From: Acidobacteriota bacterium | Lineage (GTDB): Bacteria > Acidobacteriota > UBA890 > WLXD01 | Assembly (NCBI GenBank): GCA_965205505.1 | Contig: CBDBHB010000009.1 | Coordinates: 1,856,001 to 1,920,000, forward strand | Direction: 5' to 3' | Length of the DNA stretch: 64,000 bases | Part shown: piece by piece, positions 1-64,000 of the stretch | Layout: every line of letters begins with the position of its first letter | How positions within the stretch are numbered: position 1 is the first letter of the stretch | The notes under the pieces: model-generated | What the model was told of the DNA's origin: nothing | Seen by the model: only the letters and a program-made list of their open reading frames with translations | The model's database searches: none | Made by a program: the position numbers and the translations under genes

Positions 1-2
1 TG

Positions 3-407
3 CAGTTGCTCTACGACAGCAGCGAGGAGGCCGCCGGAGCTGGAATAGGCCTGCTGCCCGGGCGCGTACGCCGTTTGCGGGTGCTGCGTGCGCCGCAGAT
101 GGGCTGGAACAGCATTGCGCTCGATGCGGAGTTGGGCGGTGAGTCCGCGGCTCCGGCAACAACGAATGCAGATGACCCACTCCTCGTCGGCGTCGATTCA
201 CCTGTTGTGTACTACGCCAACCGGTACGTTGTGCCGCCGCCGACGGGCGGCCAGGTGATTGCCTGGTCGGACTACGCGGGCGACCGGTTTCCCGCAGTGG
301 TGCGTGTCGCCAACACCTGGGGTACGCAGTTTCATCCGGAGAAGAGCGCCGCGGCCGGACTGCGTATGCTCCGCAACTTCATTGCGGCGGTGCGGGGGTT
401 GCGATGA
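3..407 (+). CDS. hisH: Imidazole glycerol phosphate synthase glutaminase subunit (5' part outside window)
   Basis: PQMGWN and TQFHPEKS motifs; first gene of his cluster; frame open to window edge. Confidence 0.92.
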   Translation, partial: QLLYDSSEEAAGAGIGLLPGRVRRLRVLRAPQMGWNSIALDAELGGESAAPATTNADDPLLVGVDSPVVYYANRYVVPPPTGGQVIAWSDYAGDRFPAVVRVANTWGTQFHPEKSAAAGLRMLRNFIAAVRGLR

Positions 408-1114
408 TCGTGCACGCGGCGATCGATCTGCTCGACGGTGAGGTCGTGCAGCTGGTGCAGGGCGATCCGGGACGCGAGCGTCTGCGCTTGCCCGACCCTG
501 CTCAGGTGGCGGCGGATTGGATGGCCGCCGGGGCACCGGCGCTGCATGTCGTCGATCTCGATGCCGCGTTGGGGCGAGGAAGTAACGGCGCTGTCCTCGA
601 AGCCCTTCTTGGAGTCGCCCAGGTGCCCATGCAGGTGGGCGGCGGTATCCGCAACGGCGGCGACGTGGAACGTTGGAAACGGGCCGGCGCGGCGCGTGTC
701 GTGGTCGGCACGCGGGCCGTCCGCGATCCAACCTGGCTGGCCGGGCTGGTGGCAAATCATCCGGATTTCGTCGTGCTGGCGGCAGACGTGCGCGCCGGGT
801 CGGTGGTCGTCGACGGGTGGCAATGCGACACGCGGACTGCGCCTGCCAGCCTCCTGAAGGCATGCGACGAGCTCGCCCTGGCGGCGGTGCTGGTTACCGA
901 CGTGAGCCGTGAGGGGACTCTGTCCGGAGTCGATACGGCGCTCTTCAGCACCTTGGTCGCGGAGACTCGTCACCCGCTGATTGCCGCCGGCAGCATCACC
1001 ACCATCGAAGATCTGGCACACCTGCAGGAGGCGGGTGTTGCCGAGGCCGTTGTCGGCACTTCCCTCTACACCGGCGCTATCAGCGTCGAGCAGCTGCGCG
1101 GAGCCTACTGGTAA
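404..1114 (+). CDS. hisA: ProFAR isomerase
   Basis: AIDLLDGEVVQLVQG, LHVVDLDAA, QVGGGIR, TDVSREG motifs; ATGA overlap with hisH. Confidence 0.93.
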   Translation: MIVHAAIDLLDGEVVQLVQGDPGRERLRLPDPAQVAADWMAAGAPALHVVDLDAALGRGSNGAVLEALLGVAQVPMQVGGGIRNGGDVERWKRAGAARVVVGTRAVRDPTWLAGLVANHPDFVVLAADVRAGSVVVDGWQCDTRTAPASLLKACDELALAAVLVTDVSREGTLSGVDTALFSTLVAETRHPLIAAGSITTIEDLAHLQEAGVAEAVVGTSLYTGAISVEQLRGAYW

Positions 1115-1683
1115 TGACGACGATCACACGCAAGACAAATGAGACCGACATCGAGCTGGCGCTGGGTCTGTACGCCAGCTCCGTCGAAGATGATGTGGGG
1201 AACGACAAGCGGCCCGGCATACGGACCGGCAGCGACTTCCTGACCCATATGCTCGAAACGTTGTCCCGCTATGCTGGCATTGACTTGGCGGTGACGGCCA
1301 CCGGCGATCTCGAGCACCATCTGGTTGAGGATGTGGCCATCACGCTCGGCCTGGCCTTTGCTGCAGCGCAGCCCGACACCTGCCGCCGCTACGGAGAGGC
1401 GACAGTGCCCATGGATGACGCGTTGGTGCAGGCGGCCGTCGACGTCGGCGGCCGCCACTTTTACGACGGGCCTTTGCCCGACCGTCACTACGAACACTTC
1501 ATGCGCTCGCTGTCGGACAACGCTCGCTGGACGCTGCACTTACGGGTGCTTCGTGGCAGCGACAGGCACCATGTGGTCGAGGCTGCCTTCAAGGCGCTGG
1601 GATTGGCGCTGCGAAGCGCTCTCGTTGATCAGGGTGTGGTGTTCAGCACGAAGGGCGCGGTGGTTGTCGAGGGCGAGACGTGA
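1114..1683 (+). CDS. hisB: Imidazoleglycerol-phosphate dehydratase
   Basis: RKTNETDI, GDLEHHLVED, PMDDAL, HHVVEAAFKA. Confidence 0.95.
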   Translation: MTTITRKTNETDIELALGLYASSVEDDVGNDKRPGIRTGSDFLTHMLETLSRYAGIDLAVTATGDLEHHLVEDVAITLGLAFAAAQPDTCRRYGEATVPMDDALVQAAVDVGGRHFYDGPLPDRHYEHFMRSLSDNARWTLHLRVLRGSDRHHVVEAAFKALGLALRSALVDQGVVFSTKGAVVVEGET

Positions 1684-2492
1684 TGCTCCGCAAGCGCGTC
1701 ATCGTCTGTCTCGATGTGCGGGGCGACCGCGTCGTCAAGGGGACGCGCTTTCGTGAGCTGCGCGAGGTCGGCGATCCGGTGCAGCTGGCAGAGCGCTATC
1801 AGCAGCAGGGGGCCGACGAGATCATTTTCCTGGATGTGTCGGCCTCGGTGCAGGAACGCGGCATCGTGTTCGATGTGGTACGGCAAACCGCCGAGCGACT
1901 CTTCATCCCGCTGACTGTGGGCGGCGGAATCCGCAGCGTCGACGACGTCGGGCGGCTGTTGCGCAGCGGCGCCGACAAGGTCTCGGTCAACTCCGCCGCG
2001 GTTCACGATCCACCGCTGCTGACCGCCGCCGCCGCCAAGTTCGGAGCGCAGTGCATTGTCGCGAGCATCGACGCCAGCGTGGGTTCGCCCAGCGGCGATG
2101 TCTCTGAGGCGCAGGAACGCGGCCCGACGAATGGTGACGGCGCCGCCGCTGCGACCGTCTACACTCACGGCGGACGCCGGGCCACCGGGCTCGTTGCAAC
2201 AGAGTGGGCCGAGCGCTGCGCTGAGCTTGGTGCCGGCGAGATTCTCATAACGAGCATCGATCACGACGGCGTGCGTACAGGCTTCGACGTGGGGCTCACG
2301 CGTGCCATCCGACAGGCCGTCGACGTTCCGGTGATCGCCAGCGGCGGTGCTGGTGGGCCGCAACACTTCGTCGACGTGTTCCAGCAAGTCGACGTCGAGG
2401 CGGCACTCGCCGCCGGCATATTTCACAGTGGAGCCGTCAGCGTCCACGAGGTAAAGGCCGCGCTGCGGCTCGAGGGGATCGAGGTTCGCTAG
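1683..2492 (+). CDS. hisF: Imidazole glycerol phosphate synthase cyclase subunit
   Basis: LRKRVIVCLDV, VVKG, GAGEILITSIDHDG, ASGGAG, ALAAGIFH. Confidence 0.96.
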   Translation: MLRKRVIVCLDVRGDRVVKGTRFRELREVGDPVQLAERYQQQGADEIIFLDVSASVQERGIVFDVVRQTAERLFIPLTVGGGIRSVDDVGRLLRSGADKVSVNSAAVHDPPLLTAAAAKFGAQCIVASIDASVGSPSGDVSEAQERGPTNGDGAAAATVYTHGGRRATGLVATEWAERCAELGAGEILITSIDHDGVRTGFDVGLTRAIRQAVDVPVIASGGAGGPQHFVDVFQQVDVEAALAAGIFHSGAVSVHEVKAALRLEGIEVR

Positions 2493-2522
2493 CGTCCTGA
2501 TTCAGGACACCAGGAGAACGCC

Positions 2523-3131
2523 ATGCAGATACGCGCCGTGGAACAGGTCGCCGCGATCGATTTCGACAAGGGAGCAGGCCTGGTTCCCGTGGTCGTACAG
2601 GACGCCTGGACCGGGACGTTGCTGATGCTCGCCTATGCGGATCGCGAAGCGGTGGAGCGCACGCTGACCAGCGGCCAGATGCACTTCCACTCCCGATCGC
2701 GGCAGGAGCTGTGGCACAAGGGTGCCACCAGCGGCAACGTCCAGGAGCTCGTGAGCCTCCACGCCGATTGTGATGCCGACGCCTTGCTGGCTCGGGTGCG
2801 GCCGGCCGGGCCTGCCTGCCACACCGGGGAGCGCGGCTGCTTCGATGGCGCCCCCACGCTGGTCGAGCTCGACGATGTGATCGCCGATCGCGCCCAGTCG
2901 CGGACGGCGGATAGCTACACTGCCAGGCTGCTCGCGGACCCGAACGTGGCCGGCAAGAAGCTCGGCGAGGAATCGGTCGAGTTGGCCGTGGCGATCAGCC
3001 GGGGCCGCCGCGCGGAGATCGTCGGCGAAGCGGCCGACCTGCTCTACCACGCACTGGTGGCATGCCGCGGGGCCGGCGTCACGCTCGGAGAAGTGCTCGC
3101 CGAGCTGGCGCGGCGGCGAGCGTCGAATTGA
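2523..3131 (+). CDS. hisIE: Bifunctional phosphoribosyl-AMP cyclohydrolase / phosphoribosyl-ATP pyrophosphatase
   Basis: [42 protein letters not shown]. Confidence 0.95.
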
Positions 3132-3177
3132 GCGACGGTTCCGGGCACGGGCCCGCGGCCGAACGGTAGGGGCATGC

Positions 3178-3745
3178 ATGACACACGAGGACGAATACCA
3201 CGACTCTATGATCGCCATGTTGGAGCTGATCTGGGGTGAGGGCTTCATGGCTCCGGGCGGTACGGGAAACCTGACGAACCTGATCGGCGGTCTGGAGATC
3301 CGTGACAAGCGTGTGCTCGATTTCGGATGCGGCATCGGCGGCCCGGCGATGCACATGGTCGAGCGTTACGGCGCTGCGACTCGGCGGAACATTCACCTGC
3401 TACGACTGGATGAAGCCACCAGGAGACTACAGCGAGGACATGTTGCGCTGGATCGAGCTCGAAGAACTCACCTACGCGATGCAAACGCCGCAGCATCATG
3501 CCGAGCTATTACGTGAGGTCGGGTTCGTCAACGTCGCGATCGATGATGGCTCGGAATGGTACCGGCGCGAGGCGCAGGCCGAGTACGGAAGGGTACGTAC
3601 CGACCTTTACCCGGAGATGGTTGCGCTAATGGGCGCTGACCAGGCCGACCATTTCGTGGAGGCCTGGCGGGCATTGACGGTGGTATGCGAAAAAGGCGAG
3701 ATGCTGCAGGTGTACTGTCGGGGAACGAAGCCGACCGACTGCTAG
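3178..3745 (+). pseudogene. Class I SAM-dependent methyltransferase (phosphoethanolamine/sarcosine N-methyltransferase-like), internally deleted and frameshifted
   Basis: N-part has LIWGEGFMAPGG and motif I VLDFGCGIGG; near 3373 it jumps in another frame straight to LRLGGTFTCYDW, so motifs II-III are missing. Confidence 0.75.
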
Positions 3746-3754
3746 GATCTCCGC

Positions 3755-4363
3755 ATGGCAGTCGACCCGGGGGAGACAGAGCTGGCGGTAGAGGCGGCGC
3801 CCAGCGTCGGCGAGAACGAGCCTGATCTCCAAGACAGCAATCGCCTGGACGCAGATTCTCAGGACACTGTCATCGACGGCCGCCAGTATCCACTGCACCC
3901 CAAGTCGGTCGTCGTGGCCCAGCTCACTGCCGCGATCTGGGCGACATCGGTTGGCACGATGCTGTTGATTGCCGTGCTCGTGGCTGTCTTGGCGACCGCG
4001 CTGAGCGGGGTAGTCAAACTGGTGATCCTGGCCAGTTGGGTGGTGCTCGCGGCACTTGCCGGGGTGCTGTGCTATCGCTGGCCGCGCATCCGCTACGAAC
4101 ACATTAAGTACCGCGTCGACGATAACGGCTTTACCGTTTACCGCGGAGTGCTCTGGCGTTCGGTCACGTCGGTGCCAAAGGCACGCGTGCAGCATACCGA
4201 CGTGTCGCAGGGACCGCTGCAACGCGGCTATGGCCTTGCCAGCCTGGTCATCCACACGGCTGGTACGCAGGACTCTTCGGTAACTCTTCGGGGTCTGCCG
4301 CACGAGGCGGCGATGCATATCCGCGACTACCTGATCGATGGCAGCGATCGAATTGCAGTCTGA
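3755..4363 (+). CDS. YdbS-like bacterial PH-domain membrane protein
   Basis: Two TM helices, then RGVLWR..VP..RVQHTDVSQGPLQR.YGLASLVIHTAG. Confidence 0.88.
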   Translation: MAVDPGETELAVEAAPSVGENEPDLQDSNRLDADSQDTVIDGRQYPLHPKSVVVAQLTAAIWATSVGTMLLIAVLVAVLATALSGVVKLVILASWVVLAALAGVLCYRWPRIRYEHIKYRVDDNGFTVYRGVLWRSVTSVPKARVQHTDVSQGPLQRGYGLASLVIHTAGTQDSSVTLRGLPHEAAMHIRDYLIDGSDRIAV

Positions 4364-5948
4364 GGATCGTTCAGGCGACCTGGATCTCGGCACTCCGCCT
4401 GGCAGAGGGGCGACCTGGGTTGATCGGCGGCTTCACCCGCTGTCGTGGCTGTTCGCGACCGCCAACTTTGCCAAGGGCTTCATCGTGCCCGCCATCCTGG
4501 TGCTGTTCGCCTCGGGCGGTATGAACTACGAGCTGTGGGCGGCGGTGCTCATCGTGCCGCTGGCGGTCAGAGCGGTCGTCCATTACATCGTCTTCCGCTA
4601 CGGGTTTGCCGACGACGAGATCGTGGTGCGCGAGGGGGTGTTGACCAAGACGGAGCGCCACATCCCCTATGCCCGCATCCAGAACATCGACCTGGTGCAG
4701 AACCCGTTCCATCGTTTGCTTAATGTGGCCCTCGTGCGGGTCGAGACTGCCAGCGGCGGTAGGCTCGAGGCGGTGATCCGGGTGCTGTCGCTGGAAGCCG
4801 TGGAAGAGATGCGCCGGCGCGTATTCGGAGCGCGAGACGAAGTTGGTGACGTGGCATATGTGGGGCGCGAGAGTGCCGCAGCACCGTCCGACCAGACCGC
4901 CGTGGCGCGCCGCCGTGCGCTGCTCCAGACCCCGGCGCTCGAGCTCGTCAAGCTCGGTGTCATTTCCAACAAAGGCGTGGTGGTCGTCGGGGCTGCTGTC
5001 GGGCTGCTCTGGCAGCAGGAAGGCTGGTGGGAGCTCGATTGGACACACGGAGTGGAACGCTGGATCGGATCGTCGCGCGCCTGGTTGGAGACCGCGTCGG
5101 ACAGTCCGGTGCTAGTCGTAGCTTTCGTCGGCCTGACCATTCTCATGGTCGCGGTCCTCTTGTTGCGCGTGTTCTCGATCGGCTGGTTCTTGTTTCAGCT
5201 GCACGGTTTCACGTTGACGCGTCGCGGTGACGATCTGCGCGCCGAGTACGGCCTGTTCAACCGCGTCTCGCGCACCATACCCAGACCGCGAATTCAGATG
5301 CTGAAGACGATCGAATCCCCGTTACACCGTTGGTTCAACCGCCAGTCGGTCGAGCTGCGGACTGTCGGCGGTGGCGGCGAGGAGGTGGACCTCGAAGATG
5401 GCGGCCCAAAGACCCAGGGTCGCTGGCTGGCTCCGATGATCCCGACCTCGCGAGTGCCGCAGCTGCTGCGCGAGGTGTTACCTCAGGTTGAGCTCGAAGA
5501 GGTGCGGTGGGAGCCGATCGCTCGGCGCGCCTGGCGCCGGGTGTTCAAGCGCTGGGTCGCGCTGGTGACGGTCGTGACGGTGGCCGGTGCGGTGTTCTTC
5601 GATCCCTGGGCGGTGGCATTAGGCGCGGCGGCCGCGATACTCGCCTATGTGCATTCACGTCTGTGGGTGAAGCACGCCGGTTATTCGCTTACTACCTGGG
5701 GGCTGCTGTTCAAGAGCGGTTGGTGGGAACGGACGACGAAGATCGTGCGCTACGGCAAGATCCAGACGGTTGGTAGGGAGGAATCGCCTTTCGACCGGCG
5801 CCACCGGATGGCGTCTGTCCTGGTCGACATCGCCGGGGCCGGGATGATCGGCTACACGATTGTCATACCGTATCTGGAGGCTGCGGTGGCGGCCGACGTG
5901 AGCCGGCGTCTCTACGAGGAATCGAGCCGCCGCGCCTTTCGACTCTGA
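4338..5948 (+). CDS. YdbT-like multi-PH-domain membrane protein
   Basis: RLHPLS, IPYARIQNIDLVQN, repeated bPH_2-like units; paired with YdbS-like gene. Confidence 0.87.
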   Translation: MAAIELQSEDRSGDLDLGTPPGRGATWVDRRLHPLSWLFATANFAKGFIVPAILVLFASGGMNYELWAAVLIVPLAVRAVVHYIVFRYGFADDEIVVREGVLTKTERHIPYARIQNIDLVQNPFHRLLNVALVRVETASGGRLEAVIRVLSLEAVEEMRRRVFGARDEVGDVAYVGRESAAAPSDQTAVARRRALLQTPALELVKLGVISNKGVVVVGAAVGLLWQQEGWWELDWTHGVERWIGSSRAWLETASDSPVLVVAFVGLTILMVAVLLLRVFSIGWFLFQLHGFTLTRRGDDLRAEYGLFNRVSRTIPRPRIQMLKTIESPLHRWFNRQSVELRTVGGGGEEVDLEDGGPKTQGRWLAPMIPTSRVPQLLREVLPQVELEEVRWEPIARRAWRRVFKRWVALVTVVTVAGAVFFDPWAVALGAAAAILAYVHSRLWVKHAGYSLTTWGLLFKSGWWERTTKIVRYGKIQTVGREESPFDRRHRMASVLVDIAGAGMIGYTIVIPYLEAAVAADVSRRLYEESSRRAFRL

Positions 5949-5970
5949 TCCGCAACCTGTCGCCGGGCCC

Positions 5971-6047
5971 GCCTGTGTCAGGCTGCCTTGCATCTGGCCC
6001 CAACTCGCCGTAACCAGACCCACCACACATTCACCACGGCCTGCTAG
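5971..6047. mobile_element. Partial MITE, family B (half internal module plus right TIR)
   Basis: CCAGACCCACCACACATTCACCACGGCCTGCTAG matches right ends at 22027 and 58706; its CTAG contains the stop codon of the aminotransferase. Confidence 0.85.
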
Positions 6048-7435
6048 GTGATGCCGAGATCCTTGCCGACGGCGATCATTGCTTCGGTAAGCGTATCGAC
6101 ACAGAAGTCGATCTCCTCACGCGTGATGATGAGCGAGGGGGAGAGGACGTTCAGGTGGGCGATGGGACGCACGATGAGTCCGGCCTCCTGGCACTTGCTC
6201 GACACCCGCTTGCCGATATTGACGCTGGCAGGAAACGGCGTTTTTGTGGCCTTGTCCTCGACGCTCTCAACACAAGCCATCAGATGATGGCCGCGCACGT
6301 CGCCCACCGTCGGCAGCTCGAGGAGCTCTCGCAGACGCTCCTGAAGATAGGGACCGGTCTCGCGCACGCGCTCCAGGATGCGCTCGTCTTCCATGATGCG
6401 GATGTTCTCGAGCGCCGCCGCACAGCATACGGGGTGCCCGGAATAGGTAAACCCGTGAGCGAACACGCGGTCGGGGTCCGGACCGTTGATGACCTCGTGA
6501 ATCTCGTCCGAATACAGCAATGCGCCCAGCGGCAGGTAGCCGGAGGTGATGCCCTTGGCGCAGGTGATCAGGTCAGGCTCGATGCCGAACACGTCTTTGG
6601 CCGAGAACCACTGCCCGAGACGACCGAAACCGGTCACGACCTCATCGCTCACGTACAGCACGTCGTGCTCGGTGCACACCTCCCGTGTGCGGCGGTGGTA
6701 GTCGGCTGGCGGCACGATCACGCCTCCCGCACCCATGATGGGCTCGGCGAAGAAGGCGGCGACCTTGTCGGGCCCAAGCTGCTGGATCTGGCCCTCGAGC
6801 TCGTCGATGAGGTGATCACAGAACTCGCTCTCCGACATGCCGTCGGGGGCGCGGTAGCAGTTGGGTGCCGACACGTGGTGGATCGTTTCGGTTTCGTAGT
6901 CGAACTGCGGGATATGGTCGGTCTTCTTGCCACCGATCGACATCGCCATGTACGTCGAACCGTGATAGGAGCCGTCGCGGGAGATGATGTGTCGCTTCTC
7001 GGCCTTGCCGCGCGTGCGCTGATAGAACTGGATGAGTCGGTACGCGGTGTCGATCGCCTGCGAGCCGCCGGTGGTGAAGAAGACGTGGTTCAGGTTTCCG
7101 GGCGCGATCTCGGCCAGTTTCGCCGCAAGCTCTGCGGCCGGCACGCTGGTCATGTCGGAGAAGGTGTTGGAGTAAGCCAGCCGCTCGACCTGATCTGCGA
7201 TGGCGGTGGCCATTTCCTTGCGGCCAAGTCCGATGTTGTTGCACCACAGCCCGCCGTTGGCGTCCAGGTAGCGCCGGCTGTCCGTATCGAAGATGTAGCA
7301 GCCCTCGCCGCGCGCGATGGCCAGCGAGCCCTCGTCACGAAACGAATCGAAATGGGTCCAGGGATGCAATACGTGGTCGCGATCCTTACGCCAGATGTCT
7401 TTGGCGTTGAGCACGTCCTTATCAATCGTCGCCAT
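6044..7435 (-). CDS. Class III PLP aminotransferase (polyamine/omega-amine type)
   Basis: YLDANGGLWC, YHGST, AEPIMGAGG, DEVVTGFGRLG, AKGITSGYLPLG, HGFTYSGHP. Confidence 0.92.
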   Translation of the reverse strand: MATIDKDVLNAKDIWRKDRDHVLHPWTHFDSFRDEGSLAIARGEGCYIFDTDSRRYLDANGGLWCNNIGLGRKEMATAIADQVERLAYSNTFSDMTSVPAAELAAKLAEIAPGNLNHVFFTTGGSQAIDTAYRLIQFYQRTRGKAEKRHIISRDGSYHGSTYMAMSIGGKKTDHIPQFDYETETIHHVSAPNCYRAPDGMSESEFCDHLIDELEGQIQQLGPDKVAAFFAEPIMGAGGVIVPPADYHRRTREVCTEHDVLYVSDEVVTGFGRLGQWFSAKDVFGIEPDLITCAKGITSGYLPLGALLYSDEIHEVINGPDPDRVFAHGFTYSGHPVCCAAALENIRIMEDERILERVRETGPYLQERLRELLELPTVGDVRGHHLMACVESVEDKATKTPFPASVNIGKRVSSKCQEAGLIVRPIAHLNVLSPSLIITREEIDFCVDTLTEAMIAVGKDLGIT

Positions 7436-7438
7436 CGT

Positions 7439-8386
7439 TCACCTTCTCTTTACGCCGGGAAGCACACAGAGGATCTCGAACAGAATGTTAGCTCCGGTCA
7501 GCGCCGTGTTGCCGGAGGCGTCGTAGAGCGGTGACACCTCTACCAGGTCGCCACCGATGATATCCATTCCGCGGCAACCTCGGACGATTTCCAGACCTTG
7601 GATGGAGGTCAGCCCGCCGATCTCCGGCGTGCCGGTTCCCGGCGCGTAGGCCGGGTCGAGGCTATCGATATCGAAACTCACGTATACTGGCCCGGCGCCG
7701 AGTTGCTCGCGAACCTCGTCCATCAGGGGGCTCAGCGAGCGATGCCAGCACTGCTCCGCTTCGACCACCCGAATGCCCTGTCGGCGCGACCAATCGAAGT
7801 CATCGGGCGCGTAGCCGCTGCCGCGCACACCAATCTGCACGGTGCGCCGCGGCTCGATGAGCCCCTCCTCTACGGCGCGCCGAAACGGGGTTCCGTGTGC
7901 GATATCTTCACCGAACATCTCGTCGTTGATGTCGGTGTGAGCGTCTACATGCACCACCCCGACCGGACCGTGCTTCTTGCACATGGCGCGCAGGATCGGC
8001 AAGACGATGGTGTGGTCGCCGCCGAGCGTCAGGGGGACGCAGTCGTGTGCCAGGATCTCGTCGTACGCTGACGTGATGATGTCGACCGACGCTCGCAGGT
8101 TGAAGGTGTTGATGGCCACGTCGCCGATGTCGGCGACGGTCAGCGAATCGAACGGCGCCGCCCCGGTTGCCATTTGATACGGGCGGATCAGCGCCGATTC
8201 CATGCGGATATAGCGTGGCCCGTACCGGGTCCCCGGACGATTGGAGGCGCCAATGTCCATCGGCACGCCGACGAAGCAAGCGTCGAGGCCGTCGGCGTCG
8301 GGTCGGGTCGGCAACCGCATCATGGTGCCTGGGCCGCCGAAGCGGGGCATCTGGTTGCCCCCGAGGGGCTGGTTGCGCTCGGACAT
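7439..8386 (-). CDS. speB: Ureohydrolase (agmatinase / guanidinobutyrase GbuA-like)
   Basis: GGDHT, DAHTD, HGTPF, SFDIDSLDP..APGTGTPE, DLVEVSP; start set at MSERNQPLGG. Confidence 0.85.
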   Translation of the reverse strand: MSERNQPLGGNQMPRFGGPGTMMRLPTRPDADGLDACFVGVPMDIGASNRPGTRYGPRYIRMESALIRPYQMATGAAPFDSLTVADIGDVAINTFNLRASVDIITSAYDEILAHDCVPLTLGGDHTIVLPILRAMCKKHGPVGVVHVDAHTDINDEMFGEDIAHGTPFRRAVEEGLIEPRRTVQIGVRGSGYAPDDFDWSRRQGIRVVEAEQCWHRSLSPLMDEVREQLGAGPVYVSFDIDSLDPAYAPGTGTPEIGGLTSIQGLEIVRGCRGMDIIGGDLVEVSPLYDASGNTALTGANILFEILCVLPGVKRR

Positions 8387-8534
8387 CGAGTCGTCCTTCG
8401 AGGTTGAAAGGGCGCCATCAAGATACCAGGCTCGGCCCCCCGACCGATCCTGCGCGGTGCCCTTCACATTCGGCGTCACTTCGCCGAGAATCGCCGGGAC
8501 GAGATCGGTTACCGACTTGATACGAGGGGGCGCA

Positions 8535-9188
8535 ATGAGCTCGAAGGCACTCGCTCGGTGGGTGCTGGGTCTGACGGCGGTCGTTAGCTTGATGGCGCCG
8601 ATCGCCGCGGCTTCCGGTACGCCGCAGGATCCCACTGCCGGCATACCCACACCTGAGTCGGTGCTCGGCTTCCGTGTCGGCGACGACTTCAAGCTCGCCA
8701 CCTACGAGCAGTCGATCGCCTACTTTCGGGCGCTGGCGGTAGCCTCAGACCGCGTCGAGCTGCGGCAGGTCGGGCGCACTTCGGAGGGCCGTCCCACCTA
8801 TATCGCGTTGATCTCCTCGCCGGAGAACCTGGCCAACGTCGAGCGCTATCGCGAGATCTCGCTGCAGCTGGCCCATCCGGATGACCTCACGGACGACGAA
8901 GCCCGTCGGTTGGCCGGTGAAGGCAAGGCGATCGTCGCCATCGACGGCGGCCTGCACGCCAGCGAGACGGCGCATGCTCAACACACCATTCAACTGGCCT
9001 ACGACATCGTCACCGAGAAAGAGGGCGCCGAGGGGCGGGCCATCCTCGACAACGTGATCTTGTTGCTGTGGCCGTCGATCAATCCCGACGGCCAGACCAT
9101 GGTTGCCGACTGGTATGCGGAGAACCTCGGTACGCCGTACGAGACAGCTCGCCTGCCGCCAGCAGACGACAATACGAAGCGCCCGTAA
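8535..9188 (+). pseudogene. Truncated secreted M14 zinc carboxypeptidase
   Basis: Signal peptide, GRTSEGRP, zinc motif HASE, NPDG; ends right after TPYETARLP without the rest of the catalytic domain. Confidence 0.75.
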
Positions 9189-9230
9189 GCCGCCGAGCCA
9201 GAAGTCGATGACCGACAACATGAGATCAAG

Positions 9231-11123
9231 GTGATGCGATCAGGCATGCGCTCGACGACTGGGCGGCTCAGTGCGCTCGCCCTGCTCGCGCTGCTGCTGC
9301 CCGGCCATCAGGCCACCGTCGTCAAGTTCCCTGACCCGGATATCGGCGAGCAAACGCTGCAAGCACGCCGCGCGGCGCAGCTGGCTGCTGCCGAGAGCAT
9401 CAGCGTGGCCCACGACTTCCAGTTCGTCGATCGACTTCCGGAGAGCGGCATCACGTTTCGCAACCGCGTCGTCGACGACGCGGCGCGTACCCACAAGGCA
9501 GCGCACTACGATCACGGAACCGGGCTAGCGGTAGCCGATGTTGACGGCGACGGGCTGCTCGACCTGTACTTCGTCAACCAGATCGGCACCAACGAGTTGT
9601 GGCGCAACCTCGGTGCCGGTCGCTTCGAGAACATCACCAAGCGTGCCGGAGTGGGCCGCGCAGACGTGGTCAGCGTCGGCGCCTCGTTCGCCGACATCGA
9701 CAACGACGGCGACCCGGATCTGTTCGTCACCAGTGTGCGGGGCGGCAACGCGCTGTTCGAGAACCGCGGCGGACGCTTCCGAGATATCTCCGCCGCCGCC
9801 GGCGTGGATTATGTTGGCCATTCCTCTGGCGCGGTCTTCCTGGACTACGACGGCGATGGCCTGCTGGACTTGCTGGTAACCAACGTCGGCACCTACACGA
9901 GCGACGAGCGCGCCGACGGCTTCTTCACGGCGCTGGAAGATGCTTTTGAGGGGCATCTGTTTTCCGAGCGCAGCGAGGCCAGCATTCTCTATCGCAACCT
10001 CGGCGACAACGCGTTCCGCGAGGTGTCGGCCGCTGCCGGGCTTGTCGACGACTCGTGGAGCGGCGACGCCAGCATCGTCGATTTCGACGCCGACAATGAT
10101 CCGGACCTGTACATCTTGAACATGCAGGGTAGCGATCATTACTACGAGAACACCGCCGGCGTGTTCGTCGACAGGACCGCCGCCAACTTCGCCCGTACCC
10201 CATGGGGAGCCATGGGTATCAAGGCGTTCGATCATGACAATGACGGCGATCTCGACCTGTTCCTGACCGATATGCACTCGGACATGAACGACGAGGTCGG
10301 GCCGGAAGGGGAATCGGACAAGCAGCGGTTCCGCTACTTCTATCAGGAGGCGTTCATCCACATGATGGGAAATGCCTTCTATCGCAACGATGGCGCCGGC
10401 GGCTTCACCGAGATTTCCGACGCTATCGGGCTCGAGAACTTCTGGCCCTGGGGGACCAGCGTGGACGATATCAACGCCGACGGCTGGGAAGATGTCTTCA
10501 TCGCCTCGAGCATGAACTATCCGTTCCGCTACCAGATCAACTCGTTGCGCCTCAACCAACGTGGCGGGGGGTTCGCTGCTGCCGAGTTCGTCCTCGGGAT
10601 CGAGCCGCGCCGGGAGGGCCGAATCAGGACCCCATGGTTCGAAGTCGACTGCGGGGCCGACGATCGACCGGAGACGGAGTTGATTGCCACCCACTGTGCC
10701 GGCCAGGAGGGTGCGATCGGCGTGCTCGGAACAGTGGGCACGCGTACGTCGGCGATCGTCGATCTCGACAACGACGGCGACCTCGACATCGTAACCGGCG
10801 AGTTCAACAGCGAGCCGCAGTTGCTGTTCAGCGATCTCGCCGAGCGGCACGAGATTCACTGGCTTCAGGTGGCGCTCGAGGGCACGGCGTCCAATCGTGA
10901 CGGGCTCGGCGCCTGGGTCACGGTGTACACCGCCGACGGACAGCGAACCCGCTACCGGGACGGTAAGTCGGGATACCTGTCGCAAAGCTCGACGGCGCTC
11001 TACTTCGGGCTCGGCGAAGCAACCTCGGTCGACCGGGTGGCGGTCACCTGGCAGGGCGGCGCGACGCAGGTTCTCGAGGGTCCGATCGCGTCCAACCAGC
11101 TGCTGCGTATCCGGCAGCAGTAG
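9231..11123 (+). CDS. CRTAC1-family FG-GAP repeat protein with C-terminal ASPIC/UnbV domain
   Basis: Repeated DxDxDGxxDL motifs; C-terminal SNRDGLGAWV..GYLSQS..LYFGLG. Confidence 0.9.
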   Translation: MMRSGMRSTTGRLSALALLALLLPGHQATVVKFPDPDIGEQTLQARRAAQLAAAESISVAHDFQFVDRLPESGITFRNRVVDDAARTHKAAHYDHGTGLAVADVDGDGLLDLYFVNQIGTNELWRNLGAGRFENITKRAGVGRADVVSVGASFADIDNDGDPDLFVTSVRGGNALFENRGGRFRDISAAAGVDYVGHSSGAVFLDYDGDGLLDLLVTNVGTYTSDERADGFFTALEDAFEGHLFSERSEASILYRNLGDNAFREVSAAAGLVDDSWSGDASIVDFDADNDPDLYILNMQGSDHYYENTAGVFVDRTAANFARTPWGAMGIKAFDHDNDGDLDLFLTDMHSDMNDEVGPEGESDKQRFRYFYQEAFIHMMGNAFYRNDGAGGFTEISDAIGLENFWPWGTSVDDINADGWEDVFIASSMNYPFRYQINSLRLNQRGGGFAAAEFVLGIEPRREGRIRTPWFEVDCGADDRPETELIATHCAGQEGAIGVLGTVGTRTSAIVDLDNDGDLDIVTGEFNSEPQLLFSDLAERHEIHWLQVALEGTASNRDGLGAWVTVYTADGQRTRYRDGKSGYLSQSSTALYFGLGEATSVDRVAVTWQGGATQVLEGPIASNQLLRIRQQ

Positions 11124-11177
11124 GGCCCGTATGTCAGCACGGCGGGCGTCGGCAAGGTCGACGGCGGGCTGTGGCGG

Positions 11178-13663
11178 CTACTCCTCGGCGAGAGCCGCCA
11201 CCGGGTCGATGCGTGTGGCGCGGCGTGCGGGTATGAGGCAGGCAAACAGCGCCACCACGCCCAGAACCCCGCTCACCGTGAAGACGACCGCGGGCTCCAT
11301 CGCCGAGACGCCGAACAGCTGGCTCTCGATGACTCGACGCAGGGCCAGCGCGCCGCCCATTCCGAGCGCCAATCCTAGGCCCAGGATGGCGGTGCCTTCT
11401 CGCAGCACCAGGGCGAAGATTGACCGCGCGTTGCCGCCCAGGGCCGACCGAATGCCAAACTCCTTGGTGCGAAGCTGCACCAGATAGGCGAGGACGCCAT
11501 AGATACCCACAGCCGCGAGCATCAGAGCCACGCCGCTGAAGCCTGCCGCCAGCAGCATCGGCGTGCGCCGGTTGGTCATCGACGCATCGACGCGCTCCTG
11601 CAGTGTCCGGATGTCATAAGCGGCAGGTCGGGGTCGATCGTGGCGATGACGCGACGCACGGTGTCGGTGAGCAACCGTGGGTCGCCGCTGGTGCGGATCG
11701 CGATGTCGACTCCGCTTCTGGGGTCCTGCTCGTAGGGGAAGTAATAGGCGCCGGTCTCGCTGAAGCCAAGCTCGAGCCGACCCATCTGCACCGGTTCGAT
11801 GATCCCTACGATTTCGAAGAACTCCGCGTTCTCGGTGTTCATGATGTCTTCGGCGCTCCCCGGAAGCCACATGCGCTTCCCCAGCGCCTCCCCTGGGCCC
11901 CAGAAGCGCGCCGCGAGGTGCTCGTCGATGATGATCGTCTGGAGACCGTCGGCCGTGTCGCGTGAATCAAAGCTACGGCCCTGCGTCACGCGGATACCGA
12001 GCGTGGCGAAGTAGTCAGGTGTCACCACGTTCTGTTGCGGAGAGACCGCCGACTCTCCCGGCTCCATGACGTGGCCCTCAGCGAAGATAACGCTGTCGCT
12101 GCCGCCGTCGCCGAACGGAATCTGGGTTGTGAAGCCGACGGATTCTACTCCGGGGAGACTGGCGATCGCCGGCAAAGCCTCCACGGCAAAGGCGCGCAGA
12201 TCGGAGTCTTCCGGATAGCCGGTAGGCGTGAGCGAGACAGCTCCGGTCAGCACGCCCTGCGGATCGAATCCGGTTTCGACATTCAGCAGCTGGCGGAAGC
12301 TGGCCATGAGCAGGCCTGCGGCGACCAGCAGCATGAGCGCGAAGGCCACCTGCGCCACCACCATTCCCCGCCGCACGTGACGAAGTCCTCGCGACGCGGT
12401 GCCGGAACGGCCCTCCTGCCGGAATACGGCGCTCAGATCTAGCCGCGCCAGTCCGGCGAGCGGGATGAGCGCTACCATTACTCCTACCACGAGTGACAAC
12501 GTCACCGTGAACAAGACTGCCGTGGCGTCGAGCTCGATCTCGCCGGCGCGCGGCAGCTGATCGATCCCCATGGCGCCGAGCGCTCGGAGGCCAGCCTGTC
12601 CGAGCAGTAGTCCGGCGACGCCGCCGGTGATGCTCAGCACGGCGATCTCGGTCAGCAGCTGCCGAACGACGCGACGATACCGGGCGCCGAGCGCCAGGCG
12701 CGTGGCCAGCTCTTTGGAGCGGGCCGTCGAGCGTACCAGCACCAGGTTGGCGACGTTCACGCAGCCGATCAGCAGCACGAAACCGACACCACCCCAGAGC
12801 ATGAAGAGCACACCGCGCACGTCGTGTGTGAGGTCCTCCTGGAGTGCGTAGAGCGGCGTGTGGAAGCCTGCGTCTAGCAGCAATGGCTTGAGCGCCGGCA
12901 TCTTCTCGAGGTTGGCGGCGTTGAGTGCGTTGACCTGCTGCTGTGCCTGCTCGATTGACGTGCCAGGCCGAAGGCGCGCGAACATCGTCAGGTTGTTGCC
13001 GTGGTATCGCTGCCGTCGTTCGGGCGTGAACGCGAGAGCGGTCCACAGGCGCACGCTCGGATCGAGGAACGCGAATCCCCGCGGCATGATGCCGACGATG
13101 GTGAACGGCGTGGCGTCGATGCGCATCTCGGATCCGACAACCGACGGATCGCCGGCGTATAGCTGTTCCCACAGTCCGTGGCTGAGCACGACGACGCTGT
13201 TTTGCCCGTCTTCTCCCTCGGCTGCGGTGAAGGTTCGCCCGCGCGCCGCTTCGGCGCCCAACACGCCGAAGAACGACGGCGTTGCTTCCTGCGCTGTGAT
13301 GCGCTGCTGAGTGCCCTCTATCTCGATGCTTCGACCTTGGTACCTGTAGGCCGCGACCGACTCGAATGCGTCCAGCTCGCCGCGATCGTAGAAGTCGGGG
13401 ACGCTGTTCGAGCCGCGAAGTCGGCTCGTTCCGCTGCCCGCCATGGCGCCGGGATAAGCATTCCACATGGTGACCAGGCGTTCCGGCTCCGGCACGTCGA
13501 GCGGCTGCAAGATGACTGAGTTAACGACGCTGAAGATCGTCGTGTTGGCGCCGATGCACAGGGCAAGGGTGAGGCCGGCGGTGGACAGAAACGCCTTGTC
13601 CTTCCAGAGTTGTCGAACAGCGAACCTAATGTCCTGCAGTAATGCGTCCAAGGAGGCCTCCAT
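11178..13663 (-). pseudogene. Duplicated orphan ABC permease (ADOP, MacB/FtsX-like), 1-nt frameshift near 11620
   Basis: QDIRFAVRQL, LALCIGANTTIFSVVN, LLIGCVNVANL; C-terminus (GIYGVLAY..IPARRATRIDP) lies in a second frame. Confidence 0.85.
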
Positions 13664-13780
13664 AGCTCATGGTGGCTCATACGGTCGGAACCGCGGTGGG
13701 TTTCGCCTGTGTGAGCCAAGGTTCTGGGCGCACGTCAGAAACGGGCGCCAAAGCACACTCACCCCGACGGTCGTAGATGA

Positions 13781-13797
13781 ACTACGACGAACGTAGT
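13781..13797. promoter_or_regulatory. Putative BlaI/CopY operator palindrome ACTACG-N5-CGTAGT
   Basis: Perfect 6-bp inverted repeat just upstream of the BlaI-family gene. Confidence 0.65.
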
Positions 13798-13809
13798 AGA
13801 ATCGCTCCT

Positions 13810-14211
13810 GTGACGAACGCCAAGGGGAAGTCGGGTGGCCTAGGCGAACTCGAATCTGCGGTCATGCGGGTTGCCTGGGAACGGGGTCAGGCCACCGTGG
13901 CCGAAGCGCGCCAAGCGCTGGAGCCGGAGCGATCGCTGGCCTACACGACCGTGATGACGGTGATGTCGCGATTGGCAGACAAGGGTCTGCTGCGGCGTCA
14001 AAAGGAGGGCCGCGCCTACGTCTACCGCCCAGCGGTGGCACAGGACGAGGTAGCGGGCAGACTATTGAGGTCCCTGGTCGGCCGTCTCTACGGGGGCTCG
14101 CCGGCTCACGCCATCGCCTACCTGATCGAGGCGGAGCCCGCGGTCGATGATCAGGAGCTTGCGAGGCTCGAAGAGTTGATCCGTCGTAAGCGAGGCGGTG
14201 GCGATCGATGA
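13810..14211 (+). CDS. BlaI/MecI/CopY family transcriptional repressor
   Basis: LGELESAVM..W, LAYTTVMTVMSRLADKGLL, GRAYVY. Confidence 0.92.
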   Translation: MTNAKGKSGGLGELESAVMRVAWERGQATVAEARQALEPERSLAYTTVMTVMSRLADKGLLRRQKEGRAYVYRPAVAQDEVAGRLLRSLVGRLYGGSPAHAIAYLIEAEPAVDDQELARLEELIRRKRGGGDR

Positions 14212-15200
14212 GCCCGGCGACCCGCTTCCTGCTCTACAACCTGTTGCCGGCGATGGTAGCCGGGGCCTTCGTCTGGGCGCTGGTGCACGCGGGCGTGCAT
14301 TTGTTGCGGATTCGGCACGGCAAGCTGCGCTTGTGCCTCTACATGGCGCCGCTGATCAAGTCGACCCTGGTCTTGGTCGGGATGACGATCGTGTTGCGTT
14401 GGCCGCGTGACGTGTTCGAGGGTTGGCGCGCCGGCGCCTTGCCGCCGCAGACCGTCGCTCCGATCCTGGTGGTGCTTACCGGGCTGGTGCTGATTGCACG
14501 CAGCTTTGCGGTGCGCCGCTCAGAGCGCGTTCTGCTGGCCGGAGCTACCTCGGCGGGTCAGCTCTCGCCGCCGCTGGCCGAGGCGTATGGCCGCGTGCTG
14601 CGCGCCTTCAAAGAGCGCGGCGCTCACCGGCTCGGGGATTGTGACTGGGTACCCGAGCTGCCCGCTCCCCGCTTGATGGCGACCGACAGTGACCTGCGCT
14701 CGCCCGCGGTCGTGTTCGGAGAGCAGCCGACCATTGTGTTCCCGCGCGGCTTGATCAACCGGCTGCAAGAGACCGAGCTGGATGCGGTGCTCGCACACGA
14801 GCTCGCCCATGTCTACCTGCGCGCGCCGTTGAGCTGTTTAACCGCCGAGGCGGCGCGTACCTTGACACTGGTAAACCCGATGGCCGGTTTGATGGCGGCC
14901 CAGCTGCATCGGGAAGAGGAAAGCGCCTGCGATGACGTAGCCGTCGCCGCCACCGGAAGCGCCGACCGGTACGCCGCCACATTGCTCGAGTGCTACCGCT
15001 ACGCCACCGAGTCCGAGTCGACCGGTCTACTGACCGCCCGCCTGCAGCATGTGCCGCAGCTGTTGGGGGTCCGGCCGATGCTGTCGGAGCGCATCGAGCG
15101 GCTGGTGAGCGGGCGCGGGCCGGCCGAGAATCTCGGCGCACAGTACATAGCGTTCGCGCTCTTATGGACCGTGCTCTGGGTGCTCGTTTTCTCGGTGTGA
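14208..15200 (+). CDS. M56 (BlaR1-like) membrane metallopeptidase without penicillin-binding sensor domain
   Basis: TM helices, LAHELAH zinc motif, NP, EESACD, ERIERL; downstream of BlaI gene. Confidence 0.88.
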   Translation: MSPATRFLLYNLLPAMVAGAFVWALVHAGVHLLRIRHGKLRLCLYMAPLIKSTLVLVGMTIVLRWPRDVFEGWRAGALPPQTVAPILVVLTGLVLIARSFAVRRSERVLLAGATSAGQLSPPLAEAYGRVLRAFKERGAHRLGDCDWVPELPAPRLMATDSDLRSPAVVFGEQPTIVFPRGLINRLQETELDAVLAHELAHVYLRAPLSCLTAEAARTLTLVNPMAGLMAAQLHREEESACDDVAVAATGSADRYAATLLECYRYATESESTGLLTARLQHVPQLLGVRPMLSERIERLVSGRGPAENLGAQYIAFALLWTVLWVLVFSV

Positions 15201-15222
15201 GTTTTTTTGTTGAACCTAAATC

Positions 15223-15237
15223 CTACCATCGTAGTAG
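15223..15237. promoter_or_regulatory. Second putative BlaI box CTAC-N7-GTAG
   Basis: Same geometry as the box at 13782-13796; abuts the RBS of the next small gene. Confidence 0.5.
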
Positions 15238-15251
15238 AAGGAGGCTGCGAG

Positions 15252-15488
15252 ATGGATCGACGAATGATTGACGAGCGGGAGCCCGGCAGGGGAGAGACCC
15301 GTGTTGTCTACACTTGCTGGCCGTGGCCCTACGGGGCGCTGTTTTGCGGCGTGTCGCTGGTGGTGATCGGTGCCGCGCTGGTGCTCAGCACGTACTTTCC
15401 CATGCGGCCTGATCTGATCTGGGGCGTGCTGCTCATGCTGTTGGGCGCGTTCGTACTGGTCTGGCACGCTCGCGGTGGCGAGATGTAG
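15252..15488 (+). CDS. Small two-TM membrane protein
   Basis: AAGGAGG RBS, ATG, two hydrophobic segments. Confidence 0.65.
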   Translation: MDRRMIDEREPGRGETRVVYTCWPWPYGALFCGVSLVVIGAALVLSTYFPMRPDLIWGVLLMLLGAFVLVWHARGGEM

Positions 15489-15530
15489 CCGCCGGATGCC
15501 CTTTTCTGCGCACTGCTTGAGTCTCTTTTC

Positions 15531-15550
15531 ATATAGGTATAAAACTATAT
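15531..15550. promoter_or_regulatory. Putative PadR operator ATATAG-N8-CTATAT
   Basis: Perfect 6-bp inverted repeat with 8-nt spacer in an AT-rich patch upstream of PadR gene. Confidence 0.55.
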
Positions 15551-15632
15551 CTATATACGGAGATTGGCCCTGGAGCCGGTCACGACATCAGAGCCGGTTT
15601 TTCGTGGCCTTGGTCCGAATGGGGAGGGACGC

Positions 15633-15995
15633 GTGGGAAGCAAGCTAGCCACGGCGAAGCTCGAAGCCGCGATACAGGCTCATGTCCCAATGAAGCCGGC
15701 TTGGTTTCAGATACTCGTTGCGATCGCCACCGGCCATTCGCATGGCTATGCGATTCGTCAGGCGGTGGAGAAGCGGACCGAGGGCCGGATTCAGCTGTGG
15801 CCGGCGACGCTGTATGGAACGCTGCGACAGCTTAGGGAGGCCGGTCTGGTGGAGGAACAAGAGCTCGCAACAGACGCGCGGCGCAAGCGGAGCTTCGTGC
15901 TGACCGAGGTCGGCCGTGCGGTGCTCGACGGCGAGACGCGTCGCCTCGAACGCCTCGTACAGATCGTGCGCACCGAATCGGTGCTGGCGCGATGA
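15633..15995 (+). CDS. PadR family transcriptional regulator
   Basis: ILVAIA..HGYAI, PATLYGTLRQLREAGLV, LTEVGRAVL; GGGAGG RBS before GTG. Confidence 0.9.
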   Translation: MGSKLATAKLEAAIQAHVPMKPAWFQILVAIATGHSHGYAIRQAVEKRTEGRIQLWPATLYGTLRQLREAGLVEEQELATDARRKRSFVLTEVGRAVLDGETRRLERLVQIVRTESVLAR

Positions 15996-18727
15996 TGCGC
16001 CCCACTGCGCGGGATCCGCTCACCGTCCGATTCGTGGGGCACCTGTTCGCCTTGGCGACCCGTCTACTTCCGACACGTTTTCGCCGGAGTCACGATGCAG
16101 AGCTGCGAGAGATGTTCGTGTTGATGGCTCGACAAGCGCATCTGCGCCGCGGGGCCGCGGGTGTGGTGATTGCCGGACTACGCTCAGCGCTCGATGTCGC
16201 CATGCGCGCTCCCCGGGAGCACAGGGCGGCGCGCGCCGGCTACCGCGTTGGCAGCTTTTCTGACCTCGGCGCCGGCGCGTTCTCCAACCTGGCGACGGAT
16301 ACCCGGCACGCTCTGAAGGCGCTGCTCAAGAGCCCCGTGTACACGAGCGTGGTCGTGACCACACAGGCGCTGGGGATTGGGGTCAACACGGCGATGTTCG
16401 GCATCGTGAACGCGGTCTTGCTGCGACCGCTGTCGTTTTTCGAGCCCGATCGATTGGTCGTGTTCCGTGGCATGCTGGACGGCGCTCCGACCGACAGCGG
16501 AACGATCGCCTACCTGAACTTCATCGACGCGCGCCAACGAGCGACTAGCCTGGATTCGTCGGCTGCCTACGACGAGTGGCGCGTCAACATCACCGGAACC
16601 GCCGAGCCCCAGCGGCTTGATGGCGCTACGGTGAATGCGGAGTTCTTCGACGTGCTCGGCGTGCGCCCGCAGCTGGGGCGTTTCTTTCTCGCCGAAGAGG
16701 ACGTCGCCGGCAACGATCGGGTCGTCGTTCTCAGCCACGGTCTGTGGCAGCGCAAATTCGGGGGCAACGCCAGCGCCATCGGCACCGAGGTTCAGCTCAA
16801 CGGCAATCCGCACGTTGTGGTGGGGGTAGCCCCGGTCGATTTCGAGGATCCCCTGTTGTCTGGCGGCGCTTGGAAGGCGCCGGAGATTTGGCGGCCGCTG
16901 GGATTCTTCGGGGCTCTGGCTGAGGATCAGCCATCGCGAGGCTCGAGCTCCTACACCGCGATTGGGAGACTCGCCGTAGGCATCTCCCTGAGTGAAGCGC
17001 GCACCGAGCTCCAGGGCATCGCGGCGCAGCTGGAGAGCGCCTACCCTGACAACAACGCCGGGGTGGGAATGACCCTGATATCCCAACAGCGCGGCATGGT
17101 GGGCAGCGCGCGACCTTCATTGCTTCTTCTGTTCGCGGCGGTCGGCTTGGTAATGGCGATCGCAGTGGTAAATGTCGCCAGTCTGGTGCTGACGCGGGCG
17201 GCGGATCGAGGCCGCGACACGGCCCTGCGTATCGCGCTTGGAGCCAGCCACCGCCGCCTGGGCCAGCTCTTTCTAGCCGAGGGGCTGTTGCTGAGCGGCC
17301 TCGGGGGCGGGCTCGGCATCGCGCTGGCGGTCGGGCTTGCGAGGCTGTTCGTCGGGCTTGCAGGCGGTAGCTTACCGCGCGCCGCCTCGGTTCAGATCGA
17401 TCCCTCGGTGCTCGCGTTCACCGCCGCGGTCACCATACTCACCGGCTTGGCCTGCGGGGTTTCGCCGATGTTGCGGAGCTTCCGACTCGACCTGCAGACG
17501 GCGCTGCATGTGGGTGGCAAGGGGGTTGCGCTACGCGGCGGCGATCGCGGCGCCCGGCGCGCCCTGGTGGTGGCCGAGGTGGCATTCGCCCTGGTTCTGC
17601 TCGTCGGTGCCGGGCTGCTCATACGAAGCTTTTGGAACCTGACGCACGTGGAGCATGGGATCGAATCGTCGAATCTACTGTTTTTCGACATCTCGCTGCC
17701 GGCCGGCGATTATCCGGATGCCGCCGACTCAACGGGGTTCTTCACGAGGCTGACTGCAGAGCTCGAGCGTGAGCCCGGCATAGAGGCCGCTGCGAGCGTC
17801 AACATCCTGCCGCTGTCGGGGAATTTCGACGGCGTCGGTCATCGCGCCGCCGACCGGCCGCCGCCGCCGCCGAACCAGTGGCGCAGCCCGCAGGTGCGCA
17901 CCGTCACGCCCGGCTATTTCGCGGTAATGGGGATCGAGCTGGTGTCGGGGCGACTGCTAAACGAGCGCGACGTGCCCGACAGTGAGCGCGTCGCCGTTGT
18001 CAATGAGACGTTCGCCGAGGAGCTCTGGCCGGGCGAGGATCCGCTGGGTCGCGAGCTGCTCAACTACGAAGACAGTCCCATCACCGTCGTAGGGGTCGTC
18101 AAAGGCGTCAAGCACCTGCAGCTGGACGAGGCGCCCGAACCGGCGATGTATGTCGCCCACCCTCAGGGAATCATCCCCTGGCATACGCGGCGGGGCACGT
18201 TGGTGGCCAAGACCGCGAGCCGGGCGCTGGATCAGGTGGCGGCGGCGCGAGCCGTGGTGCAAGGAATCGACCCGAACCTGCCGGTAGCCGATCTCCGAAC
18301 GATGGACGGCGTGTTGGACGCCGCCGTTGCCTCACCGCGATTTCGCACCATGCTGCTGACATCGTTCGCCGCTCTGGCGCTCACCCTGGCGGTGATCGGG
18401 GTCTATGGGGTCATCGCGTATTCCGTATCTCATCGGCTTCGAGAGGTCGCCATTCGACTGGCGCTCGGCGGCCAGCGCCGGCAGGTACTCAGCCACCTGC
18501 TCCGCGACAGTTTGAGTCCGGTCTGGCTCGGGGTTGCCCTGGGCCTCGGCCTCTCGGTTGCGATGGCCCGTCTGCTCGAAGGCATGCTCTTCGGCGTGCC
18601 GCCGTTGGATCTGGCGGCCTTCGCCACGGTCGCGGTGTTGTTGACCGGGATCGCCACGACGGCGGCGTGGATACCCGCCCGCCGCGCTCTGCGAGTGGAT
18701 CCGATGACGACGCTGCGAGACGAGTGA
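15992..18727 (+). CDS. Duplicated orphan ABC permease (ADOP, MacB/FtsX-like)
   Basis: DTRHALKALLKSP, GIGVNTAMFGIVNAVLLRPL, GVYGVIAYSV, IPARRALRVDP; coupled to PadR. Confidence 0.9.
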   Translation: MMRPTARDPLTVRFVGHLFALATRLLPTRFRRSHDAELREMFVLMARQAHLRRGAAGVVIAGLRSALDVAMRAPREHRAARAGYRVGSFSDLGAGAFSNLATDTRHALKALLKSPVYTSVVVTTQALGIGVNTAMFGIVNAVLLRPLSFFEPDRLVVFRGMLDGAPTDSGTIAYLNFIDARQRATSLDSSAAYDEWRVNITGTAEPQRLDGATVNAEFFDVLGVRPQLGRFFLAEEDVAGNDRVVVLSHGLWQRKFGGNASAIGTEVQLNGNPHVVVGVAPVDFEDPLLSGGAWKAPEIWRPLGFFGALAEDQPSRGSSSYTAIGRLAVGISLSEARTELQGIAAQLESAYPDNNAGVGMTLISQQRGMVGSARPSLLLLFAAVGLVMAIAVVNVASLVLTRAADRGRDTALRIALGASHRRLGQLFLAEGLLLSGLGGGLGIALAVGLARLFVGLAGGSLPRAASVQIDPSVLAFTAAVTILTGLACGVSPMLRSFRLDLQTALHVGGKGVALRGGDRGARRALVVAEVAFALVLLVGAGLLIRSFWNLTHVEHGIESSNLLFFDISLPAGDYPDAADSTGFFTRLTAELEREPGIEAAASVNILPLSGNFDGVGHRAADRPPPPPNQWRSPQVRTVTPGYFAVMGIELVSGRLLNERDVPDSERVAVVNETFAEELWPGEDPLGRELLNYEDSPITVVGVVKGVKHLQLDEAPEPAMYVAHPQGIIPWHTRRGTLVAKTASRALDQVAAARAVVQGIDPNLPVADLRTMDGVLDAAVASPRFRTMLLTSFAALALTLAVIGVYGVIAYSVSHRLREVAIRLALGGQRRQVLSHLLRDSLSPVWLGVALGLGLSVAMARLLEGMLFGVPPLDLAAFATVAVLLTGIATTAAWIPARRALRVDPMTTLRDE

Positions 18728-18771
18728 GGTCTATCGGCTCGCACATTGCCACGGCGCCAGCTGACGCTTCT

Positions 18772-20331
18772 CTAGGCTGATACCAAATAGCCGCGCGCCC
18801 GGCGTTCGTATTCGCGCACCTGGTCTTGCGCCCAGCGCTCGTCGCGGTCCAACTCGCGCGACAGAATGGCTGCGACCGTCGGTGCTGCCTCGATGCTGGC
18901 ACGGGCGTTCAGCAGCAGCATGCGTGTGCGGCGCGCGAGGACGTCGTGAACGGTTCGCGCCATCTCCTCGCGCACTGCCCAGATGACCTCGCAGGCACGG
19001 TGCTCGAAGCTCGGATGAAGGAGCGCTGCGCAATTGGGATCCGATGCCGCGAGCTGTTCGATCGCCGTTGCGTCGGAGCCATAGGGCGCCAGCCTCCCGA
19101 AGCGCTCGGCGTGTGCATGGTAGCCATGCGCGTTGATCTCACTGGTGACGCATGGCCGGGTTGGAAGGCCTCCAACTACCGCGGCCTGGTCGATGGTGTC
19201 CTGGGCCATTTTTCGATAGGTGGTCCATTTGCCCCCAGCGATGGTTACCAGCCCCGAGCGTGAGACGCTGACGGTGTGGTCGCGTGAGATCTCGGCGGTC
19301 GATTCGGCGCCGCCCGAGCGCACCAGCGGCCGCAGGCCAGCGAAGACACTGAGCACGTCGCTCGCCTGCGGATCACGCGTCAAGTAGCGGGCGCAATGAC
19401 GCAACAGGAAATCGACCTCGTCCGGAAACGGCCGCGGCTCCGACTCGATCGATTCGACCGGTGTATCGGTAGTGCCCACCAGCACGCGCCCGTGCCAGGG
19501 AATGGCGAACAGCACCCGTCCGTCGTCGGTGTGCGGCACCATGATGGCGCTGTCGCCCGGCAGGAAATTGCGATCGAGCACGATGTGTATGCCCTGACTG
19601 GCGCGGATGATCGGGGTTACTGCTGCGTCGTCGAGGCGGCGGATCGAGTCAGAGAAGACCCCGGTGGCGTTGACCACCGAGCGAGCGCGGATCTCACGCC
19701 GGCCGGCGCTCTCGAGGTCCTCGACAACCAGCCCATCGATCAAGCTGTCGCGGTGGAGCAGCTCGGTCACGGCGGCGTAGTTGAGCAGCGCGGCGCCCTG
19801 CTTGGCGGCCGTCTGCGCCAGGTTGATGGCAAGCCTGGCGTCGTCGAATTGGCCGTCGAAGTACAAGACACCGCCGCGCAGCCCCTCGGTCTCGATCGTC
19901 GGGATGCGCTCGATGGTCTGCTCCCTGGACAGGATCCTCGATGTGCCGAACCCGAGCTTGCCCGCCAACAGGTCGTAGACCTTCAAGCCGATGCCGTAGA
20001 ACGGCGCTTCCCACCAGTCGTAGTTGGGCACCACGAACTGTAAGTCGTGTACCAGGTGAGGGGCGTTGCGACGTAGCAGCCCGCGCTCGTGGAGTGCCTC
20101 GGTAACCAGCGCCACGTCGCCACGTTGGAGATAGCGCACGCCGCCGTGAGCGAGCTTGGTACTGCGGCTCGAGGTGCCCGAGGCGAAATCGGCCCGTTCT
20201 AGCAGCAGCGTGCGGTAGCCGCGCGCTGCAGCGTCTACAGCGCATCCCAGGCCGGTGGCCCCGCCTCCCACGACGACGATGTCCCAGCGCCCCGGCTCGT
20301 CGAGCCGACGCAGCATCGTGTCGCGGTTCAC
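18772..20331 (-). CDS. glpD: FAD-dependent glycerol-3-phosphate dehydrogenase
   Basis: [45 protein letters not shown]. Confidence 0.95.
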
Positions 20332-21824
20332 GACCCCTCGCGGACCCAGCCGCGGGACCGCTCTACCGCTTTGCTCCAGCCAGAGCGCATCGCAGCCACT
20401 TCTTCATCCGCTAGTTGTGGCTCGAAGCGAGATTCGATGCCCCATCGGCGAGCGAGCTCGTCGGTGTTGTCCCATACACCGGTCGCTAGCCCCGCCAGGT
20501 AGGCGGCGCCGAGCGCCGTCGATTCGAGCTGCGTGGGGCGCACTACGCGGGCACCGATGAGGTTTGCCTGGATCTGCAGGAGTAGATCGTTGGCCGCCGC
20601 GCCGCCGTCGACACGCAGCGACGGAATCTGTACGCCGGAGTCGGCTACCATCGCCTCGAGCACGTCGGCGACCTGGTGGGCAATGCCCTCGAGGGTGGCT
20701 CGAGCCAGGTGGGCCGCACTGGTGCCGCGGGTGATCCCGAGCACGGCGCCGCGCGCATAGGCATCCCAATGCGGCGCCCCGAGGCCGGCAAAAGCCGGGA
20801 CGCAATACACGCCATCGCTGTCGTCCACCTGCGCCGCCAGCGTCTCTACATCCGCCGCCGAGTCGATGATTCCGAGGCCATCGCGCAGCCATTGCACCGC
20901 CGCTCCGCCAATGAACACCGAGCCTTCGAGCGCGTATGTCGTCTGCCCGCCGAGCCGCCATGCGACAGTCGTGAGCAGTCCATTGTCCGACGCTACCGGC
21001 TCGGCCCCCGTATTCATGAGCAGGAAGCAGCCGGTACCGTAGGTGTTCTTGGACATGCCGGGTTGCACGCACATCTGACCGAACAGCGCCGCCTGCTGAT
21101 CGCCGGCAATGCCGGCCACCGGGATGGCGGCACCGAGTAGGTCAGGATCGGTTTCGCCGTACACCTCGCTCGAGTCGCGTACGGTGGGGAGCACCGCGGC
21201 GGGCACATCGAGGGCGGCCAGTAGCTCCGGGTGCCAGGTCTGCGTGTGAATATCGAACAGGAGTGTGCGCGAGGCATTGCTGGCGTCGGTGGCGTGAACC
21301 CGGCCCCCGGTCAGGTTCCAGAGCAACCAGGAGTCGACCGTGCCGAATGCCAATTCGCCCGACTCGGCAAGTTGGCGCGCCCCGTCAACGTGATCGAGCA
21401 GCCATGCCACCTTCGTACCGGAGAAGTACGGGTCGATCTGCAAGCCCGTGCACTCTCGGAACAACGTCGCCGTCGACCCGGATCGAAGCTCATCGCAACG
21501 CTCCGCCGTGCGCCGATCCTGCCAGACGATGGCGTTGTGGATCGGCTCACCGGTAGCACGGTCCCACAGCACGGTGGTCTCGCGCTGGTTGGTGATGCCG
21601 ATCGCGGCGATCTGGTGCGCCGTCAGTCCGGCGGAGGCGAGAGCATCTCGCGCCACGGCGAGCTGGGTTCGCCATATCTCCGACGCGTCATGCTCTACCC
21701 AGCCCGGGCGCGGGAAGATCTGTTCGAACTCCTGCTGCGCCTGGCCGAGCGCGAGCCCGTCGGCGTCGAAAACGATCGCACGGCTGCTGGTGGTTCCCTG
21801 GTCGAGCGCGAGAACGTTGCCCAT
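20328..21824 (-). CDS. glpK: Glycerol kinase
   Basis: [40 protein letters not shown]. Confidence 0.97.
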
Positions 21825-21845
21825 TGGTGCCTCCGATCGTGGCCG

Positions 21846-22027
21846 TTAGCGGCCCGTGGTGAAAGTGTGATGGCCTGGCGTAACCCTTCGGGCAAGTGGG
21901 AGTCACGGGCGAATGGCGACGTCGTTCCTGCTCGACGATGGCTCCAGCATCGCCTCGTCGTCGATCCTTGCCCTCGCCCGTAAGTCCCACTTGCCAGACC
22001 CACCACACTTTCACCACGGCCTGCTAG
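21846..22027. mobile_element. MITE family B, complete, single internal module
   Basis: Imperfect ~30-bp TIRs (..CCGTGGTGAAAGTGTG.. / ..CACACTTTCACCACGGCCTGCTAG); interior nearly matches 51550-51650 in reverse. Confidence 0.85.
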
Positions 22028-22044
22028 GCCCTTCAAGGTAGACG

Positions 22045-23967
22045 TCAGATACTGCCGGCGAGGATCTCCTCGGACGGATCGAGCCGGTCCCAGAGACTAC
22101 CGCCAACCCCGGCGATCGCAACAACGACGGCGAGAATCGGCGCGGCGCCGGCGATCCCCAGCACGGGCAACTCCCAGGCGCTGAGCGGGATCTCCCAGAG
22201 CCAAATCTGCGTAGCGAGCGTGGCGCCGATCACCAGCACGCCCGGAGCAAGGCCGAAGAACAGCGCGATGGATAGCCCCATGAACACCAGCAGGTTGTGG
22301 CCAAACTGGGAAGCCGCTTGCTTCTTCAGGCCGAGCGGGACCCATCCGGGGAATGTTAGCGCTGCGAGGTTCTCGAGGCCGATCGAAAGCAACGCAACCG
22401 TCAGGCTCAGCGGCAGCACCCCCAGCACGACCAGAGGGGTGAGCAGCATCGGCGAGACACCGAGCCCTGCCGCCAGATCTGTCTTGGCGGCCGCCTCCCA
22501 GAGTCCCGACGACTCGGCGGGCCCGGCGCCATTGGCGAAGTTGATCAGGCCGAGCTCGATGGCTGTATCAACGCTCACCAGCAGCAGGGCGCCGAATCCA
22601 ACGCGCATGGCTATCAGGATAAACGGCGCGGCGACCTGAGCCAGGAACATGCGTGCTCCGGGCAGTGGCCAGGGCCGGATCATCTCGAGCTTGAGCAGAT
22701 CGGTGCGCAGGTCGTTGCGCAGCGTACGGGCGGAAAACAAGGGCGGGAAGATCATCAGGGCGGCGCCGCCGATCTGCAGCACGCCGACCCATCGCGCCGG
22801 TAAGAACCCGGTCGGAACGGTGACGATCAACAGCGCGATCAAGGCTATACCGGCGGCGAACAGCGTCTTGAACGGAAGCCGCTGCACGAGCATCACGTTC
22901 TTCCAAACGATGGCCATCTCGGGCCTGCTGCGCGGTGTCAAAGGGAACGGCCGCCACTGCCGTCGACGCTGCGATCGGCGCCAAAGTCGAGCGCTGGGGT
23001 CAGCGTCGCGGCCGCGTTGCCTCGCATGTTCGAGGGCGGCCTCCTCGAAGCGCGCCTGCCCACGCACTACCCATTCGTTGTGCGCCAGCAACAACAGCAA
23101 CGGAATCGCCCAGGCGGCCAGCAGCTGGATGGGACTCGTTGCCCCGATGCCGGCAAAGACGGGGGCGATGAACAACAGGAACGGGGTCAGCGCCCAGCCG
23201 AGAGGTCCGCCCCATGCGTTGTCGGCGTGCACGGAGGCGATCTCGACCAGCACGTTCAGGCCGTCGCGGCTCAGTGCTGTCGGGGTGGCGGGCGCCGCTA
23301 GAACCTCCAAGAAAACTGCATTCAGACCAGCGATCACGAGGACCCACCAGACGAGCAGTGTGGCCCACAGCAGGATCCGGCCCCGCCAGGCGGCGCCGCG
23401 CGGCATCTCGGCCAGACGTGCTAGCCACAGGCCCCGGCCTTTCGAGTGCAGATCCCAGATGCTCATCAAGATCCAGACCGCTGCGAACGTGGCCAGGGCG
23501 GTGCCGATCCCACGCGGCCGTGAAAAAAAGGTCACGATCGCTACCCCGAATAGCACTCCAGGCTGACTGCGTAGAACGCCGTACTGGATCAGGCGGCGGC
23601 GCGGCACCGGGGCAGGCAGCAGCAGGTGTAGCTCGGATTCACTGAACTGCAGCGCGTTCCTGCCGAAGGGCACCAGCCACCAAAGGGTGATACCGCCGGC
23701 AAGCAGCAACGCGATGCTGAGCTGCAAGGCTCTGCCGAGCGGGCCTGCGAGCGACTCCAACGCTTCGGCCGGCAATCCGAACTGCACATCCCCCGAGAAA
23801 TCGAGGCCTACAGGCGACCTCCCAAACACGCCCGACAACCAGAACGCCACCCATCCGGCCCCTATGAGGAAGCCGAGCAGGTAACGCGGCTCGCGCAGGC
23901 ACCGTAGCGCTTGGACGATGCGCCCCCGGGCGGACCTCACGAGCAGGAAGAGCAACGCTCGCGTCAA
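22045..23967 (-). CDS. Putative ABC exporter membrane subunit
   Basis: Many TM helices, FSESELHLLLPAPV, AIVWKN, NDLRTDL..IRPWP; downstream of ABC ATPase. Confidence 0.75.
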   Translation of the reverse strand: MTRALLFLLVRSARGRIVQALRCLREPRYLLGFLIGAGWVAFWLSGVFGRSPVGLDFSGDVQFGLPAEALESLAGPLGRALQLSIALLLAGGITLWWLVPFGRNALQFSESELHLLLPAPVPRRRLIQYGVLRSQPGVLFGVAIVTFFSRPRGIGTALATFAAVWILMSIWDLHSKGRGLWLARLAEMPRGAAWRGRILLWATLLVWWVLVIAGLNAVFLEVLAAPATPTALSRDGLNVLVEIASVHADNAWGGPLGWALTPFLLFIAPVFAGIGATSPIQLLAAWAIPLLLLLAHNEWVVRGQARFEEAALEHARQRGRDADPSARLWRRSQRRRQWRPFPLTPRSRPEMAIVWKNVMLVQRLPFKTLFAAGIALIALLIVTVPTGFLPARWVGVLQIGGAALMIFPPLFSARTLRNDLRTDLLKLEMIRPWPLPGARMFLAQVAAPFILIAMRVGFGALLLVSVDTAIELGLINFANGAGPAESSGLWEAAAKTDLAAGLGVSPMLLTPLVVLGVLPLSLTVALLSIGLENLAALTFPGWVPLGLKKQAASQFGHNLLVFMGLSIALFFGLAPGVLVIGATLATQIWLWEIPLSAWELPVLGIAGAAPILAVVVAIAGVGGSLWDRLDPSEEILAGSI

Positions 23968-24708
23968 GACGTGTCATCCAGCCCGGTGGCGCGCAGGAAG
24001 ATCTCTTCCAGGTCGGCATCGCCCGAGAGATCGGGGACCGCGGCGCGGATCTCGTCGAGGGTGCCGGCGACCGCGCGTCGGCCATTGTTGATGATCAGGA
24101 TGCGCCCGCAGATCTCTTCCACCAGGTGCAGCATGTGTGACGAGATCAGCACCGCCGCGCCTGCCGCCGCCGTGGCGATGATGGTGCGTTTGGTGCGGCG
24201 CATCGCCGCCGGGTCGAGCCCGGTGAGCGGCTCGTCGAGGATCAGTACCTTCGGTGAGTGTAACAACGCGCACGACAGCAGGAGCTTCTGCTTCATGCCG
24301 CGCGACAGCTCGCCGGGGAACGCGTGGCGGCGATCCCCCAGCGCGTTTTCGCGCAGCAACTTCTCGGCGCGCGAGGTGCTCTCGGCAACGTCGTACAGAC
24401 GAGCGAACAGCTCGAGGTGATCGGAGACCGTCAGGTGGTCGAACAAGTGCGGCTCGTCCGGAACGAAGGCCAATCCTCGCCGCGCCTCGACGGGTGCTTC
24501 GGTCAGATCGTGGCCAGCAATATGAATGCGGCCGGAGGTTAGCCGGTACAATTCCGGCGAGGCATCTCAACGTGGTGGTCTTGCCAGCGCCGTTGGGACC
24601 CACGAGACCGAGTATCTCGCCGCCGGCCACGCTGATCGACAGGCTGTCGACAGCACGGTGTCCAGCGTAGTCTTTTACCAGCTCATCGATTTGAATCAGC
24701 GCGTCCAC
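23964..24708 (-). pseudogene. ABC transporter ATP-binding protein, 1-nt frameshift near 24545
   Basis: Walker A GPNGAGKTT in one frame; LSRGMKQK and ILDEP in another. Confidence 0.85.
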
Positions 24709-24889
24709 TGGGCCATGGTACCCGCTTGGCAAGCAATGCCTCGGCACTCGGGTCGCGGTCGGTACGAGCCGACCACCGAGCGGTCGGTTGTGGCGGCCAG
24801 CCGGCCGGAGACACCGGCTGCGCCGGTGAATCGGCGTATCATCAACTCTGGAATCCGGTCCTGTGGCCCCTGTGTAGGAGATCGATCCC

Positions 24890-26185
24890 ATGCCCCCAAT
24901 AATGCTGACGCGAACTGCGACCGTCGCCCTGGCTTTCGGCTTCGCGATGCTGCTGGTGCCAGCGTCGGGTGCGAGCCCGGCGCCGCAACCGACGGCTTCG
25001 ATTGCTGGCCAGGAGACCGGGACGCGTCGCGTCGTCGCGGTGGGCGACATCCACGGCGCCTACGACGAGCTGGTTTCGGTGCTTCAAGTTGCGGGCATCG
25101 TCGACGACGATCTGAAGTGGAGCGGCGGCGACACCGTGTTCGTTCAGACGGGCGACTTCATGGACCGCGGTGCCGGCGTGCGCCAGGTGATGGACTTGCT
25201 GATGCGGCTACAAGGGGAGGCGCCCGACTCCGGTGGCGAGGTGGTCGTGTTGCTCGGCAACCACGAGGTCATGAACCTGATCGGCGAGTTTCGCGACGCG
25301 ACCGACGAGCAGATGGCGAGGTTTTCCGGCGGTGAGGACGCGGACGACGTTCTCGATAGTGCATGGGACGAGCTGCAGCGCGTAATCGAGTCAACGTCGA
25401 CCGGTAGGATGTCGTCCCGGCGGCGTCGCGATCTGCGCAACAGCTGGCAGGAGAACACATCGGCCGAACGTATTGCATATGTCCGCGCCCTCGGACCGGG
25501 TGGGTCGTATGGCGCCTGGCTCAGGACCCTGCCCTTGTCTGCCACGATCGACGGCATCGTCTTTATGCACGCCGGTGTGGCGCCCGAGCACTCCGGACGA
25601 GGGCTCGAGGTTCTCAACCAGCGGGTTGCCGCCGAGATTGCCGCCCTTGACGCGTACAGGGAGGCACTGCTAGAGGCTCGCCTGGTGACCTCGTTCGGGG
25701 AGCTGAGGGATGTCATACGGGCTGCCATGCAACAGACCGGTGGGCTCGAGTGGCTCGACCGCGCGAAAACAGGTCTGCCGGAGCTTTCGGGTGCGAGCGG
25801 TGATTCTGAGGACGACAAGAGGGCCTGGTATGAAGCGCTTTTTCGCATTCAGCAGTGGTACGTGCTGGCTGAGCGCGGCCCCTTGTGGTTTCGCGGGTTG
25901 GTGGCCTTGTCGGATCCGGATCACGCAGCGGTGCTCGAGGCGGTTCTTGGCGCCCTGGGGGCGCGGGCGATCGTCATCGGGCACACGCCGCAGGCCGATG
26001 GCATTGTCTCAAGGTTCGACGGCCGGCTGTTCATGATCGACACTGGCATGCTCGCCTCCGTGTACGAGGGGCGGCCGGCGGCACTCGAGATTGGCGGCGA
26101 GGGCGCCGCAGCCCTTTATGCCGACGGCACCCGGGTGGAGCTACAACGTCCCGCCATGCCGATAGCTGTCAGCGGCACCCGCTGA
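24890..26185 (+). CDS. Secreted metallophosphoesterase (Shewanella-like phosphatase)
   Basis: Signal peptide; GDIHG, GDFMDRG, GNHE, HAG, GPLWFRG, GHT, IDTG. Confidence 0.88.
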   Translation: MPPIMLTRTATVALAFGFAMLLVPASGASPAPQPTASIAGQETGTRRVVAVGDIHGAYDELVSVLQVAGIVDDDLKWSGGDTVFVQTGDFMDRGAGVRQVMDLLMRLQGEAPDSGGEVVVLLGNHEVMNLIGEFRDATDEQMARFSGGEDADDVLDSAWDELQRVIESTSTGRMSSRRRRDLRNSWQENTSAERIAYVRALGPGGSYGAWLRTLPLSATIDGIVFMHAGVAPEHSGRGLEVLNQRVAAEIAALDAYREALLEARLVTSFGELRDVIRAAMQQTGGLEWLDRAKTGLPELSGASGDSEDDKRAWYEALFRIQQWYVLAERGPLWFRGLVALSDPDHAAVLEAVLGALGARAIVIGHTPQADGIVSRFDGRLFMIDTGMLASVYEGRPAALEIGGEGAAALYADGTRVELQRPAMPIAVSGTR

Positions 26186-26205
26186 TCCTTACGAGGGCTC
26201 CGCAG

Positions 26206-26946
26206 ATGGAGGTGAACTGGCGCCGCCTGCTCGGCGCTCGGATGAGCCGCGAGCTCGCCGTGTGTGTGATCTCGGAGGGTGTTGGGACGTTTTTCCTCAC
26301 CTTCATGGTGGCGGCGGCGATCTGCACCGACTCCTACAGCGGCGGCCAGCTTGGCATTGTGGGGATAGCGCTGGCTCATGGGCTGACGTTGGCGGCCATC
26401 GTCAGCTCGCTTGGCCACGTGTCCGGGGCGCACGTCAATCCGGCGGTAACGTTGGGGGCGCTACTCGTGCGAGCTATTGAGCCGTCGCGAGCTCTCGCTT
26501 ACTTCGGAGCTCAGCTGATGGGAGCGCTCGTTGCCGGCCTGATGCTGGCGGCGACCTTCGGCGCCGACGTGTGGCAGCCTGTGCACCTCGGCGCGCCGGC
26601 GTTGGGATTCGGCGTGGCGGTGGGGACGGGCGTGTTCTTGGAGATGATACTGACGCTCGTGTTGGTGTTCGTAGTCCTGCAGATGGCGGCCGACCGGCGT
26701 GCTCCACGGCATGTGCACGGCTTGGTTATAGGTGCCACGCTGGGGGCCGCCGTGCTCGTCGGTGGTCCCTTGACGGGGGCTGCCCTCAACCCCGCCCGCG
26801 CCTTCGGGCCGGCCCTCGCCGCCGGGTACTGGGCTTCCCACTACGTATACTGGCTGGGGCCGCTGCTCGGCGGTGTGGTCGCGGCGGTGTTGAACGGCTA
26901 TCTCAGCTCTGGTGAGTCGATGAGCTTGGGTGAGGACGGGGAATGA
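26206..26946 (+). CDS. Major intrinsic protein (aquaporin)
   Basis: Two NPA motifs (SGAHVNPAVT, ALNPARAFGP); alternative start at 26242. Confidence 0.92.
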   Translation: MEVNWRRLLGARMSRELAVCVISEGVGTFFLTFMVAAAICTDSYSGGQLGIVGIALAHGLTLAAIVSSLGHVSGAHVNPAVTLGALLVRAIEPSRALAYFGAQLMGALVAGLMLAATFGADVWQPVHLGAPALGFGVAVGTGVFLEMILTLVLVFVVLQMAADRRAPRHVHGLVIGATLGAAVLVGGPLTGAALNPARAFGPALAAGYWASHYVYWLGPLLGGVVAAVLNGYLSSGESMSLGEDGE

Positions 26947-28358
26947 GAAGGGTGGCCGCGGTGGCAACCATGGCGCTCTCGGGACTGGTGGTGGCCTGCT
27001 CGGCGGGCGCTCCAGAGATGACGGTACCGCAGCGACTGGTGCTGATCACCATCGACACGTTGCGCGCTGACCACATGTCGAGCTTCGGCTATCCGATTGC
27101 CACGACGCCGTTCCTGGATCGACTGGCAGCGGAAGGGACACTATTCACGCGTGCCTATGCCCATTCCGCGACCACCAAGCCCTCGCATTCGTCGATGTTC
27201 ACGTCGCTGTATCCAGTGCAGCACCGCGTCCAGAACAACGGTCTGGTTCTCGACGAGGAGTTCGAGACGATGGCAGAGCTACTAGGTGCAGCCGGGTATG
27301 CGACGGCGGCGTTCGTGAGCACGGACGCGCCGCTGGGAGGCAACGTCAGACAGGGCTTCGAGGAATGGGATCAGCATCGGGTCGACCGCGAGATGGAGGG
27401 CGGGCGCAAGCTGTACCGTGACGCGGGCGACACCGTCGATCGTGCACTGGCTTGGGTCGGCGAGGCGGTCGCTGACGGTCGAGAGAGCTTCTTTCTATGG
27501 GTCCATGTGTACGATCCCCACAAGCCGCTGCAGCCGCCGGACGAGGTTCTCGAGGAGGTCGAGGGCATGATCGCCGAGCTCGGCGAGCAGGCGTATCGTG
27601 ATCTGCTGGTGAGCCGTGGCATTCCGGCCGCCGACGAGGATAGCGGGGCGCGCACCGATGTGGCCGCTTATGACGCCGAGATCATGTATGCAGATCGGCA
27701 GCTGGCACGCTTGTTTGCGCACTTCGACGCCGCCGGCCTCAACGACGAGGCAGTTTGGATTGTCACCTCGGATCATGGCCAGGGGCTCGGCGCTCATGAT
27801 TGGTTCGGGCATTCCAAGCAGATATACAACGCCCAGCTCTGGGTGCCGTTGCTGTTCTGGCGCGCCGACGGCGCGGCAGGGATTCGCGTGCACGAGCGCG
27901 TCGTTCAACATGTCGACATGTTACCGACGGTGGCGGCGATCTTCCAGCTGACCCCAAACCAGATCATGCCCATGCAGGGCCGATCTCTTACGCAGTATCT
28001 GGGCGGCGGCCGACCACGCGATGCCGGATGGTTTGCCTTCGCCGAGCGTAGCTACTACGAGGATGCCTCGATGCGGCGGCAGCAGCGTGGCAACTATGAG
28101 GCCGGCGAGCGCTACGCGATCCAAGACATCGAATACAAGTACCTTCGCTACGAAGAGGGCGCCGACGAGTTCTATGACCTGCGCAGTGACCCGTATGAGC
28201 TGGTCAACTTGATCGCCGCCCCGGAACTCGCGGAGCGGCGCGATCAGATGCGCGACGTGCTGGCCTCTTTGTTAGAGAACATGCCGAGCGAGCGCGAGGC
28301 GCAGACCGTGTCGCCGGAAGACCTGGCGCGCTTGCGCGACCTCGGGTACTTGCAGTAG
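26943..28358 (+). CDS. Sulfatase-like lipoprotein with Thr at the catalytic position and C-terminal LRDLGYL tail
   Basis: Lipobox VVAC, ITIDTLRADH, TKPSHSSMFT, DPH, SDHG, DPYELVN. Confidence 0.85.
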   Translation: MRRVAAVATMALSGLVVACSAGAPEMTVPQRLVLITIDTLRADHMSSFGYPIATTPFLDRLAAEGTLFTRAYAHSATTKPSHSSMFTSLYPVQHRVQNNGLVLDEEFETMAELLGAAGYATAAFVSTDAPLGGNVRQGFEEWDQHRVDREMEGGRKLYRDAGDTVDRALAWVGEAVADGRESFFLWVHVYDPHKPLQPPDEVLEEVEGMIAELGEQAYRDLLVSRGIPAADEDSGARTDVAAYDAEIMYADRQLARLFAHFDAAGLNDEAVWIVTSDHGQGLGAHDWFGHSKQIYNAQLWVPLLFWRADGAAGIRVHERVVQHVDMLPTVAAIFQLTPNQIMPMQGRSLTQYLGGGRPRDAGWFAFAERSYYEDASMRRQQRGNYEAGERYAIQDIEYKYLRYEEGADEFYDLRSDPYELVNLIAAPELAERRDQMRDVLASLLENMPSEREAQTVSPEDLARLRDLGYLQ

Positions 28359-28359
28359 T

Positions 28360-28370
28360 CAGGCCACTAG
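28360..28370. repeat. Family A MITE end remnant CAGGCCACTAG between convergent stop codons
   Basis: Identical to the last 11 bp of element A (51977-51987). Confidence 0.5.
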
Positions 28371-29206
28371 ATGGTTACCCCGAAGCGTCCCTTTAGGGCG
28401 AAGGCGAGGGCAATCGTCAAGATGAAGAAAACGATCAGCCAGTCGGTCTCGAAGCCGAGAACACCGACAGCACGCGTCGGGTAGATAACCTCGATCTCGA
28501 TGATAGCCCCGTCGCGGGGTAGGGAAGGCTCGGCCGGGTACAGCAGCGAATTCAAGAACCCAGGCTTGAGCCTATAGGGCGATCGACGCACGACAGCGTC
28601 GGACACCACGATCCGCTTGGTGACGCGTTGGCCGGCGGCTTCGATCTGTACCTCGAAGTTACCTGGGCTGTCGGCCACGATCCGCCAGGCGAGCTGATTT
28701 CGCGCCGGTATCCAGACGCGCGGGCTGTCGAGCCGTAGACCGGCGGGCAAGCTCACGGCGGACTCTGGAGCGGTGCTGGTGGCTAGTCCGTCATCGAGGC
28801 TCACCTGCAGAACGGTCTGCTCGCCAACCGTGAGGCCCCGATACGCGTAGTGGAATTGCAGCTGGGCAATGACCAAGACGAACGGCACTATCATGAACAC
28901 CATCGGCACCAGGTTCAGGCCGAGATAGGTCATGTTGTCGCGCAGGATGCCGCCCTGAGCACGCAGGATCGCCACGATGTCGTCGTTGAACAGGCGGATC
29001 TCGAACAGGCCGGCGGCGATCTTGCGCTTGACGCGCTCAATCGCCGGCTGGTTGGAGGTGGCGCGGTATCCGAGCAACATCAGCACCGAGCAGCCCAGCG
29101 ACACTATCGTCAGCCCGACCATCGGGTGTAGCTGCCGAAAGGGCAACAGCATCAGGTCGAATAGGGGGCGCAATAGCCCGTTCACAGCGCCGAGAATGGC
29201 GTTCAT
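28367..29206 (-). CDS. Three-TM membrane protein, DUF106/EMC3/TMCO1 (Oxa1 superfamily)-like topology
   Basis: Amphipathic N-helix, TM1, charged helical hairpin, TM2 (PMVFMIVPF), soluble beta-rich region, C-terminal TM3 (WLIVFFIL..LKGRFGV). Confidence 0.6.
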   Translation of the reverse strand: MNAILGAVNGLLRPLFDLMLLPFRQLHPMVGLTIVSLGCSVLMLLGYRATSNQPAIERVKRKIAAGLFEIRLFNDDIVAILRAQGGILRDNMTYLGLNLVPMVFMIVPFVLVIAQLQFHYAYRGLTVGEQTVLQVSLDDGLATSTAPESAVSLPAGLRLDSPRVWIPARNQLAWRIVADSPGNFEVQIEAAGQRVTKRIVVSDAVVRRSPYRLKPGFLNSLLYPAEPSLPRDGAIIEIEVIYPTRAVGVLGFETDWLIVFFILTIALAFALKGRFGVTI

Positions 29207-29227
29207 CGTGATGTGCTCGTTGTCAGG

Positions 29228-29422
29228 TCAGGAAATGTAGCCGAGACCCTGGAGCTTCTTGCGGATATCCTCTTCGGAGTCGGCCTCCTCCAGGACGGCG
29301 AGCTCCTTCTCAAGCGCATAGGTGATGAACTCCTCGACCGAGGAGTATCCGGCTATGTCCGCATACTTCCTGACGCGGTTGAGTAAACCACTGTCCAGTT
29401 TGATCTTGCCGCCTCCGAACAT
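29228..29422 (-). CDS. Small ribbon-helix-helix (CopG-like) protein with C-terminal LQGLGYI tail
   Basis: IKLD..LLNRV..GYSSVEEFITYAL pattern; in operon. Confidence 0.75.
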   Translation of the reverse strand: MFGGGKIKLDSGLLNRVRKYADIAGYSSVEEFITYALEKELAVLEEADSEEDIRKKLQGLGYIS

Positions 29423-29459
29423 CCTTCATCTCCTGTTACCGGACACTAGGGACAGACCG

Positions 29460-31451
29460 TCAATTCGTCTCAACCGTCACCGGGGTGCTGCCGTCCGGGA
29501 AGCCGTCGATGCCGTACTCGGCGAGCAGAGATGCTGCCAGGTTCTGCAGCGACGACGCCGGGCGCGCCAGAGCGCGGCTGGTTAGCAGCACGCCCGGAAC
29601 CGCCGCCGGGTCCCAGATGTGGTCGCCTGACCAATCGTCGGTGTTGTCGGTAATGAACTCCGCTTCCAGCCCGCCGAGAGCGCCGTTGCCAGAACCACGC
29701 ACGTGCGGTGCGTAGCCGACGATGATGTCGGGCCCTATCTCCAGATGGCCGCGGTCGTGGAAGTCGCGTTCACGAATGAACACTCGTGTGATGGCCGGTT
29801 CACCGGTGGCCGGATCCACGGTGGCCAGCAAGTCACGTTCGAGCTGGAGGAGCAACTCGTCGCGGTCGCCGGGCGCCACCAGGCCCTGTGACTCACGGCC
29901 ACGAATGTTCAAGTACAGGGCGCTGATGCCGACACTGTACGCCTGAGTGGCGTTCCAGTCGACGCCGCCGAAGAACTCCCGAATAGGTAGTCGCGTGCGG
30001 CGCTGCAGCGCCATGTAGCCGTTCTCGTGCAGCCATGTGTTGAGGTTGAACGACCGGCGCCAGCTGCCAAACCCGTGGTCCGACATGATGACCAACAAGG
30101 TGTCGTCGGAGATGCGATCCAGCGTGTGGCCGACCAGCGCGTCGAACTCCTCGTACAGGCTCGGAATGATGTCACGATACCGGTCGTGGCTCTCGGCCAC
30201 GTATGCCGGGTGCTCCGGGTCGCGCGTCAAGCCCCACATGACATGCGAGATTTGGTCGGCGCTACCGAAATACGAGAACAGAAAGCCGCCGTTCCAGTTC
30301 TCCAGGAGATGCTTGTACTGTGCCGTCGTCTCGTCGCGGGTGAGCGTGACCTGCGTGAGGAACTCGTCGAGGTCGAAGACGCCCCACTGGAGTGCCTTGG
30401 TGTCCTGCGGCATCTCCTGCGTGTAGTAGCGGCCGGTGGCGTTGCCCAGCTCGGTGGCGAACGAGTCTGGGTGCGAGATCGCCGACCCAGGGTTGAGAGG
30501 GTCTATCTGAATCGGCGTGACGTAGAGGCCGAAGTCCTGACGCACCGACTTGAGGTAGAAGCGCACCGCGCCCGAGATCGACATTACGTAGGGCACGAGA
30601 TCGAAGTCGGCACTGACCCAGGGGCTCCACTCGCCCTCCTGCAGGATGAGCTCTTGGTCGTTGATCACGATCTTCACAACGGGGTTGTCGGGATCGATAA
30701 ATACCTCGAAGTCGGCTCCCACCGCATCGCCCTCTTCCAGTGTAAAGGGGTTGTCGGTGAGGGCGTACAGGGTTCCGCTGAACACGCCATCGATGATGTC
30801 GGCGGGGTAGATATGCCCGCCCGACACGTCGGTCTTCATGAATTGGCGGCGATCGGTGGAGAAGAACGTAAACTCGCCGGGCGTGCCGCCGAGGTCCGGC
30901 GTCCCCATGCCCGAGAGCTCGCGGGCGCCGGCGCCCACGGGCGGAAAGTTGGCAGGCATCCGTATGAGAGTGCTGTCGATTCCGTTGTCGGTAAGCAATT
31001 GCCAGAACGGTGTGCCGTACCGCGCCAGTTGGATGTCACCGCCGCTGAGAGGGAAGGACCAGCCGCCAAGCGTGAGCGACCTGCCCACCGGGGTCTCCTT
31101 GGTCATCGCTTGATAAGGCCAACCGAAGGGCAGCGGCGGATCACGCTCGAGGTCACGATGCAGGAAGTCGTAGATCCCATGACCGCCGGAGTCCATGCCG
31201 GTGATGAAGTTCGACCAGGCCACCGGACTTTGTGGGGTCAGCGACGTTTCCAGGGGCGCGAAGGTGCCAGAGTCCGCGAGCCGTTTGAAGTTCGGCAAGC
31301 GGCCGGCGTCGATAAGCTCCTGCGTCAGGGTGTAGTCGAGCCCGTCGATCCCCAGCACGATGACGTTCGGTCCGTCTGATCTCGGTCCGCCGCCGCAGGC
31401 GCTGATCGTCGATACGACCAGCAGCAGACTCCACAGCATGGCGGATCGCAT
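29460..31451 (-). CDS. Nucleotide pyrophosphatase/phosphodiesterase-family (AlkP superfamily) lipoprotein
   Basis: Lipobox ISAC, VLGIDG, PQSPVAWSNFITG, SDHGF, WSGDH; start reset to MRSAM. Confidence 0.85.
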   Translation of the reverse strand: MRSAMLWSLLLVVSTISACGGGPRSDGPNVIVLGIDGLDYTLTQELIDAGRLPNFKRLADSGTFAPLETSLTPQSPVAWSNFITGMDSGGHGIYDFLHRDLERDPPLPFGWPYQAMTKETPVGRSLTLGGWSFPLSGGDIQLARYGTPFWQLLTDNGIDSTLIRMPANFPPVGAGARELSGMGTPDLGGTPGEFTFFSTDRRQFMKTDVSGGHIYPADIIDGVFSGTLYALTDNPFTLEEGDAVGADFEVFIDPDNPVVKIVINDQELILQEGEWSPWVSADFDLVPYVMSISGAVRFYLKSVRQDFGLYVTPIQIDPLNPGSAISHPDSFATELGNATGRYYTQEMPQDTKALQWGVFDLDEFLTQVTLTRDETTAQYKHLLENWNGGFLFSYFGSADQISHVMWGLTRDPEHPAYVAESHDRYRDIIPSLYEEFDALVGHTLDRISDDTLLVIMSDHGFGSWRRSFNLNTWLHENGYMALQRRTRLPIREFFGGVDWNATQAYSVGISALYLNIRGRESQGLVAPGDRDELLLQLERDLLATVDPATGEPAITRVFIRERDFHDRGHLEIGPDIIVGYAPHVRGSGNGALGGLEAEFITDNTDDWSGDHIWDPAAVPGVLLTSRALARPASSLQNLAASLLAEYGIDGFPDGSTPVTVETN

Positions 31452-31477
31452 CGTTGGCCGGCCGCCGCGAGGTGCAC

Positions 31478-33598
31478 TCAAGGCCCAGCCGAGTCGGCCT
31501 CGGCGCCCTCTTTGAAGAGCGGTCGGCCGTCCATGTAGCTGGGAGTCGGGACACCGAACTGCTGTAGCGCCGTTGGAGCGATGTCGATGAGCGCAGGATC
31601 GTCGACGTCGATGACGCGATTGCAGAACAACACTCCCGGAACGAGCCGTGGGTCGACGCAGTGGTCGCCACTCCAGGCCTTCACGTTGTCTTCGAATAGC
31701 GGCGCATCGACCACGCCGGTGGCGCAATCCCAGGAAGTACGGTAGCCGCGGTTGTACCCGATGATGAACTCGGGAGCGTTCTCGAGATACGGACCCCGGT
31801 AAAGCTGGGCGGTATCGAACGCCTCGACGATGGCCACCTCGTCGTTCTCTTCGTCCCGTAGTCCTTTGAGCTTGGTGCCGATCTCTGCTTTCAGGGAATC
31901 GACTTCAGAGCGTTCGACGATGCCCTGCGACTCGCGGCCCTTGATGTTGAAGAACATACCCGACAGCCCGAGACAGTAGGCTTTGGTGCGTGACCAGTCG
32001 ACCGCACGAAGCCACTCGGTGGTGCCGTCGGCGCCGTCCTTGAGAGCGAGGTAGCCGTTGTCGAGGAGCCACCGATTAAGGTTCAGGCCACGGCGGAACG
32101 AGGTAAAGCCGTGGTCTGATAGCACCATCAGCAGGTCATCCTCGGTGACTCTCTCCAACACCTCACCCACGAGCTTGTCGTTGCGCACGTAGAGCTCCTC
32201 GATGGTGTCGCGACAGTCGTCTTGGCTGCCGTCGTCGGCCGGATGTCCCTCCTCGATGTAGCGCCAGAACATGTGCTGGATGCGGTCGGTGGCGTCGAAC
32301 ACGCACACCAAGCAGCCGCGGCGCAACCGCTCCATCGCCGCGAAGAACATGTCCTTGCGCTCGTCGTCGATATCGAATGTGAGCTCCTTGAAGTGGCGGT
32401 CGTCGATCACCTTCTCGTTCAGTGCCCAGGTATCTTCGGCAAGCCCCAGCGTCGAGTACTTTCCCTGCATCTTCGACAGGTACACGGCATAGTAGTTGGG
32501 GTGTGAGATCGGCATCGCGGGTCGCTCCGGATCGAGCGCGATGGGCGTCATGTACATGGAGAAGTCGCCGTTCATCTCGGTCATCATGACGCGCCCGATG
32601 CCGCGCACCTTGATGCCGGGCGCCGCAGGGAAGGTCAGCGGCAACCACTCGGAAAGCTCGCCGAGGACCAAGTCGACGCTCTCGGAGCCGAAAGTGACAC
32701 GCGCGCGGCTCTCGCCGCGGTCGAGCTCGGCGATGATCGGTATCTCCAGCGGAGGGCTGCCCTTGCGAAGGATGTTCTCGGGTCCTAGCAAGGTTCCGGT
32801 GACTCGGTCGCCCTCCATGGTTACCGGCACTCGCTGGCCGCCCTCCTTGAACTTGGTGCTTTCGGGCCGGGTGGTGAAGAGCAGGAACGTGCCCTGCGTT
32901 CCGAGAAGGTCCGGGACGCACATCGCCGATAGCTGGGCGCCATAGAAACGGTCGGGTGGAAAGGTGATGGGCACCCGAAGCACGGTGCTCCAGATATTGT
33001 GTTCGCCGAGAACGCTCCAGAATGGCTTGGACTTGCGCAGAAGTCGGAGCTCCGGTTTTTCGAGCGGAATACGAAAGGGTCCCAGGCTCAGGAATCGATC
33101 GACCGAACCGATCTTGGTCGACGACAACACCGGCATGTATGTCCGGCGGTCGCGGTCGAGAAAGTCGTAGATGTTGTGCCGTGCAGGGTGAGCGCCAGTC
33201 GAAAACGACGACCAGGCTACCGGAGAGATCGACGGGAACGTCGTCTTCAATGGCTTGTAGCAGCCCATGTCGGCGAGCTTCTTGAAGTTCGGCAACTTGC
33301 CTTCGGCCATGAAGCGGTCGGTCAACTGCGGATCCTGTCCGTCGAACCCGACGACGATGAGGCGCCGGATCTTGGGCGCCACCTTCGTACGGCGCGTGAT
33401 CGCCCGCCATAAGGTGCGGAACGGCCAGATCAGCAGCGAGGCGACGACCGCCAGAATGGTCGAGAACAGCACCAGGAAGCTGCTGATGAACGCGAAGCCG
33501 GCTCCGGGACCAACGTAGGCATCGGCCACATGCGGGTAGGCCAGCACCGACAGCACGGCCAGGACGAGGCGCGATACGAACCAGGACCGCGTGCTCAC
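31478..33598 (-). CDS. NPP-family (AlkP superfamily) protein with signal peptide, AYVGPGAG motif and TM anchor
   Basis: VVGFDG, SISPVAWSSFSTG, TDRIQHMFW, SDHGF, WSGDH. Confidence 0.87.
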   Translation of the reverse strand: MSTRSWFVSRLVLAVLSVLAYPHVADAYVGPGAGFAFISSFLVLFSTILAVVASLLIWPFRTLWRAITRRTKVAPKIRRLIVVGFDGQDPQLTDRFMAEGKLPNFKKLADMGCYKPLKTTFPSISPVAWSSFSTGAHPARHNIYDFLDRDRRTYMPVLSSTKIGSVDRFLSLGPFRIPLEKPELRLLRKSKPFWSVLGEHNIWSTVLRVPITFPPDRFYGAQLSAMCVPDLLGTQGTFLLFTTRPESTKFKEGGQRVPVTMEGDRVTGTLLGPENILRKGSPPLEIPIIAELDRGESRARVTFGSESVDLVLGELSEWLPLTFPAAPGIKVRGIGRVMMTEMNGDFSMYMTPIALDPERPAMPISHPNYYAVYLSKMQGKYSTLGLAEDTWALNEKVIDDRHFKELTFDIDDERKDMFFAAMERLRRGCLVCVFDATDRIQHMFWRYIEEGHPADDGSQDDCRDTIEELYVRNDKLVGEVLERVTEDDLLMVLSDHGFTSFRRGLNLNRWLLDNGYLALKDGADGTTEWLRAVDWSRTKAYCLGLSGMFFNIKGRESQGIVERSEVDSLKAEIGTKLKGLRDEENDEVAIVEAFDTAQLYRGPYLENAPEFIIGYNRGYRTSWDCATGVVDAPLFEDNVKAWSGDHCVDPRLVPGVLFCNRVIDVDDPALIDIAPTALQQFGVPTPSYMDGRPLFKEGAEADSAGP

Positions 33599-34887
33599 TT
33601 GTCGTACTCCCGTTCAATAAGTGCGGCGATCTCGCCGATCCAGAGGTCGCCTTCGATGGGGTAGGGTGTCAAGAGGAAGGCGTCGTCGTACGTGTGCATG
33701 CCCACGAGGTCGCTGCGTCCGAATACCGCACTCGCCGCGGGGCACGCCTTGAGGTCGAACCCCGGGAAAGCGAGAGCGACAAGGTCGGGACCGCGTGCAG
33801 AGCAAGGTCCCTGTTCGTAAATGTCCGCAGCGTCGAACACCTCGCGGACGACCCGTTGCCCATCATACCGCAGCTGTTTGATCGCGTTGGCGATCTCCGA
33901 CTTGAGCGCCGGCACATCGCTTTCGGCGACGGTGCCGCGCCCAAACCGTTCGGATCGATTCAGATAGATCCGCCCCGGATCCAACGCGAACGCTCGACTC
34001 TTCGGCTCGATCGAGGTCAGGTCCGTCGGTGCCTCCGCACCGAGGGTCAGGTAGCCCAGGTTTTTCAGAGCTGCGTTCAGCTGCACCTCCTGACGAATAG
34101 CACAGAAACCGTGATCCGACAGCATCCAGAAACAGGACTCCGGATCGGTCTCTTCGGCCGCGAACCGGTCCCATATCTCGCCCACCAGGGTGTCCACATC
34201 GTGGTGGTAGTCGAGGGTTTGCTGGTGGCGCGGATGCTGCGTGTCCGTGAGGGCGTCCCAGAGGTAGTGATAGAGGCGGTCTGTGCCGGTAACCACGACT
34301 TGCAGGAAGCGCCAATCGACCTCGTCCCAGAGCCGCATCACCGCTTCGCGCCGTGTTCGAAGCGTTTGCCGCAGGTCGCGCATGAGCCAATCGTGGTCCT
34401 GGCGGCTGCGCGCGGTATCGATATCGATGCGGTAGTTCATGCGTCGCAACGGACCCAGCCACCGCAATGGCTTGACCGAGCGAGTGAGATCCACTGCAAC
34501 GAAGCCCGAGACCATGACTCCGGGAATCGAGCGAGCTGGGTAGGTTGCCGGCTGATTCAGTACAACCGAAGTTACGCCGCGGCGGCCGAGCCGGTCCCAC
34601 AAGGTCGGAACGCGCACATCGGCAAAGCTCGGGAACGTGAGCCCGTAGCTCTGAGGCTCGATATCAGTGAAGCCGTAGATCCCATGCTCGCCGGGACCCG
34701 TACCGGTCATGAAGCTCGACCAGCTCACCGAGGAGATTTCCGGCAATGAGGCGCGCATGGAGCGGAGGTGGGCACCGGCAATGCGCTCCGCCAAGCGCGG
34801 CATGACGCCGTCGTCGGCGAGGCGTCGCAGTAGCTGCTCCGGGACTCCGTCGAGCCCGATCAGACAGAGTCGCTTGCTGCGCGACAT
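33595..34887 (-). CDS. Cytoplasmic NPP-family (AlkP superfamily) protein
   Basis: LIGLDG, EISSVSWSSFMTG, TDRLYHYLW, SDHGF, GMHT; no signal peptide. Confidence 0.87.
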   Translation of the reverse strand: MSRSKRLCLIGLDGVPEQLLRRLADDGVMPRLAERIAGAHLRSMRASLPEISSVSWSSFMTGTGPGEHGIYGFTDIEPQSYGLTFPSFADVRVPTLWDRLGRRGVTSVVLNQPATYPARSIPGVMVSGFVAVDLTRSVKPLRWLGPLRRMNYRIDIDTARSRQDHDWLMRDLRQTLRTRREAVMRLWDEVDWRFLQVVVTGTDRLYHYLWDALTDTQHPRHQQTLDYHHDVDTLVGEIWDRFAAEETDPESCFWMLSDHGFCAIRQEVQLNAALKNLGYLTLGAEAPTDLTSIEPKSRAFALDPGRIYLNRSERFGRGTVAESDVPALKSEIANAIKQLRYDGQRVVREVFDAADIYEQGPCSARGPDLVALAFPGFDLKACPAASAVFGRSDLVGMHTYDDAFLLTPYPIEGDLWIGEIAALIEREYDK

Positions 34888-34906
34888 TGGCGCCCCCTGC
34901 GAGCGA

Positions 34907-35506
34907 TCAGAGGTACCCGAGCGACTCTAGCCGTGCGCGGATCGCCTCTTCTTGCTCTGGACTAGTGTGGTGGTCCTCGGCGGGCGGAACGTATCCCATG
35001 AGCTCGAGACTTCGCACGATCTTTTCCCGGCTCTCCTCCGGCGTCTCTTTCTCTGTATCGCAGACGATCTCGGGGTTAACCGGTTCCTCGTAGGGATCGG
35101 AAACGCCTGTAAAATTGGAGATCTCACCGGCCAGGGCTCGTTTGTATAGCCCCTTGGGATCCCGTCGTGCCAGCTCTTCGATACTGCAGCGTGCGTAGAC
35201 CTCGACGAAGTTCTCGATCGCTCCGCGCAGCTCATCCCGGATCTCTCGATAGGGAGAAATGGCCGCAGAGACCGCCGCCACTCCGTTGCGGCTGAGCAGA
35301 TTACAGACGTAGCCGATGCGCCGGATGTTGGTATCGCGGTCTTCCTTCGAGAAGCCGAGTCCTTTGGACAGGTTCGTTCGTACCTCGTCGCCGTCGAGGA
35401 TCTCGACCCGTAGGCCGCGTTCGAGGAGGACCCCTTCGACTGCCGTGGCCAGCGTCGACTTGCCGGAACCCGAAAGCCCTGTGAACCAGAGCGTGAAGCC
35501 CTTCAT
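34907..35506 (-). CDS. cysC: Adenylyl-sulfate kinase with C-terminal LESLGYL extension
   Basis: [37 protein letters not shown]. Confidence 0.96.
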
Positions 35507-35544
35507 CTGAGCAAACTCCTTATGATGCCTCGGTAGGTGCCGAA

Positions 35545-36714
35545 TCAGGCCACGGCGCCGGCGGTCGACCCCTGATAGTGACGTCGCAAGATCTCCGCCA
35601 CCTCGGGCCGGGTGAATTCCTTTGGCAGCTCTTCACCGCGCGCCAACATGTCGCGGATCTTCGTGCCGCTGAGGAACACGTGCTGTTCCTTGTCGTGCGG
35701 ACACGTTTTCTGCGACGCCATGTTCTCGCAAGCGTGGCAGTAGAACGCGTGGTCGAAGAAGAGCGGCGTAATGCCGATCTCGAGCGCTTCGAATTCCTCG
35801 AAGATGGTGTGCGCATCGTAGGTGCCGTAGTAGCCGCCGACGCCGGCGTGGTCGCGGCCGACGATGAAGTGCGTGCAGCCGTAGTTCTTTCTTACGATGG
35901 CGTGGAAGATGGCTTCCTTAGGGCCGGCATAGCGCATCGCTGCTGGCAGAATCGACAGAGCGACGCGTGCGTTCGGGTAGTAATTGTGCAGCAGCGCCTG
36001 GTAGCACTCGAGCCGTACGTCAGCTGGGATATCGTCCGACTTAGTCTCGCCCATGATCGGGTGAATCAACAGTGCGTCGACCAATTCGAGAGCGCACTTC
36101 TGCAGGTATTCGTGGGCGCGGTGGATCGGGTTTCGGGTCTGGAAGGCGGCGACGCTGTTCCAACCCTTGGCCTTGAACAAGACGCGGGTTTCGCGCGGAT
36201 CGAGCCGCGAGCTTTCGAAGCTGGCGTGATGCGGGCGGTGTAGCAGCGTGATTTTCCCGCCCAGGTAGGAGTTGCCGGTCGATCGCAGATATGCGACTCC
36301 GGGGTGCGCGTCATCATTCGTCTGCAGCACCTGGAGGGCCTCGTGAGCTCTATCGGGCTGGTAGACGTCGGTCAACTCGAGCACGCCGTGTAACGTACCG
36401 TCGGGCCCCTTGAGCGCTACCGGGTCGCCGATCCCGACGTCGGTTGCGGTCGCAGCATCGACCGCCAGCGTGATCGGTATCGTCCACGGCAGGCCGCCGG
36501 GCAAGCGGCCATGGGCGCATACGTGCTCGTAGTCTTCCCGTCCCATGAAACCCTCGAGCGGGCTCAAGGCGCCGGTGGCGATCATCTCCAGATCAGAGGT
36601 CTCCCGACGGTTCATGGTGACGGCGGGAAGCTTGTCGACATGGTCGAGCCACTCGGTGCGTTCGGTTGCTGATGCGAAGCGGTCAACGAGGCGCCCGCCG
36701 TGAGCTTTGATCAT
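35545..36714 (-). CDS. sat: Sulfate adenylyltransferase
   Basis: [38 protein letters not shown]; start MIKAHGG overlaps upstream TAA. Confidence 0.96.
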
Positions 36715-36929
36715 TAGAGGTATCCGAGGTTTTCTAGTTTCTTGCGGATCGCCACCAGCTCGTCCTGGCTGAGATCGGAGGACGATGCCTCCGGTTCCAG
36801 GCTCCCGACCAGGTCGCGAAGCACGAAGACGATGAAGTCGGTGGCCGAGCTGAAGCCCGACCCGTCGATCACCCGCTGCAGCCGATTGTAGAGCGGCCGG
36901 GGAATCTTGATGCTTACGCGGTCGGGCAT
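36714..36929 (-). CDS. Small ribbon-helix-helix (CopG-like) protein with C-terminal LENLGYL tail
   Basis: VSIKIPRPLYNRL..GFSSATDFIVFVLRD; TAATG coupling to sat. Confidence 0.8.
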   Translation of the reverse strand: MPDRVSIKIPRPLYNRLQRVIDGSGFSSATDFIVFVLRDLVGSLEPEASSSDLSQDELVAIRKKLENLGYL

Positions 36930-37032
36930 GGGCAACGAGGGAATGAACTGCAGTAGGGCACGAATTGGGTCCTGATCGTAACCCAATTAGAATCAGATGC
37001 AAGTCCGATCGCGGCACCGGCCGCCGCCGACG

Positions 37033-37839
37033 CTAGAAGTAGCCGCGCAGTCGTTGCACCAAGTCGTCGTGCCGGGTGCCGTTGCTCCCCAGCAGGCCGC
37101 GGCGATTCACGATGTCGTGAGGGTCATAGTCGATCGGGCGGCCGTCGAAGTCGGTGAGGCGGCCACCGGCGGCGTGCAGAATCGCCTCCGGAGCGCAGGC
37201 GTCCCAGAGCTTTGTACCGGATGCCGGCTGCAAATAGAGGTCGCAAACCCCGGTACCGATCTTGCCGATCTTCAGGCCGACGCTGCCGGACTGCAGCATG
37301 CGCGAGATGCCGAGCTCGTCTTTCATGCGCTCGACGATCTCGGGGAGGTGCGAACGACTACAGATCAACGTCAGCTCGGCGAGCTCGCTGGTCGTTCCGA
37401 CGCGCATCGTATCGACGCCATCCGGGTGCACGCGTTCCGCCCCCTCGCCGACGATGCCGCGGTAAACAGTCTCCTCCGCGGGCTGGGCGACGACGCCGAG
37501 CACTGGCGTGCCTTCTACCACCAGCCCGATCATCACGGCGAACTCCGTAAGATGGCGGGTGAACTCCTTGGTGCCATCCATCGGGTCCACCATCCAAACG
37601 CGCCGCTTGCCGACGATCGCCGCGGGGTCAGCAGATTCCTCGGCGAGAATGCCGTCGTTGGGGAAGTGCTCCTGCAGCCGCGCGACAATGTGCTCGTTGG
37701 CGGCGCGGTCGGCCTCGGTAGCGGGCTCCCCACCGGCCTTGGCCTCGACCCGATAGTCGCTTCGGTAGTAGCGCATCAGGATCTCGGACGCCTCTCGCGC
37801 GATTGTCTCGGCGAGGTCGAGGTCACGAGCAAGGGTCAT
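37033..37839 (-). CDS. cysQ: 3'(2'),5'-bisphosphate nucleotidase (inositol monophosphatase family)
   Basis: TEADRAAN, LAEE, WMVDPMDGTKEF, SRSH, GSVGLK, WDACA. Confidence 0.92.
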   Translation of the reverse strand: MTLARDLDLAETIAREASEILMRYYRSDYRVEAKAGGEPATEADRAANEHIVARLQEHFPNDGILAEESADPAAIVGKRRVWMVDPMDGTKEFTRHLTEFAVMIGLVVEGTPVLGVVAQPAEETVYRGIVGEGAERVHPDGVDTMRVGTTSELAELTLICSRSHLPEIVERMKDELGISRMLQSGSVGLKIGKIGTGVCDLYLQPASGTKLWDACAPEAILHAAGGRLTDFDGRPIDYDPHDIVNRRGLLGSNGTRHDDLVQRLRGYF

Positions 37840-38078
37840 GTGGCTGCCGGGGCGATGCGAAGCCGATGAAGCGGGACGGCGGAGCCCTGGACACTAGCAG
37901 GAAGGCGCCCGTTACGTTCCGCGTCGTCGGTCCGGGACCCTCTGTCAGGCGAAGGGAGACCCCTTTTTTTTGGCCTCGACGCTTACAAGTTGTGCGCTGG
38001 CGCTTGACCGCCATCGACGGGCGCTGTATCTACCGCTCATCAGCAAGCAACTTGCCGCACACCCACGGGGAGACACAC

Positions 38079-38480
38079 ATGGCCGTTGCACGACAACTGA
38101 CCGTCGGGTGGCAGAATCGGCCCGGTGAGCTGGCGAACTTCTGCGAGGCGTTGGCCGCCGCGAACGTGAATATCCTGGCGCTGGCTACGGCCGAAGCGGG
38201 TGAGTACGGCGCTGTTCGGCTTCTCGTAGACGATGTCCCGCGTGCGCGCGAGGTGTTCCGCGAGAGCGGCGTGGCGCATACGAGCATCGAGGTGCTGGTG
38301 GCGACCCTGGGGAGCCACGCAGGCCAGTTGGCGAAGATCGCCCGTCTGCTCTCGGACAACAAGATCAACATCGAGTACTTCTACGCCTCGGTGTCACCGG
38401 ACGACGGCCTCGCGATTGGTGTCTTCAAAGTGTCGGATGCTGCTGCCGCCGACGCGTTGCTGGAGTCGGTCCGAGACTAG
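38079..38480 (+). CDS. Tandem ACT-domain protein
   Basis: QLTV..NRPGELA..NVNILAL; second ACT GQLAKIARLLSDNKINIEYFY. Confidence 0.85.
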   Translation: MAVARQLTVGWQNRPGELANFCEALAAANVNILALATAEAGEYGAVRLLVDDVPRAREVFRESGVAHTSIEVLVATLGSHAGQLAKIARLLSDNKINIEYFYASVSPDDGLAIGVFKVSDAAAADALLESVRD

Positions 38481-38501
38481 CGGCCTGTAACAGATCACTA
38501 G
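38477..38501. repeat. Collapsed family A MITE end remnant
   Basis: CTAGCGGCCTGTAACAGATCACTAG resembles left TIR AGTGGCCTGTAACAGATGATC at 51437; sits at the ACT gene stop. Confidence 0.65.
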
Positions 38502-38517
38502 CCAGCGTGACCGACGT

Positions 38518-39610
38518 ATGGAGTTGCTGCACATGAGTACTGTTCCCACCGCGGAACCGTTGCTGGAAACCGAGCTGCCCGATGTTGACCTGATCCACCG
38601 TGGCAAGGTGCGCGACGTGTACGGAGTCGGCGATGAGCTACTGCTTGTTGCCACCGCCGGCGAAGGGGACGGTGCTGACTCAGCTGTCGTGTTTCTGGTT
38701 CGATCGCCTGCAACACGTGGTTGACAACCACCTGATCAGCGCCGATGTGGACGAGTTTCCGGACGTCCTGCAGCCCTACGCTGACCAACTCGCCGGGCGT
38801 AGCATGTACGCGCGCCGTGACCGTATCTCCGCCTTCGACGTGGTGCTGCCCGGAGGCGTGCCGGCGAAGGGGACGGTGCTGACTCAGCTGTCGTGTTTCT
38901 GGTTCGATCGCCTGCAACACGTGGTTGACAACCACCTGATCAGCGCCGATGTGGACGAGTTTCCGGACGTCCTGCAGCCCTACGCTGACCAACTCGCCGG
39001 GCGTAGCATGTACGCGCGCCGTGCCGAGCGATTCGATGTCGAGTGCGTCGTGCGCGGATACCTCATCGGATCAGGGTGGCGCGACTACCAGCGCACCGGT
39101 CAGGTCTGTGGCATCGAATTGCCGCCTGGCCTGCAGCAGGCGGCGCGGCTCCCCGAGCCGATCTTCACGCCCTCCACCAAAGCCGACTCGGGCCACGACG
39201 AGAATGTGTCGGTGGCTCAGATGGCAGAGCTGATTGGGCCGGACTGGACCGCGCAGTTGGCTGAAGTGTCGTTGCGCCTGTACTCCGAGGCAGCCGAGTA
39301 TGCCGAGTCACGCGGCATAATCATTGCCGACACGAAGTTCGAGTTCGGGCTGGTCGGGGACGAGCTGATCCTCATCGACGAGGTGTTTACACCAGACTCG
39401 TCGCGCTTCTGGCCGGCGGACGAATACCGGCCGGGAACCAACCCACCGTCCTATGACAAGGAATTTGTGCGCGATTACCTTTCCCATCTGGACTGGGACA
39501 AGACGCCCCCTGGCCCGGTGCTCCCCGAGGAGATCGTGCAACGAACGTCGGCCAAGTATCACGAGGCATACGAGGTGCTTACGGGCACAGCGTTGCCGGA
39601 CTTTTCCTGA
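38518..39610 (+). pseudogene. purC: SAICAR synthetase disrupted by a 163-nt duplicated insertion
   Basis: RGKVRDVY, DRISAFDV, ECVVRGY, DTKFEFG, DEVFTPDSSRFW; frame broken at ~38656. Confidence 0.9.
38656..39023 (+). repeat. Exact 164-bp direct repeat (38656-38819 and 38860-39023)
   Basis: Both copies read GCCGGCGAAGGGGACGG...GCGCGCCGTG, separated by 40 bp of unique purC sequence. Confidence 0.93.
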
Positions 39611-39620
39611 GCGCCAGCGA

Positions 39621-39839
39621 ATGAGTCGCAAGCCCACTCTGAAGGTTCGCCTACAGGAACTCGTCGTCGACATGGTGAAGAAGGGAATCCGGCTTCAGGA
39701 GGCCCACGAGCAGCTCGAGCGGCAGTTCCTCAGCGAGGTGCTGTCGGTCTGCGAAGGTAACCAGAGTCGCGCCGCCGAGGCGCTCAAGGTGCATCGCAAT
39801 ACACTGCGGCGCAAGCTCCGGCAACACGGCCTGCTCTGA
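39621..39839 (+). CDS. Small Fis-family HTH protein
   Basis: GNQSRAAEALKVHRNTLRRKL. Confidence 0.85.
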   Translation: MSRKPTLKVRLQELVVDMVKKGIRLQEAHEQLERQFLSEVLSVCEGNQSRAAEALKVHRNTLRRKLRQHGLL

Positions 39840-39881
39840 TGCCCGCCATCACGGCGCGGTTCGTGACGGTCGGTCAGGAGC

Positions 39882-39936
39882 TTGACGAACGCCGGTGCGG
39901 CCACTACGGTTAGCACTCATCTTAGGAGAGTGCCAG
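39882..39936 (+). promoter_or_regulatory. Sigma70-type promoter plus CIRCE (HrcA operator)
   Basis: TTGACG-N17-TACGGT (39882-39910) then TTAGCACTC-N9-GAGTGCCAG (39910-39936), upstream of groES remnant. Confidence 0.9.
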
Positions 39937-40042
39937 CGGAGTCCACTTCAAAGTGCTAGTCCCGCGCAGACTCCCGCTTCCAGCAGACGAACTGGCGCCC
40001 AACTGCGTCTGCAATTATCACCTCACAAGGAGCTTACAGTCC

Positions 40043-40147
40043 ATGGCGAAGAAGAAGACTGTTGGCGTGCGTCCTCTGCACGACCGGGTTTTGCTACGTC
40101 GTTTGGACGCCGTCGATGAGGCTCGCGGCGGCATGGGCGGCTTCTAA
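40043..40147 (+). pseudogene. groES: groES 5' end fused to groEL-like 3' end (operon collapsed to 34 codons)
   Basis: MAKKKTVGVRPLHDRVLLRR is a GroES N-terminus; GGMGGF-stop resembles a GroEL C-terminal tail; AAGGAG RBS and CIRCE upstream. Confidence 0.85.
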
Positions 40148-40376
40148 CCTTTGCTCCAGTCCGACGAGCACGGGACACACCGGGCTCGGGGTGTACCAGG
40201 TTCGCTCCGGGCTCGATGTGGGTCGGCCAACCGCACCGACCGGCGGAAGGTCTCAGGATGGGCGGCGAGAAAAATTGCCGCCCTGGAACGCGCTTGCTAC
40301 GATTGGGTAATGGTCAGCGACACTCCGTTGCGGCCGTACCCTCCCTAGATACCGACCTCGCCAGGAGTATGATCCG

Positions 40377-40922
40377 ATGCGGACGACCACCAGCTTGCTA
40401 ATCGGCGCGGCAATGTTCACGTCGGCTGTTTTCTCCACCCCGCAGTCTACGGGCACCCGCATCGTCTTCATCGATGGAGACTCGGTGCTGACTGGATCAG
40501 AGATTGGACGCGTTGCCCGCGAGCGGCTCGAGGTTGAAGCTGCGAGGTGGCAGGAGAATCTCAACGCGCAGGCGACGGAGCTCGAAGCGTTGCAGCGCCA
40601 GCGCCAAGATCAAGCGCTGACCCTCAACGAGGCTGCGTTGGCGCGGCTCAACCAGGACATTGAAGAAAAGCAGGTGCTGGCCCAGCGCACCAACGACGAT
40701 GCCCGTCGTGAGCTCGAGCGCATGGAGCAGCAGATCACGCTCGATGTCAACGAGCAGCTTGGACCACTGGTCGAACAGTTCGCCGCCGACAACGGCTACG
40801 ACGTGATCTTCGACTCTTCACGGGCCCAGGGCGTGCTCTACTTCGCCAACTCGACGATCGTAACCACCGAGTTCTTGGCGCTGGTCAACTCGAGCGTAGG
40901 CGCCGATTCGTCGCAGGACTGA
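40377..40922 (+). CDS. skp: OmpH/Skp periplasmic chaperone
   Basis: Signal peptide, RIVFIDGDSVL..S..G, long coiled coil, GYDVIFD. Confidence 0.8.
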   Translation: MRTTTSLLIGAAMFTSAVFSTPQSTGTRIVFIDGDSVLTGSEIGRVARERLEVEAARWQENLNAQATELEALQRQRQDQALTLNEAALARLNQDIEEKQVLAQRTNDDARRELERMEQQITLDVNEQLGPLVEQFAADNGYDVIFDSSRAQGVLYFANSTIVTTEFLALVNSSVGADSSQD

Positions 40923-41009
40923 CAGATCTCCAACAACCGCGCGTTCGGGGTGCTGCACGGGCCACGGGAGGAGTTGTGGGGCGCGAGCCTCACAGACGGA
41001 GTGCGGGAT

Positions 41010-41380
41010 TGACCCGCGAGGCAGGGGAACCGCTGTCGAGATGATCGGCAGAGGAAAGTCGGGACTCCACAGGGCGGCGCGCTGGGTAACCCCCAGCGGG
41101 GGAAACCCCGGGAAAGTGCCACAGAGAACAGACCGCCTGCGGCCTTCGGGCTGTCGGTAAGGGTGAAACGGTGGGGTAAGAGCCCACCAGTGTCGGGGGC
41201 GACCCCGGCAGCTAGGTAAACCCCGCGTGGAGCAAGGCCAAATAGGGAAGCGATGGGCTGGCCCGGCCCGGCTTCCGGGTAGGCTGCACGAGGCGTCGGG
41301 AGACCGGCGTCCCAGATTCATGGTTCCCAGCCTGGCTTCGGCCGGGTGAACAGAATCCCGCTTACTCGCCTCGCGGGTCA
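41010..41380 (+). ncRNA. rnpB: RNase P RNA, bacterial class A
   Basis: GAGGAAAGTCGGG, GAAAGTGCCACAGA, GGTGAAACGG..GGTAAGAGC, GGTAAACCCC..GAGCAAG, AACAGAATCCCGCTTA; P1 helix TGACCCGCGAGGC/GCCTCGCGGGTCA. Confidence 0.96.
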
Positions 41381-41499
41381 GCTCCGTAATCGTCAGGCGT
41401 GCCACACTTGCAGCACGGCCTGTTGCAGGCTGTTAGAGGCCACTTCTAAGAGAAGGCCTAGTTCGGTCAAGGGCAATGTGGTGGCCAGCGAAGAATCGA

Positions 41500-41640
41500 T
41501 CTGCACGCCATGCTCCTATTCGCACTCTGGTGGACGAGGATTCAGGTCGTCCGGTGCATTCTGGGGTCCGTCCCGATTCGAGGCGCTGCAATCTAGCTGC
41601 CGAGCTCGAAGCTCGTAGTGACCTTCGCAGTCGCCCGGAC
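41500..41640 (-). ncRNA. Putative bridge/seek RNA in the IS1111 3' non-coding region (boundaries approximate)
   Basis: Stem/internal-loop/stem at 41582-41635 whose loop strands AGGTCACT and CTAG match the insertion target. Confidence 0.72.
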
Positions 41641-41704
41641 CGGGCGGTCAGATCGATAACCGTTGGGTCGCGTCGCCCTACCGACCTCCTGGTTGCGGGT
41701 TAGT

Positions 41705-42748
41705 TCATGCTGCTGAAACCTCTACAGGTGCGCGCAACGGTTCGTACTCGTCTCCACTCAGCCACAGTCGGTGCAGCACAACGGCGAGCTTACGGGCGAC
41801 AGCAACTGCTGCCTTTTTGTTGCCATGAGGACCACCGCGTCCGGCCAGCTTGAGCCCCCAGCGTCTGAGCTCAGTATCGGGCCCGAAGGGGCCCAGGATG
41901 TAATGCGCCGAGCCCACCAACAGGCGTCGGAGCATTTTGTCGCCCGCCTTGGTTATTCGTAGCGCAGGGTCCTTGTCCCCCGACTGCCGTTTCTTCGGTC
42001 TCAGTCCCAGGTACGGGCCCACGGCTCTGGAGGTATTGAACCGTTCCGGCTCCTCGAGCGTCAGCACATACGCCAGTGCGGTCAGAGCTCCGACCCCGGC
42101 CACTTGCTGGAGCTGCTGTGTCTCCGGGTATCGCCCCTGGCACAGCTGCACGATCTGACGCTCGTATTGCTGGATGTTGCCCGTCAGCATGGCGATCGTT
42201 TCAAGCACCGGCTCGAGCGCTCCCTTGAGCCGCTCCGGTATGTGCTCTGGCGCGGTGCGCGCGAACGCCGGCGTCGAGCACCTGGGAATACGACAACCGG
42301 CCGACTTGACCGCACCACGCACATGGCTCACCAACTGCGTGCGGCTCTTTACCAGAGCATCTCGGCTCCGAATCACGGCTAGATCCGCTCGCGCTTGTCT
42401 GCCTCGATGCTGCACCGTCTTAAGCAGCTTTGGGTCCATTCTGCCCACTCGTGCCAGGTGCTCGGCATCCAACCGGTCGGTCCGTGCTCGCCATAGATCA
42501 GCTTCAGCCGCCTCGGGTTAGCCACCAGCACCTCATGACCCAGTTGCTTCAACTGCTCACTCATCCACGGCGAGTGCGTTCCAACCTCCAGCACTAACTC
42601 GAGCGGGCTCCTCGCACCCGAACCGCCTCGCCAGCCCCTCCGGGCTCGTCCTCACCCGCCCTTCCTCCATCACCCTGCCCTTACTGTCGAGCACGCACAT
42701 ACGGCTGTACCGGTCGCTTACGTCCAGTCCAATCGTTACACTCCTCAT
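41705..42748 (-). pseudogene. IS110-family DEDD recombinase, two frameshifts (~42595, ~42483)
   Basis: IGLDVS, VLEVG, TDRLDAEHLAR, VAGVGALTALAY, YLGLRP..RQSG, RITKAGD, VAVARKLAVVLH spread over three frames. Confidence 0.9.
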
Positions 42749-42845
42749 CGGCCAACCTCCTTGGGCTTCGAGCCCGTTACGTTTGAAGAAACGTTTGCAG
42801 AGCCGTCAGGCTACTGCGTTCAGGAGGTTGGCCTTCTCATCTCAT

Positions 42846-43292
42846 CTAGAAGGGGATGTCGTCATCGTTGATGGGGGCGTCGCCACCACCACCGCTACCG
42901 ACAGCGTCACCGTCAGCGCCGCCGCCCGCCGGGCCGGGGTCACCGTAGTCGCCGCCTCCACCACTAGCGGCGCGGCCGAGCAGCTGGATGTTATCGGCGA
43001 CGACCTCCGTCGTGTAGCGCGTGTTGCCGTCGCGATCCTCCCACTGGCGTGTCTGCAGACGACCCTCGATGTACAGCTGCTTCCCCTTGTTGGCGTACTG
43101 GTTCACGATTTCGGCCGTGCGTGCCCAAGCGACGCACCGGTGCCACTCCGTCTGCTCCTGCTGGTTGCCGTCGCGATCCTTGTACCGGCGGCTCGTGGCA
43201 AGCGAGAAGTTGGCCACGGCGGTGCCGCTTGCCGTGTAGCGCAGCTCGGGGTCTCTACCCACGTTTCCCAACAGGATGACCTTGTTAACCAT
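42846..43292 (-). CDS. ssb: Single-stranded DNA-binding protein
   Basis: VNKVILLGNVGRDPELRYT, TEWHR, IEGRLQTRQW, C-terminal DDDIPF. Confidence 0.97.
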   Translation of the reverse strand: MVNKVILLGNVGRDPELRYTASGTAVANFSLATSRRYKDRDGNQQEQTEWHRCVAWARTAEIVNQYANKGKQLYIEGRLQTRQWEDRDGNTRYTTEVVADNIQLLGRAASGGGGDYGDPGPAGGGADGDAVGSGGGGDAPINDDDIPF

Positions 43293-43444
43293 ATCGCCCC
43301 CTAAAAGTACCCGCTGTTAGGCGCCACGCGATGATGAGAAGGCCATGCGGCGCCGGAATTCCGAGCACGAAAGTGTCGACTCTGGCCGGGCTCCGCGCAA
43401 GTCGCAGCCGCGCGGTGTGCGTCGCTGACAAACCAAACTCCCGA

Positions 43445-43942
43445 TCAGCGCTTCTGCAGGATCACAGAAATCCCGGTATGGCCAATCCACCACTCAGTCG
43501 CGTTGCCCTGCAACGTGACCCTGACTTGCAGGTCGACGTTGCCTGGCGAGAACTCGTAGGGGACGGTCATGCTGGCCATCACCCACCCGTCGTCGTCGGT
43601 GGCGGTCTCGTTGCCGGAGCAGAAGGCATCGTCCGTGTTGTCACTCTGGCCGATCGTACTGCCGTTGACAATGATGTCGATTGAGACCCAGTCCGCCACA
43701 TCGCCCTCGACGCTGCATTCTGCACTGAATGTGATGACCCCGTGTCCGCTCCTGCCGACATTGAACTGCAGCGTGTCGCCCACGGCGTTGCCGTTGAGAT
43801 CGGTACCAAGATCGATCAGCGCGTCGGCGTTACCAAGCTGGTTGTCCAGGGAGGTAGCGCCGTAGATGCGAGTCGCTCAGCCCGCCGAGGCGAAGCACAG
43901 TACCAGGGTCAGCGACAGGCTGACCACCCCGAGTCTCTTCAT
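43445..43942 (-). pseudogene. Secreted beta-rich protein, paralog 1, in-frame TGA at codon 22
   Basis: MKRLGVVSLSLTLVLCFASAG*ATRIYGAT aligns with paralog MKRLPTL..SAAWAVRIFGAT; TGA at 43877-43879. Confidence 0.8.
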
Positions 43943-44157
43943 TAGGAGACCTCCTGCGCGTCGAGTTTCAGCAAACCGGTCCCAGTCTAGGCAACAGCAC
44001 AGTAAGCCGGCCCGCCACACCGCGAAACGAGAGTGACCGGACGGTAGTCCGTCACATCGATCGTCGCAAGGAGTTGGCTGGCCGTGTGCCGGCCGTGTCG
44101 GGCTCCAGCGGCGAATTGCACCGGGGCCGCGCGGTGAATCTCAGGCCGCCGCCCGCG

Positions 44158-44655
44158 TCAACGTTTCTGGACGAGGACCGTAAGCGCCAGGTCGCCGATC
44201 CACCACCCTGCGGCCCCCCCGGAGGGCGTCACCTGGATCTGCAGGTCGTAGTTGCCGGCAGCGAGCTCCACCGGGGCGGTCATGCTGGCCATCACCCACC
44301 CGTCGTTGAACCCGGCAAAGCCATTGCCCGAGCAGAACGTATCCTGATCGCCCCGGCTGGGCCTCAGAGCGTCGCCGTTTACGAGCAACTCGATGCTCAC
44401 CCATTGTTGCTCGGTGCCGTCGACGGCGCATTCGGCGGTGAAGGTGATGATGACCGCGCCGTCTTCCTTCAGATCGAAGGCGAGGGTGTTACCAATATCG
44501 TTGTCACCGATGTCCGCGCCCAAGTCCAGGAGGCTCTGGACGGTCCCCATCTGATTACCGGGGTTCGTGGCGCCGAAGATTCGCACTGCCCATGCGGCCG
44601 ACGCCATCGTCAGCACTAGGGCCATGGCCAGAGCCAGGGTTGGCAATCGCTTCAT
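44158..44655 (-). CDS. Secreted beta-rich protein of unknown function, paralog 2
   Basis: Signal peptide; shares AEC, WVSI, FCSGN, DGWVMASMT, WWIG and QKR-stop with paralog 1. Confidence 0.8.
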   Translation of the reverse strand: MKRLPTLALAMALVLTMASAAWAVRIFGATNPGNQMGTVQSLLDLGADIGDNDIGNTLAFDLKEDGAVIITFTAECAVDGTEQQWVSIELLVNGDALRPSRGDQDTFCSGNGFAGFNDGWVMASMTAPVELAAGNYDLQIQVTPSGGAAGWWIGDLALTVLVQKR

Positions 44656-44678
44656 AGGCGACGTCATCGTGGCGGCGA

Positions 44679-45518
44679 TCATTGCTCGCAAGTGCCGGGA
44701 CGCTGGAGACCTAGCACGCGCAGCTGGCCGCAGGCCAGGAACGCTGCGTCGCTGTCTCCGTACGCTTGAATCAGCCGTCGGAACGACTCTGCAGCGGCTC
44801 GCTCGCGGCCCTCTTCCTTGAGAATCAGCCCGTCGTTGAGCATGGCGTCGGGTACTAGCTCGCTGTTCGGATGGTCGCGGACCACCGACTGGAACGCCGT
44901 GTGAGCCGCCGAGAGCTGACCGCGCTCTCGCTCGCACATGCCGATCCAGTATCGGGCGTTGTCGGCGCGATCCGACGAGACGTAACGGCGCATGTACTCC
45001 TCAAACCCCTGCACGCACAGTTCCCAATTCTCTCGTAGGTAGTCGTTGTAGGCGCTATTGTACAGCGTGGTGGCGGCACTTTGCTGGGAAGCGGTTGGCT
45101 CCTCGGCAGTGGTCGCGAGGGCTCCACGCGGGGGCGGCATCGCGGTACCCGTGAGCGTCGCCTCGGAAGGGGGGCCGCCGCCGGCTGCGAGCTGCTCGGT
45201 GAGGCGTGCGATCCGTGCGTTCATTTCGGCCACCTCGGCTTCGAGGGCGGTGACCTCGCGTTCCACCGAGCGCAGGTCCTCGCCGCGGTCGGCGGATTGC
45301 GTGCGGAGCGGCTGCAGCGAATTGTCGAGCTCCTGCCGCACTTGTACCAGCCGAGCGGTGATGTTCTGCTGCGCGGTTTGCAGGTCGGCGACCTGCGCCT
45401 CCACGGCGGCCTGACGTGACTCGATGTTCGCGAGGCGCTGCTCGCCCGACGCGCAGGCGGAGGCAAGGGCAAGGAGTGCAACCGAGGAAACCAGCAAGCT
45501 CAGTCGTTTCATTTTCAC
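44679..45518 (-). CDS. cpoB: Tol-Pal associated TPR lipoprotein
   Basis: Lipobox, coiled coil, TPRs (LYNSAYNDY, ADNARYWIG, VPDAML); downstream of pal. Confidence 0.85.
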   Translation of the reverse strand: MKMKRLSLLVSSVALLALASACASGEQRLANIESRQAAVEAQVADLQTAQQNITARLVQVRQELDNSLQPLRTQSADRGEDLRSVEREVTALEAEVAEMNARIARLTEQLAAGGGPPSEATLTGTAMPPPRGALATTAEEPTASQQSAATTLYNSAYNDYLRENWELCVQGFEEYMRRYVSSDRADNARYWIGMCERERGQLSAAHTAFQSVVRDHPNSELVPDAMLNDGLILKEEGRERAAAESFRRLIQAYGDSDAAFLACGQLRVLGLQRPGTCEQ

Positions 45519-45596
45519 CCTTGCTTCCCGTGCCGCAGCCTCGAACAGAAACGGCGGGCGGGAGCTCGTCGCGCCCGCCCGCCGCTGCCGAACCTG

Positions 45597-46190
45597 TTAC
45601 TCGTTCGTCTGGCCTGCCGAGGTGGCCACGAACTCGCCGCGGCGGTTCTGCGACCAGTTCTGCTCACCCTCTCCCATAACCGCGGGGCGCTCTTCACCGT
45701 ACGAAACGATCTCGACGCGGTTGGCGCCGATGCCGAGCGAGACGATGTAGTCGCGCGTTGCCGCAGCGCGGCGGTCGCCGAGCGCGAGGTTGTACTCGCG
45801 CGTACCACGCTCGTCACAGTGGCCTTCGATCAGGACTGCGACGTCGGCATGCTCACGCAGCCAATCAGCGTTCGCCTGGAGCGTGGCCCGCTGGTCGCTG
45901 CGAATCTCATCCTTGTCGTAATCGAAGTAGATCGGCTTGAGCAGCCGGCGTCGGTTGATCTCCTCTGCCGACAAGAAGGTCTGCTCGGGAGCATCAGCCT
46001 CTTCCCAGTCGCCGGTCTGGGCTGGCTCAGTTGGGGCAGCCGGCGCGGCGGGGGCCGGAGCCTCCGGCATCGGCTCGGGTGTTGGCGCGGGCGGGGCGTT
46101 TTTGCTGCATGCGGGCAGTGCAACGACCACGGCCGCGAGCGCGATTAAAGCGAGTCGCTTCGCGGGGCTGGGCATCGTGGTTTCCTCCAT
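45597..46190 (-). CDS. pal: Peptidoglycan-associated lipoprotein
   Basis: LPAC lipobox, IYFDYDK, EGHCDERGTREYNLALGDRRA, SYGEERP, NRR. Confidence 0.96.
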   Translation of the reverse strand: MEETTMPSPAKRLALIALAAVVVALPACSKNAPPAPTPEPMPEAPAPAAPAAPTEPAQTGDWEEADAPEQTFLSAEEINRRRLLKPIYFDYDKDEIRSDQRATLQANADWLREHADVAVLIEGHCDERGTREYNLALGDRRAAATRDYIVSLGIGANRVEIVSYGEERPAVMGEGEQNWSQNRRGEFVATSAGQTNE

Positions 46191-46221
46191 GCGATGGCCG
46201 CGTTTCGTTAGGGGCGGGCCA

Positions 46222-47583
46222 TTAGGGGCGGGTTCCCCAAGTCGGGGTCAGATTGTTACCTGCGTTCGTCAGCATACGCTGCCGCGAGCCGTCAAAGCCC
46301 ATGGCCCAGATCTGTGTGCTGGGACCCTGAGCCCACTCGAAGGTCAGCTGTCGCCCATCGGGCGACCAGGCCGGTGCCTCCTTGCGGCCGCGACCGCGCG
46401 TTAGCTGATGGACGCGATCGGTCGTGAGATCGTACACGAAAATGTCGAAATTGTTACCACCAGTCGAGGCGGTAAAGGCGATAAGTTCGCCGCGCACCGG
46501 TTGCCACGCTGGATCGTCTTTTTGTCCTCCGGGTGCCGAGAGCCGTCGAGTGTTCAAGCCGGTGGCGTCCATCACGTAGAGCTGTTGGCTGCCGCTGCGG
46601 TCGGAGACGAACACCAATTGCCGCCCGTTCGGCGACCAACCGGGGGATACGTCGCTCGCCGGATTGCGCGTGATCTGCAGCATTCCCTCGCCGTTGGGCT
46701 TGATCACATGGATCTCGGAGTTGCCTCCGCAGCTAGAGGAAAAGGCAATCAGCGTACCGTCGGGGGAGAAAGCCGGGCCGTTGTTCATGCCCCGGCAGGT
46801 AACGAGGGGCCGCGGCTGACCGCCGGTGTTGAGAATGATGTGGACCTCGGCATTCGGAAAGCGGTCGCGCATCATGTAGGTCTGAAACGCGATCCGGTCC
46901 GACTGTGGCGAGAAGGATGGCGACAGCGAAATCGAGGAGTTGTAGGTGATGCGTCGCTGCCGCTCGCCATCGCAGTCCATCAGGTAGATCTCTTTTTGTG
47001 GCGTTCCTGCCGGTGCTTCGCGGTCCGAGACGAACGCGATATAGGAGTTTGCCACCCCCGGCACGCCCGTGTAATTGAGGGCCGTTTCGTCGTTGAACGT
47101 GTGCGCGATGCGCCGCACACGATACGCAGCGTCGGGAGCCGAGAGTCCCTCGGTAGATTGCGAGTAGCGCTTGCCGCTGATCTGTCGGCCGGTGTCGACG
47201 TCGAAGAGCCGGAAATCGGCCACCACGAGCGAGCCCTGCACGCTTACCGATCCCTGGATCAGTCCGCGGGCGTCGGTGCTTTTCCACGCCTGCCACGGTA
47301 TCGGCTCGTTGGGGGCAGCGCTCGGATAAACGCGGGGATCGACGAGATCGAACACCATGGAATTCTGCAGATCGTTCAGTAGGACGGCGTGAATGCGCTG
47401 AGCATGCTCGGCGGCGCCGCTTGCCGCCAGCAATGTCGGCACGGCGACCTTGATTGCGGGGGCGCCGCGTTGGCGGATCTCCAGCTGTACGTCTTGGTCT
47501 TGCGCCGATGCCGCACCGACTACGAGCAAGGACACGATGAGCGGCCACACTGAGTTTCTATTCCGTAACGAAGGCAAGCCCAA
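46222..47583 (-). CDS. tolB: TolB beta-propeller protein
   Basis: N-domain plus PD40 repeats (PAFSPDG, PGWSPNG, PAWSPDG). Confidence 0.92.
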   Translation of the reverse strand: MGLPSLRNRNSVWPLIVSLLVVGAASAQDQDVQLEIRQRGAPAIKVAVPTLLAASGAAEHAQRIHAVLLNDLQNSMVFDLVDPRVYPSAAPNEPIPWQAWKSTDARGLIQGSVSVQGSLVVADFRLFDVDTGRQISGKRYSQSTEGLSAPDAAYRVRRIAHTFNDETALNYTGVPGVANSYIAFVSDREAPAGTPQKEIYLMDCDGERQRRITYNSSISLSPSFSPQSDRIAFQTYMMRDRFPNAEVHIILNTGGQPRPLVTCRGMNNGPAFSPDGTLIAFSSSCGGNSEIHVIKPNGEGMLQITRNPASDVSPGWSPNGRQLVFVSDRSGSQQLYVMDATGLNTRRLSAPGGQKDDPAWQPVRGELIAFTASTGGNNFDIFVYDLTTDRVHQLTRGRGRKEAPAWSPDGRQLTFEWAQGPSTQIWAMGFDGSRQRMLTNAGNNLTPTWGTRP

Positions 47584-48382
47584 CTCCGAGTGATTGCCCG
47601 TCGTACTCGCGGGGCAGAGGAGGGAATGGAGCAGCGGCCGCGACGGCTCGCATGGCTGCTCGATCGAACGCGGTGTCGCCGGATCCGTCGTCCAATCGTG
47701 GCTGCACGACCAGGCGGCCGTTCCTACCGAGTCTGAAAAACACCTCGGCGCGACGCTGCAGCCCGTAGGGGCCGGTGGGCGGCGGTGACCACTGGGCTGC
47801 GATCAGGTCGCGAATCCGATAAAGGTAGTCGGCGAAGGGAAACTCCTCGACCGTGTAGCCGCTATCGCCGCTTTGGGTGACGTCGATTCCCGTGCGCCGC
47901 GCGTTTTGGCTCTGCGCCGGGGGACGTTGGCCGGCACGCTGTGGCTGTCGACGTGCCTCGTCCTCGCGACGGCGGCGCTCCTCTTCGGCGCGGCGCTGGC
48001 GTTCGAGCTCGGCTTGACGCTGCCGCTCCGCCTCTTCGCGGCGGAGCTGTTCCTCAGCCTCGCGCTCGCGCTGCAGCTCGGCCAGGCTGCGGGGAATGGG
48101 CTCGGGCTCACTGACCACCGGCTGTGCAGGTTCGGGCTCCGCCTCAGCCTCCTCCTGCGGGGCTTCGGCGGGCGTGGCGGGCTCGGCAGCTGGCGGCGGT
48201 AACTGGACGAGCCTCACCGGCGTGAAGCTCATGTCGTAGGCTGGTGCCGGGATGAGCATCGGGCCGAACAGCAGCGTCAGAAACAACGCCAAATGTGTGG
48301 CCGCAGAGCTGATGACGGCAGCGCGAAAGCGCTGCTCGATCACCTGCTCGCTCAATATGGTTTTCTGCTCGGCGTAGCTCAT
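47558..48382 (-). CDS. tolA: TolA/TonB family energy transducer
   Basis: TM with SxxxH, charged helical linker, C-terminal SGD..FDRAAMRAV..PFPPLP. Confidence 0.8.
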   Translation of the reverse strand: MSYAEQKTILSEQVIEQRFRAAVISSAATHLALFLTLLFGPMLIPAPAYDMSFTPVRLVQLPPPAAEPATPAEAPQEEAEAEPEPAQPVVSEPEPIPRSLAELQREREAEEQLRREEAERQRQAELERQRRAEEERRRREDEARRQPQRAGQRPPAQSQNARRTGIDVTQSGDSGYTVEEFPFADYLYRIRDLIAAQWSPPPTGPYGLQRRAEVFFRLGRNGRLVVQPRLDDGSGDTAFDRAAMRAVAAAAPFPPLPREYDGQSLGVGLAFVTE

Positions 48383-48435
48383 GCTGTTAGCTTAGCAAGC
48401 GGCCCGGGGTGGCCGCTCGGCCTGCACACTTCCAC

Positions 48436-48840
48436 CTAGCGGCGCGGGACGGGCTCGGTGACCAGGCCGATGTCGGCTCCCAGGCTCCAGAGAACCTCTA
48501 TGACCGCTACCACGCGCCCGTATTCGCCCGCCCGGTCGCCATACAGCAGAATCGTGCGCCCGGGCGTGATGCGGGGCGACAGGCGGGCTTCCAACTCTTC
48601 GAGCGGCACGGCATCGCCATTCACCAGGATCTGGCCCTGATCGGTGACCGAGATGAAGATCTGCTCTTGCGGAAGGCTGTCCATTATCTGGGTTCGTGGC
48701 AGCCGGACCTCCGCTCCTTGGATCATCATCGGTGCGGTGATCATGAAGACGATCAACAGCACCAGCGCGACGTCGACCAGCGGCGTAACGTTTATCTCCG
48801 AGAGGATGCGGTCATCTTCCTTGAACCAGCTCTGTTTCAT
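48436..48840 (-). CDS. tolR: TolR/ExbD
   Basis: EINVTPLVDVALVLLIVFMITAP. Confidence 0.9.
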   Translation of the reverse strand: MKQSWFKEDDRILSEINVTPLVDVALVLLIVFMITAPMMIQGAEVRLPRTQIMDSLPQEQIFISVTDQGQILVNGDAVPLEELEARLSPRITPGRTILLYGDRAGEYGRVVAVIEVLWSLGADIGLVTEPVPRR

Positions 48841-49553
48841 CGGCCGCGCTCCGCCTGCCAGGATTTCTGCACCACGTTGAGGAACTCGAGACCGAAATCC
48901 TCCATGTCGCCGCTAAGGCCACGAACGCGCGATAGCAGGTGGTTGTAGGCGATCACTGCAGGAATAGCAGCCGCGAGCCCGGCGGCGGTGGTGATCAACG
49001 CGGCGCTGATGCCGGGCGCGACGACGGCAAGATTGGCGTTGCCGAACCTGCCGATGCTCTCGAAGGCGTTCATGATGCCCCACACCGTGCCGAACAGGCC
49101 GATGAAGGGGGCGGCGGAGCTGGTGGTGGCGAGGAACAACATACCGCGTTCCAGTTGGCGACGCTGTTGATGCGCCGCGCGAGTAAGCGAGCGCTCGAGG
49201 GCCTCCATGTTCATGCGCGAGCTTCCGATTGGCTGGCCGGATTGCGCTGTGCCCTCGAGCTGCGACGAGATCTCACCGTACCCGGTGTCAAATACGCCCG
49301 CCAGAGGCGTGGTTACCAGCTTCTTGGCGGCAGTGCGCACCTGCGAGAACTTCGAGCTGGCGCGGAACACCTCGAGGAACTTGACAGTTTGCTTCTCTGC
49401 CTTTCGATACAGCAGGATGCGATCCACAATCACAGCCCACGAGAGAATCGAGAAGAAACCCAGTACCAGCAGCACTGCGAGGGCGAATGGACCCAGATTG
49501 CGAATGATGCCCAGGACGCCTTCGGACATGAAATCGGCCTGCAACAAGAACAA
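48837..49553 (-). CDS. tolQ: TolQ/ExbB proton channel
   Basis: APFIGLFGTVWGIM, APGISAALITTAAGLAAAIPAVIAYN. Confidence 0.92.
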   Translation of the reverse strand: MFLLQADFMSEGVLGIIRNLGPFALAVLLVLGFFSILSWAVIVDRILLYRKAEKQTVKFLEVFRASSKFSQVRTAAKKLVTTPLAGVFDTGYGEISSQLEGTAQSGQPIGSSRMNMEALERSLTRAAHQQRRQLERGMLFLATTSSAAPFIGLFGTVWGIMNAFESIGRFGNANLAVVAPGISAALITTAAGLAAAIPAVIAYNHLLSRVRGLSGDMEDFGLEFLNVVQKSWQAERGR

Positions 49554-49744
49554 AGATGTCCTCTCAGCGTTCCGAGGTCAGAAGAAGCGTCCGTTTGCCG
49601 AGCCCCCCAGCCGCACCGGACGGCATCAAGCTACCACGATGGTCTGTGTGTGTCATCAATGCGTATCAGCCGTCAGACCGGTCGCGGAACCGATCTTGGG
49701 TCTTCCGGTATATTTGCCGGGCCATCTCATCCCAGGTTCGACCC

Positions 49745-51436
49745 ATGCTGAGCTATTTGCGGATCCGCGACCTCGCGCTGATCGAGGATGTTGCCATCGA
49801 GCCGCCCGCCGGCCTCGTCGCGTTCACCGGTGAGACGGGTGCTGGCAAGTCGATCATTCTGGGCGGGCTGTCGTTGGCCACGGGGAACCGCGCGGCGCTC
49901 GATCAGGTGCGCACCGGGGCGGATTCGGCCACTGTAGAAGCGGTGTTCGACATCACCGGTCGGCCTGACATCGCCGAGTTGCTGGAGCATGAGGAGCTGT
50001 CACCGGAGTCTGGCGAGATTCTTGTTCGCCGCACCCTAGGCAGCCGTTCCAGTCGCGCCTATGTCAACGATCGGCTGGTCACCGTGGGCCTTGTCCACAA
50101 GTTGGGCACGCGCCTTGTGGATATCGCCGGGCAGCACGAGAACCAATCGCTGCTGGCGTCGGCGGCGCAACTCGAGCTGCTCGATCGTTTCGGCGAGCTC
50201 TGCGCACAGCGCCTCGCTGTGGCGAGGGCGTGGGATGAGGCGGTGGATCTGCAACACCGGTCACAGGTGCTGGAGACGGACGATCGCGATCGTGCCCAGC
50301 GCGCCGATTACTTACGCTACCGCGCACAGGAGATCCGCGCCGCCGATCTCGGCGTCGACGACGAGGTGGCGTTGAACGCGGAGCGCCAGCGGCTGCGACA
50401 CGCCGAAGACCTCTCGGCGGCGACCGCGGAGGCGTTGGATGTTCTCTACGAGCGCGAAGAATCGGCGGCAGCTCTCATTCGCCGTGCTCAACTCGTCATC
50501 GAGAGAATTGTCCGGCTCGATACCGGTGCGCCGGCCAGCGGCGATGACGCCGCCGAGGCAGGTTACGCGATCGAGGAGATTGCCCGTTCGCTGCAGACGT
50601 ACCTCGACCTGGTGCAGGTGGACCCGGTGCGGCTCGATGCGGTCGAGGAGCGTCTGGCGACCTTTGATGGTCTACGGCGCAAATACGGCGATCGAATCGA
50701 GGACATCCTGCAGGTAGCCGACGACGCTGAGCACGAGCTCGCCTCGCTCGACAACCGGGATCAGGAGATCGCTGAGCTGGCCGGCCAGGTAAGGCAAGCA
50801 GTACGGGGCTTCGACGAGGCGGCCTCGAACCTGAGCACGCTACGGGCCGAGGCAGCGACGCGACTATCCGAACACATTACTTCGGAGTTGCAGAAGCTTG
50901 GCATGGAGGGAGCCCGTTTTCAGGTTCGGTTGAAGCCTGGCAGCGCCAACGCCGAGGGTGGATTGCCGCCAGGAGCCAGCCGGCGCGGTTATGAAACCGT
51001 CTCGTTTCGCCTCGCCGCTAACCCTGGGGATGCGCTGGGCCAGCTGGTGCGAGTCGCCTCCGGCGGGGAGCTCTCACGCGTGATGCTGGCGCTGAAGCTG
51101 ACGGAAACGCGTCAGGCGCCTGCCCAGACGCTGGTATTCGACGAGATCGATGCCGGGGTAGGTGGGGGTCGCGTTGCCGACCGACTGGCGACGAGGCTGG
51201 TCGAGCTCGGGGCCAGACATCAAGTCCTGGTGGTCACGCATCTGCCGCAAATTGCTGCCCGGGCGACAACGCACTATCGCGTCCGCAAGGCCGAGCGCGA
51301 CGGACGCGTGTGTGTGTCGGCGGCAGCGCTCGACGTCGAGCAGCGCATCGAAGAGCTGGTCCGCATGCTAGGTGGCATCGGTGAATCTCGTAGTGTGCGC
51401 GAGCATGCCCGTAGCCTGCTGGGCGAGCTCACCTAG
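49745..51436 (+). CDS. recN: DNA repair protein RecN
   Basis: FTGETGAGKSII, GQHE, VASGGELSRVMLALK, FDEIDAG, VTHLPQIAA; start reset to MLSYLRIRD. Confidence 0.95.
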   Translation: MLSYLRIRDLALIEDVAIEPPAGLVAFTGETGAGKSIILGGLSLATGNRAALDQVRTGADSATVEAVFDITGRPDIAELLEHEELSPESGEILVRRTLGSRSSRAYVNDRLVTVGLVHKLGTRLVDIAGQHENQSLLASAAQLELLDRFGELCAQRLAVARAWDEAVDLQHRSQVLETDDRDRAQRADYLRYRAQEIRAADLGVDDEVALNAERQRLRHAEDLSAATAEALDVLYEREESAAALIRRAQLVIERIVRLDTGAPASGDDAAEAGYAIEEIARSLQTYLDLVQVDPVRLDAVEERLATFDGLRRKYGDRIEDILQVADDAEHELASLDNRDQEIAELAGQVRQAVRGFDEAASNLSTLRAEAATRLSEHITSELQKLGMEGARFQVRLKPGSANAEGGLPPGASRRGYETVSFRLAANPGDALGQLVRVASGGELSRVMLALKLTETRQAPAQTLVFDEIDAGVGGGRVADRLATRLVELGARHQVLVVTHLPQIAARATTHYRVRKAERDGRVCVSAAALDVEQRIEELVRMLGGIGESRSVREHARSLLGELT

Positions 51437-51987
51437 AGTGGCCTGTAACAGATGATCGTTGCATATCGCAGATGGGATTTGCGGGTGAGATCAAGGCGCG
51501 GCGAGGATGTCGATGCTAGCAGGCCGTGATGGAAGTGTGGTGGGTCTGGCAAGTGGGACTCACGGGCTAGGGCAAGGATCGACGACGAGGCGATGCTGGA
51601 GCCATCGTCGAGGAGGAGAGACGCCGCCATCGCCCGTGACTCCCACTTGCCCTACGGGTTACGCCGCCAAGGGCGCGTCTCCGGCGTTGCCGCTCCTAGA
51701 CGATGCGCACGGGCATCGCCGGCGACGCGGCGCCTTGGATCTGCGCCCTTGGCGGCGTAACCAGACCCATCACACTTCCACCACGGCCTGCTGGGGCATC
51801 GTCGACGAGCCGCAACGCCGATATCGCCCACAACTGCCCATCTGTCCGGAGGATGGCGGCGAAATGGGCCCGTCTGCGGCGTTGCTTCTCCTCGGAAGCT
51901 GGGCCAACATCGTCTCGTCGTAGCGCCTGGCATCCGGACCCATTCCGCCACCACGATATGCAACGATCATCTGTTACAGGCCACTAG
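51433..51987. mobile_element. MITE family A (32-bp perfect TIRs), interrupted by a family B copy
   Basis: AGTGGCCTGTAACAGATGATCGTTGCATATCG (51437-51468) and its exact reverse complement (51954-51985); CTAG at both flanks. Confidence 0.92.
51520..51790. mobile_element. MITE family B, two-module copy nested in element A
   Basis: CAGGCCGTGATGGAAGTGTGGTGGGTCTGG ... CCAGACCCATCACACTTCCACCACGGCCTG flanked by CTAG / CTGG. Confidence 0.9.
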
Positions 51988-52262
51988 TGCTCCTGATCAT
52001 AAGTACGGTGACGTTTGTGGCGCGCGCGACCGGGGCGAATTGTAGGAGCGGCGACGAGGGCGATGCTGGGTGTATCGTCGAGGCGCCGCGACGCCCAAGG
52101 TGGCCGGTCCCGCGGCCACCCGGAGGGCAGGAGCGATATGCGGGCGAACTCGGCGTCAGGGCTCGTCGAGGATGGCTAAGGCATCGCCTTCCTCACCCTT
52201 CCTTGATCTCGCCCGCATCTCGCTCCTGCAAACGTCACCGTACTTATGATCAGGAGCACTAG
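51984..52262. mobile_element. MITE family C (34-bp perfect TIRs including CTAG)
   Basis: CTAGTGCTCCTGATCATAAGTACGGTGACGTTTG (51984-52017) and exact reverse complement (52229-52262). Confidence 0.92.
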
Positions 52263-52322
52263 TAGGCTGCTACCGTTTCCGCTGTCGGGTGTGGTAGCCA
52301 GGATGCTCCAGTTGAGGACGGG

Positions 52323-53192
52323 ATGGAAAAACGAATCGGTGTGATCGGGGGCAGCGGCCTCTACGAGATGGACGGGCTGACGGTTCTCGACGAGATGCAC
52401 CTGGAAACGCCGTTCGGCGATCCTTCCGACGCATTCGTGCTAGGCGAGCTCGACGGCCGGCCCGTCGCGTTCCTATCGCGGCACGGCCGCGGGCACACCT
52501 TCAGCCCTTCGAACGTGCCCTACCGGGCGAATGTCTATGGATTTCGGCTGCTCGGCGTGCGCAATCTGTTCTCGGTGAGCGCCGTAGGCAGCCTACGCGA
52601 GGCTATCGCGCCGCTGCAGTTCGTGGTGCCCGACCAGTTCGTCGATCGAACCTGCAATCGGGCGACGACTTTCTTCGACGAGGGCATAGTGGCGCACGTC
52701 GCGTTTGCCGACCCTGTCTGCGCTCGGCTGGCAGACCTGCTCGCCACGGCAGCGGAAACGATTGACGTGGAGGTGCATCGTGGAGGCACCTACGTCTGCA
52801 TCGAGGGGCCCCAATTCTCCACTCGCGCCGAGAGCAATCTGTATCGCTCCTGGGGGATGGATGTAGTTGGCATGACCAACCTCACGGAGGCGAAGTTGGC
52901 GCGCGAAGCGGGAATCGGCTACGCCACCCTGGCGATGGTGTGCGACTACGACTGCTGGCACGACGAGCACGCAGATGTCACCGCCGAAATGGCCGTCGCC
53001 AACCTGGGAAAGAGTGTCGGCAACGCGCAGCGCGTGCTCCGTGCAGCGATTAACAACCTCCCAACAGACGCGCCTTCGTCGTGCGAGGCTGCCATCGCCA
53101 ACGCGATCATGACATCCCCCGATAGCTTTCCACCGGCGCTGCGGCGCCGTCTGGCGCTGCTTCTCGAGCCCGACGACGGAGCCCAACCTTGA
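52323..53192 (+). CDS. mtnP: S-methyl-5'-thioadenosine phosphorylase
   Basis: IGVIGGSGLY, RHGRGH, SAVGSL, EGPQFSTRAES, GMT, DYDCW. Confidence 0.93.
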   Translation: MEKRIGVIGGSGLYEMDGLTVLDEMHLETPFGDPSDAFVLGELDGRPVAFLSRHGRGHTFSPSNVPYRANVYGFRLLGVRNLFSVSAVGSLREAIAPLQFVVPDQFVDRTCNRATTFFDEGIVAHVAFADPVCARLADLLATAAETIDVEVHRGGTYVCIEGPQFSTRAESNLYRSWGMDVVGMTNLTEAKLAREAGIGYATLAMVCDYDCWHDEHADVTAEMAVANLGKSVGNAQRVLRAAINNLPTDAPSSCEAAIANAIMTSPDSFPPALRRRLALLLEPDDGAQP

Positions 53193-54097
53193 GCATCGTG
53201 GTAGTCGGTTCTGTGGCGTTCGACACGGTGATTACGCCGTACGGTCGTGTTGACGATGCCCTGGGTGGGGCTGCTACGTACTTCGCGGTGGCGGCCTCGT
53301 ACTTCTGCCCAGTACGGGTGGTGGCCGTCGTCGGCAATGACTTCAGCGCCGAGCACGAGGCAGTGCTGTTGGAGCGCAGTGTGGATACGAGCGGCATCGA
53401 ACGGGCGCCCGGCCGGACGTTCCGCTGGGGTGGCGAGTATTCCTGGAACCTGAACGAGCGGAAGACGCTGTTTACCGAGCTGAACGTCTTCGAGACCTTC
53501 GCGCCGGTGCTGCCAGCGGAGTTTCGAGACACCCCCTATGTGTTCCTGGCGAACATTGCGCCGCAGCTGCAGCAGTCCGTCCTGGAGCAGGTGGAGAGGC
53601 CGGAGTTGGTGGCGCTCGATACGATGAACTATTGGATCGAGGGCTCACTCGAGGCGCTGAAAACAACCCTGCAACACGTCGACATCCTGGTCATAAACGA
53701 CGAGGAGGCGCGCGAATTGGCCGGTGCCTACAACCTCGTAGAAGCCGCCAAGTCGATTCGGGCGCTGGGACCGGCCAGCGTGATCATCAAACGCGGGGAG
53801 CACGGTGCGACGGCCTTCCTGGAAGGCGATGTCTTCACCGTGCCGGGATTCCCTTTACGCCAGCTTGCCGACCCGACCGGCGCCGGCGATACGTTTGCTG
53901 GAGGCTTCATGGGCCACCTTGCGAGTACCGGCGATCACAGCGCGAAAGGGTTGCGTCGGGCAATCGTAGCCGGCAGCGTTCTGGCCTCGTTTTGCGTCGA
54001 GAGCTTCAGCCTCGATGGGATTCGGGGGCTCGACAGCGACCAGATCGCCGCTCGGTACGGTGAGTTTCAGGCGCTGACAAGGTTCGACGACATCTGA
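53189..54097 (+). CDS. PfkB-family carbohydrate/nucleoside kinase
   Basis: VGSVAFD, GGAATY, NDEEA, DPTGAGDTFAGGF. Confidence 0.9.
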   Translation: MSIVVVGSVAFDTVITPYGRVDDALGGAATYFAVAASYFCPVRVVAVVGNDFSAEHEAVLLERSVDTSGIERAPGRTFRWGGEYSWNLNERKTLFTELNVFETFAPVLPAEFRDTPYVFLANIAPQLQQSVLEQVERPELVALDTMNYWIEGSLEALKTTLQHVDILVINDEEARELAGAYNLVEAAKSIRALGPASVIIKRGEHGATAFLEGDVFTVPGFPLRQLADPTGAGDTFAGGFMGHLASTGDHSAKGLRRAIVAGSVLASFCVESFSLDGIRGLDSDQIAARYGEFQALTRFDDI

Positions 54098-54107
54098 CGA
54101 GGCGCAC

Positions 54108-54881
54108 GTGCTCCTGGCAATCGATGTGGGCAACACGAACACTCAGTTCGGGGTATTCGACGGCTCGACCCTACGGGCTGATTGGCGATTGGCAACGCAT
54201 GGCAACGGCACCGCTGACGAGATGGGGTTACTGTCGCTGTCGCTCCTGGAGCGCGAGGAGATTGCCGCCGAGCATATTTCGGGCATTGTGGTGGCCAGCG
54301 TCGTTCCACCATTGACGGGGGCTCTCGCGCGTATGTCGCAGCGGTACTTCGGCGTCGAGCCACTGCTCGTGAGTGCTGACGTCGTTGATGATCTTCCGGT
54401 GCTTTACGATCCACCGGGCGATGTGGGGGCAGACCGTATCGTCAACGCGGTTGCGGCGCGCCAAAAGTACGGCGTCCCCGCCGTGGTAGTGGATTTCGGT
54501 ACCGCCACAACGTTCGACGTGATCAACGACGAGGGCGCCTATCTCGGCGGCGTGATCGCTACCGGTGTGGGGGTATCGGCCGACGCCCTGTTCGCTCGTG
54601 CGGCGCGTCTCCCGCGAGTCGACATTGCTCGGCCGCAGCAGGTCATCGGTCGATCTACCGTGGGCAGCGTGAGGTCGGGCCTGTTCTATGGCTACGCCGA
54701 CCTCGTAGACGGCCTACTAGGCCGCATTAGCCTGGAGCTGGGTACCGAGCCGACGGTTGTCGCCACCGGTGGATGGGCGATGACAATCGGGGAGGCGTGC
54801 GAACGCATACAGCATATCGATCTGTTGCTCACCCTCGAGGGCCTGAAGATCATCCACGCCCGTTACGCGAGCACTCGATGA
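54108..54881 (+). CDS. coaX: Type III pantothenate kinase
   Basis: IDVGNTN, SVVP, VGADRIVN, VDFGTATTFD, ATGG, LTLEGL. Confidence 0.95.
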   Translation: MLLAIDVGNTNTQFGVFDGSTLRADWRLATHGNGTADEMGLLSLSLLEREEIAAEHISGIVVASVVPPLTGALARMSQRYFGVEPLLVSADVVDDLPVLYDPPGDVGADRIVNAVAARQKYGVPAVVVDFGTATTFDVINDEGAYLGGVIATGVGVSADALFARAARLPRVDIARPQQVIGRSTVGSVRSGLFYGYADLVDGLLGRISLELGTEPTVVATGGWAMTIGEACERIQHIDLLLTLEGLKIIHARYASTR

Positions 54882-56467
54882 GCCCTCCGAAAGACCTCGT
54901 CAAGGCGATTCGACGCGCCGTGAACCGCATCGCCAAAGGTGGACTCGATGGCGACGTGCCCGAACGCGAGGTCGAGGCCGTCATGGCATTCGGTCCGGGG
55001 GTGGAAGAGGGGCTCCGCGACGCGGTTGACAGCGGGCCGCCGGAGCGCCTTGCGGCCACGATCCGACTCGTCCGATTGGCGGGTGCCGGCGGGTTGGCAA
55101 ACGAAATCGCATCGCAGGCTTTGCGTCGTGCAGTACCGCTCGATGCCAAAGGGGAAGCAATCGGCCTACTCCGCGACGTTGGCGTCGAGATACCGCAGCA
55201 GGTCGAGGACATGCTGCGGGTGGCGCGTCAGTTCGTTGAAGCTCCCGATGCCAAGGGTTTGGATTCCGTGCTGGCGTTGCCGGAGGCCTGGAAGGAACCT
55301 GTGCTGAGTGCCTGGCTGGCTCGCCCATGTTCGGATGCCAGTCTTCTTGAGACTGTCTTGGGACTCGACCCCCGGATAGACGCCATTGTCGTCGAGCGTC
55401 TCGGTGCGTCGGGGAACCAAGAGGCCGTACCGGCTCTGCGGCGGCTGGTTGCAGAGGAGGATCGCAAGCTCCGCAAGGTTGCCAAGCGGGCCCTGCATCG
55501 CCTACGAGCCGCCGGCGTCGACGTGACCGGGGAAACGCCGGCGCCGGAAAAATTCTCGCTGCGGATCGCGCCGGACATCCAACGCGAGTCGCGCGCCTTC
55601 GCCACCGGCATCGATGGGTCGGGTGGGCGCATCCTGTGGGTGATGGCACCCTCTAGCAAGGGCGGTTACCGCTTGCTGGAGGCAGTTGTCGACGATCAGC
55701 AGGGGCTGCGCAGGTCCGAGGTGATGCCCGTGGCGCTGAAGGGGTTCAAGGCTCATATCGAGCGCCTGCGAGCCAATCCGGCGCTCCTCATAGCGCAACT
55801 CGAGTTGGCACAAGCGGTGGCGATCCTGCGCGCTGGGGAGGCGTTAGCCGCCGACGCCGGAGAAAGTCTTCCACCCGAGTACGAGGCATGGCGCGAAGAT
55901 ACGGCGGCAGAGCTGTTTGTCGTGCCGGCCGGGGTGCCGCGAGGCGGGAGCTTGGCGGTCGAGTCAACCGAGGAGAAGACGAAGGACGGGCCGCCAGACG
56001 GTCAGGCCGGTCGGTCGGTCCCGGAACAGCGCGAGCTACTGGCACGGTCGGCGGATCTGCTCGGCGAGCCCTACTTTGCCAACTGGGCCGTTTTGGGCGA
56101 GGTAGTCGAAAGCGCTGCTGCCGGGGTTCGTCGTGCCGAAACGAGCACCCTGCTGGTAGACGAAGAGCAGCGTAAGCAACAGGTAGACCGCGAGATCAGC
56201 GCCGTCGCCGAGGTCTTCGACAGCGCCACACGGATGCGCTACAGGCAGCGGCTCGAGCAGATGACGGATGTCTTGAGGGCCACAAAGCACGAGCGTGAGG
56301 CAGAGCTCGCCCTCGCTGCCGCACAGGGGTTCACGGATGTAGCCGATCTGTACTCTGATCACCCGTTCGCGCGCGCGCTGATTCAGCGCGGCGTGTTGGC
56401 GGCCTATCAAGGCGTACGTCAGGAGGAGGACCGTGAGTCGTCCGAAAGCCGCATTGTGCAGCCCTGA
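54878..56467 (+). CDS. Hypothetical alpha-helical (HEAT-like) protein
   Basis: Long ORF coupled to coaX by ATGA; RKVAKRALHRLR, IDGSGGR. Confidence 0.7.
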   Translation: MSPPKDLVKAIRRAVNRIAKGGLDGDVPEREVEAVMAFGPGVEEGLRDAVDSGPPERLAATIRLVRLAGAGGLANEIASQALRRAVPLDAKGEAIGLLRDVGVEIPQQVEDMLRVARQFVEAPDAKGLDSVLALPEAWKEPVLSAWLARPCSDASLLETVLGLDPRIDAIVVERLGASGNQEAVPALRRLVAEEDRKLRKVAKRALHRLRAAGVDVTGETPAPEKFSLRIAPDIQRESRAFATGIDGSGGRILWVMAPSSKGGYRLLEAVVDDQQGLRRSEVMPVALKGFKAHIERLRANPALLIAQLELAQAVAILRAGEALAADAGESLPPEYEAWREDTAAELFVVPAGVPRGGSLAVESTEEKTKDGPPDGQAGRSVPEQRELLARSADLLGEPYFANWAVLGEVVESAAAGVRRAETSTLLVDEEQRKQQVDREISAVAEVFDSATRMRYRQRLEQMTDVLRATKHEREAELALAAAQGFTDVADLYSDHPFARALIQRGVLAAYQGVRQEEDRESSESRIVQP

Positions 56468-57245
56468 GGAGCCGTGCGGCCTCGAGACTCGGCAATCGCG
56501 GAGGCTGGATCGCTCACGTCCTGCACTGTCGAGTGTCTTGTTCGCGGCGGTGCTGGCGGTTGCCTGTGGGGAGGATCGCTCGGCGCTGGAGTTGGCCCGA
56601 GAAGCGGCCGACGACCGCGACCGAGCGCGCGCCATCGGATTTTACCAAAGGCATCTCGAGCAGTTCGGCGATGATTTCGAAGCGCGGCTGGAGTACACAT
56701 TGCTGCTCGGGGAGGCCTGGGCGTTCCGCGGGGGTGATTCTGCTCCCATTCTCGAGAGCCTGGAGCGACTGCACGAGGAGCAGCCCGACAACCTGCGGGT
56801 GAAAGAGCTGTACGCGATGATGCTAGTGCGCGAGGGTCAGGCCGCAGGGTCGGCGCGCCGCTTCGAGGATGCCGAGCGTTACTACCAACAGGCCCTGGAA
56901 GTTCATCCGGATGTCGGCACGCCCTACTACCACCTCGGGGCCATGTACCAGGATCAGGGTCGTAGCCAGGCTGCCTTTCAGGCGTACGTTGCTGCCGCGC
57001 TCAAGCGGCCGCCGCTTCCCGATTTGTATCTCCGACTCGGGCGCGAGTACCTCGAGCGGGGCGATCTGGATCGCGCCATCAACACGTTGCTGCTCGTCGA
57101 TGAGCTACGAGGTACGTCGACGTACCTGCTTCCCGCCGCTCATTGCGCCCTGGCGGAGGCCTATCACCGGCGCGGAGACGACGACAGCGCGCGGGAGTAC
57201 CTGCTAGTGGGCGGTGAGGAATGCGTCGTCGCGGGGCTCTCCTAG
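56433..57245 (+). CDS. Tetratricopeptide repeat (lipo)protein
   Basis: AVAC lipobox-like motif; TPRs (AERYYQQALEVHP, YYHLGAMY); start uncertain. Confidence 0.75.
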   Translation: MSRPKAALCSPEEPCGLETRQSRRLDRSRPALSSVLFAAVLAVACGEDRSALELAREAADDRDRARAIGFYQRHLEQFGDDFEARLEYTLLLGEAWAFRGGDSAPILESLERLHEEQPDNLRVKELYAMMLVREGQAAGSARRFEDAERYYQQALEVHPDVGTPYYHLGAMYQDQGRSQAAFQAYVAAALKRPPLPDLYLRLGREYLERGDLDRAINTLLLVDELRGTSTYLLPAAHCALAEAYHRRGDDDSAREYLLVGGEECVVAGLS

Positions 57246-57267
57246 CAGGCCGTGGTGAAAGTGCGGT
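57242..57267. repeat. Family B left TIR remnant
   Basis: CTAGCAGGCCGTGGTGAAAGTG at the TPR gene stop codon. Confidence 0.8.
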
Positions 57268-57274
57268 CCATCAC

Positions 57275-57553
57275 CTACATGAAGACGAGATCGCCAGTCT
57301 GCTCGAAGGGTTCGCGTTTTATCATGTCGATCGAATCCCACGGGCAGTACCGCGCGCACAGCACGCAGCCGATACAGGTCTCCTTGTCGATGAGCACGTA
57401 CTTCTCTGCCGGGTTGTCTTCCGGCTGCACCAGATCGATGCAGTCCACTGGACAGAAAATGATGCAGGCCTCGCACCCCGTGCAGTCGTGGCGACGCACG
57501 ATGGCGATCGATGCAGAACGTTTCTTTGGGCGTTTCTTGACTGCGGTAGCCAT
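57275..57553 (-). CDS. 2[4Fe-4S] ferredoxin
   Basis: CTGCEACIIFCP and CIGCVLCARYCP. Confidence 0.9.
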   Translation of the reverse strand: MATAVKKRPKKRSASIAIVRRHDCTGCEACIIFCPVDCIDLVQPEDNPAEKYVLIDKETCIGCVLCARYCPWDSIDMIKREPFEQTGDLVFM

Positions 57554-57746
57554 GCGTCGTGTCCGTTCCCCACAGTGACGGTGATCCGCCGCGCCGACGA
57601 AACCATCGATTTCTGTCTGGCAAAGGAGAATACAGCCCCAACAGGTCGCACTCAAACGCTCCGTGGGAACGTGTCATAGACCTCCATCTGAGGTCCACCT
57701 ATAATCGGTTATGGGTGGTCGAACGGTCTAACGGGCAATCTGAACC

Positions 57747-58535
57747 ATGAATCTCGGCGGCGATCGATACCGGAAAATTCACCTCCGCGACGAGAAGGCT
57801 CGGCGCTGGGCGAAGATGCGCCGGGAGTCATCTGGCGCACCTTCCGCTCCCGCCGGCACCGGTTCAGAGGTGTTCCGGGAGTACCTCGAAGAAAACAACG
57901 CGGAGCGCAACGTCTCGTTGAAGAAGTCGGGGATCTTCGCGATCGTGGCCCACTTCATTGCGTTCCTGATGGTGATACCCGCCGCGATGCCCGAAGTCGT
58001 GGAGCTCGAGCGCACCGCGGCGACGGTGGTGAAGCGGTACACGCCGCCGGCGCCGCCCGCCAAGGCAAAGAAAACCAAGAGGAAGAAATCGGCTTCGGTG
58101 GTGCCGATTCCCGATCCGACGCCGGACGATCCGGAGCCCATCGAGCCCGAGGCGTCGGATGTTGACAAGGGTGAGTTCGACGACGAGTTCGCCATCGGCG
58201 ATCCGGTAGGCATTCCGGGCGCCGGCGGGCTGCGCGGACAGGCGTTCCGGGCTGGCGACGGTGGAATTCTATCGCCGCAGGTAGTGCGTCAGGTGGACCC
58301 AGAGTACACGCCCGAGGCCACCCGCAAAGGGATTCAAGGGGAGGTCTGGATCGAGGCGGTCGTGGATGTCGACGGCTCGGTTGTCGAGCCTCGCCTGCTC
58401 CGCGGACTTCCGGACGAAGAGCTCAATGCCCGCGCTATGGAGGCCATTCAAAGATGGCTCTTCAAGCCGGGGATGAAGGATGGCGTGCCCGTCCCGGTAA
58501 TCGCCGTTTTCACCGTTACTTACAGGCTGCACTAG
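57747..58535 (+). CDS. TonB family energy transducer
   Basis: TM with His, Pro-rich linker, PEYT..A..IQGEV..VDVDG..W.FKPG.KDGVPV. Confidence 0.9.
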   Translation: MNLGGDRYRKIHLRDEKARRWAKMRRESSGAPSAPAGTGSEVFREYLEENNAERNVSLKKSGIFAIVAHFIAFLMVIPAAMPEVVELERTAATVVKRYTPPAPPAKAKKTKRKKSASVVPIPDPTPDDPEPIEPEASDVDKGEFDDEFAIGDPVGIPGAGGLRGQAFRAGDGGILSPQVVRQVDPEYTPEATRKGIQGEVWIEAVVDVDGSVVEPRLLRGLPDEELNARAMEAIQRWLFKPGMKDGVPVPVIAVFTVTYRLH

Positions 58536-58706
58536 CAGGCCGTGTTGAAAGTGTGGTGGGTCTGGCGACAGGGATTTGCGAAGTGGAGGCAAGGAGAGAG
58601 GAGGAGGCGATGGCTACCCCATCGTTGACGAGGAACGACGCAGCATACGCGCGCAACCCCCTGTCGCCGTAACCAGACCCACCACACTTTCACCACGGCC
58701 TGCTAG
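58532..58706. mobile_element. MITE family B, complete, single module
   Basis: CTAGCAGGCCGTGTTGAAAGTGTGGTGGGTCTGG ... CCAGACCCACCACACTTTCACCACGGCCTGCTAG; begins in the TonB stop codon. Confidence 0.92.
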
Positions 58707-58816
58707 TGTCCTGTAGCAGAGGTTCGACCCATACACTCTGCAGGCGTACCACTATTTGTGGGGCGCAGTACTAGCTCGCCGACCCCGATGAGAGTTCTGC
58801 GACGGGCTCCTGTGTC

Positions 58817-59551
58817 TTGCTGCGCGCCCTGATTACCGGCGTCGCTCTGGCGCTAATCGTTCCGCTTGCTGGATCGATTGGCCTGTTGGCCGCATGGATC
58901 ACCGGCTCGCCACGGCCCCTGTACGCCCTCGCGTTTCCGATTGCGCGCGGGTTGTTCCGCGTCGCCGGGATCCAACTTCGGGTGATTGGGCGAGACCGGT
59001 TGGATCCGGAAGCCACATATGTTTTCGTAGCGAATCACGTCAGCAACGTCGACCCGCCGGTAGCCTTCGTGGCGATCGGTCGGAACATCCGTGCGTTTGC
59101 CAAGGCGGCGGTCTTCAAGCTACCCGTGTTTGGGGCCGTGCTTCGCGCGGCGGAGTTTCCGCCGGTGCATCGCAAGGACCGCGAACGCAGCATACGGGCA
59201 GTTGATTTGGCTGCCGAGGCGTTGCGGAAGGGACACGACTTCCTTGTCTTTGCCGAGGGCACGCGGAGCAAAGACGGTCGCCTGCAGGCCTTCAAGAAAG
59301 GACCTTTCGTGATGGCCATCAAGGCACAGGTGCCGGTCGCTCCCGTAGTCCTTCGCGGCACTCGTGGAATCCAGCCGAAGGGGAGCATGACAATCACGCC
59401 GGGGATCGCTGAGATCGAGTTTCTTTCCCCGATACCGACCCGAGGTCTAGGCTTCAGCAACCGGAATGATCTCCGAGATCGCGCTCATGATGCCGTCTCA
59501 CAGGCCCTTGCCGCAGCGCCGGTGGGCGCTATCGGAGCCGGATTGCAATGA
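58817..59551 (+). CDS. plsC: 1-acyl-sn-glycerol-3-phosphate acyltransferase
   Basis: NHVSNVD, FAEGTRS, FKKG. Confidence 0.9.
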   Translation: MLRALITGVALALIVPLAGSIGLLAAWITGSPRPLYALAFPIARGLFRVAGIQLRVIGRDRLDPEATYVFVANHVSNVDPPVAFVAIGRNIRAFAKAAVFKLPVFGAVLRAAEFPPVHRKDRERSIRAVDLAAEALRKGHDFLVFAEGTRSKDGRLQAFKKGPFVMAIKAQVPVAPVVLRGTRGIQPKGSMTITPGIAEIEFLSPIPTRGLGFSNRNDLRDRAHDAVSQALAAAPVGAIGAGLQ

Positions 59552-59618
59552 CCCAGGGGCGCCCGTACTCTGCTCGCACTGAACCTCCAACTGCGTTCGC
59601 TAGTCCCTCGAGGGCCTG

Positions 59619-60287
59619 ATGTCCCCTGACCCACCGGTACGTTCACAACCTGTCGCCGTGGCATCGCGCTTCGATCGGGAAGGGATGCGCACCGCCGTGG
59701 CGCACTTCCTCGTCGCTGCAGGCCTGCCGGAAGACGCGGCGGGCGAGGCACCAGACAACACCGCCGCAGCGTGGATCAACGATCTGTTGAGCGGCTACGC
59801 GACCGATCCGGGTTCGGTGCTCGAGCCCACCTGGCCGGAGCGCAGCGGCGAGATCATCACGGTTACCAGCATTCCATTCGTCTCGGTCTGTGCGCACCAC
59901 CTTCTGCCATTCTTCGGGCAAGCGCACGTCGCCTACTTGCCCGACGAGCGCCTCACCGGGCTCTCTCGGATCGAGGAGTTGGTTCGCTGTCTGTCGCGCC
60001 GGCTGCAGATGCAGGAGCGACTAGGCGAGCAGATTGCCGAGGAGCTGATGACCGGGGTGGCGGCGTCAGGCGCCGCATGCGTGCTCGAGGCCGAGCATCT
60101 CTGCGTGTTCGCGCGCGGTCGACGCCAGCGCGGTAGCGTTACGCGTACCGCAGCGTTCGCCGGAAGCCTGGCCACCGATCAGCGGTTGCAAGATCACTGC
60201 CTGGCCTGGTTGAGGCCGGCGAGCCCAACGAAGCGGGATCAAGACGGGCCCCCGGCCGCGGCCCGCAACAGGAGTACGGACGGATGA
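59619..60287 (+). CDS. folE: GTP cyclohydrolase I
   Basis: SVCAHHLLPFFG, GLSR, RRLQMQERL, EAEHLC..RG. Confidence 0.88.
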   Translation: MSPDPPVRSQPVAVASRFDREGMRTAVAHFLVAAGLPEDAAGEAPDNTAAAWINDLLSGYATDPGSVLEPTWPERSGEIITVTSIPFVSVCAHHLLPFFGQAHVAYLPDERLTGLSRIEELVRCLSRRLQMQERLGEQIAEELMTGVAASGAACVLEAEHLCVFARGRRQRGSVTRTAAFAGSLATDQRLQDHCLAWLRPASPTKRDQDGPPAAARNRSTDG

Positions 60288-60454
60288 GCGACAAGCAAAC
60301 GGGAGTAGGGGTAAATGGCGAGCCCGACGACTTCGCCGCCCGGTACGACCGCATGGTGTTGGGCGGTGGTCAGGGCTGGGTCGTCAAGACAATCGTGGCG
60401 ATTGTGGTCCTGCTGGTGCTGATCGCCGCCGGGCGCACCGCGATCGGGCTCTAG
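60284..60454 (+). CDS. 56-aa single-TM small protein (below ORF-track cutoff)
   Basis: AGGAG RBS, ATGA overlap with folE, MSDKQTG...WVVKTIVAIVVLLVLIAAG; fills the gap to the next gene. Confidence 0.6.
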   Translation: MSDKQTGVGVNGEPDDFAARYDRMVLGGGQGWVVKTIVAIVVLLVLIAAGRTAIGL

Positions 60455-60459
60455 CTACT

Positions 60460-62946
60460 GTGGACGCCGACGCGTTGCGTCTGAGACCCGATCAGCTGCG
60501 CAATACCTGTGATCCTGCCATCTTTCCGTTCGAGACCACCGCCGATGTTGAACCGCTAGACGAGATCATTGGACAGGATCGCGCCGTGCGCGCGATCGAG
60601 TTCGGCCTGGACATATCCAGCTCCGGGTTCAACCTGTTCTTGGCCGGGCCGCCGGGGACGGGGCGTAAGACCATCTTGCGGAGGATCCTGTCGCGCTGCT
60701 GCGAGGGTCGTTCGACGCCACCCGACGTCGCCTACGTCCACAACTTCGACGATACGGATTCGCCGCGCGTACTAGTGCTTCCGGCCGGTATGGGCGCCCG
60801 ATTGCGCGACGACCACAACGAGCTGGTCGATGAGCTCAAGGAACGGGTTCCTAAGGCGTTCGAGGGGAAGGCATACGAGGAGCAGCAGCGGGCAACCAGC
60901 GAACGGTTCCAGTCGCAGAAGCAGGAGCTACTGGACAAGCTCGAGGGCGAGGCGGCGGAGCTGGGGTTCGAGATCAAGAGCACGCCGATGGGCTTCCGCA
61001 CCATCCCCGTCCGCGAGAAGAAGCCCCTCACGCAGGAGGAGTATCAGGACATGCCGGAGGACGAGCGCGCGGCGCTCGACTCCCGCATGGAGGGATTGCA
61101 GGGGAAGATCCGCGAGGTCATGTCCGAGATCAAGGACGTTGACCAGGCGCTCAAGGAGGAGGTCCGGGACCTCAACCGCCAGGTGGCGACCAACGTGCTG
61201 GGCACGCTAATGAGCGATCTACGCCCGCGCTACAAGGATCTCGACCCCGTTATCGAGCACCTCCGCAGGATGGAGCAAGACGTGCTCGAAAACATCGAGC
61301 AGTTTCGTCCGAGTGACGAGCCACAGCTGCCGATTCCGGGCCTGCGCATGCCGCGGCAGGAACCCGATCTGGCGCGCTACGAAGTGAATCTCATTGTCGA
61401 CAACGGAGCCGCGGACGGCGCCCCGGTGATCATCGAGAACAACCCCACCTACGCCAATCTCGTCGGCCGCATTGAGCGCCGGGCACAGTTCGGCGCCCTG
61501 ATTACAGACTTCACGATGATTCGCGCCGGTTCGCTGGCCAAGGCCAACGGTGGCTACCTCGTGCTCGATATCGAGGATGTGCTACGCAATCCATTCGTTT
61601 ACGAGGCGCTGAAGCGTGCCCTGGTAAACAAGGAAGTACGGGTAGAAGACGTGGCCGAGCGCTACGGCTTGTTCTCGGCGTCGACGCTTCGGCCCGAGCC
61701 GTTGGAGCTCGATGTGAAGGTTTGTCTCATCGGACACCCGCGCTACTACCACTTGTTGTTCGCCTATGACGAGGTGTTCCGCGAAATCTTCAAGGTCAAA
61801 GCCGACTTCGACTATCAGGCGGAGCGCAACGATGAAGCGCTGTTGCGGTTCGGGCCATTCATAGCCCAGCTCATAAAGCGCGAGAATCTACCTCAATTTC
61901 ATCGCAGCGCGGTGGCCGCGGTGGTCGACGAGAGCTCACGCAACGTAGAGGACCAGCACAAGGTGTCGCTGCGCTTCGGCGAGCTCAACGATCTCATCCG
62001 CGAGGCTGCTTATTGGGCCCGTCAGGATGACTCAGACCCGGTTATGGATCGACATGTCGAACGCGCCGTGGAGGAGTCGGAGTTCCGTGCATCGCTCAGC
62101 AAGGAGCGGGTACAGGAGTTCATCCAGCGCGAGATCATCCTTATCGATACCGACGGCGCGGTGGTGGGACAGATCAACGGTCTGGCCGTGCACATGCTCG
62201 GCGACTATCTGTTCGGTCGACCATCGCGGATCACGGTGTCTGTTCATCTTGGTCGCGGAGGCGTCGTCAACATCGAGCGCCGAGTACGCATGTCCCACGC
62301 CACCCATGACAAGGGCGTGCTCATCATCACCGGTTTTCTGGGCGATCGCTTTGCCCAGGATCAGCCGCTGACGCTGTCGGCGGCGCTGACGTTCGAACAG
62401 TCGTATTCGGAGATCGCTGGTGATTCGGCATCAAGCACCGAGCTCTACGTATTGCTATCGGCGTTGGCCGAGGTGCCCGTCAAGCAGGGAATCGCGGTGA
62501 CCGGGTCGGTCAACCAGCGTGGGCAGGTACAAGCAATCGGGGGTGTTAACTACAAGATCGAGGGCTTCTTCGATGTCTGCGCAGCACGGGGCCTCACCGG
62601 TGACCAGGGCGTGATGATCCCGAGCGCCAACGTGCAACACCTGATGCTGCGCCCAGATGTTGTCGAGGCGGTCGCCGCCGGTACGTTCAATGTCTGGGCG
62701 GTCGATCACGTCGATCAGGGAATCAGCATTTTGACCGGGGTGCCGGCAGGGGAGCGCGACGAGGATGGCGACTGGACCCCCGACTCGGTCAACGCTCGTG
62801 TGCACGCTCGCCTGCGGAGCTTCGGCAAGCAGCTCATGACGTGGGGCCGGGGCGCTCGGGACTCGACACCGGAAATGGTGCAACCTACGGAAGCCGGCGA
62901 TGAGATGCCGCCACCACCCAAGCCCCCCGATCGACCGCCCGAGTAG
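60460..62946 (+). CDS. Lon-like S16 protease (LonC/AAA_32 type)
   Basis: IIGQDRA, GPPGTGRKT, GSLAKANGGYL, GQINGL, FEQSY..GDSAS, IGGVNYKIEGF. Confidence 0.9.
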   Translation: MDADALRLRPDQLRNTCDPAIFPFETTADVEPLDEIIGQDRAVRAIEFGLDISSSGFNLFLAGPPGTGRKTILRRILSRCCEGRSTPPDVAYVHNFDDTDSPRVLVLPAGMGARLRDDHNELVDELKERVPKAFEGKAYEEQQRATSERFQSQKQELLDKLEGEAAELGFEIKSTPMGFRTIPVREKKPLTQEEYQDMPEDERAALDSRMEGLQGKIREVMSEIKDVDQALKEEVRDLNRQVATNVLGTLMSDLRPRYKDLDPVIEHLRRMEQDVLENIEQFRPSDEPQLPIPGLRMPRQEPDLARYEVNLIVDNGAADGAPVIIENNPTYANLVGRIERRAQFGALITDFTMIRAGSLAKANGGYLVLDIEDVLRNPFVYEALKRALVNKEVRVEDVAERYGLFSASTLRPEPLELDVKVCLIGHPRYYHLLFAYDEVFREIFKVKADFDYQAERNDEALLRFGPFIAQLIKRENLPQFHRSAVAAVVDESSRNVEDQHKVSLRFGELNDLIREAAYWARQDDSDPVMDRHVERAVEESEFRASLSKERVQEFIQREIILIDTDGAVVGQINGLAVHMLGDYLFGRPSRITVSVHLGRGGVVNIERRVRMSHATHDKGVLIITGFLGDRFAQDQPLTLSAALTFEQSYSEIAGDSASSTELYVLLSALAEVPVKQGIAVTGSVNQRGQVQAIGGVNYKIEGFFDVCAARGLTGDQGVMIPSANVQHLMLRPDVVEAVAAGTFNVWAVDHVDQGISILTGVPAGERDEDGDWTPDSVNARVHARLRSFGKQLMTWGRGARDSTPEMVQPTEAGDEMPPPPKPPDRPPE

Positions 62947-63007
62947 GTACGGTGACTCTACGAGACCAACGCGGGGGTGCCGCGCCGCGCTAGGGTCGCC
63001 CTCGTTC

Positions 63008-63382
63008 TCAGGAGGCGTCGGATTCCGTTGCTGGTTCCGAACTCTCACTATCGTCGTCAGGGGCGTCCCAGTCGAGCGCCATGTCGCCAAGAGAACGCGG
63101 CGTCGCCTCGGCCGGCGCGTGAGTCACCTTGTGGAGATGGTCCTTGAGGCGACCGAGCTCACGATACGGTAGAGCTTTCGGAGGCGCACCCGAAGGAGTA
63201 CGACCGAGCGCTACGTCGAGAGCGCGCCGCGCCTCGTAGATGGCGTCGTCGAGGCCCTTTAGCGCCGCGTGTAACCGTAGCAACACCGGATCGTGATCGA
63301 CCGTAGCGCCGGCTGCCGCCGCCGCTGCTCCGATCGACGGAGGCTGTCGGAAGTCTTGTACCATGCCATTCTCCATAGCCAA
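63008..63382 (-). CDS. Hypothetical protein
   Basis: ORF filling intergenic space; no recognisable motif. Confidence 0.4.
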   Translation of the reverse strand: MAMENGMVQDFRQPPSIGAAAAAAGATVDHDPVLLRLHAALKGLDDAIYEARRALDVALGRTPSGAPPKALPYRELGRLKDHLHKVTHAPAEATPRSLGDMALDWDAPDDDSESSEPATESDAS

Positions 63383-63475
63383 TCTTCAAATCCTAGGTCG
63401 CTAGGCGGCGCGTACCAAAGCAGAAAGAACCGGCAGAGGAGATGTTGAGGGCGACGGTTTTGGGAAGCGACGATC

Positions 63476-63973
63476 GTGGCTGATCACAGAATCAACGACG
63501 GGAAGGGCGTTCGGTCACAGCGCTTGAGAGCAGAAGTCGAACGCTTGCGCACCGCGAAGGCTGCTGCGTATGACGAGCGCAATCGCCTCGTCGCAGCGCT
63601 TGCCAGGCTGTTCCCATCCGGCGTGCAGCGAACAGAGATCGACGACGCGGATCGTCAATGGCACGGCTGCGTCTACATTGATCTGCCCACCGGGCAAGCA
63701 TCGTGGCATTTCCAAGGGGATCAGGCACGGCACTTTCGTGACCTGCCAACCTACGAATCCACCTGGGACGGACACACGACGGAGGAGAAGTACGAGCGGT
63801 TGGCTGGCGCGATGGCGACGATCACCGAGCTCGCCGAGCTGCGCAGGCGCCTCGAGTCGGCGGAAGCGGCGCTTCGTGAGCTGCTTGCAACCGATGATGA
63901 ACCGCTATCCAGTGCCGAGGCACGCGCCGCGCGTCGGCGCGGCCGCGAGTACCTGGAACGTATCGATGGCTAG
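63476..63973 (+). CDS. Phage-associated-like WDGH-motif protein
   Basis: YDERNRLVAAL, IDLPTGQASWH, WDGHTTEEKYERL. Confidence 0.7.
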   Translation: MADHRINDGKGVRSQRLRAEVERLRTAKAAAYDERNRLVAALARLFPSGVQRTEIDDADRQWHGCVYIDLPTGQASWHFQGDQARHFRDLPTYESTWDGHTTEEKYERLAGAMATITELAELRRRLESAEAALRELLATDDEPLSSAEARAARRRGREYLERIDG

Positions 63974-64000
63974 GGCATCGCCTGTGTCAGGCCGCCTTGC
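63964..64000. repeat. Partial MITE internal module running off the window end
   Basis: CGATGGCTAGGGCATCG hairpin then GCCTGTGTCAGGCCGCCTTGC, matching 5971-5991 at 20 of 21 nt. Confidence 0.8.

Follow-up and report, generated by a model that had tools for sequence, protein, structure and literature searches.

A C-terminal Leu-Gly-Tyr tail shared by sulfatase-like enzymes, an APS kinase and ribbon-helix-helix-like proteins is a candidate protein-interaction helix

Introduction

Why should proteins of different folds, encoded close together, end in the same short peptide? The question is raised by a gene cluster in a 64,000-nucleotide stretch of DNA from an Acidobacteriota bacterium (hereafter the window), in which a sulfatase-like lipoprotein, the APS kinase CysC and two small ribbon-helix-helix-like proteins (RHH1 and RHH2) share a C-terminal tail that the three NPP-family enzymes encoded among them lack. 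An earlier note on this DNA, whose reading of these C-termini we confirm, regarded the tail as a docking or sorting peptide and proposed that it completes or docks on the AlkP fold in cis and is supplied in trans by CysC and the RHH proteins. We found no published description of this tail.

Results

Apart from the sulfatase-like gene (26943–28358, plus strand), the genes discussed here lie on the minus strand. The operon begins with a CysQ-like 3'(2'),5'-bisphosphate nucleotidase (37033–37839; PF00459, E 1.5e-53), whose match to TIGR01331 (E 4.7e-51) falls under the curated cut-off. Next come RHH2 (36714–36929, 71 aa from ATG, with an alternative TTG start at 36986; tail 36717–36773), the ATP sulfurylase Sat (35545–36714, 389 aa; PF01747, PF14306, and PRK04149 with E 4.9e-166), whose start codon, according to the coordinates, shares one base with the stop codon of RHH2, and CysC (34907–35506, 199 aa; tail 34910–34966). 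NPP3 (33595–34887) sits directly 3' of CysC and is followed by NPP2 (31478–33598), NPP1 (29460–31451), the 64-aa RHH1 with its acidic linker (29228–29422; tail 29231–29290) and a 279-aa membrane protein, MEM279 (28367–29206). The operon encodes both PAPS synthesis and PAP removal, and the Pfam and NCBIfam profiles of the window proteins reveal no canonical sulfotransferase in it. PAP, the product of PAPS-dependent sulfotransfer, is the substrate that the CysQ-like enzyme removes.

The sulfatase-like protein, RHH1 and RHH2 (the latter read over 36714–36986) end in ..SPEDLARLRDLGYLQ, ..SEEDIRKKLQGLGYIS and ..SQDELVAIRKKLENLGYL, respectively. The tail starts with Ser/Thr-x-Glu-Glu, continues with 10–14 helical residues bearing a narrow Ile/Val...Leu...Leu hydrophobic stripe between charged flanks, and closes with a Gly stop, Tyr and Ile/Leu; it stops 0–2 residues past Y[ILV] and contains no hydrophobic stretch. 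A 19-residue HMM of the tail returned exactly 19 matches of at least 20.6 bits in the 5.98-Mb genome, the next candidate scoring 13.2 bits; the RHH2 tail scores 20.6 bits and that of the sulfatase-like enzyme (EAQTVSPEDLARLRDLGYLQ, 28296–28355) 22.5 bits. Sixteen of the 19 copies belong to one clade of sulfatase-like AlkP-fold enzymes whose nucleophile position is occupied by Thr, and the remaining three are CysC, RHH1 and RHH2, all inside this operon. LGY[LIVMF] followed by 0–3 residues ends 14 of the genome's 87,585 stop-to-stop ORFs of at least 40 aa, and 13 of these 14 also fit L..LGY. The 5,828 coding-like ORFs contain 36 occurrences of L..LGY[LIVMF], of which 13 lie 0–1 residue from the end, compared with a single C-terminal case for the control L..LGY[^LIVMF] and none for 11 permuted or substituted control patterns. 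Random placement of 13 sites put four inside 10 kb in 2 of 200,000 simulations. The four shared tails are genuine, and chance is excluded.

The carriers nevertheless represent three independent lineages rather than the four unrelated proteins first counted, because RHH1 and RHH2 are paralogous (37% identity, E 2e-12 by BLASTP). Leu-Gly-Tyr is invariant across all three carrier families, and the linkers ahead of it are variable. As judged from these alignments, the tail is a portable unit on linkers that vary in length and sequence, as had been supposed, and the invariance of L, G and Y in three families suggests that it is under stronger selection than its carriers.

Could the tail be a signal recognised by machinery for export, compartment loading or proteolysis? 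Its C-terminal site, its conserved hydrophobic end, its presence on many lipoproteins and the insertase-related membrane protein encoded beside RHH1 would all suit such a role, yet the sorting half of the original proposal now appears very unlikely. The tail is common to lipoproteins with signal peptides and to cytoplasmic proteins without them. Membrane-anchored signals of the LPXTG, PEP-CTERM and GlyGly-CTERM type combine a signature motif with a hydrophobic membrane helix and, behind it, a basic end. The tail includes no such hydrophobic segment and keeps no constant spacing to the C-terminus, and the window proteins gave no NCBIfam sorting-domain match. In six sulfatase-like proteins the tail is internal and is followed by a TPR domain, so that a free C-terminus is not required. 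Within the operon we noticed neither an encapsulin gene nor one for a microcompartment shell.

The sulfatase-like enzyme (471 aa) matches PF16347 and the sulfatase domain PF00884 (E 6.6e-48), the latter also matched by all 14 other tailed paralogues scanned. It lacks the C/S-x-P-x-R nucleophile motif and has T-T-K-P-S-H instead (..SATTKPSHSS..), which is why we class it as sulfatase-like and not as a sulfatase; a formylglycine-dependent (type I) sulfatase is ruled out, as Thr replaces the Cys/Ser of the motif. By eye, Thr occupies the aligned nucleophile position in 15 of 15 intact tailed paralogues. Twelve tail-less paralogues carry C-x-[PA]-[ST]-R at that position, and the tail is found in 0/12 of them. 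The N-terminus (..LSGLVVACSAG) resembles a lipobox by eye, and lipoprotein signal peptides are present on many of the sulfatase-like carriers. In the set of the 120 best database homologues of the window enzyme, 108 are at least 440 aa long and 102 of these end in the tail; L464, G468 and Y469 are invariant in 83 homologues, alongside catalytic residues. When the tail was removed before alignment, the 15 tailed paralogues still formed one side of a branch (support 100/99). These comparisons indicate that the ancestor of one deep clade of Thr-type sulfatase-like AlkP-fold enzymes already had the tail at its C-terminus, and they suggest a single origin in that AlkP clade. The earlier note's statement that such tails end many AlkP-superfamily enzymes is thus sustained, with 16 paralogues in this genome, but it needs narrowing to a single clade of the Thr type. 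The tail occurs in 225 of 401 genomes and RHH1 in 109 of 401 (tallies that include the unpublished genomes G049, G152 and G024). Being far more widespread than the cassette, the tail cannot depend on it for its primary role.

In an AlphaFold2 model of the sulfatase-like enzyme (mean pLDDT 92.1), the tail is predicted in cis as a capped helix at residues 458–467 with fair confidence (pLDDT 81–87), which lends partial credit to the idea of a tail helix on the AlkP fold in cis. For most solved sulfatases the alignment stops at about residue 451 of the window enzyme, and they have no counterpart of the tail.

CysC matches the adenylyl-sulfate kinase family PF01583 (E 7.6e-59; 198.6 bits, cut-off 21.1) and has the P-loop GLSGSGKST. 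Its match to PRK00889 (258.3 bits, cut-off 244) spans 175 of 177 profile positions and covers only residues 2–173. The native fold ends near residue 175, and residues 176–199, a linker and an added LGY tail, lie outside the family model, in agreement with the earlier placement of the tail past the kinase fold. R192, L193, L196, G197 and Y198 are invariant in 20 CysC orthologues, and the linker is variable. The added tail is present in 17 of 17 loci in which CysC lies directly upstream of NPP3 and on 9 of 9 stand-alone CysC proteins of loci L016–L090, some of whose genomes overlap with those 17; beside another NPP gene, CysC has an LGY-type end, on its native last helix or on an added tail, in 10 of 11 loci, and without an adjacent NPP gene in 0 of 3, although the compared genomes are mutually related and these adjacency counts therefore overstate independence. 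The LGY-type ends on the native last helix comprise four LGYL, one LGYIEKDA, and AGYLE, RGYLD and LNYI; one of the 10 positive loci has an added tail, and the eleventh CysC ends in ELGLL. None of three fused Sat-CysC proteins carries the added tail, and two of them end in ..KLGYMGG. A Sat-NPP domain fusion occurs in two genomes, and at one locus (L045) an NPP-family protein bears the tail in cis. The co-occurrence of tail and tail-less NPP genes that the earlier note had proposed to look for is thus borne out by comparative genomics: in the loci compared, tailed RHH proteins and CysC are found only in gene sets joining sulfate activation (Sat, CysC and CysQ) to tail-less NPP enzymes.

The tail might, on the other hand, be nothing but a structural cap that folds onto its own protein or dimer, the shared pattern reflecting reused or convergent helix-capping. 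The pLDDT of 81–87 in the sulfatase-like monomer and of 75–83 in the CysC monomer (linker included) are consistent with this, and the CysC tail may, according to the model, fold back against its own protein. The last helix of the native CysC fold, identical to the added tail at 7 of 18 positions, shows the same pattern (..LGELGYL ends), so that for CysC the motif can simply belong to the fold. L-x-x-L-G-Y is also compatible with a Gly-based helix C-cap, and the look-alike ..SDVAKQLAALGY at the end of eukaryotic uL13 in a solved ribosome (4v91_O, E 0.0014) illustrates that such ends exist elsewhere. We nonetheless regard a purely structural cap as unlikely: three unrelated folds would each require a site for an identical, invariant L-G-Y, linker length and sequence vary, the tail of the 64-aa RHH1 is more conserved than its fold, and the distribution of the tail on CysC tracks the neighbouring gene.

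NPP1, NPP2 and NPP3 match PF01663 with 95.9, 104.6 and 108.6 bits (cut-off 23; E 4.7e-27, 1.1e-29 and, over the whole profile, 6.8e-31), and their C-termini contain no LGY end. Their putative nucleophile is Ser, as read from the alignment. NPP1, whose start at MRSAMLW.. was picked by eye, has a lipoprotein-type signal peptide; a signal peptide or lipobox was detected by regex in 31 of 59 homologues, and in more by eye. NPP2 has a single membrane helix with a basic stretch behind it, which suggests from the positive-inside rule that its catalytic domain is cytoplasmic; the N-terminal motif A-x-A/Y[IV]GPGAGF is conserved in the N-termini of 42 homologues, with Y28, G30, P31, G32, A33 and G34 invariant. 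NPP3 is soluble, without signal peptide; of 401 genomes from the phylum, 81 give matches at E <= 1e-30, some of these to paralogues, and NPP2 follows NPP3 in all 30 best loci.

An operon with PAPS synthesis, PAP removal and no canonical sulfotransferase also brings to mind a modified tail, in which the Tyr, invariant in every carrier family, would be sulfated or phosphorylated, for instance by AlkP-fold enzymes, so that the tail would carry or sense the activated group. In favour of this, sulfatase-like AlkP proteins have been shown to be sulfotransferases in Halobacterium salinarum (PMC11980604). Such a role is nevertheless highly improbable: exported tails cannot reach PAPS, and the Gly and two Leu are as invariant as the Tyr, which fits a packing role.

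RHH1 has 979 database homologues, the best 120 at 78–94% identity, and in 75 sequences ranging down to 41% identity, in which the tail is better conserved than the protein's own fold, no column other than L60, G61 and Y62 is invariant. One source (JGI) names RHH1 homologues CopG/Arc/MetJ family regulators. The RHH1 family profile weakly matches the N-terminal RHH domain of NikR (positions 4–46, E 0.035; other NikR chains E ~0.4); neither RHH1 nor RHH2 has a Pfam or NCBIfam match at E <= 0.01, and no Pfam family matched RHH1, RHH2 or the tail regions (E <= 0.01 or 0.001). No conserved operator was seen 5' of NPP2 in 38 loci. The RHH2 tail is kept in 5 of 5 RHH2-bearing loci among L016–L090 and in both RHH2 proteins of L121–L134. 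The gene order NPP-RHH1-MEM279 is kept in 67 of 75 loci from at least 10 phyla, MEM279 lying directly downstream of RHH1 in 71 of 75. MEM279 appears to be a distant EMC3/TMCO1-like (Oxa1 superfamily) relative: the window copy has no Pfam or NCBIfam match, 8 of 42 family members match PF01956 (best E 4.6e-5), and an ESM Atlas lead scored 0.86. The PF01956 branch (EMC3/TMCO1/DUF106) is defined by a profile match together with three membrane helices, the first two joined by a helical loop on the cytosolic side; for MEM279 the helix pattern was read by eye. Being equally constant beside RHH1, MEM279 is an alternative candidate receptor of the tail.

Another explanation is that tail binds tail and bundles dimeric carriers (RHH, CysC and AlkP enzymes) into higher oligomers or mixed assemblies within each compartment. 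Self-association needs no common receptor for one motif on unrelated folds in two compartments, and it agrees with the narrow hydrophobic stripe between charged flanks and with the close likeness of the RHH2 and CysC tails, the most similar pair, both finishing exactly at GYL. Several RHH1 genomes give a single tail-profile match, so a second tailed protein is not needed. However, a helix of 10–14 residues is short for a stable bundle, the AlphaFold2 monomers place the tail at pLDDT 75–87 without a second copy, and the LGY end that CysC has only beside NPP genes would be left unexplained. We consider self-association rather improbable.

Discussion

The tail, best read as an amphipathic helix that caps itself, is most likely a portable protein-interaction helix, and it probably links its carrier proteins to one another. 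Because the carriers are both exported, with lipoprotein signal peptides, and cytoplasmic, their tails cannot all share one receptor molecule. Our preferred reading, to which we assign a probability of about 0.45, is that the tail is a docking tag for the carrier's own enzyme in the sulfatase-like clade and for a cassette partner in the case of CysC and the RHH proteins. In the sulfatase-like clade the tail would pack onto its own enzyme, and in the cytoplasm it would tether CysC and the RHH proteins to the cassette partner, for which the AlkP-fold NPP3 and NPP2 would be the best candidates, followed by the EMC3-like membrane protein. Docking in trans on NPP enzymes, as originally suggested, is plausible. 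Such tethering could pass PAPS straight to the enzyme that consumes it and could couple the RHH proteins to that enzyme's state.

Conserved tips on variable, often acidic linkers are known to recruit partners, as do the acidic tip of SSB and the EEVD end of Hsp70/Hsp90, which binds TPR domains. These tips are extended peptides that need a free carboxyl end, whereas the LGY tail is a predicted capped helix that tolerates 0–2 extra residues and internal positions. By analogy, the TPR link between the EEVD ends and the six tail-then-TPR sulfatase-like proteins is suggestive. SHOCT (PF09851) is another short portable unit, which sits at the C-termini of many unrelated proteins of bacteria and has a proposed role in oligomerisation. 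Its sequence pattern differs, the LGY tail keeps to a single enzyme clade and a single pathway, and SHOCT is absent from the Pfam matches of 24 carriers and neighbours (E <= 0.01 or 0.001). In the PDB, the RHH1 family profile matched best to eukaryotic uL13 in the 80S ribosome (4v91_O, tail positions 35–64, a weak, motif-level match at E 0.0014), which ends in ..AESDVAKQLAALGY(MS), with the same start-helix-LGY pattern. The protein and its context are unrelated, and the likeness is most likely convergence.

Closest in gene content is the archaeal copG-sat-pApase-type I phosphodiesterase-cysC cluster of Pyrococcus yayanosii (PYCH_17520–17560; Jin et al. 2021, PMC8268124), which has the function set of the upstream half of this operon, that is, CopG/RHH, ATP sulfurylase, PAP phosphatase, NPP-family enzyme and APS kinase. 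The PAP phosphatase is a DHH enzyme in P. yayanosii and of the CysQ type here, the NPP enzyme was guessed by these authors to degrade pyrophosphate, and the available part of their article makes no mention of a shared C-terminal tail (PMC8268124). In H. salinarum, VNG1056C and VNG1057C are AlkP-fold, sulfatase-like sulfotransferases, one membrane-linked and one soluble, both of which add sulfate (mBio 2025, PMC11980604). They act on an archaeal N-glycan, and the activities of the window enzymes are predicted. VNG1056C and VNG1057C offer a precedent for AlkP-fold enzymes working as transferases in a PAPS operon devoid of a canonical sulfotransferase (PMC11980604).

Gene organization around the tail-bearing proteins

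The operon lies on the minus strand and comprises, in order, the genes coding for a CysQ-like PAP phosphatase (37033-37839), the small ribbon-helix-helix-like protein RHH2 (36714-36929), the ATP sulfurylase Sat (35545-36714), whose start shares one base with the RHH2 stop, the APS kinase CysC (34907-35506), the NPP-family enzymes NPP3 (33595-34887), NPP2 (31478-33598) and NPP1 (29460-31451), the second ribbon-helix-helix-like protein RHH1 (29228-29422), and the 279-aa membrane protein MEM279 (28367-29206). The sulfatase-like gene (26943-28358, plus strand) is convergent with it. No Pfam or NCBIfam family matched the window copies of RHH1, RHH2 and MEM279. CysC matches NCBIfam PRK00889 with its residues 2-173 (175 of 177 profile positions), hence residues 176-199 are an addition beyond the kinase fold. 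Nearby, a SAICAR-synthase-like ORF (38600-39610) contains a perfect 204-bp tandem duplication at 38656-39023 (1.8 copies, 100% match) that is in frame and repeats 68 codons; it either arose very recently or reflects an assembly artefact.

The LGY tail is a discrete family

The four C-terminal tails read exactly as given in the earlier note. Its description of the carriers as four unrelated proteins holds less well: the two RHH proteins are paralogous to each other (37% identity, E 2e-12), and their tail is therefore common by descent. We assessed chance occurrence over the whole 5.98-Mb genome, in which LGY[LIVMF] followed by zero to three residues ends 14 of 87,585 stop-to-stop ORFs, 13 of them with the full L..LGY. 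The 5,828 coding-like ORFs contain 36 occurrences of the motif, of which 13 are terminal; in the same set, none of eleven permuted or substituted control patterns was found at an ORF end, and L..LGY gave a single C-terminal case when the next residue was non-hydrophobic. The profile that the earlier note had proposed to build, a 19-column HMM, yielded 19 matches genome-wide at 20.6-29.0 bits, the next reaching at most 13.2 bits; the tail family is thus discrete. Thirteen copies are C-terminal and six internal, each of the latter 334-364 residues from the end. Sulfatase-like proteins hold 16 of the 19, and the other three, on CysC, RHH1 and RHH2, are all in the operon. When 13 sites were placed at random, four of them came together within 10 kb in 2 of 200,000 simulated runs.

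Within the phylum, the tail profile matches 225 of 401 genomes, mostly within ORFs of 450-1,000 aa, and RHH1 is present in 109; therefore at least 116 genomes have the tail without RHH1. Among the genomes counted are three unpublished ones, G049 in both tallies and G152 and G024 in the tail tally; without them the RHH1 count shifts by at most 1 and the tail count by at most 3. A tail look-alike, ..AESDVAKQLAALGY(MS), ends the eukaryotic ribosomal protein uL13 in PDB chain 4v91_O; this resemblance is probably convergent.

The tail originates in a threonine-type clade of AlkP-fold enzymes

Both PF00884 and PF16347 were found in the window sulfatase-like protein and in 14 of 14 other tailed carriers scanned; one further tailed copy is frameshifted. 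PF00884 matches 33 times in the genome. Twelve paralogues have the canonical C-x-[PA]-[ST]-R motif and none of them is tailed; inspection by eye placed a threonine at the aligned nucleophile position in all 15 intact tailed paralogues. In a maximum-likelihood tree of 25 paralogues, computed with the tail removed and with the frameshifted copy and any short or broken matches left out, a branch with 100/99 support separates the 15 tailed proteins from the rest, and internal branches are long. One clade of AlkP-fold enzymes is thus the original home of the tail, which offers annotators a simple sequence mark to tell threonine-type sulfatase-like enzymes from true sulfatases.

The statement in the earlier note that such tails end many AlkP-superfamily enzymes proved accurate. 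The window enzyme has 877 homologues; of the best 120, 108 are at least 440 aa long, and 102 of these end in the tail, the remaining six carrying close variants such as ..LGYAP. An 83-sequence alignment with identities as low as 36% shows L464, G468 and Y469 to be invariant, as are residues presumed to be catalytic. The AlphaFold2 model obtained with this alignment (mean pLDDT 92.1) has a tail helix at 458-467, with pLDDT values of 87 (451-460), 81 (461-470) and 59 at the last residue. Sequence alignment with PDB entries reaches only about residue 442-452. By structural alignment, the range covered by at least one fifth of the rows is 27-459, and most solved sulfatases end at model residue 449-455. 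Because these stop before it, the tail helix is an addition of the threonine-type clade.

In the six internal copies TPR repeats come after the motif, so a free C-terminus is unnecessary for the tail. The proteins concerned (L002, L003, L004, L005, L007 and L013, on contigs C4, C6, C8 and C9 of this genome, G000) are paralogues of 810-948 aa, measured as stop-to-stop ORFs, in which a sulfatase-like domain is followed by the LGY motif, a Gly-rich turn and a TPR domain of about 350 aa. This TPR domain could be a candidate receptor for tails. We found no full-text description of sulfatase-TPR proteins with a threonine nucleophile in the AlkP superfamily. Two other paralogues in G000 are broken (C9:775801-778738, L015, and C9:1136677-1138474): one is frameshifted, with its tail in a separate 109-aa ORF, and the other has a stop right before the tail, a remnant ..LRALGYIQ persisting in the +1 frame.

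Many sulfatase-like carriers have, as judged by eye, lipoprotein-type signal peptides at their N-terminus; CysC and the RHH proteins have none. Since exported and signal-less carriers share it, the tail functions on both sides of the membrane. The sorting peptide considered in the earlier note, or a degradation signal, accordingly fits poorly: carriers in both compartments and internal copies speak against either, and we regard such a role as highly improbable.

RHH1 belongs to a widespread NPP-RHH1-MEM279 module

RHH1 has 979 database homologues, the best 120 of which are 78-94% identical to it. Clustering at 50% left 313 representatives; the tail ends 111 of the best 150, and those among these 150 that do not have it mostly look truncated or frameshifted. 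L60, G61 and Y62 are the only invariant columns in 75 RHH1 sequences, down to 41% identity. The invariance of the tyrosine is the one observation pointing to a modification of this residue, an explanation to which we give very little credence. The RHH1 sequence had no PDB match at E ≤ 10.

A scan of one genome per species gave 75 RHH1-bearing loci, distributed among Acidobacteriota, Gemmatimonadota, Gammaproteobacteria, Myxococcota, Sumerlaeota, Krumholzibacteriia, Fibrobacteraceae, Planctomycetota, Verrucomicrobiota and Eiseniibacteriota. The order NPP gene, RHH1, MEM279-type membrane protein is found in 67 of them, most of the eight exceptions being contig ends, and PAPS genes stand beside this module in only 9-12 of the 75. 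Over these loci the tail HMM recovered C-terminal copies only: 67 in RHH1, 16 in sulfatase-like proteins, four each in RHH2 and CysC, and four in others. Two NPP-labelled ORFs matched, one a true NPP-family protein (L045) and one a run-on ORF. Apparent NPP-RHH1 and RHH1-membrane protein fusions (database proteins P0129, P0252 and P0246) were set aside, as their junctions look like frameshifts or read-through. Comparison of the region upstream of NPP2 in 38 loci brought up neither a common 8-mer nor an obvious palindrome, and no operator is proposed.

The EMC3/TMCO1 family PF01956 matches 8 of 42 MEM279-family members (best E 4.6e-5), and on sequence grounds MEM279, a constant neighbour of RHH1, appears to be a bacterial protein distantly related to the EMC3/TMCO1/DUF106 insertase type. 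About 140 aa form an extra domain between its second and third membrane helices.

The CysC tail accompanies NPP-family genes

As previously noted, the CysC tail follows the kinase fold on a linker. Among 20 orthologues reaching down to 60% identity, the linker varies in length and sequence and R192, L193, L196, G197 and Y198 are invariant. An AlphaFold2 monomer model from 20 sequences (mean pLDDT 84.5) places the native last helix of the kinase fold at 156-169, with pLDDT of about 96, and a further helix at 183-196, the extension scoring 75, 75 and 83 per ten-residue block. The added tail (182-199) and the native last helix (156-173) are identical at 7 of 18 positions, and the tail may have arisen by internal duplication. 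Related genomes have a native last helix that ends ..LGELGYL. A search with the C-terminal region of CysC returned only six close homologues. A purely cis cap, in which each tail packs on its own protein, would suit the moderate pLDDT of the monomer tail and the native helix with its identical pattern; invariant L-G-Y residues on three unrelated folds argue against three private packing sites, and we find such a cap rather improbable.

At loci L016-L090, all nine stand-alone CysC proteins have the added tail and each is encoded less than 1 kb upstream of an NPP3-type gene; three fused Sat-CysC proteins are devoid of it, two of them ending ..KLGYMGG. In the 401-genome sample of the phylum, NPP2 follows NPP3 in all of the best 30 NPP3 loci, and CysC lies directly upstream of NPP3 in 17 of these, each time with the added tail. 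In 14 genomes with CysC elsewhere, it adjoins another NPP-family gene in 11, and 10 of these 11 have an LGY-type end. One of the ten is an added tail, ends on the native last helix read LGYL (four times), LGYIEKDA, AGYLE, RGYLD and LNYI, and the eleventh protein ends ELGLL. The other three genomes have Sat-CysC with no NPP gene within the stretch examined, and their CysC proteins end ..AMGCLKSE, ..KREIIKKA and ..GIISPNKQ; RHH2 adjoins two of them and keeps its tail. All these counts represent non-independent events, as the genomes are mutually related. The co-occurrence of the tail with tail-less NPP genes, which the earlier note had proposed to examine, is therefore seen for CysC, as its LGY end occurs only beside NPP genes in the 31 loci sampled.

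NPP1 homologues have signal peptides. Common to NPP2 homologues are an A-x-A/Y[IV]GPGAGF start, a single membrane helix and a stretch of basic residues, from which the catalytic domain is predicted to be cytoplasmic. In 42 of 42 homologues inspected, the NPP2 N-terminus (33440-33598, minus strand) is a signal-peptide-like segment ending A-x-A, with the invariant Y[IV]GPGAG(F) immediately after it and then one membrane helix; we know of no described counterpart of this motif. The internal SDHGF..LN.WL..NGYL of NPP1-3 resembles the tail by eye, gives no score with the tail HMM and is taken to be an ordinary fold element. A complex prediction of NPP2 28-706, MEM279 and RHH1 35-64, run without controls and with each of the three chains given its own alignment, scored 0.02 and 0.00 against a mark of 0.32, a result that weighs neither for nor against contact. 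In two genomes, at L073:12003-14636 and L076:2397-5024, a single ORF (878 or 876 aa) joins PUA_2 and ATP-sulfurylase to a full NPP domain (PF01663), a natural fusion that connects NPP-family enzymes with sulfate activation irrespective of the tail.

A putative docking tag

The LGY tail is a discrete, portable and strongly selected helix, which beyond its AlkP-fold home has also been placed on linkers at the C-termini of the RHH lineage and CysC, within sulfate-activation and NPP gene sets. We put the probability that it is a docking tag at roughly 0.45, and favour this reading because three unrelated folds with the same invariant L-G-Y point to a common recognition principle; association of tails with one another seems a rather improbable alternative. 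For a docking tag, NPP3 and NPP2 would be the best receptor candidates, given that the home of the tail is the AlkP fold and that an LGY end on CysC goes only with adjacent NPP genes; for RHH1, an alternative candidate receptor is the EMC3-like membrane protein. A broader proposal, tentative and on balance unlikely, is that the LGY helix serves as a pathway-wide AlkP-fold assembly tag. Threonine-type sulfatase-like enzymes would fit it into their own fold in cis, and the tail-less NPP enzymes of the sulfation cassette would receive it in trans from the APS kinase and the RHH proteins, so that PAPS synthesis and the operon regulator would be kept on AlkP-fold sulfotransferases at the inner membrane, beside a bacterial EMC3-like protein.

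Searches of the full-text literature by tail sequence or by RHH, APS kinase and sulfatase carriers found no description of the tail. This tag of 15-19 residues, more conserved than its carrier proteins, connects a regulator-like protein, a PAPS-making enzyme and a large uncharacterised phosphatase-fold clade, and provides an experimental handle on an unstudied module. Its binding partner would reveal whether such operons have their missing sulfotransferases in the NPP-type enzymes, how activated sulfate passes on at the membrane, and whether RHH proteins sense enzyme occupancy.

Comparison with known systems

The module ranges over at least 10 bacterial phyla and, according to the literature, has an archaeal counterpart: the upstream half of this operon carries the set of functions also described for the copG-sat-pApase-type I phosphodiesterase-cysC cluster of Pyrococcus yayanosii (PMC8268124). 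In Halobacterium salinarum, sulfatase-like AlkP proteins are proven sulfotransferases (PMC11980604). By analogy with this precedent, the AlkP-fold enzymes encoded here are reasonable candidates for the missing transferases.

Follow-up and report, generated by a model that had tools for sequence, protein, structure and literature searches.

A gene cassette of AlkP-fold enzymes that adjoins sulfate-activation genes in Acidobacteriota, and a C-terminal tail shared by their products

Organization of the locus

The window analysed here is a 64-kb stretch of DNA (C9:1856001-1920000 in genome coordinates) from an Acidobacteriota bacterium. The locus contains the following features, numbered from the first nucleotide of the window:

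26943..28358, plus strand: sulfatase-family lipoprotein, 471 aa (PF00884, E 6.6e-48)
28367..29206, minus strand: mem279, a family-less membrane protein, 279 aa
29228..29422, minus strand: RHH2, 64 aa, an RHH-like ORF ending in an LGY tail
29460..31451, minus strand: NPP663, paralogue of NPP706 predicted to be exported (PF01663, E 4.7e-27)
31478..33598, minus strand: NPP706, NPP fold, predicted to be membrane-anchored (PF01663, E 1.1e-29)
33595..34887, minus strand: NPP430, AlkP/NPP fold, predicted to be cytosolic (PF01663, E 6.8e-31)
34907..35506, minus strand: cysC, APS kinase, 199 aa (PF01583, E 7.6e-59)
35545..36714, minus strand: sat, ATP sulfurylase, 389 aa (PF01747, E 4.1e-100; PUA_2)
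36714..36929, minus strand: RHH1, 71 aa, an RHH-like ORF of CopG-like ribbon-helix-helix type
36963..36988, no strand: perfect inverted repeat AATTGGGT-N10-ACCCAATT, a candidate operator, 34 nt 5' of the RHH1 start
37033..37839, minus strand: cysQ-like candidate 3'(2'),5'-bisphosphate nucleotidase, 268 aa (inositol-monophosphatase family, PF00459, E 1.5e-53)

Family searches confirmed the gene order (cysQ-RHH-sat-cysC-NPP-NPP-NPP-RHH-membrane protein, all on the minus strand) and the families that a preliminary description of this DNA had proposed. The array converges on the plus-strand gene for the Thr-type sulfatase-like lipoprotein, and its intergenic gaps are 19-38 nt, or are replaced by overlaps, with the single exception of 103 nt from cysQ to the RHH1 gene. 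Both sat (NF003166, 552 bits, cut-off 387) and cysC (NF002059, 258.3 bits, cut-off 244) score above the cut-offs of their NCBIfam models. The best model for the cysQ-like gene is CysQ TIGR01331, at 173.8 bits, below its 228.8 cut-off; this gene is kept in the same place in five related loci (L006-L010).

Searches with PF01507, PF00685 and PF13469 retrieved no gene from the 64-kb window, in agreement with the earlier report that neither an APS/PAPS reductase nor a P-loop sulfotransferase occurs there. The characterization of the operon as lacking a canonical sulfotransferase therefore stands, but it does not extend to the genome: intact Sulfotransfer_1/_3 genes lie at three places outside the window (C9:204150, C9:524676 and C8:1190719-1191210), so that PAPS has other possible users in this organism. 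The source genome cannot reduce PAPS; at 96.3% completeness it yielded no PAPS/APS reductase (PF01507, CysH/CysD) and no sulfite reductase/Dsr (PF01077), in searches whose controls were positive in 14/14 and 11/14 genomes, respectively.

Conservation of the cassette and its association with sulfate activation

The conserved core of the locus, which the preliminary description overlooked, is a four-gene cassette: NPP706, NPP663, RHH2 and mem279. Cytosolic NPP430 is a frequent fifth addition. The full cassette is present in 46 of the 50 related loci in which 6.5 kb or more follow NPP430, and all four genes were also found in 10/10 cassettes fetched from NPP430-negative genomes. Synteny extends to sulfate activation, in that sat, cysDN or cysC adjoin the cassette in a number of families and gene arrangements: cysQ-RHH1-sat-cysC-cassette, sat-NPPx-cysC-NPP430-cassette, cysD-cysN-cassette, cysQ-cysC-cysD-cysN-NPP706... 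and RHH1-cysC-NPP706.... By a hand count from place tables, at least 31 of 59 genomes have cysC no more than about 3 kb away from NPP430. In a further arrangement (L099), RHH1-NPPx-cysC-PHP-NPP430 and a signal-less sulfatase-like gene continue into a glycan cluster that encodes a Wzx flippase, an NPP, GT2, GNAT, a DegT aminotransferase, a methyltransferase and another NPP. On these observations, PAPS synthesis is linked to AlkP-fold enzymes beyond this single locus.

We also examined co-occurrence across 301 sampled Acidobacteriota genomes, in which NPP706-type proteins were called at E<=1e-180. APS kinase is encoded by 80 of the 82 genomes with an NPP706-type protein versus 118/219 without, and by 57 of the 59 NPP430 genomes versus 141/242 of the remainder; these counts take in related genomes, which overstates the contrast. 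In one exception (G221), cysD-cysN takes the place of APS kinase and immediately precedes the cassette. The locus and its cassette are, very probably, functionally tied to sulfate activation.

Such a tie could in principle be one of co-regulation only, with NPP706, NPP663 and mem279 remodelling a phosphate-containing envelope molecule, through head-group or polymer transfer or trimming that can be likened to LtaS, EptA and OpgB, while sulfate is left untouched. To our knowledge, all of the characterised NPP/AlkP transferases move phosphoryl groups, and the catalytic residues here match those of phosphodiesterases (see below). Moreover, among the 80 closest loci, a sulfate-activation gene is near in only 16 of the 61 that have at least 3 kb upstream, leaving 45/61 with none adjacent. 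Yet this explanation does not account for the excess of APS kinase in genomes with the cassette enzyme, for the repeated joining of the cassette to sat, cysC or cysDN in varied gene orders, or for the fact that RHH2, a fixed cassette member, shares its tail with CysC and CysD. We consider it quite unlikely.

Active sites and predicted locations of the encoded proteins

NPP430 lacks a signal peptide. Its AF2 model (pLDDT 91.6) has PhnA (1ei6) and ENPP1 as best Foldseek matches (TM 0.56-0.63), and seven of its residues are invariant in alignment A1: D13, S52, D203, H207, D258, H259 and H398. Ser52 occupies the nucleophile position, and no candidate residue of the bimetal site is missing. The equivalent sets are S125, D86, D438, H442, D495, H496 and H646 in NPP706 (each at least 97% conserved), and S75, D36, D399, H403, D458, H459 and H611 in NPP663 (likewise conserved), a paralogue with 36% identity to NPP706. 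Across the 20, 44 and 44 sequences aligned for NPP430, NPP706 and NPP663, respectively, the serine at the nucleophile position (S52, S125 and S75) is either invariant or conserved at 97% or more. The catalytic set of NPP430 is the same as that of phosphodiesterases, except that Ser replaces Thr and that Phe73 occupies what we take, by extending an alignment, to be the place of the NPP Asn. In NPPs this Asn contacts the transferred group, and the known chemistry of AlkP/NPP enzymes is phosphoryl transfer.

The preliminary description had predicted one cytosolic, one inner-face-anchored and one exported enzyme, and the N-terminal signals of relatives bear this out. In NPP706 a signal-like segment precedes the conserved motif YVGPGAGFAF, after which come a TM segment and a basic stretch; the same succession, with Y(I/V)GPGAGF as the motif, is found in 42 of 44 NPP706-type proteins. 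From this order NPP706 is predicted to be held at the inner side of the membrane with its catalytic domain facing the cytoplasm. NPP663 of the source genome has a lipobox. Most relatives carry a twin-arginine signal: RR-x-[FL]-[LIVM] is present in 35/44 NPP663-type proteins, and the remainder have mostly a lipobox or a Sec signal.

In the sulfatase-like lipoprotein, T78-K-P-S-H occupies the place of the formylglycine C-x-P-x-R motif, such that Thr78 replaces Cys/Ser; a search of this protein for CxPxR found none, and all NCBIfam models scored below cut-off. It ends in an LGY tail, as one of nine tail-bearing PF00884 proteins genome-wide. As for mem279, it has no match in Pfam or NCBIfam. Its first two TM segments flank a basic helical hairpin; an Ig-like domain of ~125 aa and a C-terminal TM segment follow. 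Foldseek returned Ig-like matches only for its AF2 model (pLDDT 93.9); the best VIA-wide match is chain 8 of 7tut, a multipass translocon (Z 8.9, rmsd 3.2, 136 aligned), YidC (3wo7) gives Z 7.3, and Atlas assigns PF01956 (EMC3_TMCO1) with a score of 0.86, a weak lead. The modelled protein may thus be Oxa1/TMCO1-like in look, which the preliminary description did not raise.

A shared C-terminal tail

Another element to emerge from this analysis, and one that is missing from the preliminary description, is an amphipathic C-terminal tail in which an acidic linker precedes L-x-x-L-G-Y-(I/L/M). Its carriers are CysC, CysD, the two RHH proteins, and paralogues of sulfatase-like or NPP type. In the source genome the tail occurs on 13 of 70,683 stop-to-stop ORFs (nine PF00884 proteins, one fragment, CysC, RHH1 and RHH2), four of which fall within this 11-kb locus. 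Across 93 related loci it is found on 112/14,316 ORFs: RHH2 (57), CysC (25), RHH1 (12), sulfatase-like (7), NPP paralogues (4), CysD (3), small unknown ORFs (2) and chance-like cases (2). In CysC the tail is an addition beyond the native C-terminal helix; it is present on 25/25 cysC products encoded next to NPPx or NPP430, versus 1/22 copies in NPP430-negative genomes, and that lone tailed copy is part of a sat-NPPx-cysC-PHP module.

Conservation of RHH2 is very strong, with 70% mean column identity, and its Gly-Tyr pair is invariant in 29 sequences. Three complex predictions for NPP430 with RHH2 gave ipSAE values of 0.82, 0.81 and 0.83, the best of three controls reaching 0.01; the ipSAE mark, which 58/80 solved complexes and 2/110 mismatched pairs reach, is approximate here, where our own alignments were used. 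At least 80% of contacts were common to the runs, and partner pLDDT was 76-77. The predicted interface involves tail residues 49-64 of RHH2 and, on NPP430, residues 51, 73-74, 129-133, 155-162, 203-204, 207, 380-385 and 392-394, which neighbour S52, D203, H207 and H398; Tyr62 of RHH2 contacts Phe73 and Thr74. By this prediction, the tail of RHH2 occupies the catalytic cleft of NPP430. Cassettes without NPP430 still encode a tailed RHH2 (10/10, in addition to tailed RHH2 in 57 related loci), so NPP430 would not be its only partner, and is perhaps not the principal one.

Bearing in mind this predicted pose, we considered whether the tail might itself be a substrate: the NPP-type enzymes would sulfate its tyrosine from PAPS, or strip such a group, and the tails would then serve proteins of the pathway itself as carriers of covalently bound sulfate or as switches. 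The Gly-Tyr pair, which is kept in all tail classes, the resting of the modelled tail on residues that surround the nucleophile and metal ligands, the acidic residues before the tail and the arylsulfatase-family domains among its carriers all suit this idea. However, the model contains neither metals nor ligands and cannot place a hydroxyl, basic residues lie close to the tail Tyr, unlike in known tyrosine-sulfation sites, and a protein bearing a single sulfate would serve exported enzymes poorly as a carrier. The same data are explained by a peptide that simply docks or regulates, and we regard the tail as very unlikely to be a substrate.

A possible route for sulfate to the cell envelope

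We propose that the locus encodes a dedicated sulfation system in which AlkP-fold enzymes spend PAPS on an envelope component, a reading to which we assign a probability of roughly 0.5; it would probably represent an undescribed way of adding sulfate to the cell envelope. Sat and CysC would produce PAPS and the CysQ-like enzyme would clear PAP, while NPP430, NPP706, NPP663 and the Thr-type sulfatase-like lipoproteins would spend PAPS on an envelope glycan or lipid as the putative acceptor. The cassette would set one of two paralogous catalytic domains on each side of the inner membrane, next to the Oxa1/TMCO1-like mem279. The tails may tie the parts together, namely CysC (or CysD where CysDN is used), the RHH proteins, and accessory sulfatase- or NPP-like enzymes, by inserting into an NPP-type catalytic cleft as predicted above, each tail having its own presumed partner in vivo. 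That the AlkP-fold enzymes perform the sulfuryl-transferring step, as opposed to hydrolysis alone, is in our estimate an even bet. Since PAPS is unavailable in the periplasm, the exported paralogue and the lipoprotein would depend on a donor as yet unseen. A relay of sulfate across the membrane through putative sulfo-enzyme or lipid intermediates, which topology and paralogy suggest, is speculative and in our estimate unlikely. Agl30 and Agl31 of Halobacterium salinarum are a published precedent for sulfotransferases of the AlkP superfamily (PMC11980604).

The NPP-type enzymes might instead be accessory hydrolases, acting only on PPi (thereby pulling ATP sulfurylase) or on surplus APS, PAPS or PAP, with P-loop sulfotransferases elsewhere using the PAPS and the tails tethering CysC and RHH for channelling or feedback. 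The only assayed relative known to us is an NPP-type gene within the sat/cysC cluster of Thermococcus onnurineus. One source lists that gene as a pyrophosphatase (PMC4463584), and another offers PPi degradation as speculation for its Pyrococcus yayanosii counterpart (PMC8268124). Hydrolysis would also be in keeping with the full NPP-like metal site of NPP430, with its nearest folds and with the Sulfotransfer_1/_3 genes of the source genome, and a tail in the active-site cleft suits an inhibitor or regulator equally well as a substrate. On the other hand, hydrolysis leaves unexplained the membrane-anchored paralogue, the Tat- or lipoprotein-exported paralogue and the conserved membrane protein, as well as the tails that sulfatase-like and NPP paralogues carry within a Wzx/GT glycan cluster. 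NPPx and NPP430 adjoin each other in related loci, so NPP430 cannot simply be equated with the pyrophosphatase. Furthermore, of 103 genomes that combine an AlkP module with APS kinase, 29 lack any PF00685 or PF13469 match, and of these 29, 19 also have no match to PF01507, nine have weak partial matches only and one a strong match. Two additional families were searched in the same set: 28/29 genomes had no PF17784 match, and all 29 were without a PF09037 match, although the control for PF09037 was silent too. Purely hydrolytic enzymes thus seem to us unlikely.

The RHH proteins and a candidate operator

In the proposed sulfation system, the RHH proteins would most likely bind DNA as regulators, with their tails linking transcription to enzyme state. 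A Pfam search with RHH1 gave no match, and some of its 233 homologues are named at source as CopG family or Arc/MetJ-type regulators. Its stop codon overlaps the sat start (TAATG), and its LGY tail is kept in 12 relatives. A scan for a sigma-70 consensus at the candidate operator found none. The inverted repeat occurs once in the 5.98-Mb genome, and its half-site recurs upstream of RHH1 in related loci, as an inverted repeat in L006/L007 and as direct repeats in L008-L010.

Gene content of the operon

Gene calls, together with Pfam and NCBIfam scores, bear out the gene order and family membership reported in the preliminary description: PAPS-making genes and three genes of the NPP type (PF01663) share one operon, in a genome of 5.98 Mb that is 96% complete. 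A lipoprotein gene converges on this operon from the opposite strand.

Genes of the operon region (positions in the window)
37839 down to 28367, minus strand: tightly spaced run that opens with a cysQ-like gene of the inositol-monophosphatase family, followed by RHH1, sat and cysC, three PF01663 genes, RHH2 and a membrane-protein gene, with which it ends
36714-36929, minus strand: RHH1 (RHH-like, 71 aa), directly before sat and overlapping its start
34907-35506, minus strand: cysC
33595-34887, minus strand: NPP430 (PF01663, 430 aa)
31478-33598, minus strand: NPP706 (PF01663, 706 aa)
29460-31451, minus strand: NPP663 (PF01663, 663 aa)
29228-29422, minus strand: RHH2 (RHH-like, 64 aa)
28367-29206, minus strand: mem279, membrane protein (279 aa)
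26943-28358, plus strand: sulfatase-like (PF00884) lipoprotein, convergent with the operon

Sat matches PF01747 with 333.9 bits and passes NF003166 (552 bits; cut-off 387), and CysC matches PF01583 with 198.6 bits and passes NF002059 (258.3 bits; cut-off 244). The CysQ-like protein meets PF00459 and stays below the cut-off of its best NCBIfam model, TIGR01331 (173.8 against 228.8 bits). The three NPP proteins score 108.6, 104.6 and 95.9 bits against PF01663, the cut-off being 23; none of the alkaline-phosphatase-fold (AlkP-fold) proteins of the operon attains any curated NCBIfam model. Neither RHH1 nor RHH2 has a Pfam match, and a scan for promoters and terminators returned nothing above chance. 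The gap between sat and cysC in the window is 38 nt, with no NPP gene between them.

A conserved cassette linked to sulfate activation

Relatives of NPP430 are numerous: 4579 matches at E<=1e-3 were found among 8000 scored candidates, and 564 stretches encode a relative in a one-genome-per-species collection, of which we examined the best 80. In these best 80, a set in which one Aminicenantes-type group predominates, NPP430, NPP706, NPP663, RHH2 and mem279 are found in 46 of the 50 loci having at least 6.5 kb downstream; a sulfate-activation gene lies nearby in only 16 of the 61 having at least 3 kb upstream. Other neighbours in the Aminicenantes-type loci (ADP-forming acetyl-CoA synthetase, thioredoxin-like, aminotransferase and rhamnose genes) look like lineage synteny and add nothing.

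A broader view came from an even sample of 301 Acidobacteriota genomes, 59 of which encode NPP430, 82 a strong NPP706-type match (E<=1e-180) and 198 an APS kinase. APS kinase is present in 57 of the 59 genomes with NPP430 as against 141 of the 242 without it, and in 80 of the 82 NPP706-type genomes as against 118 of the other 219; these tallies ignore kinship, which overstates the contrast, and they include the unpublished genome G048, with G023 and G146 also in the looser NPP706 tally. As to the exceptions, genome G229 does have sat, and genome G221 has neither Sat nor APS kinase, but carries cysD-cysN directly upstream of the cassette. By hand comparison of place tables, at least 31 of the 59 genomes have cysC on the strand of NPP430 and no more than about 3 kb upstream of it, a lower bound, with the place of cysC unlisted for about eight.

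We fetched 23 further loci for comparison of gene order. Among the arrangements seen were RHH1-NPPx-cysC-PHP-NPP430-sulfatase-like (NPPx being a separate NPP-type gene of related loci), sat-NPPx-cysC-NPP430-cassette, cysC-sat-NPP430, cysD-cysN-NPP430-cassette, cysQ-cysC-cysD-cysN-NPP706-NPP663-RHH2-mem279 and RHH1-cysC-NPP706-NPP663-RHH2-mem279. All ten fetched NPP430-negative loci carry the four genes NPP706, NPP663, RHH2 and mem279. The variety of these orders identifies this four-gene cassette as the conserved unit: it is often accompanied by NPP430 and has repeatedly been joined by sulfate-activation genes. An NPP-type gene stands between sat and cysC in eight related loci (L015, L024, L039, L059, L063, L101, L103 and L125), and at another locus (L099) the module runs on into a Wzx-type glycan cluster (Wzx, GT2, DegT, GNAT, methyltransferase); no glycan-assembly cluster is found in the window. 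We also noted, in a genome without NPP430, a strong PAPS_reduct-family gene (CysH/CysD type; G242:C1:1189769-1190275) about 4 kb from an NPP663/NPP706 pair, possibly another linkage of cysD to the cassette. Taken together, there is a strong case that sulfate activation is functionally tied to the AlkP-fold enzymes: in the Acidobacteriota sampled, a PAPS-making module is wired to them.

The fate of PAPS

The genome that contains the window has no PAPS_reduct-family gene (CysH/CysD) and no NIR_SIR sulfite reductase, in searches for which both controls rang in most reference genomes. The absence of these reductases argues against assimilation or respiration of the activated sulfate by known routes. 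The preliminary description had also noted the lack of a canonical sulfotransferase in the operon and the window. That stands for the operon, where none of ten proteins of the region has a Pfam match to a P-loop sulfotransferase domain (Sulfotransfer_1/_3); it does not stand for the genome, which encodes Sulfotransfer_1/_3 proteins at three places far outside the window, with at least two intact stand-alone genes. A possible PAPS consumer other than the AlkP-fold enzymes is present here and, for the families searched, not always elsewhere: no Sulfotransfer_1/_3 match was found in 29 of the 103 sampled genomes that have both the AlkP module and an APS kinase. In these 29, PAPS_reduct matches are absent from 19, weak and partial in 9 and strong in 1, and 28 have no Sulfotransfer_4 match either. 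Two other searches are uninformative: Stf0-type PF09037 matched 0 of the 29 with its control equally silent, and PF03567 gave no match in the window's own genome with a control that rang nowhere.

The sulfotransferase genes outside the window bear on the main rival explanation, in which the AlkP-fold enzymes of the operon are accessory hydrolases and ordinary sulfotransferases carry out the sulfation. Such a division of labour accounts for the cytosolic NPPs, but it leaves unexplained those that are exported or membrane-bound, the glycan-cluster context, and the genomes in which no ordinary sulfotransferase of the families searched was found. The best, albeit unproven, reading is that the AlkP-fold enzymes themselves transfer sulfate.

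Active-site residues and topology of the NPP enzymes

In NPP430, the invariant residues D13, D203, H207, D258, H259 and H398 make up a complete candidate two-metal set (Asp; Asp/His; Asp/His; His), and NPP706 and NPP663 have equivalent conserved residues; the ligands are candidates in all three proteins, their assignment being drawn from homology. Alignment to the structure 7mw8, along with family alignments, puts Ser52 (NPP430), Ser125 (NPP706) and Ser75 (NPP663) at the nucleophile position. In Foldseek, the nearest solved folds to NPP430 are PhnA (1ei6; E 1.4e-15, TM 0.63), ENPP1 (4gtw; TM 0.58) and Xac NPP (7mw8; TM 0.56); a profile search of solved structures gave only marginal NPP/PhnA matches, none below E 1e-4. 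The window's NPPs thus resemble Xac NPP, ENPP1/3 and PhnA in their PF01663 membership, candidate two-metal residues and fold (TM 0.56-0.63), but they are only 12-16% identical to them and have Ser, not Thr, at the nucleophile position. Moreover, NPP706 and NPP663 have an extra insertion of about 230 aa, and extension of the 7mw8 alignment sets Phe73 of NPP430 opposite the NPP Asn, which makes contact with the phosphoryl group during transfer.

NPP430 has no signal peptide. In 42 of 44 NPP706-type proteins, a signal-like segment and a conserved Y(I/V)GPGAGF motif lead into a transmembrane (TM) segment and then a basic stretch, an arrangement that points to a cytoplasmic catalytic domain. Most NPP663-type proteins (35 of 44) have a twin-arginine motif, and a lipobox or Sec signal is found in most of the others, that of the window included. 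Bearing in mind that NPP706 and NPP663 are paralogues (36% identity), these signals place related catalytic domains on opposite sides of the inner membrane. The start of the membrane segment of NPP706 (residues 27-41; gene 31478-33598, minus strand) reads A-Y-(I/V)-G-P-G-A-G-F-A-F and is near-invariant in 44 sequences; conservation so far beyond the needs of an anchor suggests a possible intramembrane contact site. Recoding in the NPP663-type genes was considered and rejected: the reported internal stops are natural gene ends that the alignment overruns by a few residues.

A shared C-terminal tail

One and the same C-terminal tail is found on CysC, RHH1, RHH2 and the sulfatase-like lipoprotein: an acidic stretch that leads into h-(R/K)-x-x-L-x-x-L-G-Y-(I/L). 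The genome has this tail on 13 of 70,683 stop-to-stop ORFs: these four, eight further PF00884 proteins and one ORF of 109 aa. The last of these (G000:C9:776801-777130, on the window's own contig; locus L094) has no family match; immediately upstream, in a different open frame, is a PF01663/PF00884-like fragment (C9:777312-777419). Probably the ORF is the terminal part of a sulfatase-like gene that has been frameshifted or broken. Among the ORFs of 93 related loci, 112 of 14,316 carry the tail, namely 57 RHH2, 25 CysC, 12 RHH1, 7 sulfatase-like proteins (some without a signal peptide), 4 further NPP paralogues, 3 CysD, 2 small unknown proteins and 2 chance-like cases. It is absent from Sat, CysN, NPPx, NPP430, NPP706, NPP663, the pAp phosphatases and mem279. 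Every cysC gene of the 93 loci (25 of 25) has the added tail, as compared with 1 of 22 copies from NPP430-negative genomes (20 stand-alone-size cysC loci, hand-picked and not random), and that single copy is inside a sat-NPPx-cysC-PHP module.

Several ordinary APS kinases (in loci L111-L130) have a native C-terminal helix that already ends in L-x-x-x-(N/R)-G-(Y/F/I)-(L/I), and the module-linked CysC, as in the window (34907-35506, minus strand), has a similar motif again after an acidic linker. This repetition suggests that the tail may have originated by duplication of the native C-terminal helix of APS kinase. The tail offers a testable handle, a peptide of about 15 residues with a predicted binding cleft, by which members of the system could be found in any genome and the complex pulled out.

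Predicted docking of the tail on NPP430

A complex of NPP430 (alignment of 20) with RHH2 (alignment of 29) was predicted with scores of 0.82, 0.81 and 0.83, against 0.00-0.01 for three controls; these scores express model confidence and are not measurements. In calibration of the tool, 58 of 80 solved complexes and 2 of 110 mismatched pairs reached the mark, a guide that is rough here, with our own alignments used. The runs have at least 80% of their contacts in common and a partner pLDDT of 76-77, and we know of no solved complex of the NPP-tail kind that the predictor could have remembered. In the model, RHH2 contacts NPP430 solely through its tail (residues 49-64), which faces residues 51, 73-74, 129-133, 155-162, 203-204, 207, 380-385 and 392-394, in the surroundings of the Ser52 nucleophile and the candidate ligands D203, H207 and H398. 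NPP430 as the sole hub for all tails was an idea that we dropped, because the RHH2 tail is kept in 10 of 10 cassettes without NPP430. Its persistence makes it more likely that RHH2 usually partners the cytoplasmic part of NPP706, or else any one of the NPP clefts.

RHH1 as a probable autoregulator

At 34 nt upstream of RHH1, and nowhere else in the genome, there is a perfect inverted repeat, AATTGGGT-N10-ACCCAATT (36963-36988). Relatives keep its half-site ahead of RHH1: loci L006 and L007 have it as an inverted repeat, and it forms direct repeats in L008-L010. Source annotations name RHH1 homologues as CopG-family or Arc/MetJ regulators. The palindrome, a candidate operator, and the CopG naming suggest that RHH1 is probably an autoregulator with a tail that reports on the enzyme. 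In some RHH antitoxins and regulators, a C-terminal tail occupies the partner enzyme. The likeness, which we offer only as an analogy, lies in the small RHH-like N-terminal part, the flexible acidic linker, the short C-terminal helix that is predicted in the partner's active-site cleft, and the candidate palindromic operator upstream of RHH1. On the other hand, the tail described here is also found on enzymes (CysC, CysD, sulfatase-like and NPP-like), and the partner here is no toxin but an AlkP-fold enzyme of metabolism.

The sulfatase-like lipoprotein and mem279

The lipoprotein scores 164 bits against PF00884 and has T78-K-P-S-H where formylglycine sulfatases have C-x-P-x-R; neither CxPxR nor SxPxR occurs anywhere in its sequence, and Thr likewise occupies the nucleophile position in the aligned tail-bearing PF00884 paralogues. 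No NCBIfam sulfatase model scores above its cut-off, and the protein is far under every NCBIfam EptA/MCR cut-off. Its gene is the last of a head-to-tail run (24890-28358, plus strand) with a calcineurin-like phosphoesterase and a MIP/aquaporin-family channel, with 4 nt of overlap between the stop of the channel gene and its own start; in loci L006-L009 the cassette still has the phosphoesterase and MIP genes at its side, including where the sulfatase-like gene is absent. Just upstream of this run are glpK and glpD (18772-21824).

The model of mem279 (pLDDT 93.9) has a TM segment, a basic helical hairpin, a second TM, an Ig-like domain and a last TM. The protein has no Pfam or NCBIfam match, and its Foldseek matches are to the Ig-like part only. 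An independent whole-bank structure search was topped by chain 8 of 7tut, a ribosome-multipass-translocon entry (Z 8.9, rmsd 3.2, 136 residues aligned), which we take to be TMCO1; the same search gave Z 7.3 for YidC (3wo7), and Atlas gave a weak lead to PF01956 EMC3_TMCO1 (0.86). The TM, basic hairpin and further TMs of the model recall the Oxa1/YidC/EMC3/TMCO1 superfamily, from which mem279 differs in having no sequence-family match and an Ig-like domain inserted before its last TM. Since these Z scores are within the range of unrelated helical proteins, kinship to this superfamily is only a lead.

Comparison with known systems

The RHH-sat-(NPP)-cysC core is already known, as the published 'sulfate assimilation' cluster of Thermococcales and other archaea, for which the relevant passages describe copG, ATP sulfurylase, a DHH pAp phosphatase, a type I phosphodiesterase/nucleotide pyrophosphatase and APS kinase (P. 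yayanosii PYCH_17520-17560, T. onnurineus TON_1704-1707; PMC8268124, PMC4463584). According to the same passages, neither a reductase nor a sulfotransferase was recognised in the hosts; the NPP-type gene is listed as a pyrophosphatase in T. onnurineus (PMC4463584), and in P. yayanosii a role in PPi degradation is termed speculation (PMC8268124). So far as these passages go, the archaeal cluster and our operon have in common an RHH (CopG-like) gene directly before sat, and sat and cysC together with a PF01663 gene and a pAp phosphatase; loci related to the window also share the sat-NPPx-cysC core. The window differs in that no NPP gene separates sat from cysC, three other NPP subfamilies follow cysC, two of these are membrane-bound or exported, a second RHH gene and a membrane protein are added, and the candidate pAp phosphatase is CysQ-like instead of DHH.

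There is one genetic precedent for sulfotransferases of the AlkP superfamily: Agl30 (VNG1056C) and Agl31 (VNG1057C), N-glycan sulfotransferases of Halobacterium salinarum, one membrane-linked and one soluble, that are encoded in the aglB cluster (PMC11980604). As reported in the passages available, their deletion removes sulfate from a lipid- or protein-linked glycan, and expression in another host adds it (PMC11980604). They share the superfamily with the operon's enzymes, but are archaeal and sulfatase-like, not NPP-type; these passages describe no tail, RHH genes or paired cytoplasmic and exported paralogues and name no sulfate donor, and 'PAPS' occurs 0 times in the main text. Beyond PMC11980604, our literature search found nothing on NPP-type sulfotransferases or on the LGY tail. 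If the operon's enzymes are indeed transferases, they would form a large, unannotated class of sulfotransferases, extend this single archaeal precedent (Agl30, Agl31) to bacteria and to the NPP clade, and explain the orphan sat/cysC clusters of many uncultured lineages.

A possible trans-envelope relay

Sulfation of bacterial envelope glycans and lipids is thought to rely on cytoplasmic P-loop sulfotransferases, and we know of no organism with a PAPS-fed sulfation pathway that acts outside the cytoplasm; the module touches on how sulfate could be added beyond the inner membrane. LtaS, EptA/MCR and OpgB are AlkP-fold transferases of the membrane's outer face, where there is no nucleotide donor: PF00884 domains on polytopic anchors, they use a Ser/Thr nucleophile and a lipid donor to transfer phospho-head groups. 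None of them, to our knowledge, pairs with a cytoplasm-facing paralogue or is tied to PAPS synthesis; by analogy, they offer a model for how NPP663 and the lipoprotein could act outside the cytoplasm.

The speculative trans-envelope relay that the preliminary description proposed fits the paired paralogues and the membrane protein. In the version that we envisage, CysC and NPP430 would feed NPP706, on the cytoplasmic side, by tail docking, and NPP706 would transfer the sulfate of PAPS or APS to a carrier in the membrane. If that carrier were polyprenyl phosphate, for example, the product would be a lipid phosphosulfate, the membrane counterpart of APS. The Oxa1/TMCO1-like mem279 would help the head group to cross the membrane; exported NPP663, and likewise the tail-bearing Thr-type sulfatase-like lipoproteins, would unload the sulfate onto periplasmic or surface acceptors. 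The LGY tails would be docking arms by which donors and transferases gather around NPP-type hubs on both membrane faces, and might even carry sulfate on their tyrosine. That activated sulfate does cross the inner membrane by way of NPP706, mem279, NPP663 and the tails we regard as improbable, at roughly one chance in eight.

Other features near the operon

An IS110/IS116/IS902-family transposase ORF (PF02371; 41705-42472, minus strand) lies a few kb from the operon. The window also contains a Tol-Pal cluster (44074-48382: TolB, an OmpA-family Pal-like protein, a YbgF-like TPR protein and a TonB_2 domain protein) and an OmpH/Skp gene (40377-40922), and OmpH is again found a few kb from the cassette in the Aminicenantes-type locus L018. 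Large MacB-like FtsX permeases of about 900 aa recur: one is in the window (15992-18727, plus strand), and two more are elsewhere in the same genome (L108:3970-6678 and L110:3658-6325), each adjoining a canonical sulfotransferase gene.

Follow-up and report, generated by a model that had tools for sequence, protein, structure and literature searches.

What decides where an insertion sequence of the IS1111 group lands? The question is raised by a 1403-bp element on the minus strand at 41445-42847 of the window, as we call the 64,000-nucleotide stretch of Acidobacteriota DNA analysed here, to whose coordinates all positions refer. A preliminary description had taken it for an IS1111-type element with a guide RNA aimed at the end of a resident MITE. 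Its sequence statements proved correct wherever we checked them, save one correction on the donor guides, and most of its interpretation stands as well. This claim is supported by the consensus of the occupied sites and by the covariation of the guides. We put at roughly 0.9 the probability that the element chooses its integration site by an RNA encoded downstream of its transposase gene. The answer draws on observations of several kinds: the anatomy of the element, its copy number, its insertion-site consensus, the covariation of guides with targets and with element ends among relatives, and the covariation of the stem that holds the target guides. The mechanism itself was described in 2024, and the element adds a clear new example of it.

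Assignment to the IS1111 group is supported by every feature that we examined, namely the subterminal repeats, the 7/3-nt extensions, the downstream non-coding region, the 348-aa DEDD transposase and the GL-P----SG motif (Table 1). The subterminal repeats ATGAGAAGGCC/GGCCTTCTCAT form an exact 11-bp repeat in 21 of the 27 full-length copies in this genome and have one mismatch in the window copy; about 11-13 bp is the length given for the group (Siddiquee et al. 2024, PMC11187229). Outside them lie terminal extensions of 7 nt on the left and 3 nt on the right (6-8 and 3 in relatives), which fits the rule of the same paper that the left extension has 7 (or 6) bp and the right one 3 bp; the 348 aa of the intact transposase likewise fall in the 330-350 aa typical of the group. 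At the left-extension position the relatives carry AGATGGG or AAATGGG. The element has 260 nt of non-coding DNA from the transposase stop codon (41705) to its right end and 99 nt upstream of the start codon. All 22 relative loci have a TTGAC box 19-20 nt from the right end.

Table 1. Features of the element and of its insertion site, in window coordinates.
Feature	Position	Strand	Remark
Whole IS1111-group element, 1403 bp, non-autonomous copy	41445..42847	-	Ends set by the 27 full-length copies and their flanks
Left-flank target half, AG on the plus strand, CT in transposase orientation	42848..42849	+	
Left terminal extension AGATGAG	42841..42847	-	First two bases AG are the core dinucleotide common to the target
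Left subterminal inverted repeat ATGAGAAGGCC	42830..42840	-	Kept in relatives
Transposase fragment 1, 63 aa, N-terminal DEDD domain	42557..42748	-	Ends after a 1-nt T insertion near 42596
Transposase fragment 2, 71 aa, shifted frame	42379..42594	-	
Transposase fragment 3, 255 aa, with PF02371 and GLRPKKRQSG motif	41705..42472	-	
Outer stem P1, 5' strand GGGCGACUGCG	41626..41636	-	Fold and covariation
5' target guide ('T' guide) AAGGUCACUA	41616..41625	-	Complementary to top strand T-AG-TGGCCT
Variable inner hairpin P2 (CGAGCU-UCG-AGCUCG)	41601..41615	-	
3' target guide ('B' guide) GCAGCUAG	41593..41600	-	Real insertion sites match only CU-AG
Outer stem P1, 3' strand UUGCAGCGCC	41582..41591	-	
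Putative 5' donor guide CCCCAGA	41560..41566	-	Faces left end TGAG, one C-A mismatch; read by eye only
Donor-binding stem-loop (UGCAC...GUGCG)	41521..41558	-	Helix 3: 92.6% of cells paired, no compensatory change
3' donor guide AUAGGAG	41513..41519	-	Matches right-end tail and core ATAGA-AG at 6/7; odd position a possible G-T wobble
-35-like hexamer TTGACC, 20 nt from right end	41465..41470	-	Would face GAAGAT only across a circle junction (putative junction promoter)
Right subterminal inverted repeat GGCCTTCTCtT	41448..41458	-	T in window copy, A in 21/27 copies
Right terminal extension AGA	41445..41447	-	
Right-flank target half, degenerate MITE tip CTGTTAGAGGCCACT	41430..41444	+	

The intact transposase matches PF01548 (E = 1.1e-17) and PF02371 (E = 5.7e-17), its D, E and DxxD residues align with those of ISCro4, and it matches the solved ISCro4 and IS621 transposases. 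Its score of 205 bits against NF033542 (cut-off 140) places it, at the level of NCBIfam, in the overall IS110 family only. Among plasmid-borne IS110-family genes the best tblastn matches are at most 36% identical to it, and a transposase pattern scan of the genome contigs gave a single relative, with 43% identity.

In the window copy the reading frame is broken by the T insertion, which is column 252 in the alignment of copies, and by a 4-bp deletion near 42481, after which fragment 3 begins and with which the frame of the DKTDRLD motif is lost. As its own gene is frameshifted, this copy could move only with the transposase of the intact copies. The genome holds about 5 partial copies beside the full-length ones, and 10 of the 27 full-length copies have an intact 348-aa gene, so the repaired transposase proposed earlier for experiments is unnecessary. 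We also considered whether 12 copies with a common 4-bp frameshift are a lineage that was spread by the intact copies. This idea was dropped, since the variants are mosaic among the copies, a pattern that makes gene conversion or mis-polishing of repeats in the assembly inseparable from trans-mobilisation.

The copies agree on where they have landed. All 27 full-length copies lie at the same short site. The right flank is AGTGGCCT in 26 of them and AGTGACCT in one, the latter being a perfect Watson-Crick complement of the guide; the left flank ends in CT in 25. Over all 31 occupied sites (30 with AGTGGCCT, one with AGTGACCT) the element has a single orientation, and its right end adjoins the tip at every AGTGRCCT. 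Among 29 left junctions, T stands at -1 in 28 and C at -2 in 27. The empty site is CT-AG-TGGCCT with a single AG, and there is no target duplication. Nowhere among the genome's copies is the same guide loop found at an unrelated site.

In the window itself, excision of 41445-42847 joins ...CTGTTAGAGGCCACT to AG..., which is identical at 16 of 17 positions to CTGTTACAGGCCACTAG at 51971-51987, just as first described. The ssb stop codon TAG is left intact, with its T at base 42848 and its AG supplied by the first two bases of the element (42847-42846). Two unoccupied perfect sites, AGGCCACTAG at 28361-28370 and 51978-51987, were likewise found where they had been reported. With up to one mismatch, AGGCCACTAG occurs 4 times in the window vs 2.3 expected. 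Across the genome 111 CTAGTGRCCT sites are unoccupied.

Most insertion sites are the tips of a MITE of about 275 bp. The 'family A MITE' of the preliminary description is real: there are 26 convergent repeat pairs less than 700 bp apart, with terminal inverted repeats of about 31 bp, and the commonest spacing is 273 bp (9 pairs). It is short, non-coding and present in many copies; the stretch 51437-51987 is a 548-bp form of it. CTAG stands at both ends, as a target-site duplication or as part of the repeat. The genome has 80 tips of the main type. A strict full-repeat test was passed by 12 of the 31 occupied flanks and failed by 15, and 4 more have a variant, B-type tip. The proposed target, AGGYCA-CT-AG at a MITE end, is supported. 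The remaining flanks have mostly the first 15-21 nt or so of the tip, a variant tip or an indel, and about four have no tip-like sequence past AGTGRCCT. At insertion sites outside the MITE, conservation of the flank ends just after AGTGGCCT, the same point at which the complementarity of the guide ends.

The MITE is found in 8 of 10 other genomes of the family. It is present in the 4 other species genomes examined for the genus, in which the transposase was not found. In three same-genus genomes without detected transposase there are 30-79 exact 17-nt tips. With a strict 15-nt pattern no repeat pair lies 617-6000 bp apart, and no autonomous partner was detected at that stringency. The idea that solo tips of about 15 nt are footprints carried along by the IS was rejected; solo tips and two-tip mini-palindromes also occur without the IS. 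One further sequence, CTAG-AG-TGGCC at the left end of the window MITE (near 51432-51443), was examined as an excision footprint and is the sole case in the genome.

We now turn to the RNA. Both target guides sit in the internal loop of a conserved stem. The loop strands on the minus strand are as first read, AGGTCACTA from 41624 to 41616 and CTAG from 41596 to 41593, and a ViennaRNA fold of 41560-41660 (minus strand) confirmed both stems, the outer GGGCG-A-CUGC/GCAGCGCC and the hairpin CGAGCU/AGCUCG. Its energy is -43.7 kcal/mol (z = -2.5), a value that 5 of 200 shuffles also attain. A search of Rfam gave nothing in 41400-42900 at E <= 10; RNase P RNA was the sole match in the window at gathering thresholds. 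The target part is identical in 27 of 27 copies, with no variable column between 1157 and 1275 of the copy alignment. The 5' guide AAGGUCACUA is the complement of the top strand and makes one G:U pair with the target, the base that adjoins the stem being unpaired; the 3' guide GCAGCUAG is identical to the top strand, and the two overlap at T-AG. In comparing this order with other elements we take 'top' in PMC11187229 to mean the strand read in transposase orientation.

For a single element such a match carries little weight. When the 260-nt non-coding region was put through 5000 mononucleotide shuffles, a 9-nt run of Watson-Crick or G:U pairs with CTAGTGGCCT arose in 333 of them, so that the guide match in the window element is by itself not rare. 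The 3' guide is also mostly unmatched at real insertion sites. Its distal GCAG, 4 of the 6 non-core positions, is matched at 1.31 of 4 positions at occupied vs 1.12 of 4 at unoccupied sites, a negligible difference, and we rejected a preference there. Both facts suit the view that the transposase protein alone reads the site, or the hairpin-like tip of the MITE, and that the RNA complementarity is coincidental. The evidence beyond chance lies outside the window, in the 27 copies at one site and in relatives whose guides track their targets.

The relatives share a scaffold, GG[GU]GACUGCG-guide-hairpin-guide-AGAU[UG]GCAGC, and the stem-loop-stem frame that the preliminary description had proposed is kept in 16 of them. 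Stem P1 has compensatory changes in 6 of its 9 pairs, with 98% of its cells paired. The whole structure reaches 93.7%, vs 85.0% in shuffles and 27-48% when the partners are slid, and in 9 of its 17 pairs both sides have changed. None of 500 shuffles reaches this pairing and none of 500 reaches the covariation score, figures that are not true probabilities since the relatives are kin.

Both guides change with the flanks of their own element. Over 17 distinct elements the longest complementary run of the 5' guide averages 7.0 with its own target vs 3.56 with the targets of the others, and the suffix match of the 3' guide 5.9 vs 1.9. Neither observed sum is reached in 5000 permutations, with the same caveat of kinship. 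Left out were extra copies of counted elements (L080, L082, L084, L085, L086), an element without left flank (L075), those at a contig end or with ends not found (L063, L070, L071, L073), L065 (no end motif, unpublished genome) and the split copy L033/L036, which was read separately. The poor fits are L076, L078, L079 and L069, with 5'-guide runs of just 4-5 nt, and in L064, L068 and L077 the core A is unpaired. Three metagenome elements outside the test were compared by eye: L088/89 (9 and 7 nt) and L092 (7 and 7 nt) fit and L091 does so partly. The closest relative (63-68% amino acid identity) has the same left end, guides ACGGACUCUA/CCGAGUAG and the target GAGT-AG-AGTCCG, which again fits by eye. 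In a scan of metagenome contigs no exact match was found to 25 nt from the 5' guide region of the window element.

Recognition by protein alone is hard to reconcile with guides that track the flanks in this way. The protein scaffold and the ends stay unchanged, yet the targets differ completely, and for other IS1111 members it has been shown by experiment that they need the RNA and that it can be reprogrammed (PMC11187229). We therefore regard that view as very improbable.

The donor part of the RNA follows the same logic. In 24 of 26 scored loci (L083 was left out) all 7 positions of the 3' donor guide are identical to the tail of the right end and the core, including switches between GGA and AGA and between AG and AA. 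The right donor guide UAGGAG that had been suspected is thus real and conserved across the family. The left donor guide, first reported as missing, is present as CCCCA with one C-A mismatch to the left end, and in four relatives (L062, L069, L075, L079) the 5' donor guide changes together with the left extension. The decay that had been suggested is unsupported: the C-A mismatch is common to 27 of 27 copies and the closest relative, and is therefore not a decay of the window copy.

A different objection concerns the ends. If AGTGGCCT... were part of the element itself, through misplaced ends or a composite of IS and MITE, the target preference would be an artefact; the right flank is indeed repeated at most copies, and Siddiquee et al. 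warn that wrongly placed ends give false target logos (PMC11187229). Against this stand the flanks that fail the full-repeat test, the four or so with nothing tip-like past AGTGRCCT among them, as well as the unoccupied sites in this genome and the tips in same-genus genomes without detected transposase. The ends moreover obey the 7/3-nt rule and are common to relatives with unrelated flanks, and we consider the objection hardly credible. Equally far-fetched is the reverse order of events, in which the MITE inserts beside the IS with the IS end as its target: the CTAG around the MITE, possibly its own target-site duplication, and the CT|AG junction of the IS would suit it, but main-type tips without IS outnumber occupied ones by 60 to 13, the MITE is widespread in related genomes without detected transposase, and the IS is also found at AGTGRCCT sites without MITE.

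Guidance by the downstream RNA suggests the following course of events. The element would excise as a circle, as expected from its family (PMC11187229, PMC11208160). The joined ends would put the conserved TTGAC box opposite GAAGAT and so form a promoter for both the transposase gene and the non-coding region; the latter may then yield a seekRNA or bridge RNA. In its target part (41636 to 41582) the stem would hold open the internal loop, where AAGGUCACUA is predicted to pair with the top strand of T-AG-TGGCCT and the 3' strand GCAGCUAG with the bottom strand at CT-AG. In the donor part (about 41566 to 41513), CCCCA would match the left end of the element and AUAGGAG its right end, again around the AG core. 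The DEDD transposase would then exchange strands at this core (CT on the other strand), and the element would land in one orientation between CT and AGTGGCCT, at the 10-bp tip of the MITE, which consists of CTAG and the start of the terminal repeat. RNA production, protein binding and recombination probably proceed as in characterised family members.

The guides together spell GCAGCT-AG-TGACCTT, which differs from the MITE tip, and the 30 or so filled sites have only CT-AG-TGGCCT in common. Besides a G:U pair and the unpaired base that adjoins the stem, the element tolerates mismatches in both donor guides, and four bases of its 3' guide go unmatched. The element may, tentatively, be a recent arrival that works in a 'half-site' mode, a suggestion we hold to be possible and somewhat doubtful. 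If it is true, the genome records how few guide bases an IS1111 recombinase needs, and shows how a family of resident repeats can become the near-cognate landing pad of a guide that was programmed elsewhere.

None of these findings changes what is known of the mechanism. Their use lies in the material. One genome provides about 30 natural insertion events for a single seekRNA and more than 100 unused matching sites, and some 20 relatives have the same scaffold with different guides. This is a small natural data set on which guide positions matter for IS1111-type enzymes, a group that has received much less study than IS621. Target and donor guides can be read clearly in this clade, and intact 348-aa enzymes exist. 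An RNA-guided IS that lands on the tips of an older, family-wide MITE also spares genes. In the literature on seekRNA or bridge RNA with IS1111, and on IS1111 with MITE targets, we found neither this clade nor the use of this MITE as a target described; the supplementary tables of Durrant et al. 2024 and the target logos of Siddiquee et al. 2024 may cover relatives.

Systems of this kind are known already, one of them an IS1111 element with a MITE as its target. IS1111 of Coxiella burnetii inserts into the palindrome of the QMITE2 MITE, where 20 of 21 copies lie at the same position (Wachter et al. 2018, PMC5896051). As there, a resident MITE is the landing site. The Coxiella site is a palindrome inside the MITE, whereas the site here is the extreme tip, half of it in variable flank, and the organism, the MITE and the guide sequences all differ. 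The element also resembles an IS1111-family element that inserts at a fixed point and in one orientation in the terminal repeat of another transposon. The host in that case is an autonomous Tn3-family transposon, and here it is a MITE of about 275 bp for which the strict search for repeat pairs detected no autonomous partner.

The closest parallels in mechanism are ISEc11, ISPa11, ISKpn4 and ISPst6, members of the IS1111 family whose seekRNA has been shown by experiment (Siddiquee et al. 2024, PMC11187229). They share with the window element the downstream non-coding region, the subterminal repeats, the 7-nt and 3-nt extensions and a transposase of about 340 aa with GL-P----SG. As described for the ISEc11 group, two short guides overlap at the insertion point, with the complement of the top strand 5' of that of the bottom strand, and relatives have been reprogrammed naturally, as in the pair ISEc11/ISXne4. 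Unlike in that group, the real sites of the window element match just 2 of 6 non-core bases of the 3' guide. IS621 of the IS110 group (Durrant et al. 2024, PMC11208160; solved structure 8wt6) has likewise one RNA with target and donor loops, each with its 5' and 3' guides on either side of a shared 2-nt core, and a DEDD plus serine recombinase enzyme. Its protein matches the transposase studied here only weakly (E = 5.9e-08), mainly in the C-terminal domain. The core is CT in IS621; here it reads AG in the orientation of the transposase and CT on the opposite strand. IS621 differs in that its RNA is encoded upstream of the gene, its guides come in the reverse order and its inverted repeats measure just 2-3 bp.

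The insertion sequence (IS) of the window, an IS1111-group element on the minus strand, stands between the gene for RNase P RNA and ssb (see table). The 3′ end of the RNase P RNA is 64 nt from the IS. On the other side the ssb stop codon, TAG, takes its T from the flank (42848) and its AG from the start of the IS; the same stop codon is expected at the IS-free site.

Features of the window copy of the IS and of its neighbours (element parts in gene direction)
Feature	Position	Strand	Details
IS, window copy	41445-42847	minus	1403 bp
Left extension			AGATGAG
Left inverted repeat			ATGAGAAGGCC
Transposase gene			broken: ORFs of 63, 71 and 255 aa; 255-aa ORF with PF02371
Non-coding region			260 nt, between transposase gene and right repeat
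Right repeat			GGCCTTCTCtT
Right extension			AGA
ssb	42846-43292	minus	PF00436
Bacterial class A RNase P RNA	41014-41380	plus	287.6 bits; complete, model positions 1-367

The source genome (5.98 Mb, 9 contigs, 64% G+C) contains 33 pieces of the IS as judged by BLAST, 27 of them full-length. In transposase orientation, the right end adjoins AGTGGCCT in 26 of 27 copies and AGTGACCT in one, and CT ends the left flank of 25 of the 27 full-length copies. Among 29 left junctions, position -1 is T in 28 cases and position -2 is C in 27; we read one apparent exception as a copy whose left extension contains an additional ATGAG unit. These flanks imply the empty site CT^AGTGGCCT, and because its AG, the core, is common to the first two bases of the IS, the target is not duplicated. 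The word AGTGGCCT occurs 277 times in the genome (30 with the IS, 109 after CT and 138 after other bases), and there are 111 unoccupied CTAGTGRCCT sites.

This target word is the tip of a MITE, a ~275-bp repeat with ~31-bp terminal inverted repeats, for which we find 26 convergent repeat pairs within 700 bp, most frequently spaced by 273 bp. The main type accounts for 80 tips, of which 13 are occupied, 60 are free and preceded by CT and 7 fall into neither class; a close variant has 10 tips, 5 of them occupied, and a second type has 7, of which 6 are occupied. When the 31 occupied AGTGRCCT sites are considered instead, 12 pass a strict full-repeat test, 4 more have a B-type MITE tip, and in most of the other 15 the flank shows an indel, a variant tip or the opening ~15-21 nt of the tip. 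Some four occupied sites have no tip-like sequence past AGTGRCCT, and conservation there ends after these 8 bases. The flank of the window copy, in the spacer next to the RNase P RNA, consists of AGTGGCCTcTAACAG and then CCTGcAACAGGCC, which looks like a degenerate mini-palindrome of two MITE tips; such mini-palindromes are also found free elsewhere.

A double-length, 548-bp form of the MITE is located in the window at 51437-51987, and a site listed as free in the preliminary description proves to be its right tip. Its left tip (near 51432-51443) reads CTAG-AG-TGGCC, the sole case in the genome with an extra AG, which could be a footprint that keeps both core copies after excision of the IS, or chance. 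The 10-bp target word is found in tandem (CTAGTGGCCT-CTAGTGGCCT) before two MITE copies of the source genome, G000 (G000:C8:5184 and G000:C9:464076). Free tips mostly follow (C)A-CTAG, with A at -3 in 62/111 and C at -4 in 58/111, and occupied sites differ in this respect, with A at -3 in 8/29. The MITE itself seems to prefer an ACTAGT-like site.

A guide-bearing fold was claimed in the preliminary description, and 41660-41560 on the minus strand does fold that way. When the non-coding region is shuffled, 333 of 5000 sequences reach a 9-nt guide/target run; the match in this single element is not rare. The relatives decide the guide question. The transposase was found at E <= 1e-60 in 20 of 401 genomes sampled across the phylum, the source genome counted, and at E <= 1e-40 in 3 of 26 genomes of the order. 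The relatives have 47-58% protein identity and matching ends (AGATGGG or AAATGGG, ATGAGAAGGCC ... GGCCTTCTCAT, and GGA or AGA, after which the flank begins AG or AA). The closest, a split copy (L036 + L033) in a genome of the same order (G006), has 63-68% amino-acid identity, a left end identical to that of the IS, the candidate guides ACGGACUCUA/CCGAGUAG and the target GAGT-AG-AGTCCG. This copy (G006:C1:3908161-3911885) is interrupted after approximately residue 150 by a ~2.7-kb insert, the start of which codes for a helix-turn-helix-like ORF, as read from translated DNA.

The relatives' non-coding regions have a common frame that opens with GG[GU]GACUGCG and closes with AU[UG]GCAGC; in between are ~10 variable nt, a hairpin that also varies, and a further ~8 variable nt whose last bases are the core. 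The outer stem, the hairpin and a second stem are all present in the RNAalifold prediction. Two-sided changes are seen in 6 of the 9 outer-stem pairs, with 98% of cells paired, and the whole structure is 93.7% paired, compared with 85.0% in shuffles (0/500 reach it) and 27-48% with slid partners. The predicted structure is thus supported by sequence comparison. In a set of 17 distinct elements, complementarity between the 5′ stretch and the element's own core and right flank extends over a mean run of 7.0 nt (3.56 for the targets of others), and the 3′ stretch repeats its own left flank and core over a mean of 5.9 nt (1.9 for others). Neither sum was reached in 5000 permutations, a figure that overstates independence since the relatives are kin. 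The core varies in step with guides and ends: in AA-core elements the 5′ guide contains UU and the 3′ guide AA, the left end is AAATGGG and the donor guide is ATAGAAA. Three metagenome elements outside the permutation test also fit, L091 only with an odd core, and poor fits, with 5′-guide runs of 4-5 nt, are found in L069, L076, L078 and L079. Judged from these comparisons, the variable stretches of the predicted RNA are its guides.

The unusual point is the loose fit of these guides to the sites in use. In the 3′ guide of the IS, CU-AG is the only part matched at such sites; for its distal GCAG, agreement is no greater at occupied sites than at free ones. The 5′ guide needs a G:U pair at used sites; the single AGTGACCT site is its perfect complement.

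Downstream of the target part is a second conserved module, ..ACCCCAnn[AG]UGCAC-hairpin-GUGCGnAU[GA]GAAG. In 24 of the 26 loci scored, its final seven bases are identical to the tail of the right end plus the core, and agreement is 6/7 in the IS (AUAGGAG vs ATAGA-AG) and in the relative L080. The CCCCA stretch opposes the left extension and, read by eye and without statistics, varies with it in L062, L069, L075 and L079; a C facing the A of ATGAG is kept in the IS and the G006 relative. All 22 relative loci examined, and the IS, have a TTGAC box 19-20 nt from the right end, and GAAGAT would stand 17-18 nt after it only across a circle junction. A junction promoter of this type is known in the IS1111 family (PMC11187229), and by analogy we infer that these boxes may form one in the IS.

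An intact 348-aa transposase gene is retained by 10 IS copies. Its product scores 205.5 bits (cut-off 140) against NF033542 ('IS110 family RNA-guided transposase'), matches PF01548 and PF02371 as well as the solved ISCro4 and IS621 transposases, and contains GLRPKKRQSG, in keeping with the GL-P----S/TG motif known from IS1111-family enzymes (PMC11187229). A 4-bp frameshift deletion within the DKTDRLD codons is common to 12 copies, including the window copy, which along with two others has an extra T upstream; five copies have a 1-bp deletion. Variants are mosaic and unlinked among the 27 copies (alignment columns 105/106, 252, 367-370, 510/511, 703, 809 and 1371). This could reflect gene conversion between copies, mobilisation of defective copies by intact ones with later recombination, or mis-polished repeats in the assembly; some of the frameshifts and mosaic variants may be errors of assembly. 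Three truncated or internally deleted copies (G000:C8:891216-892371, C8:147553-148316 and C9:311919-313143) retain a complete RNA-coding region along with the right end, and such copies could be a remaining source of guide RNA.

The MITE is present in 4/4 same-genus genomes and in 8/10 other genomes of the family. Its exact 17-nt tip is present 60 times in the source genome, and the counts for the four genomes of the same genus are 1, 30, 79 and 64 (reversed-tip control, 0). The transposase was not found in any of these four in the order-level search (E <= 1e-40), which argues that the MITE is older than the IS. The IS probably arrived and spread lately in this lineage, in agreement with the 98.5-100% identity among its full-length copies.

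All of the IS1111-group features tested for were found in this element; its clade is distant from plasmid-borne relatives (at most 36% identity). A 2024 study described the seekRNA of IS1111 elements, with its position, guide order and natural reprogramming (PMC11187229); bridge RNAs carrying both a target and a donor loop have been predicted in 93% of IS1111 elements (PMC11208160), and the Coxiella IS1111 is reported to insert into a MITE (PMC5896051). In the light of this work, the IS is of an already known type.
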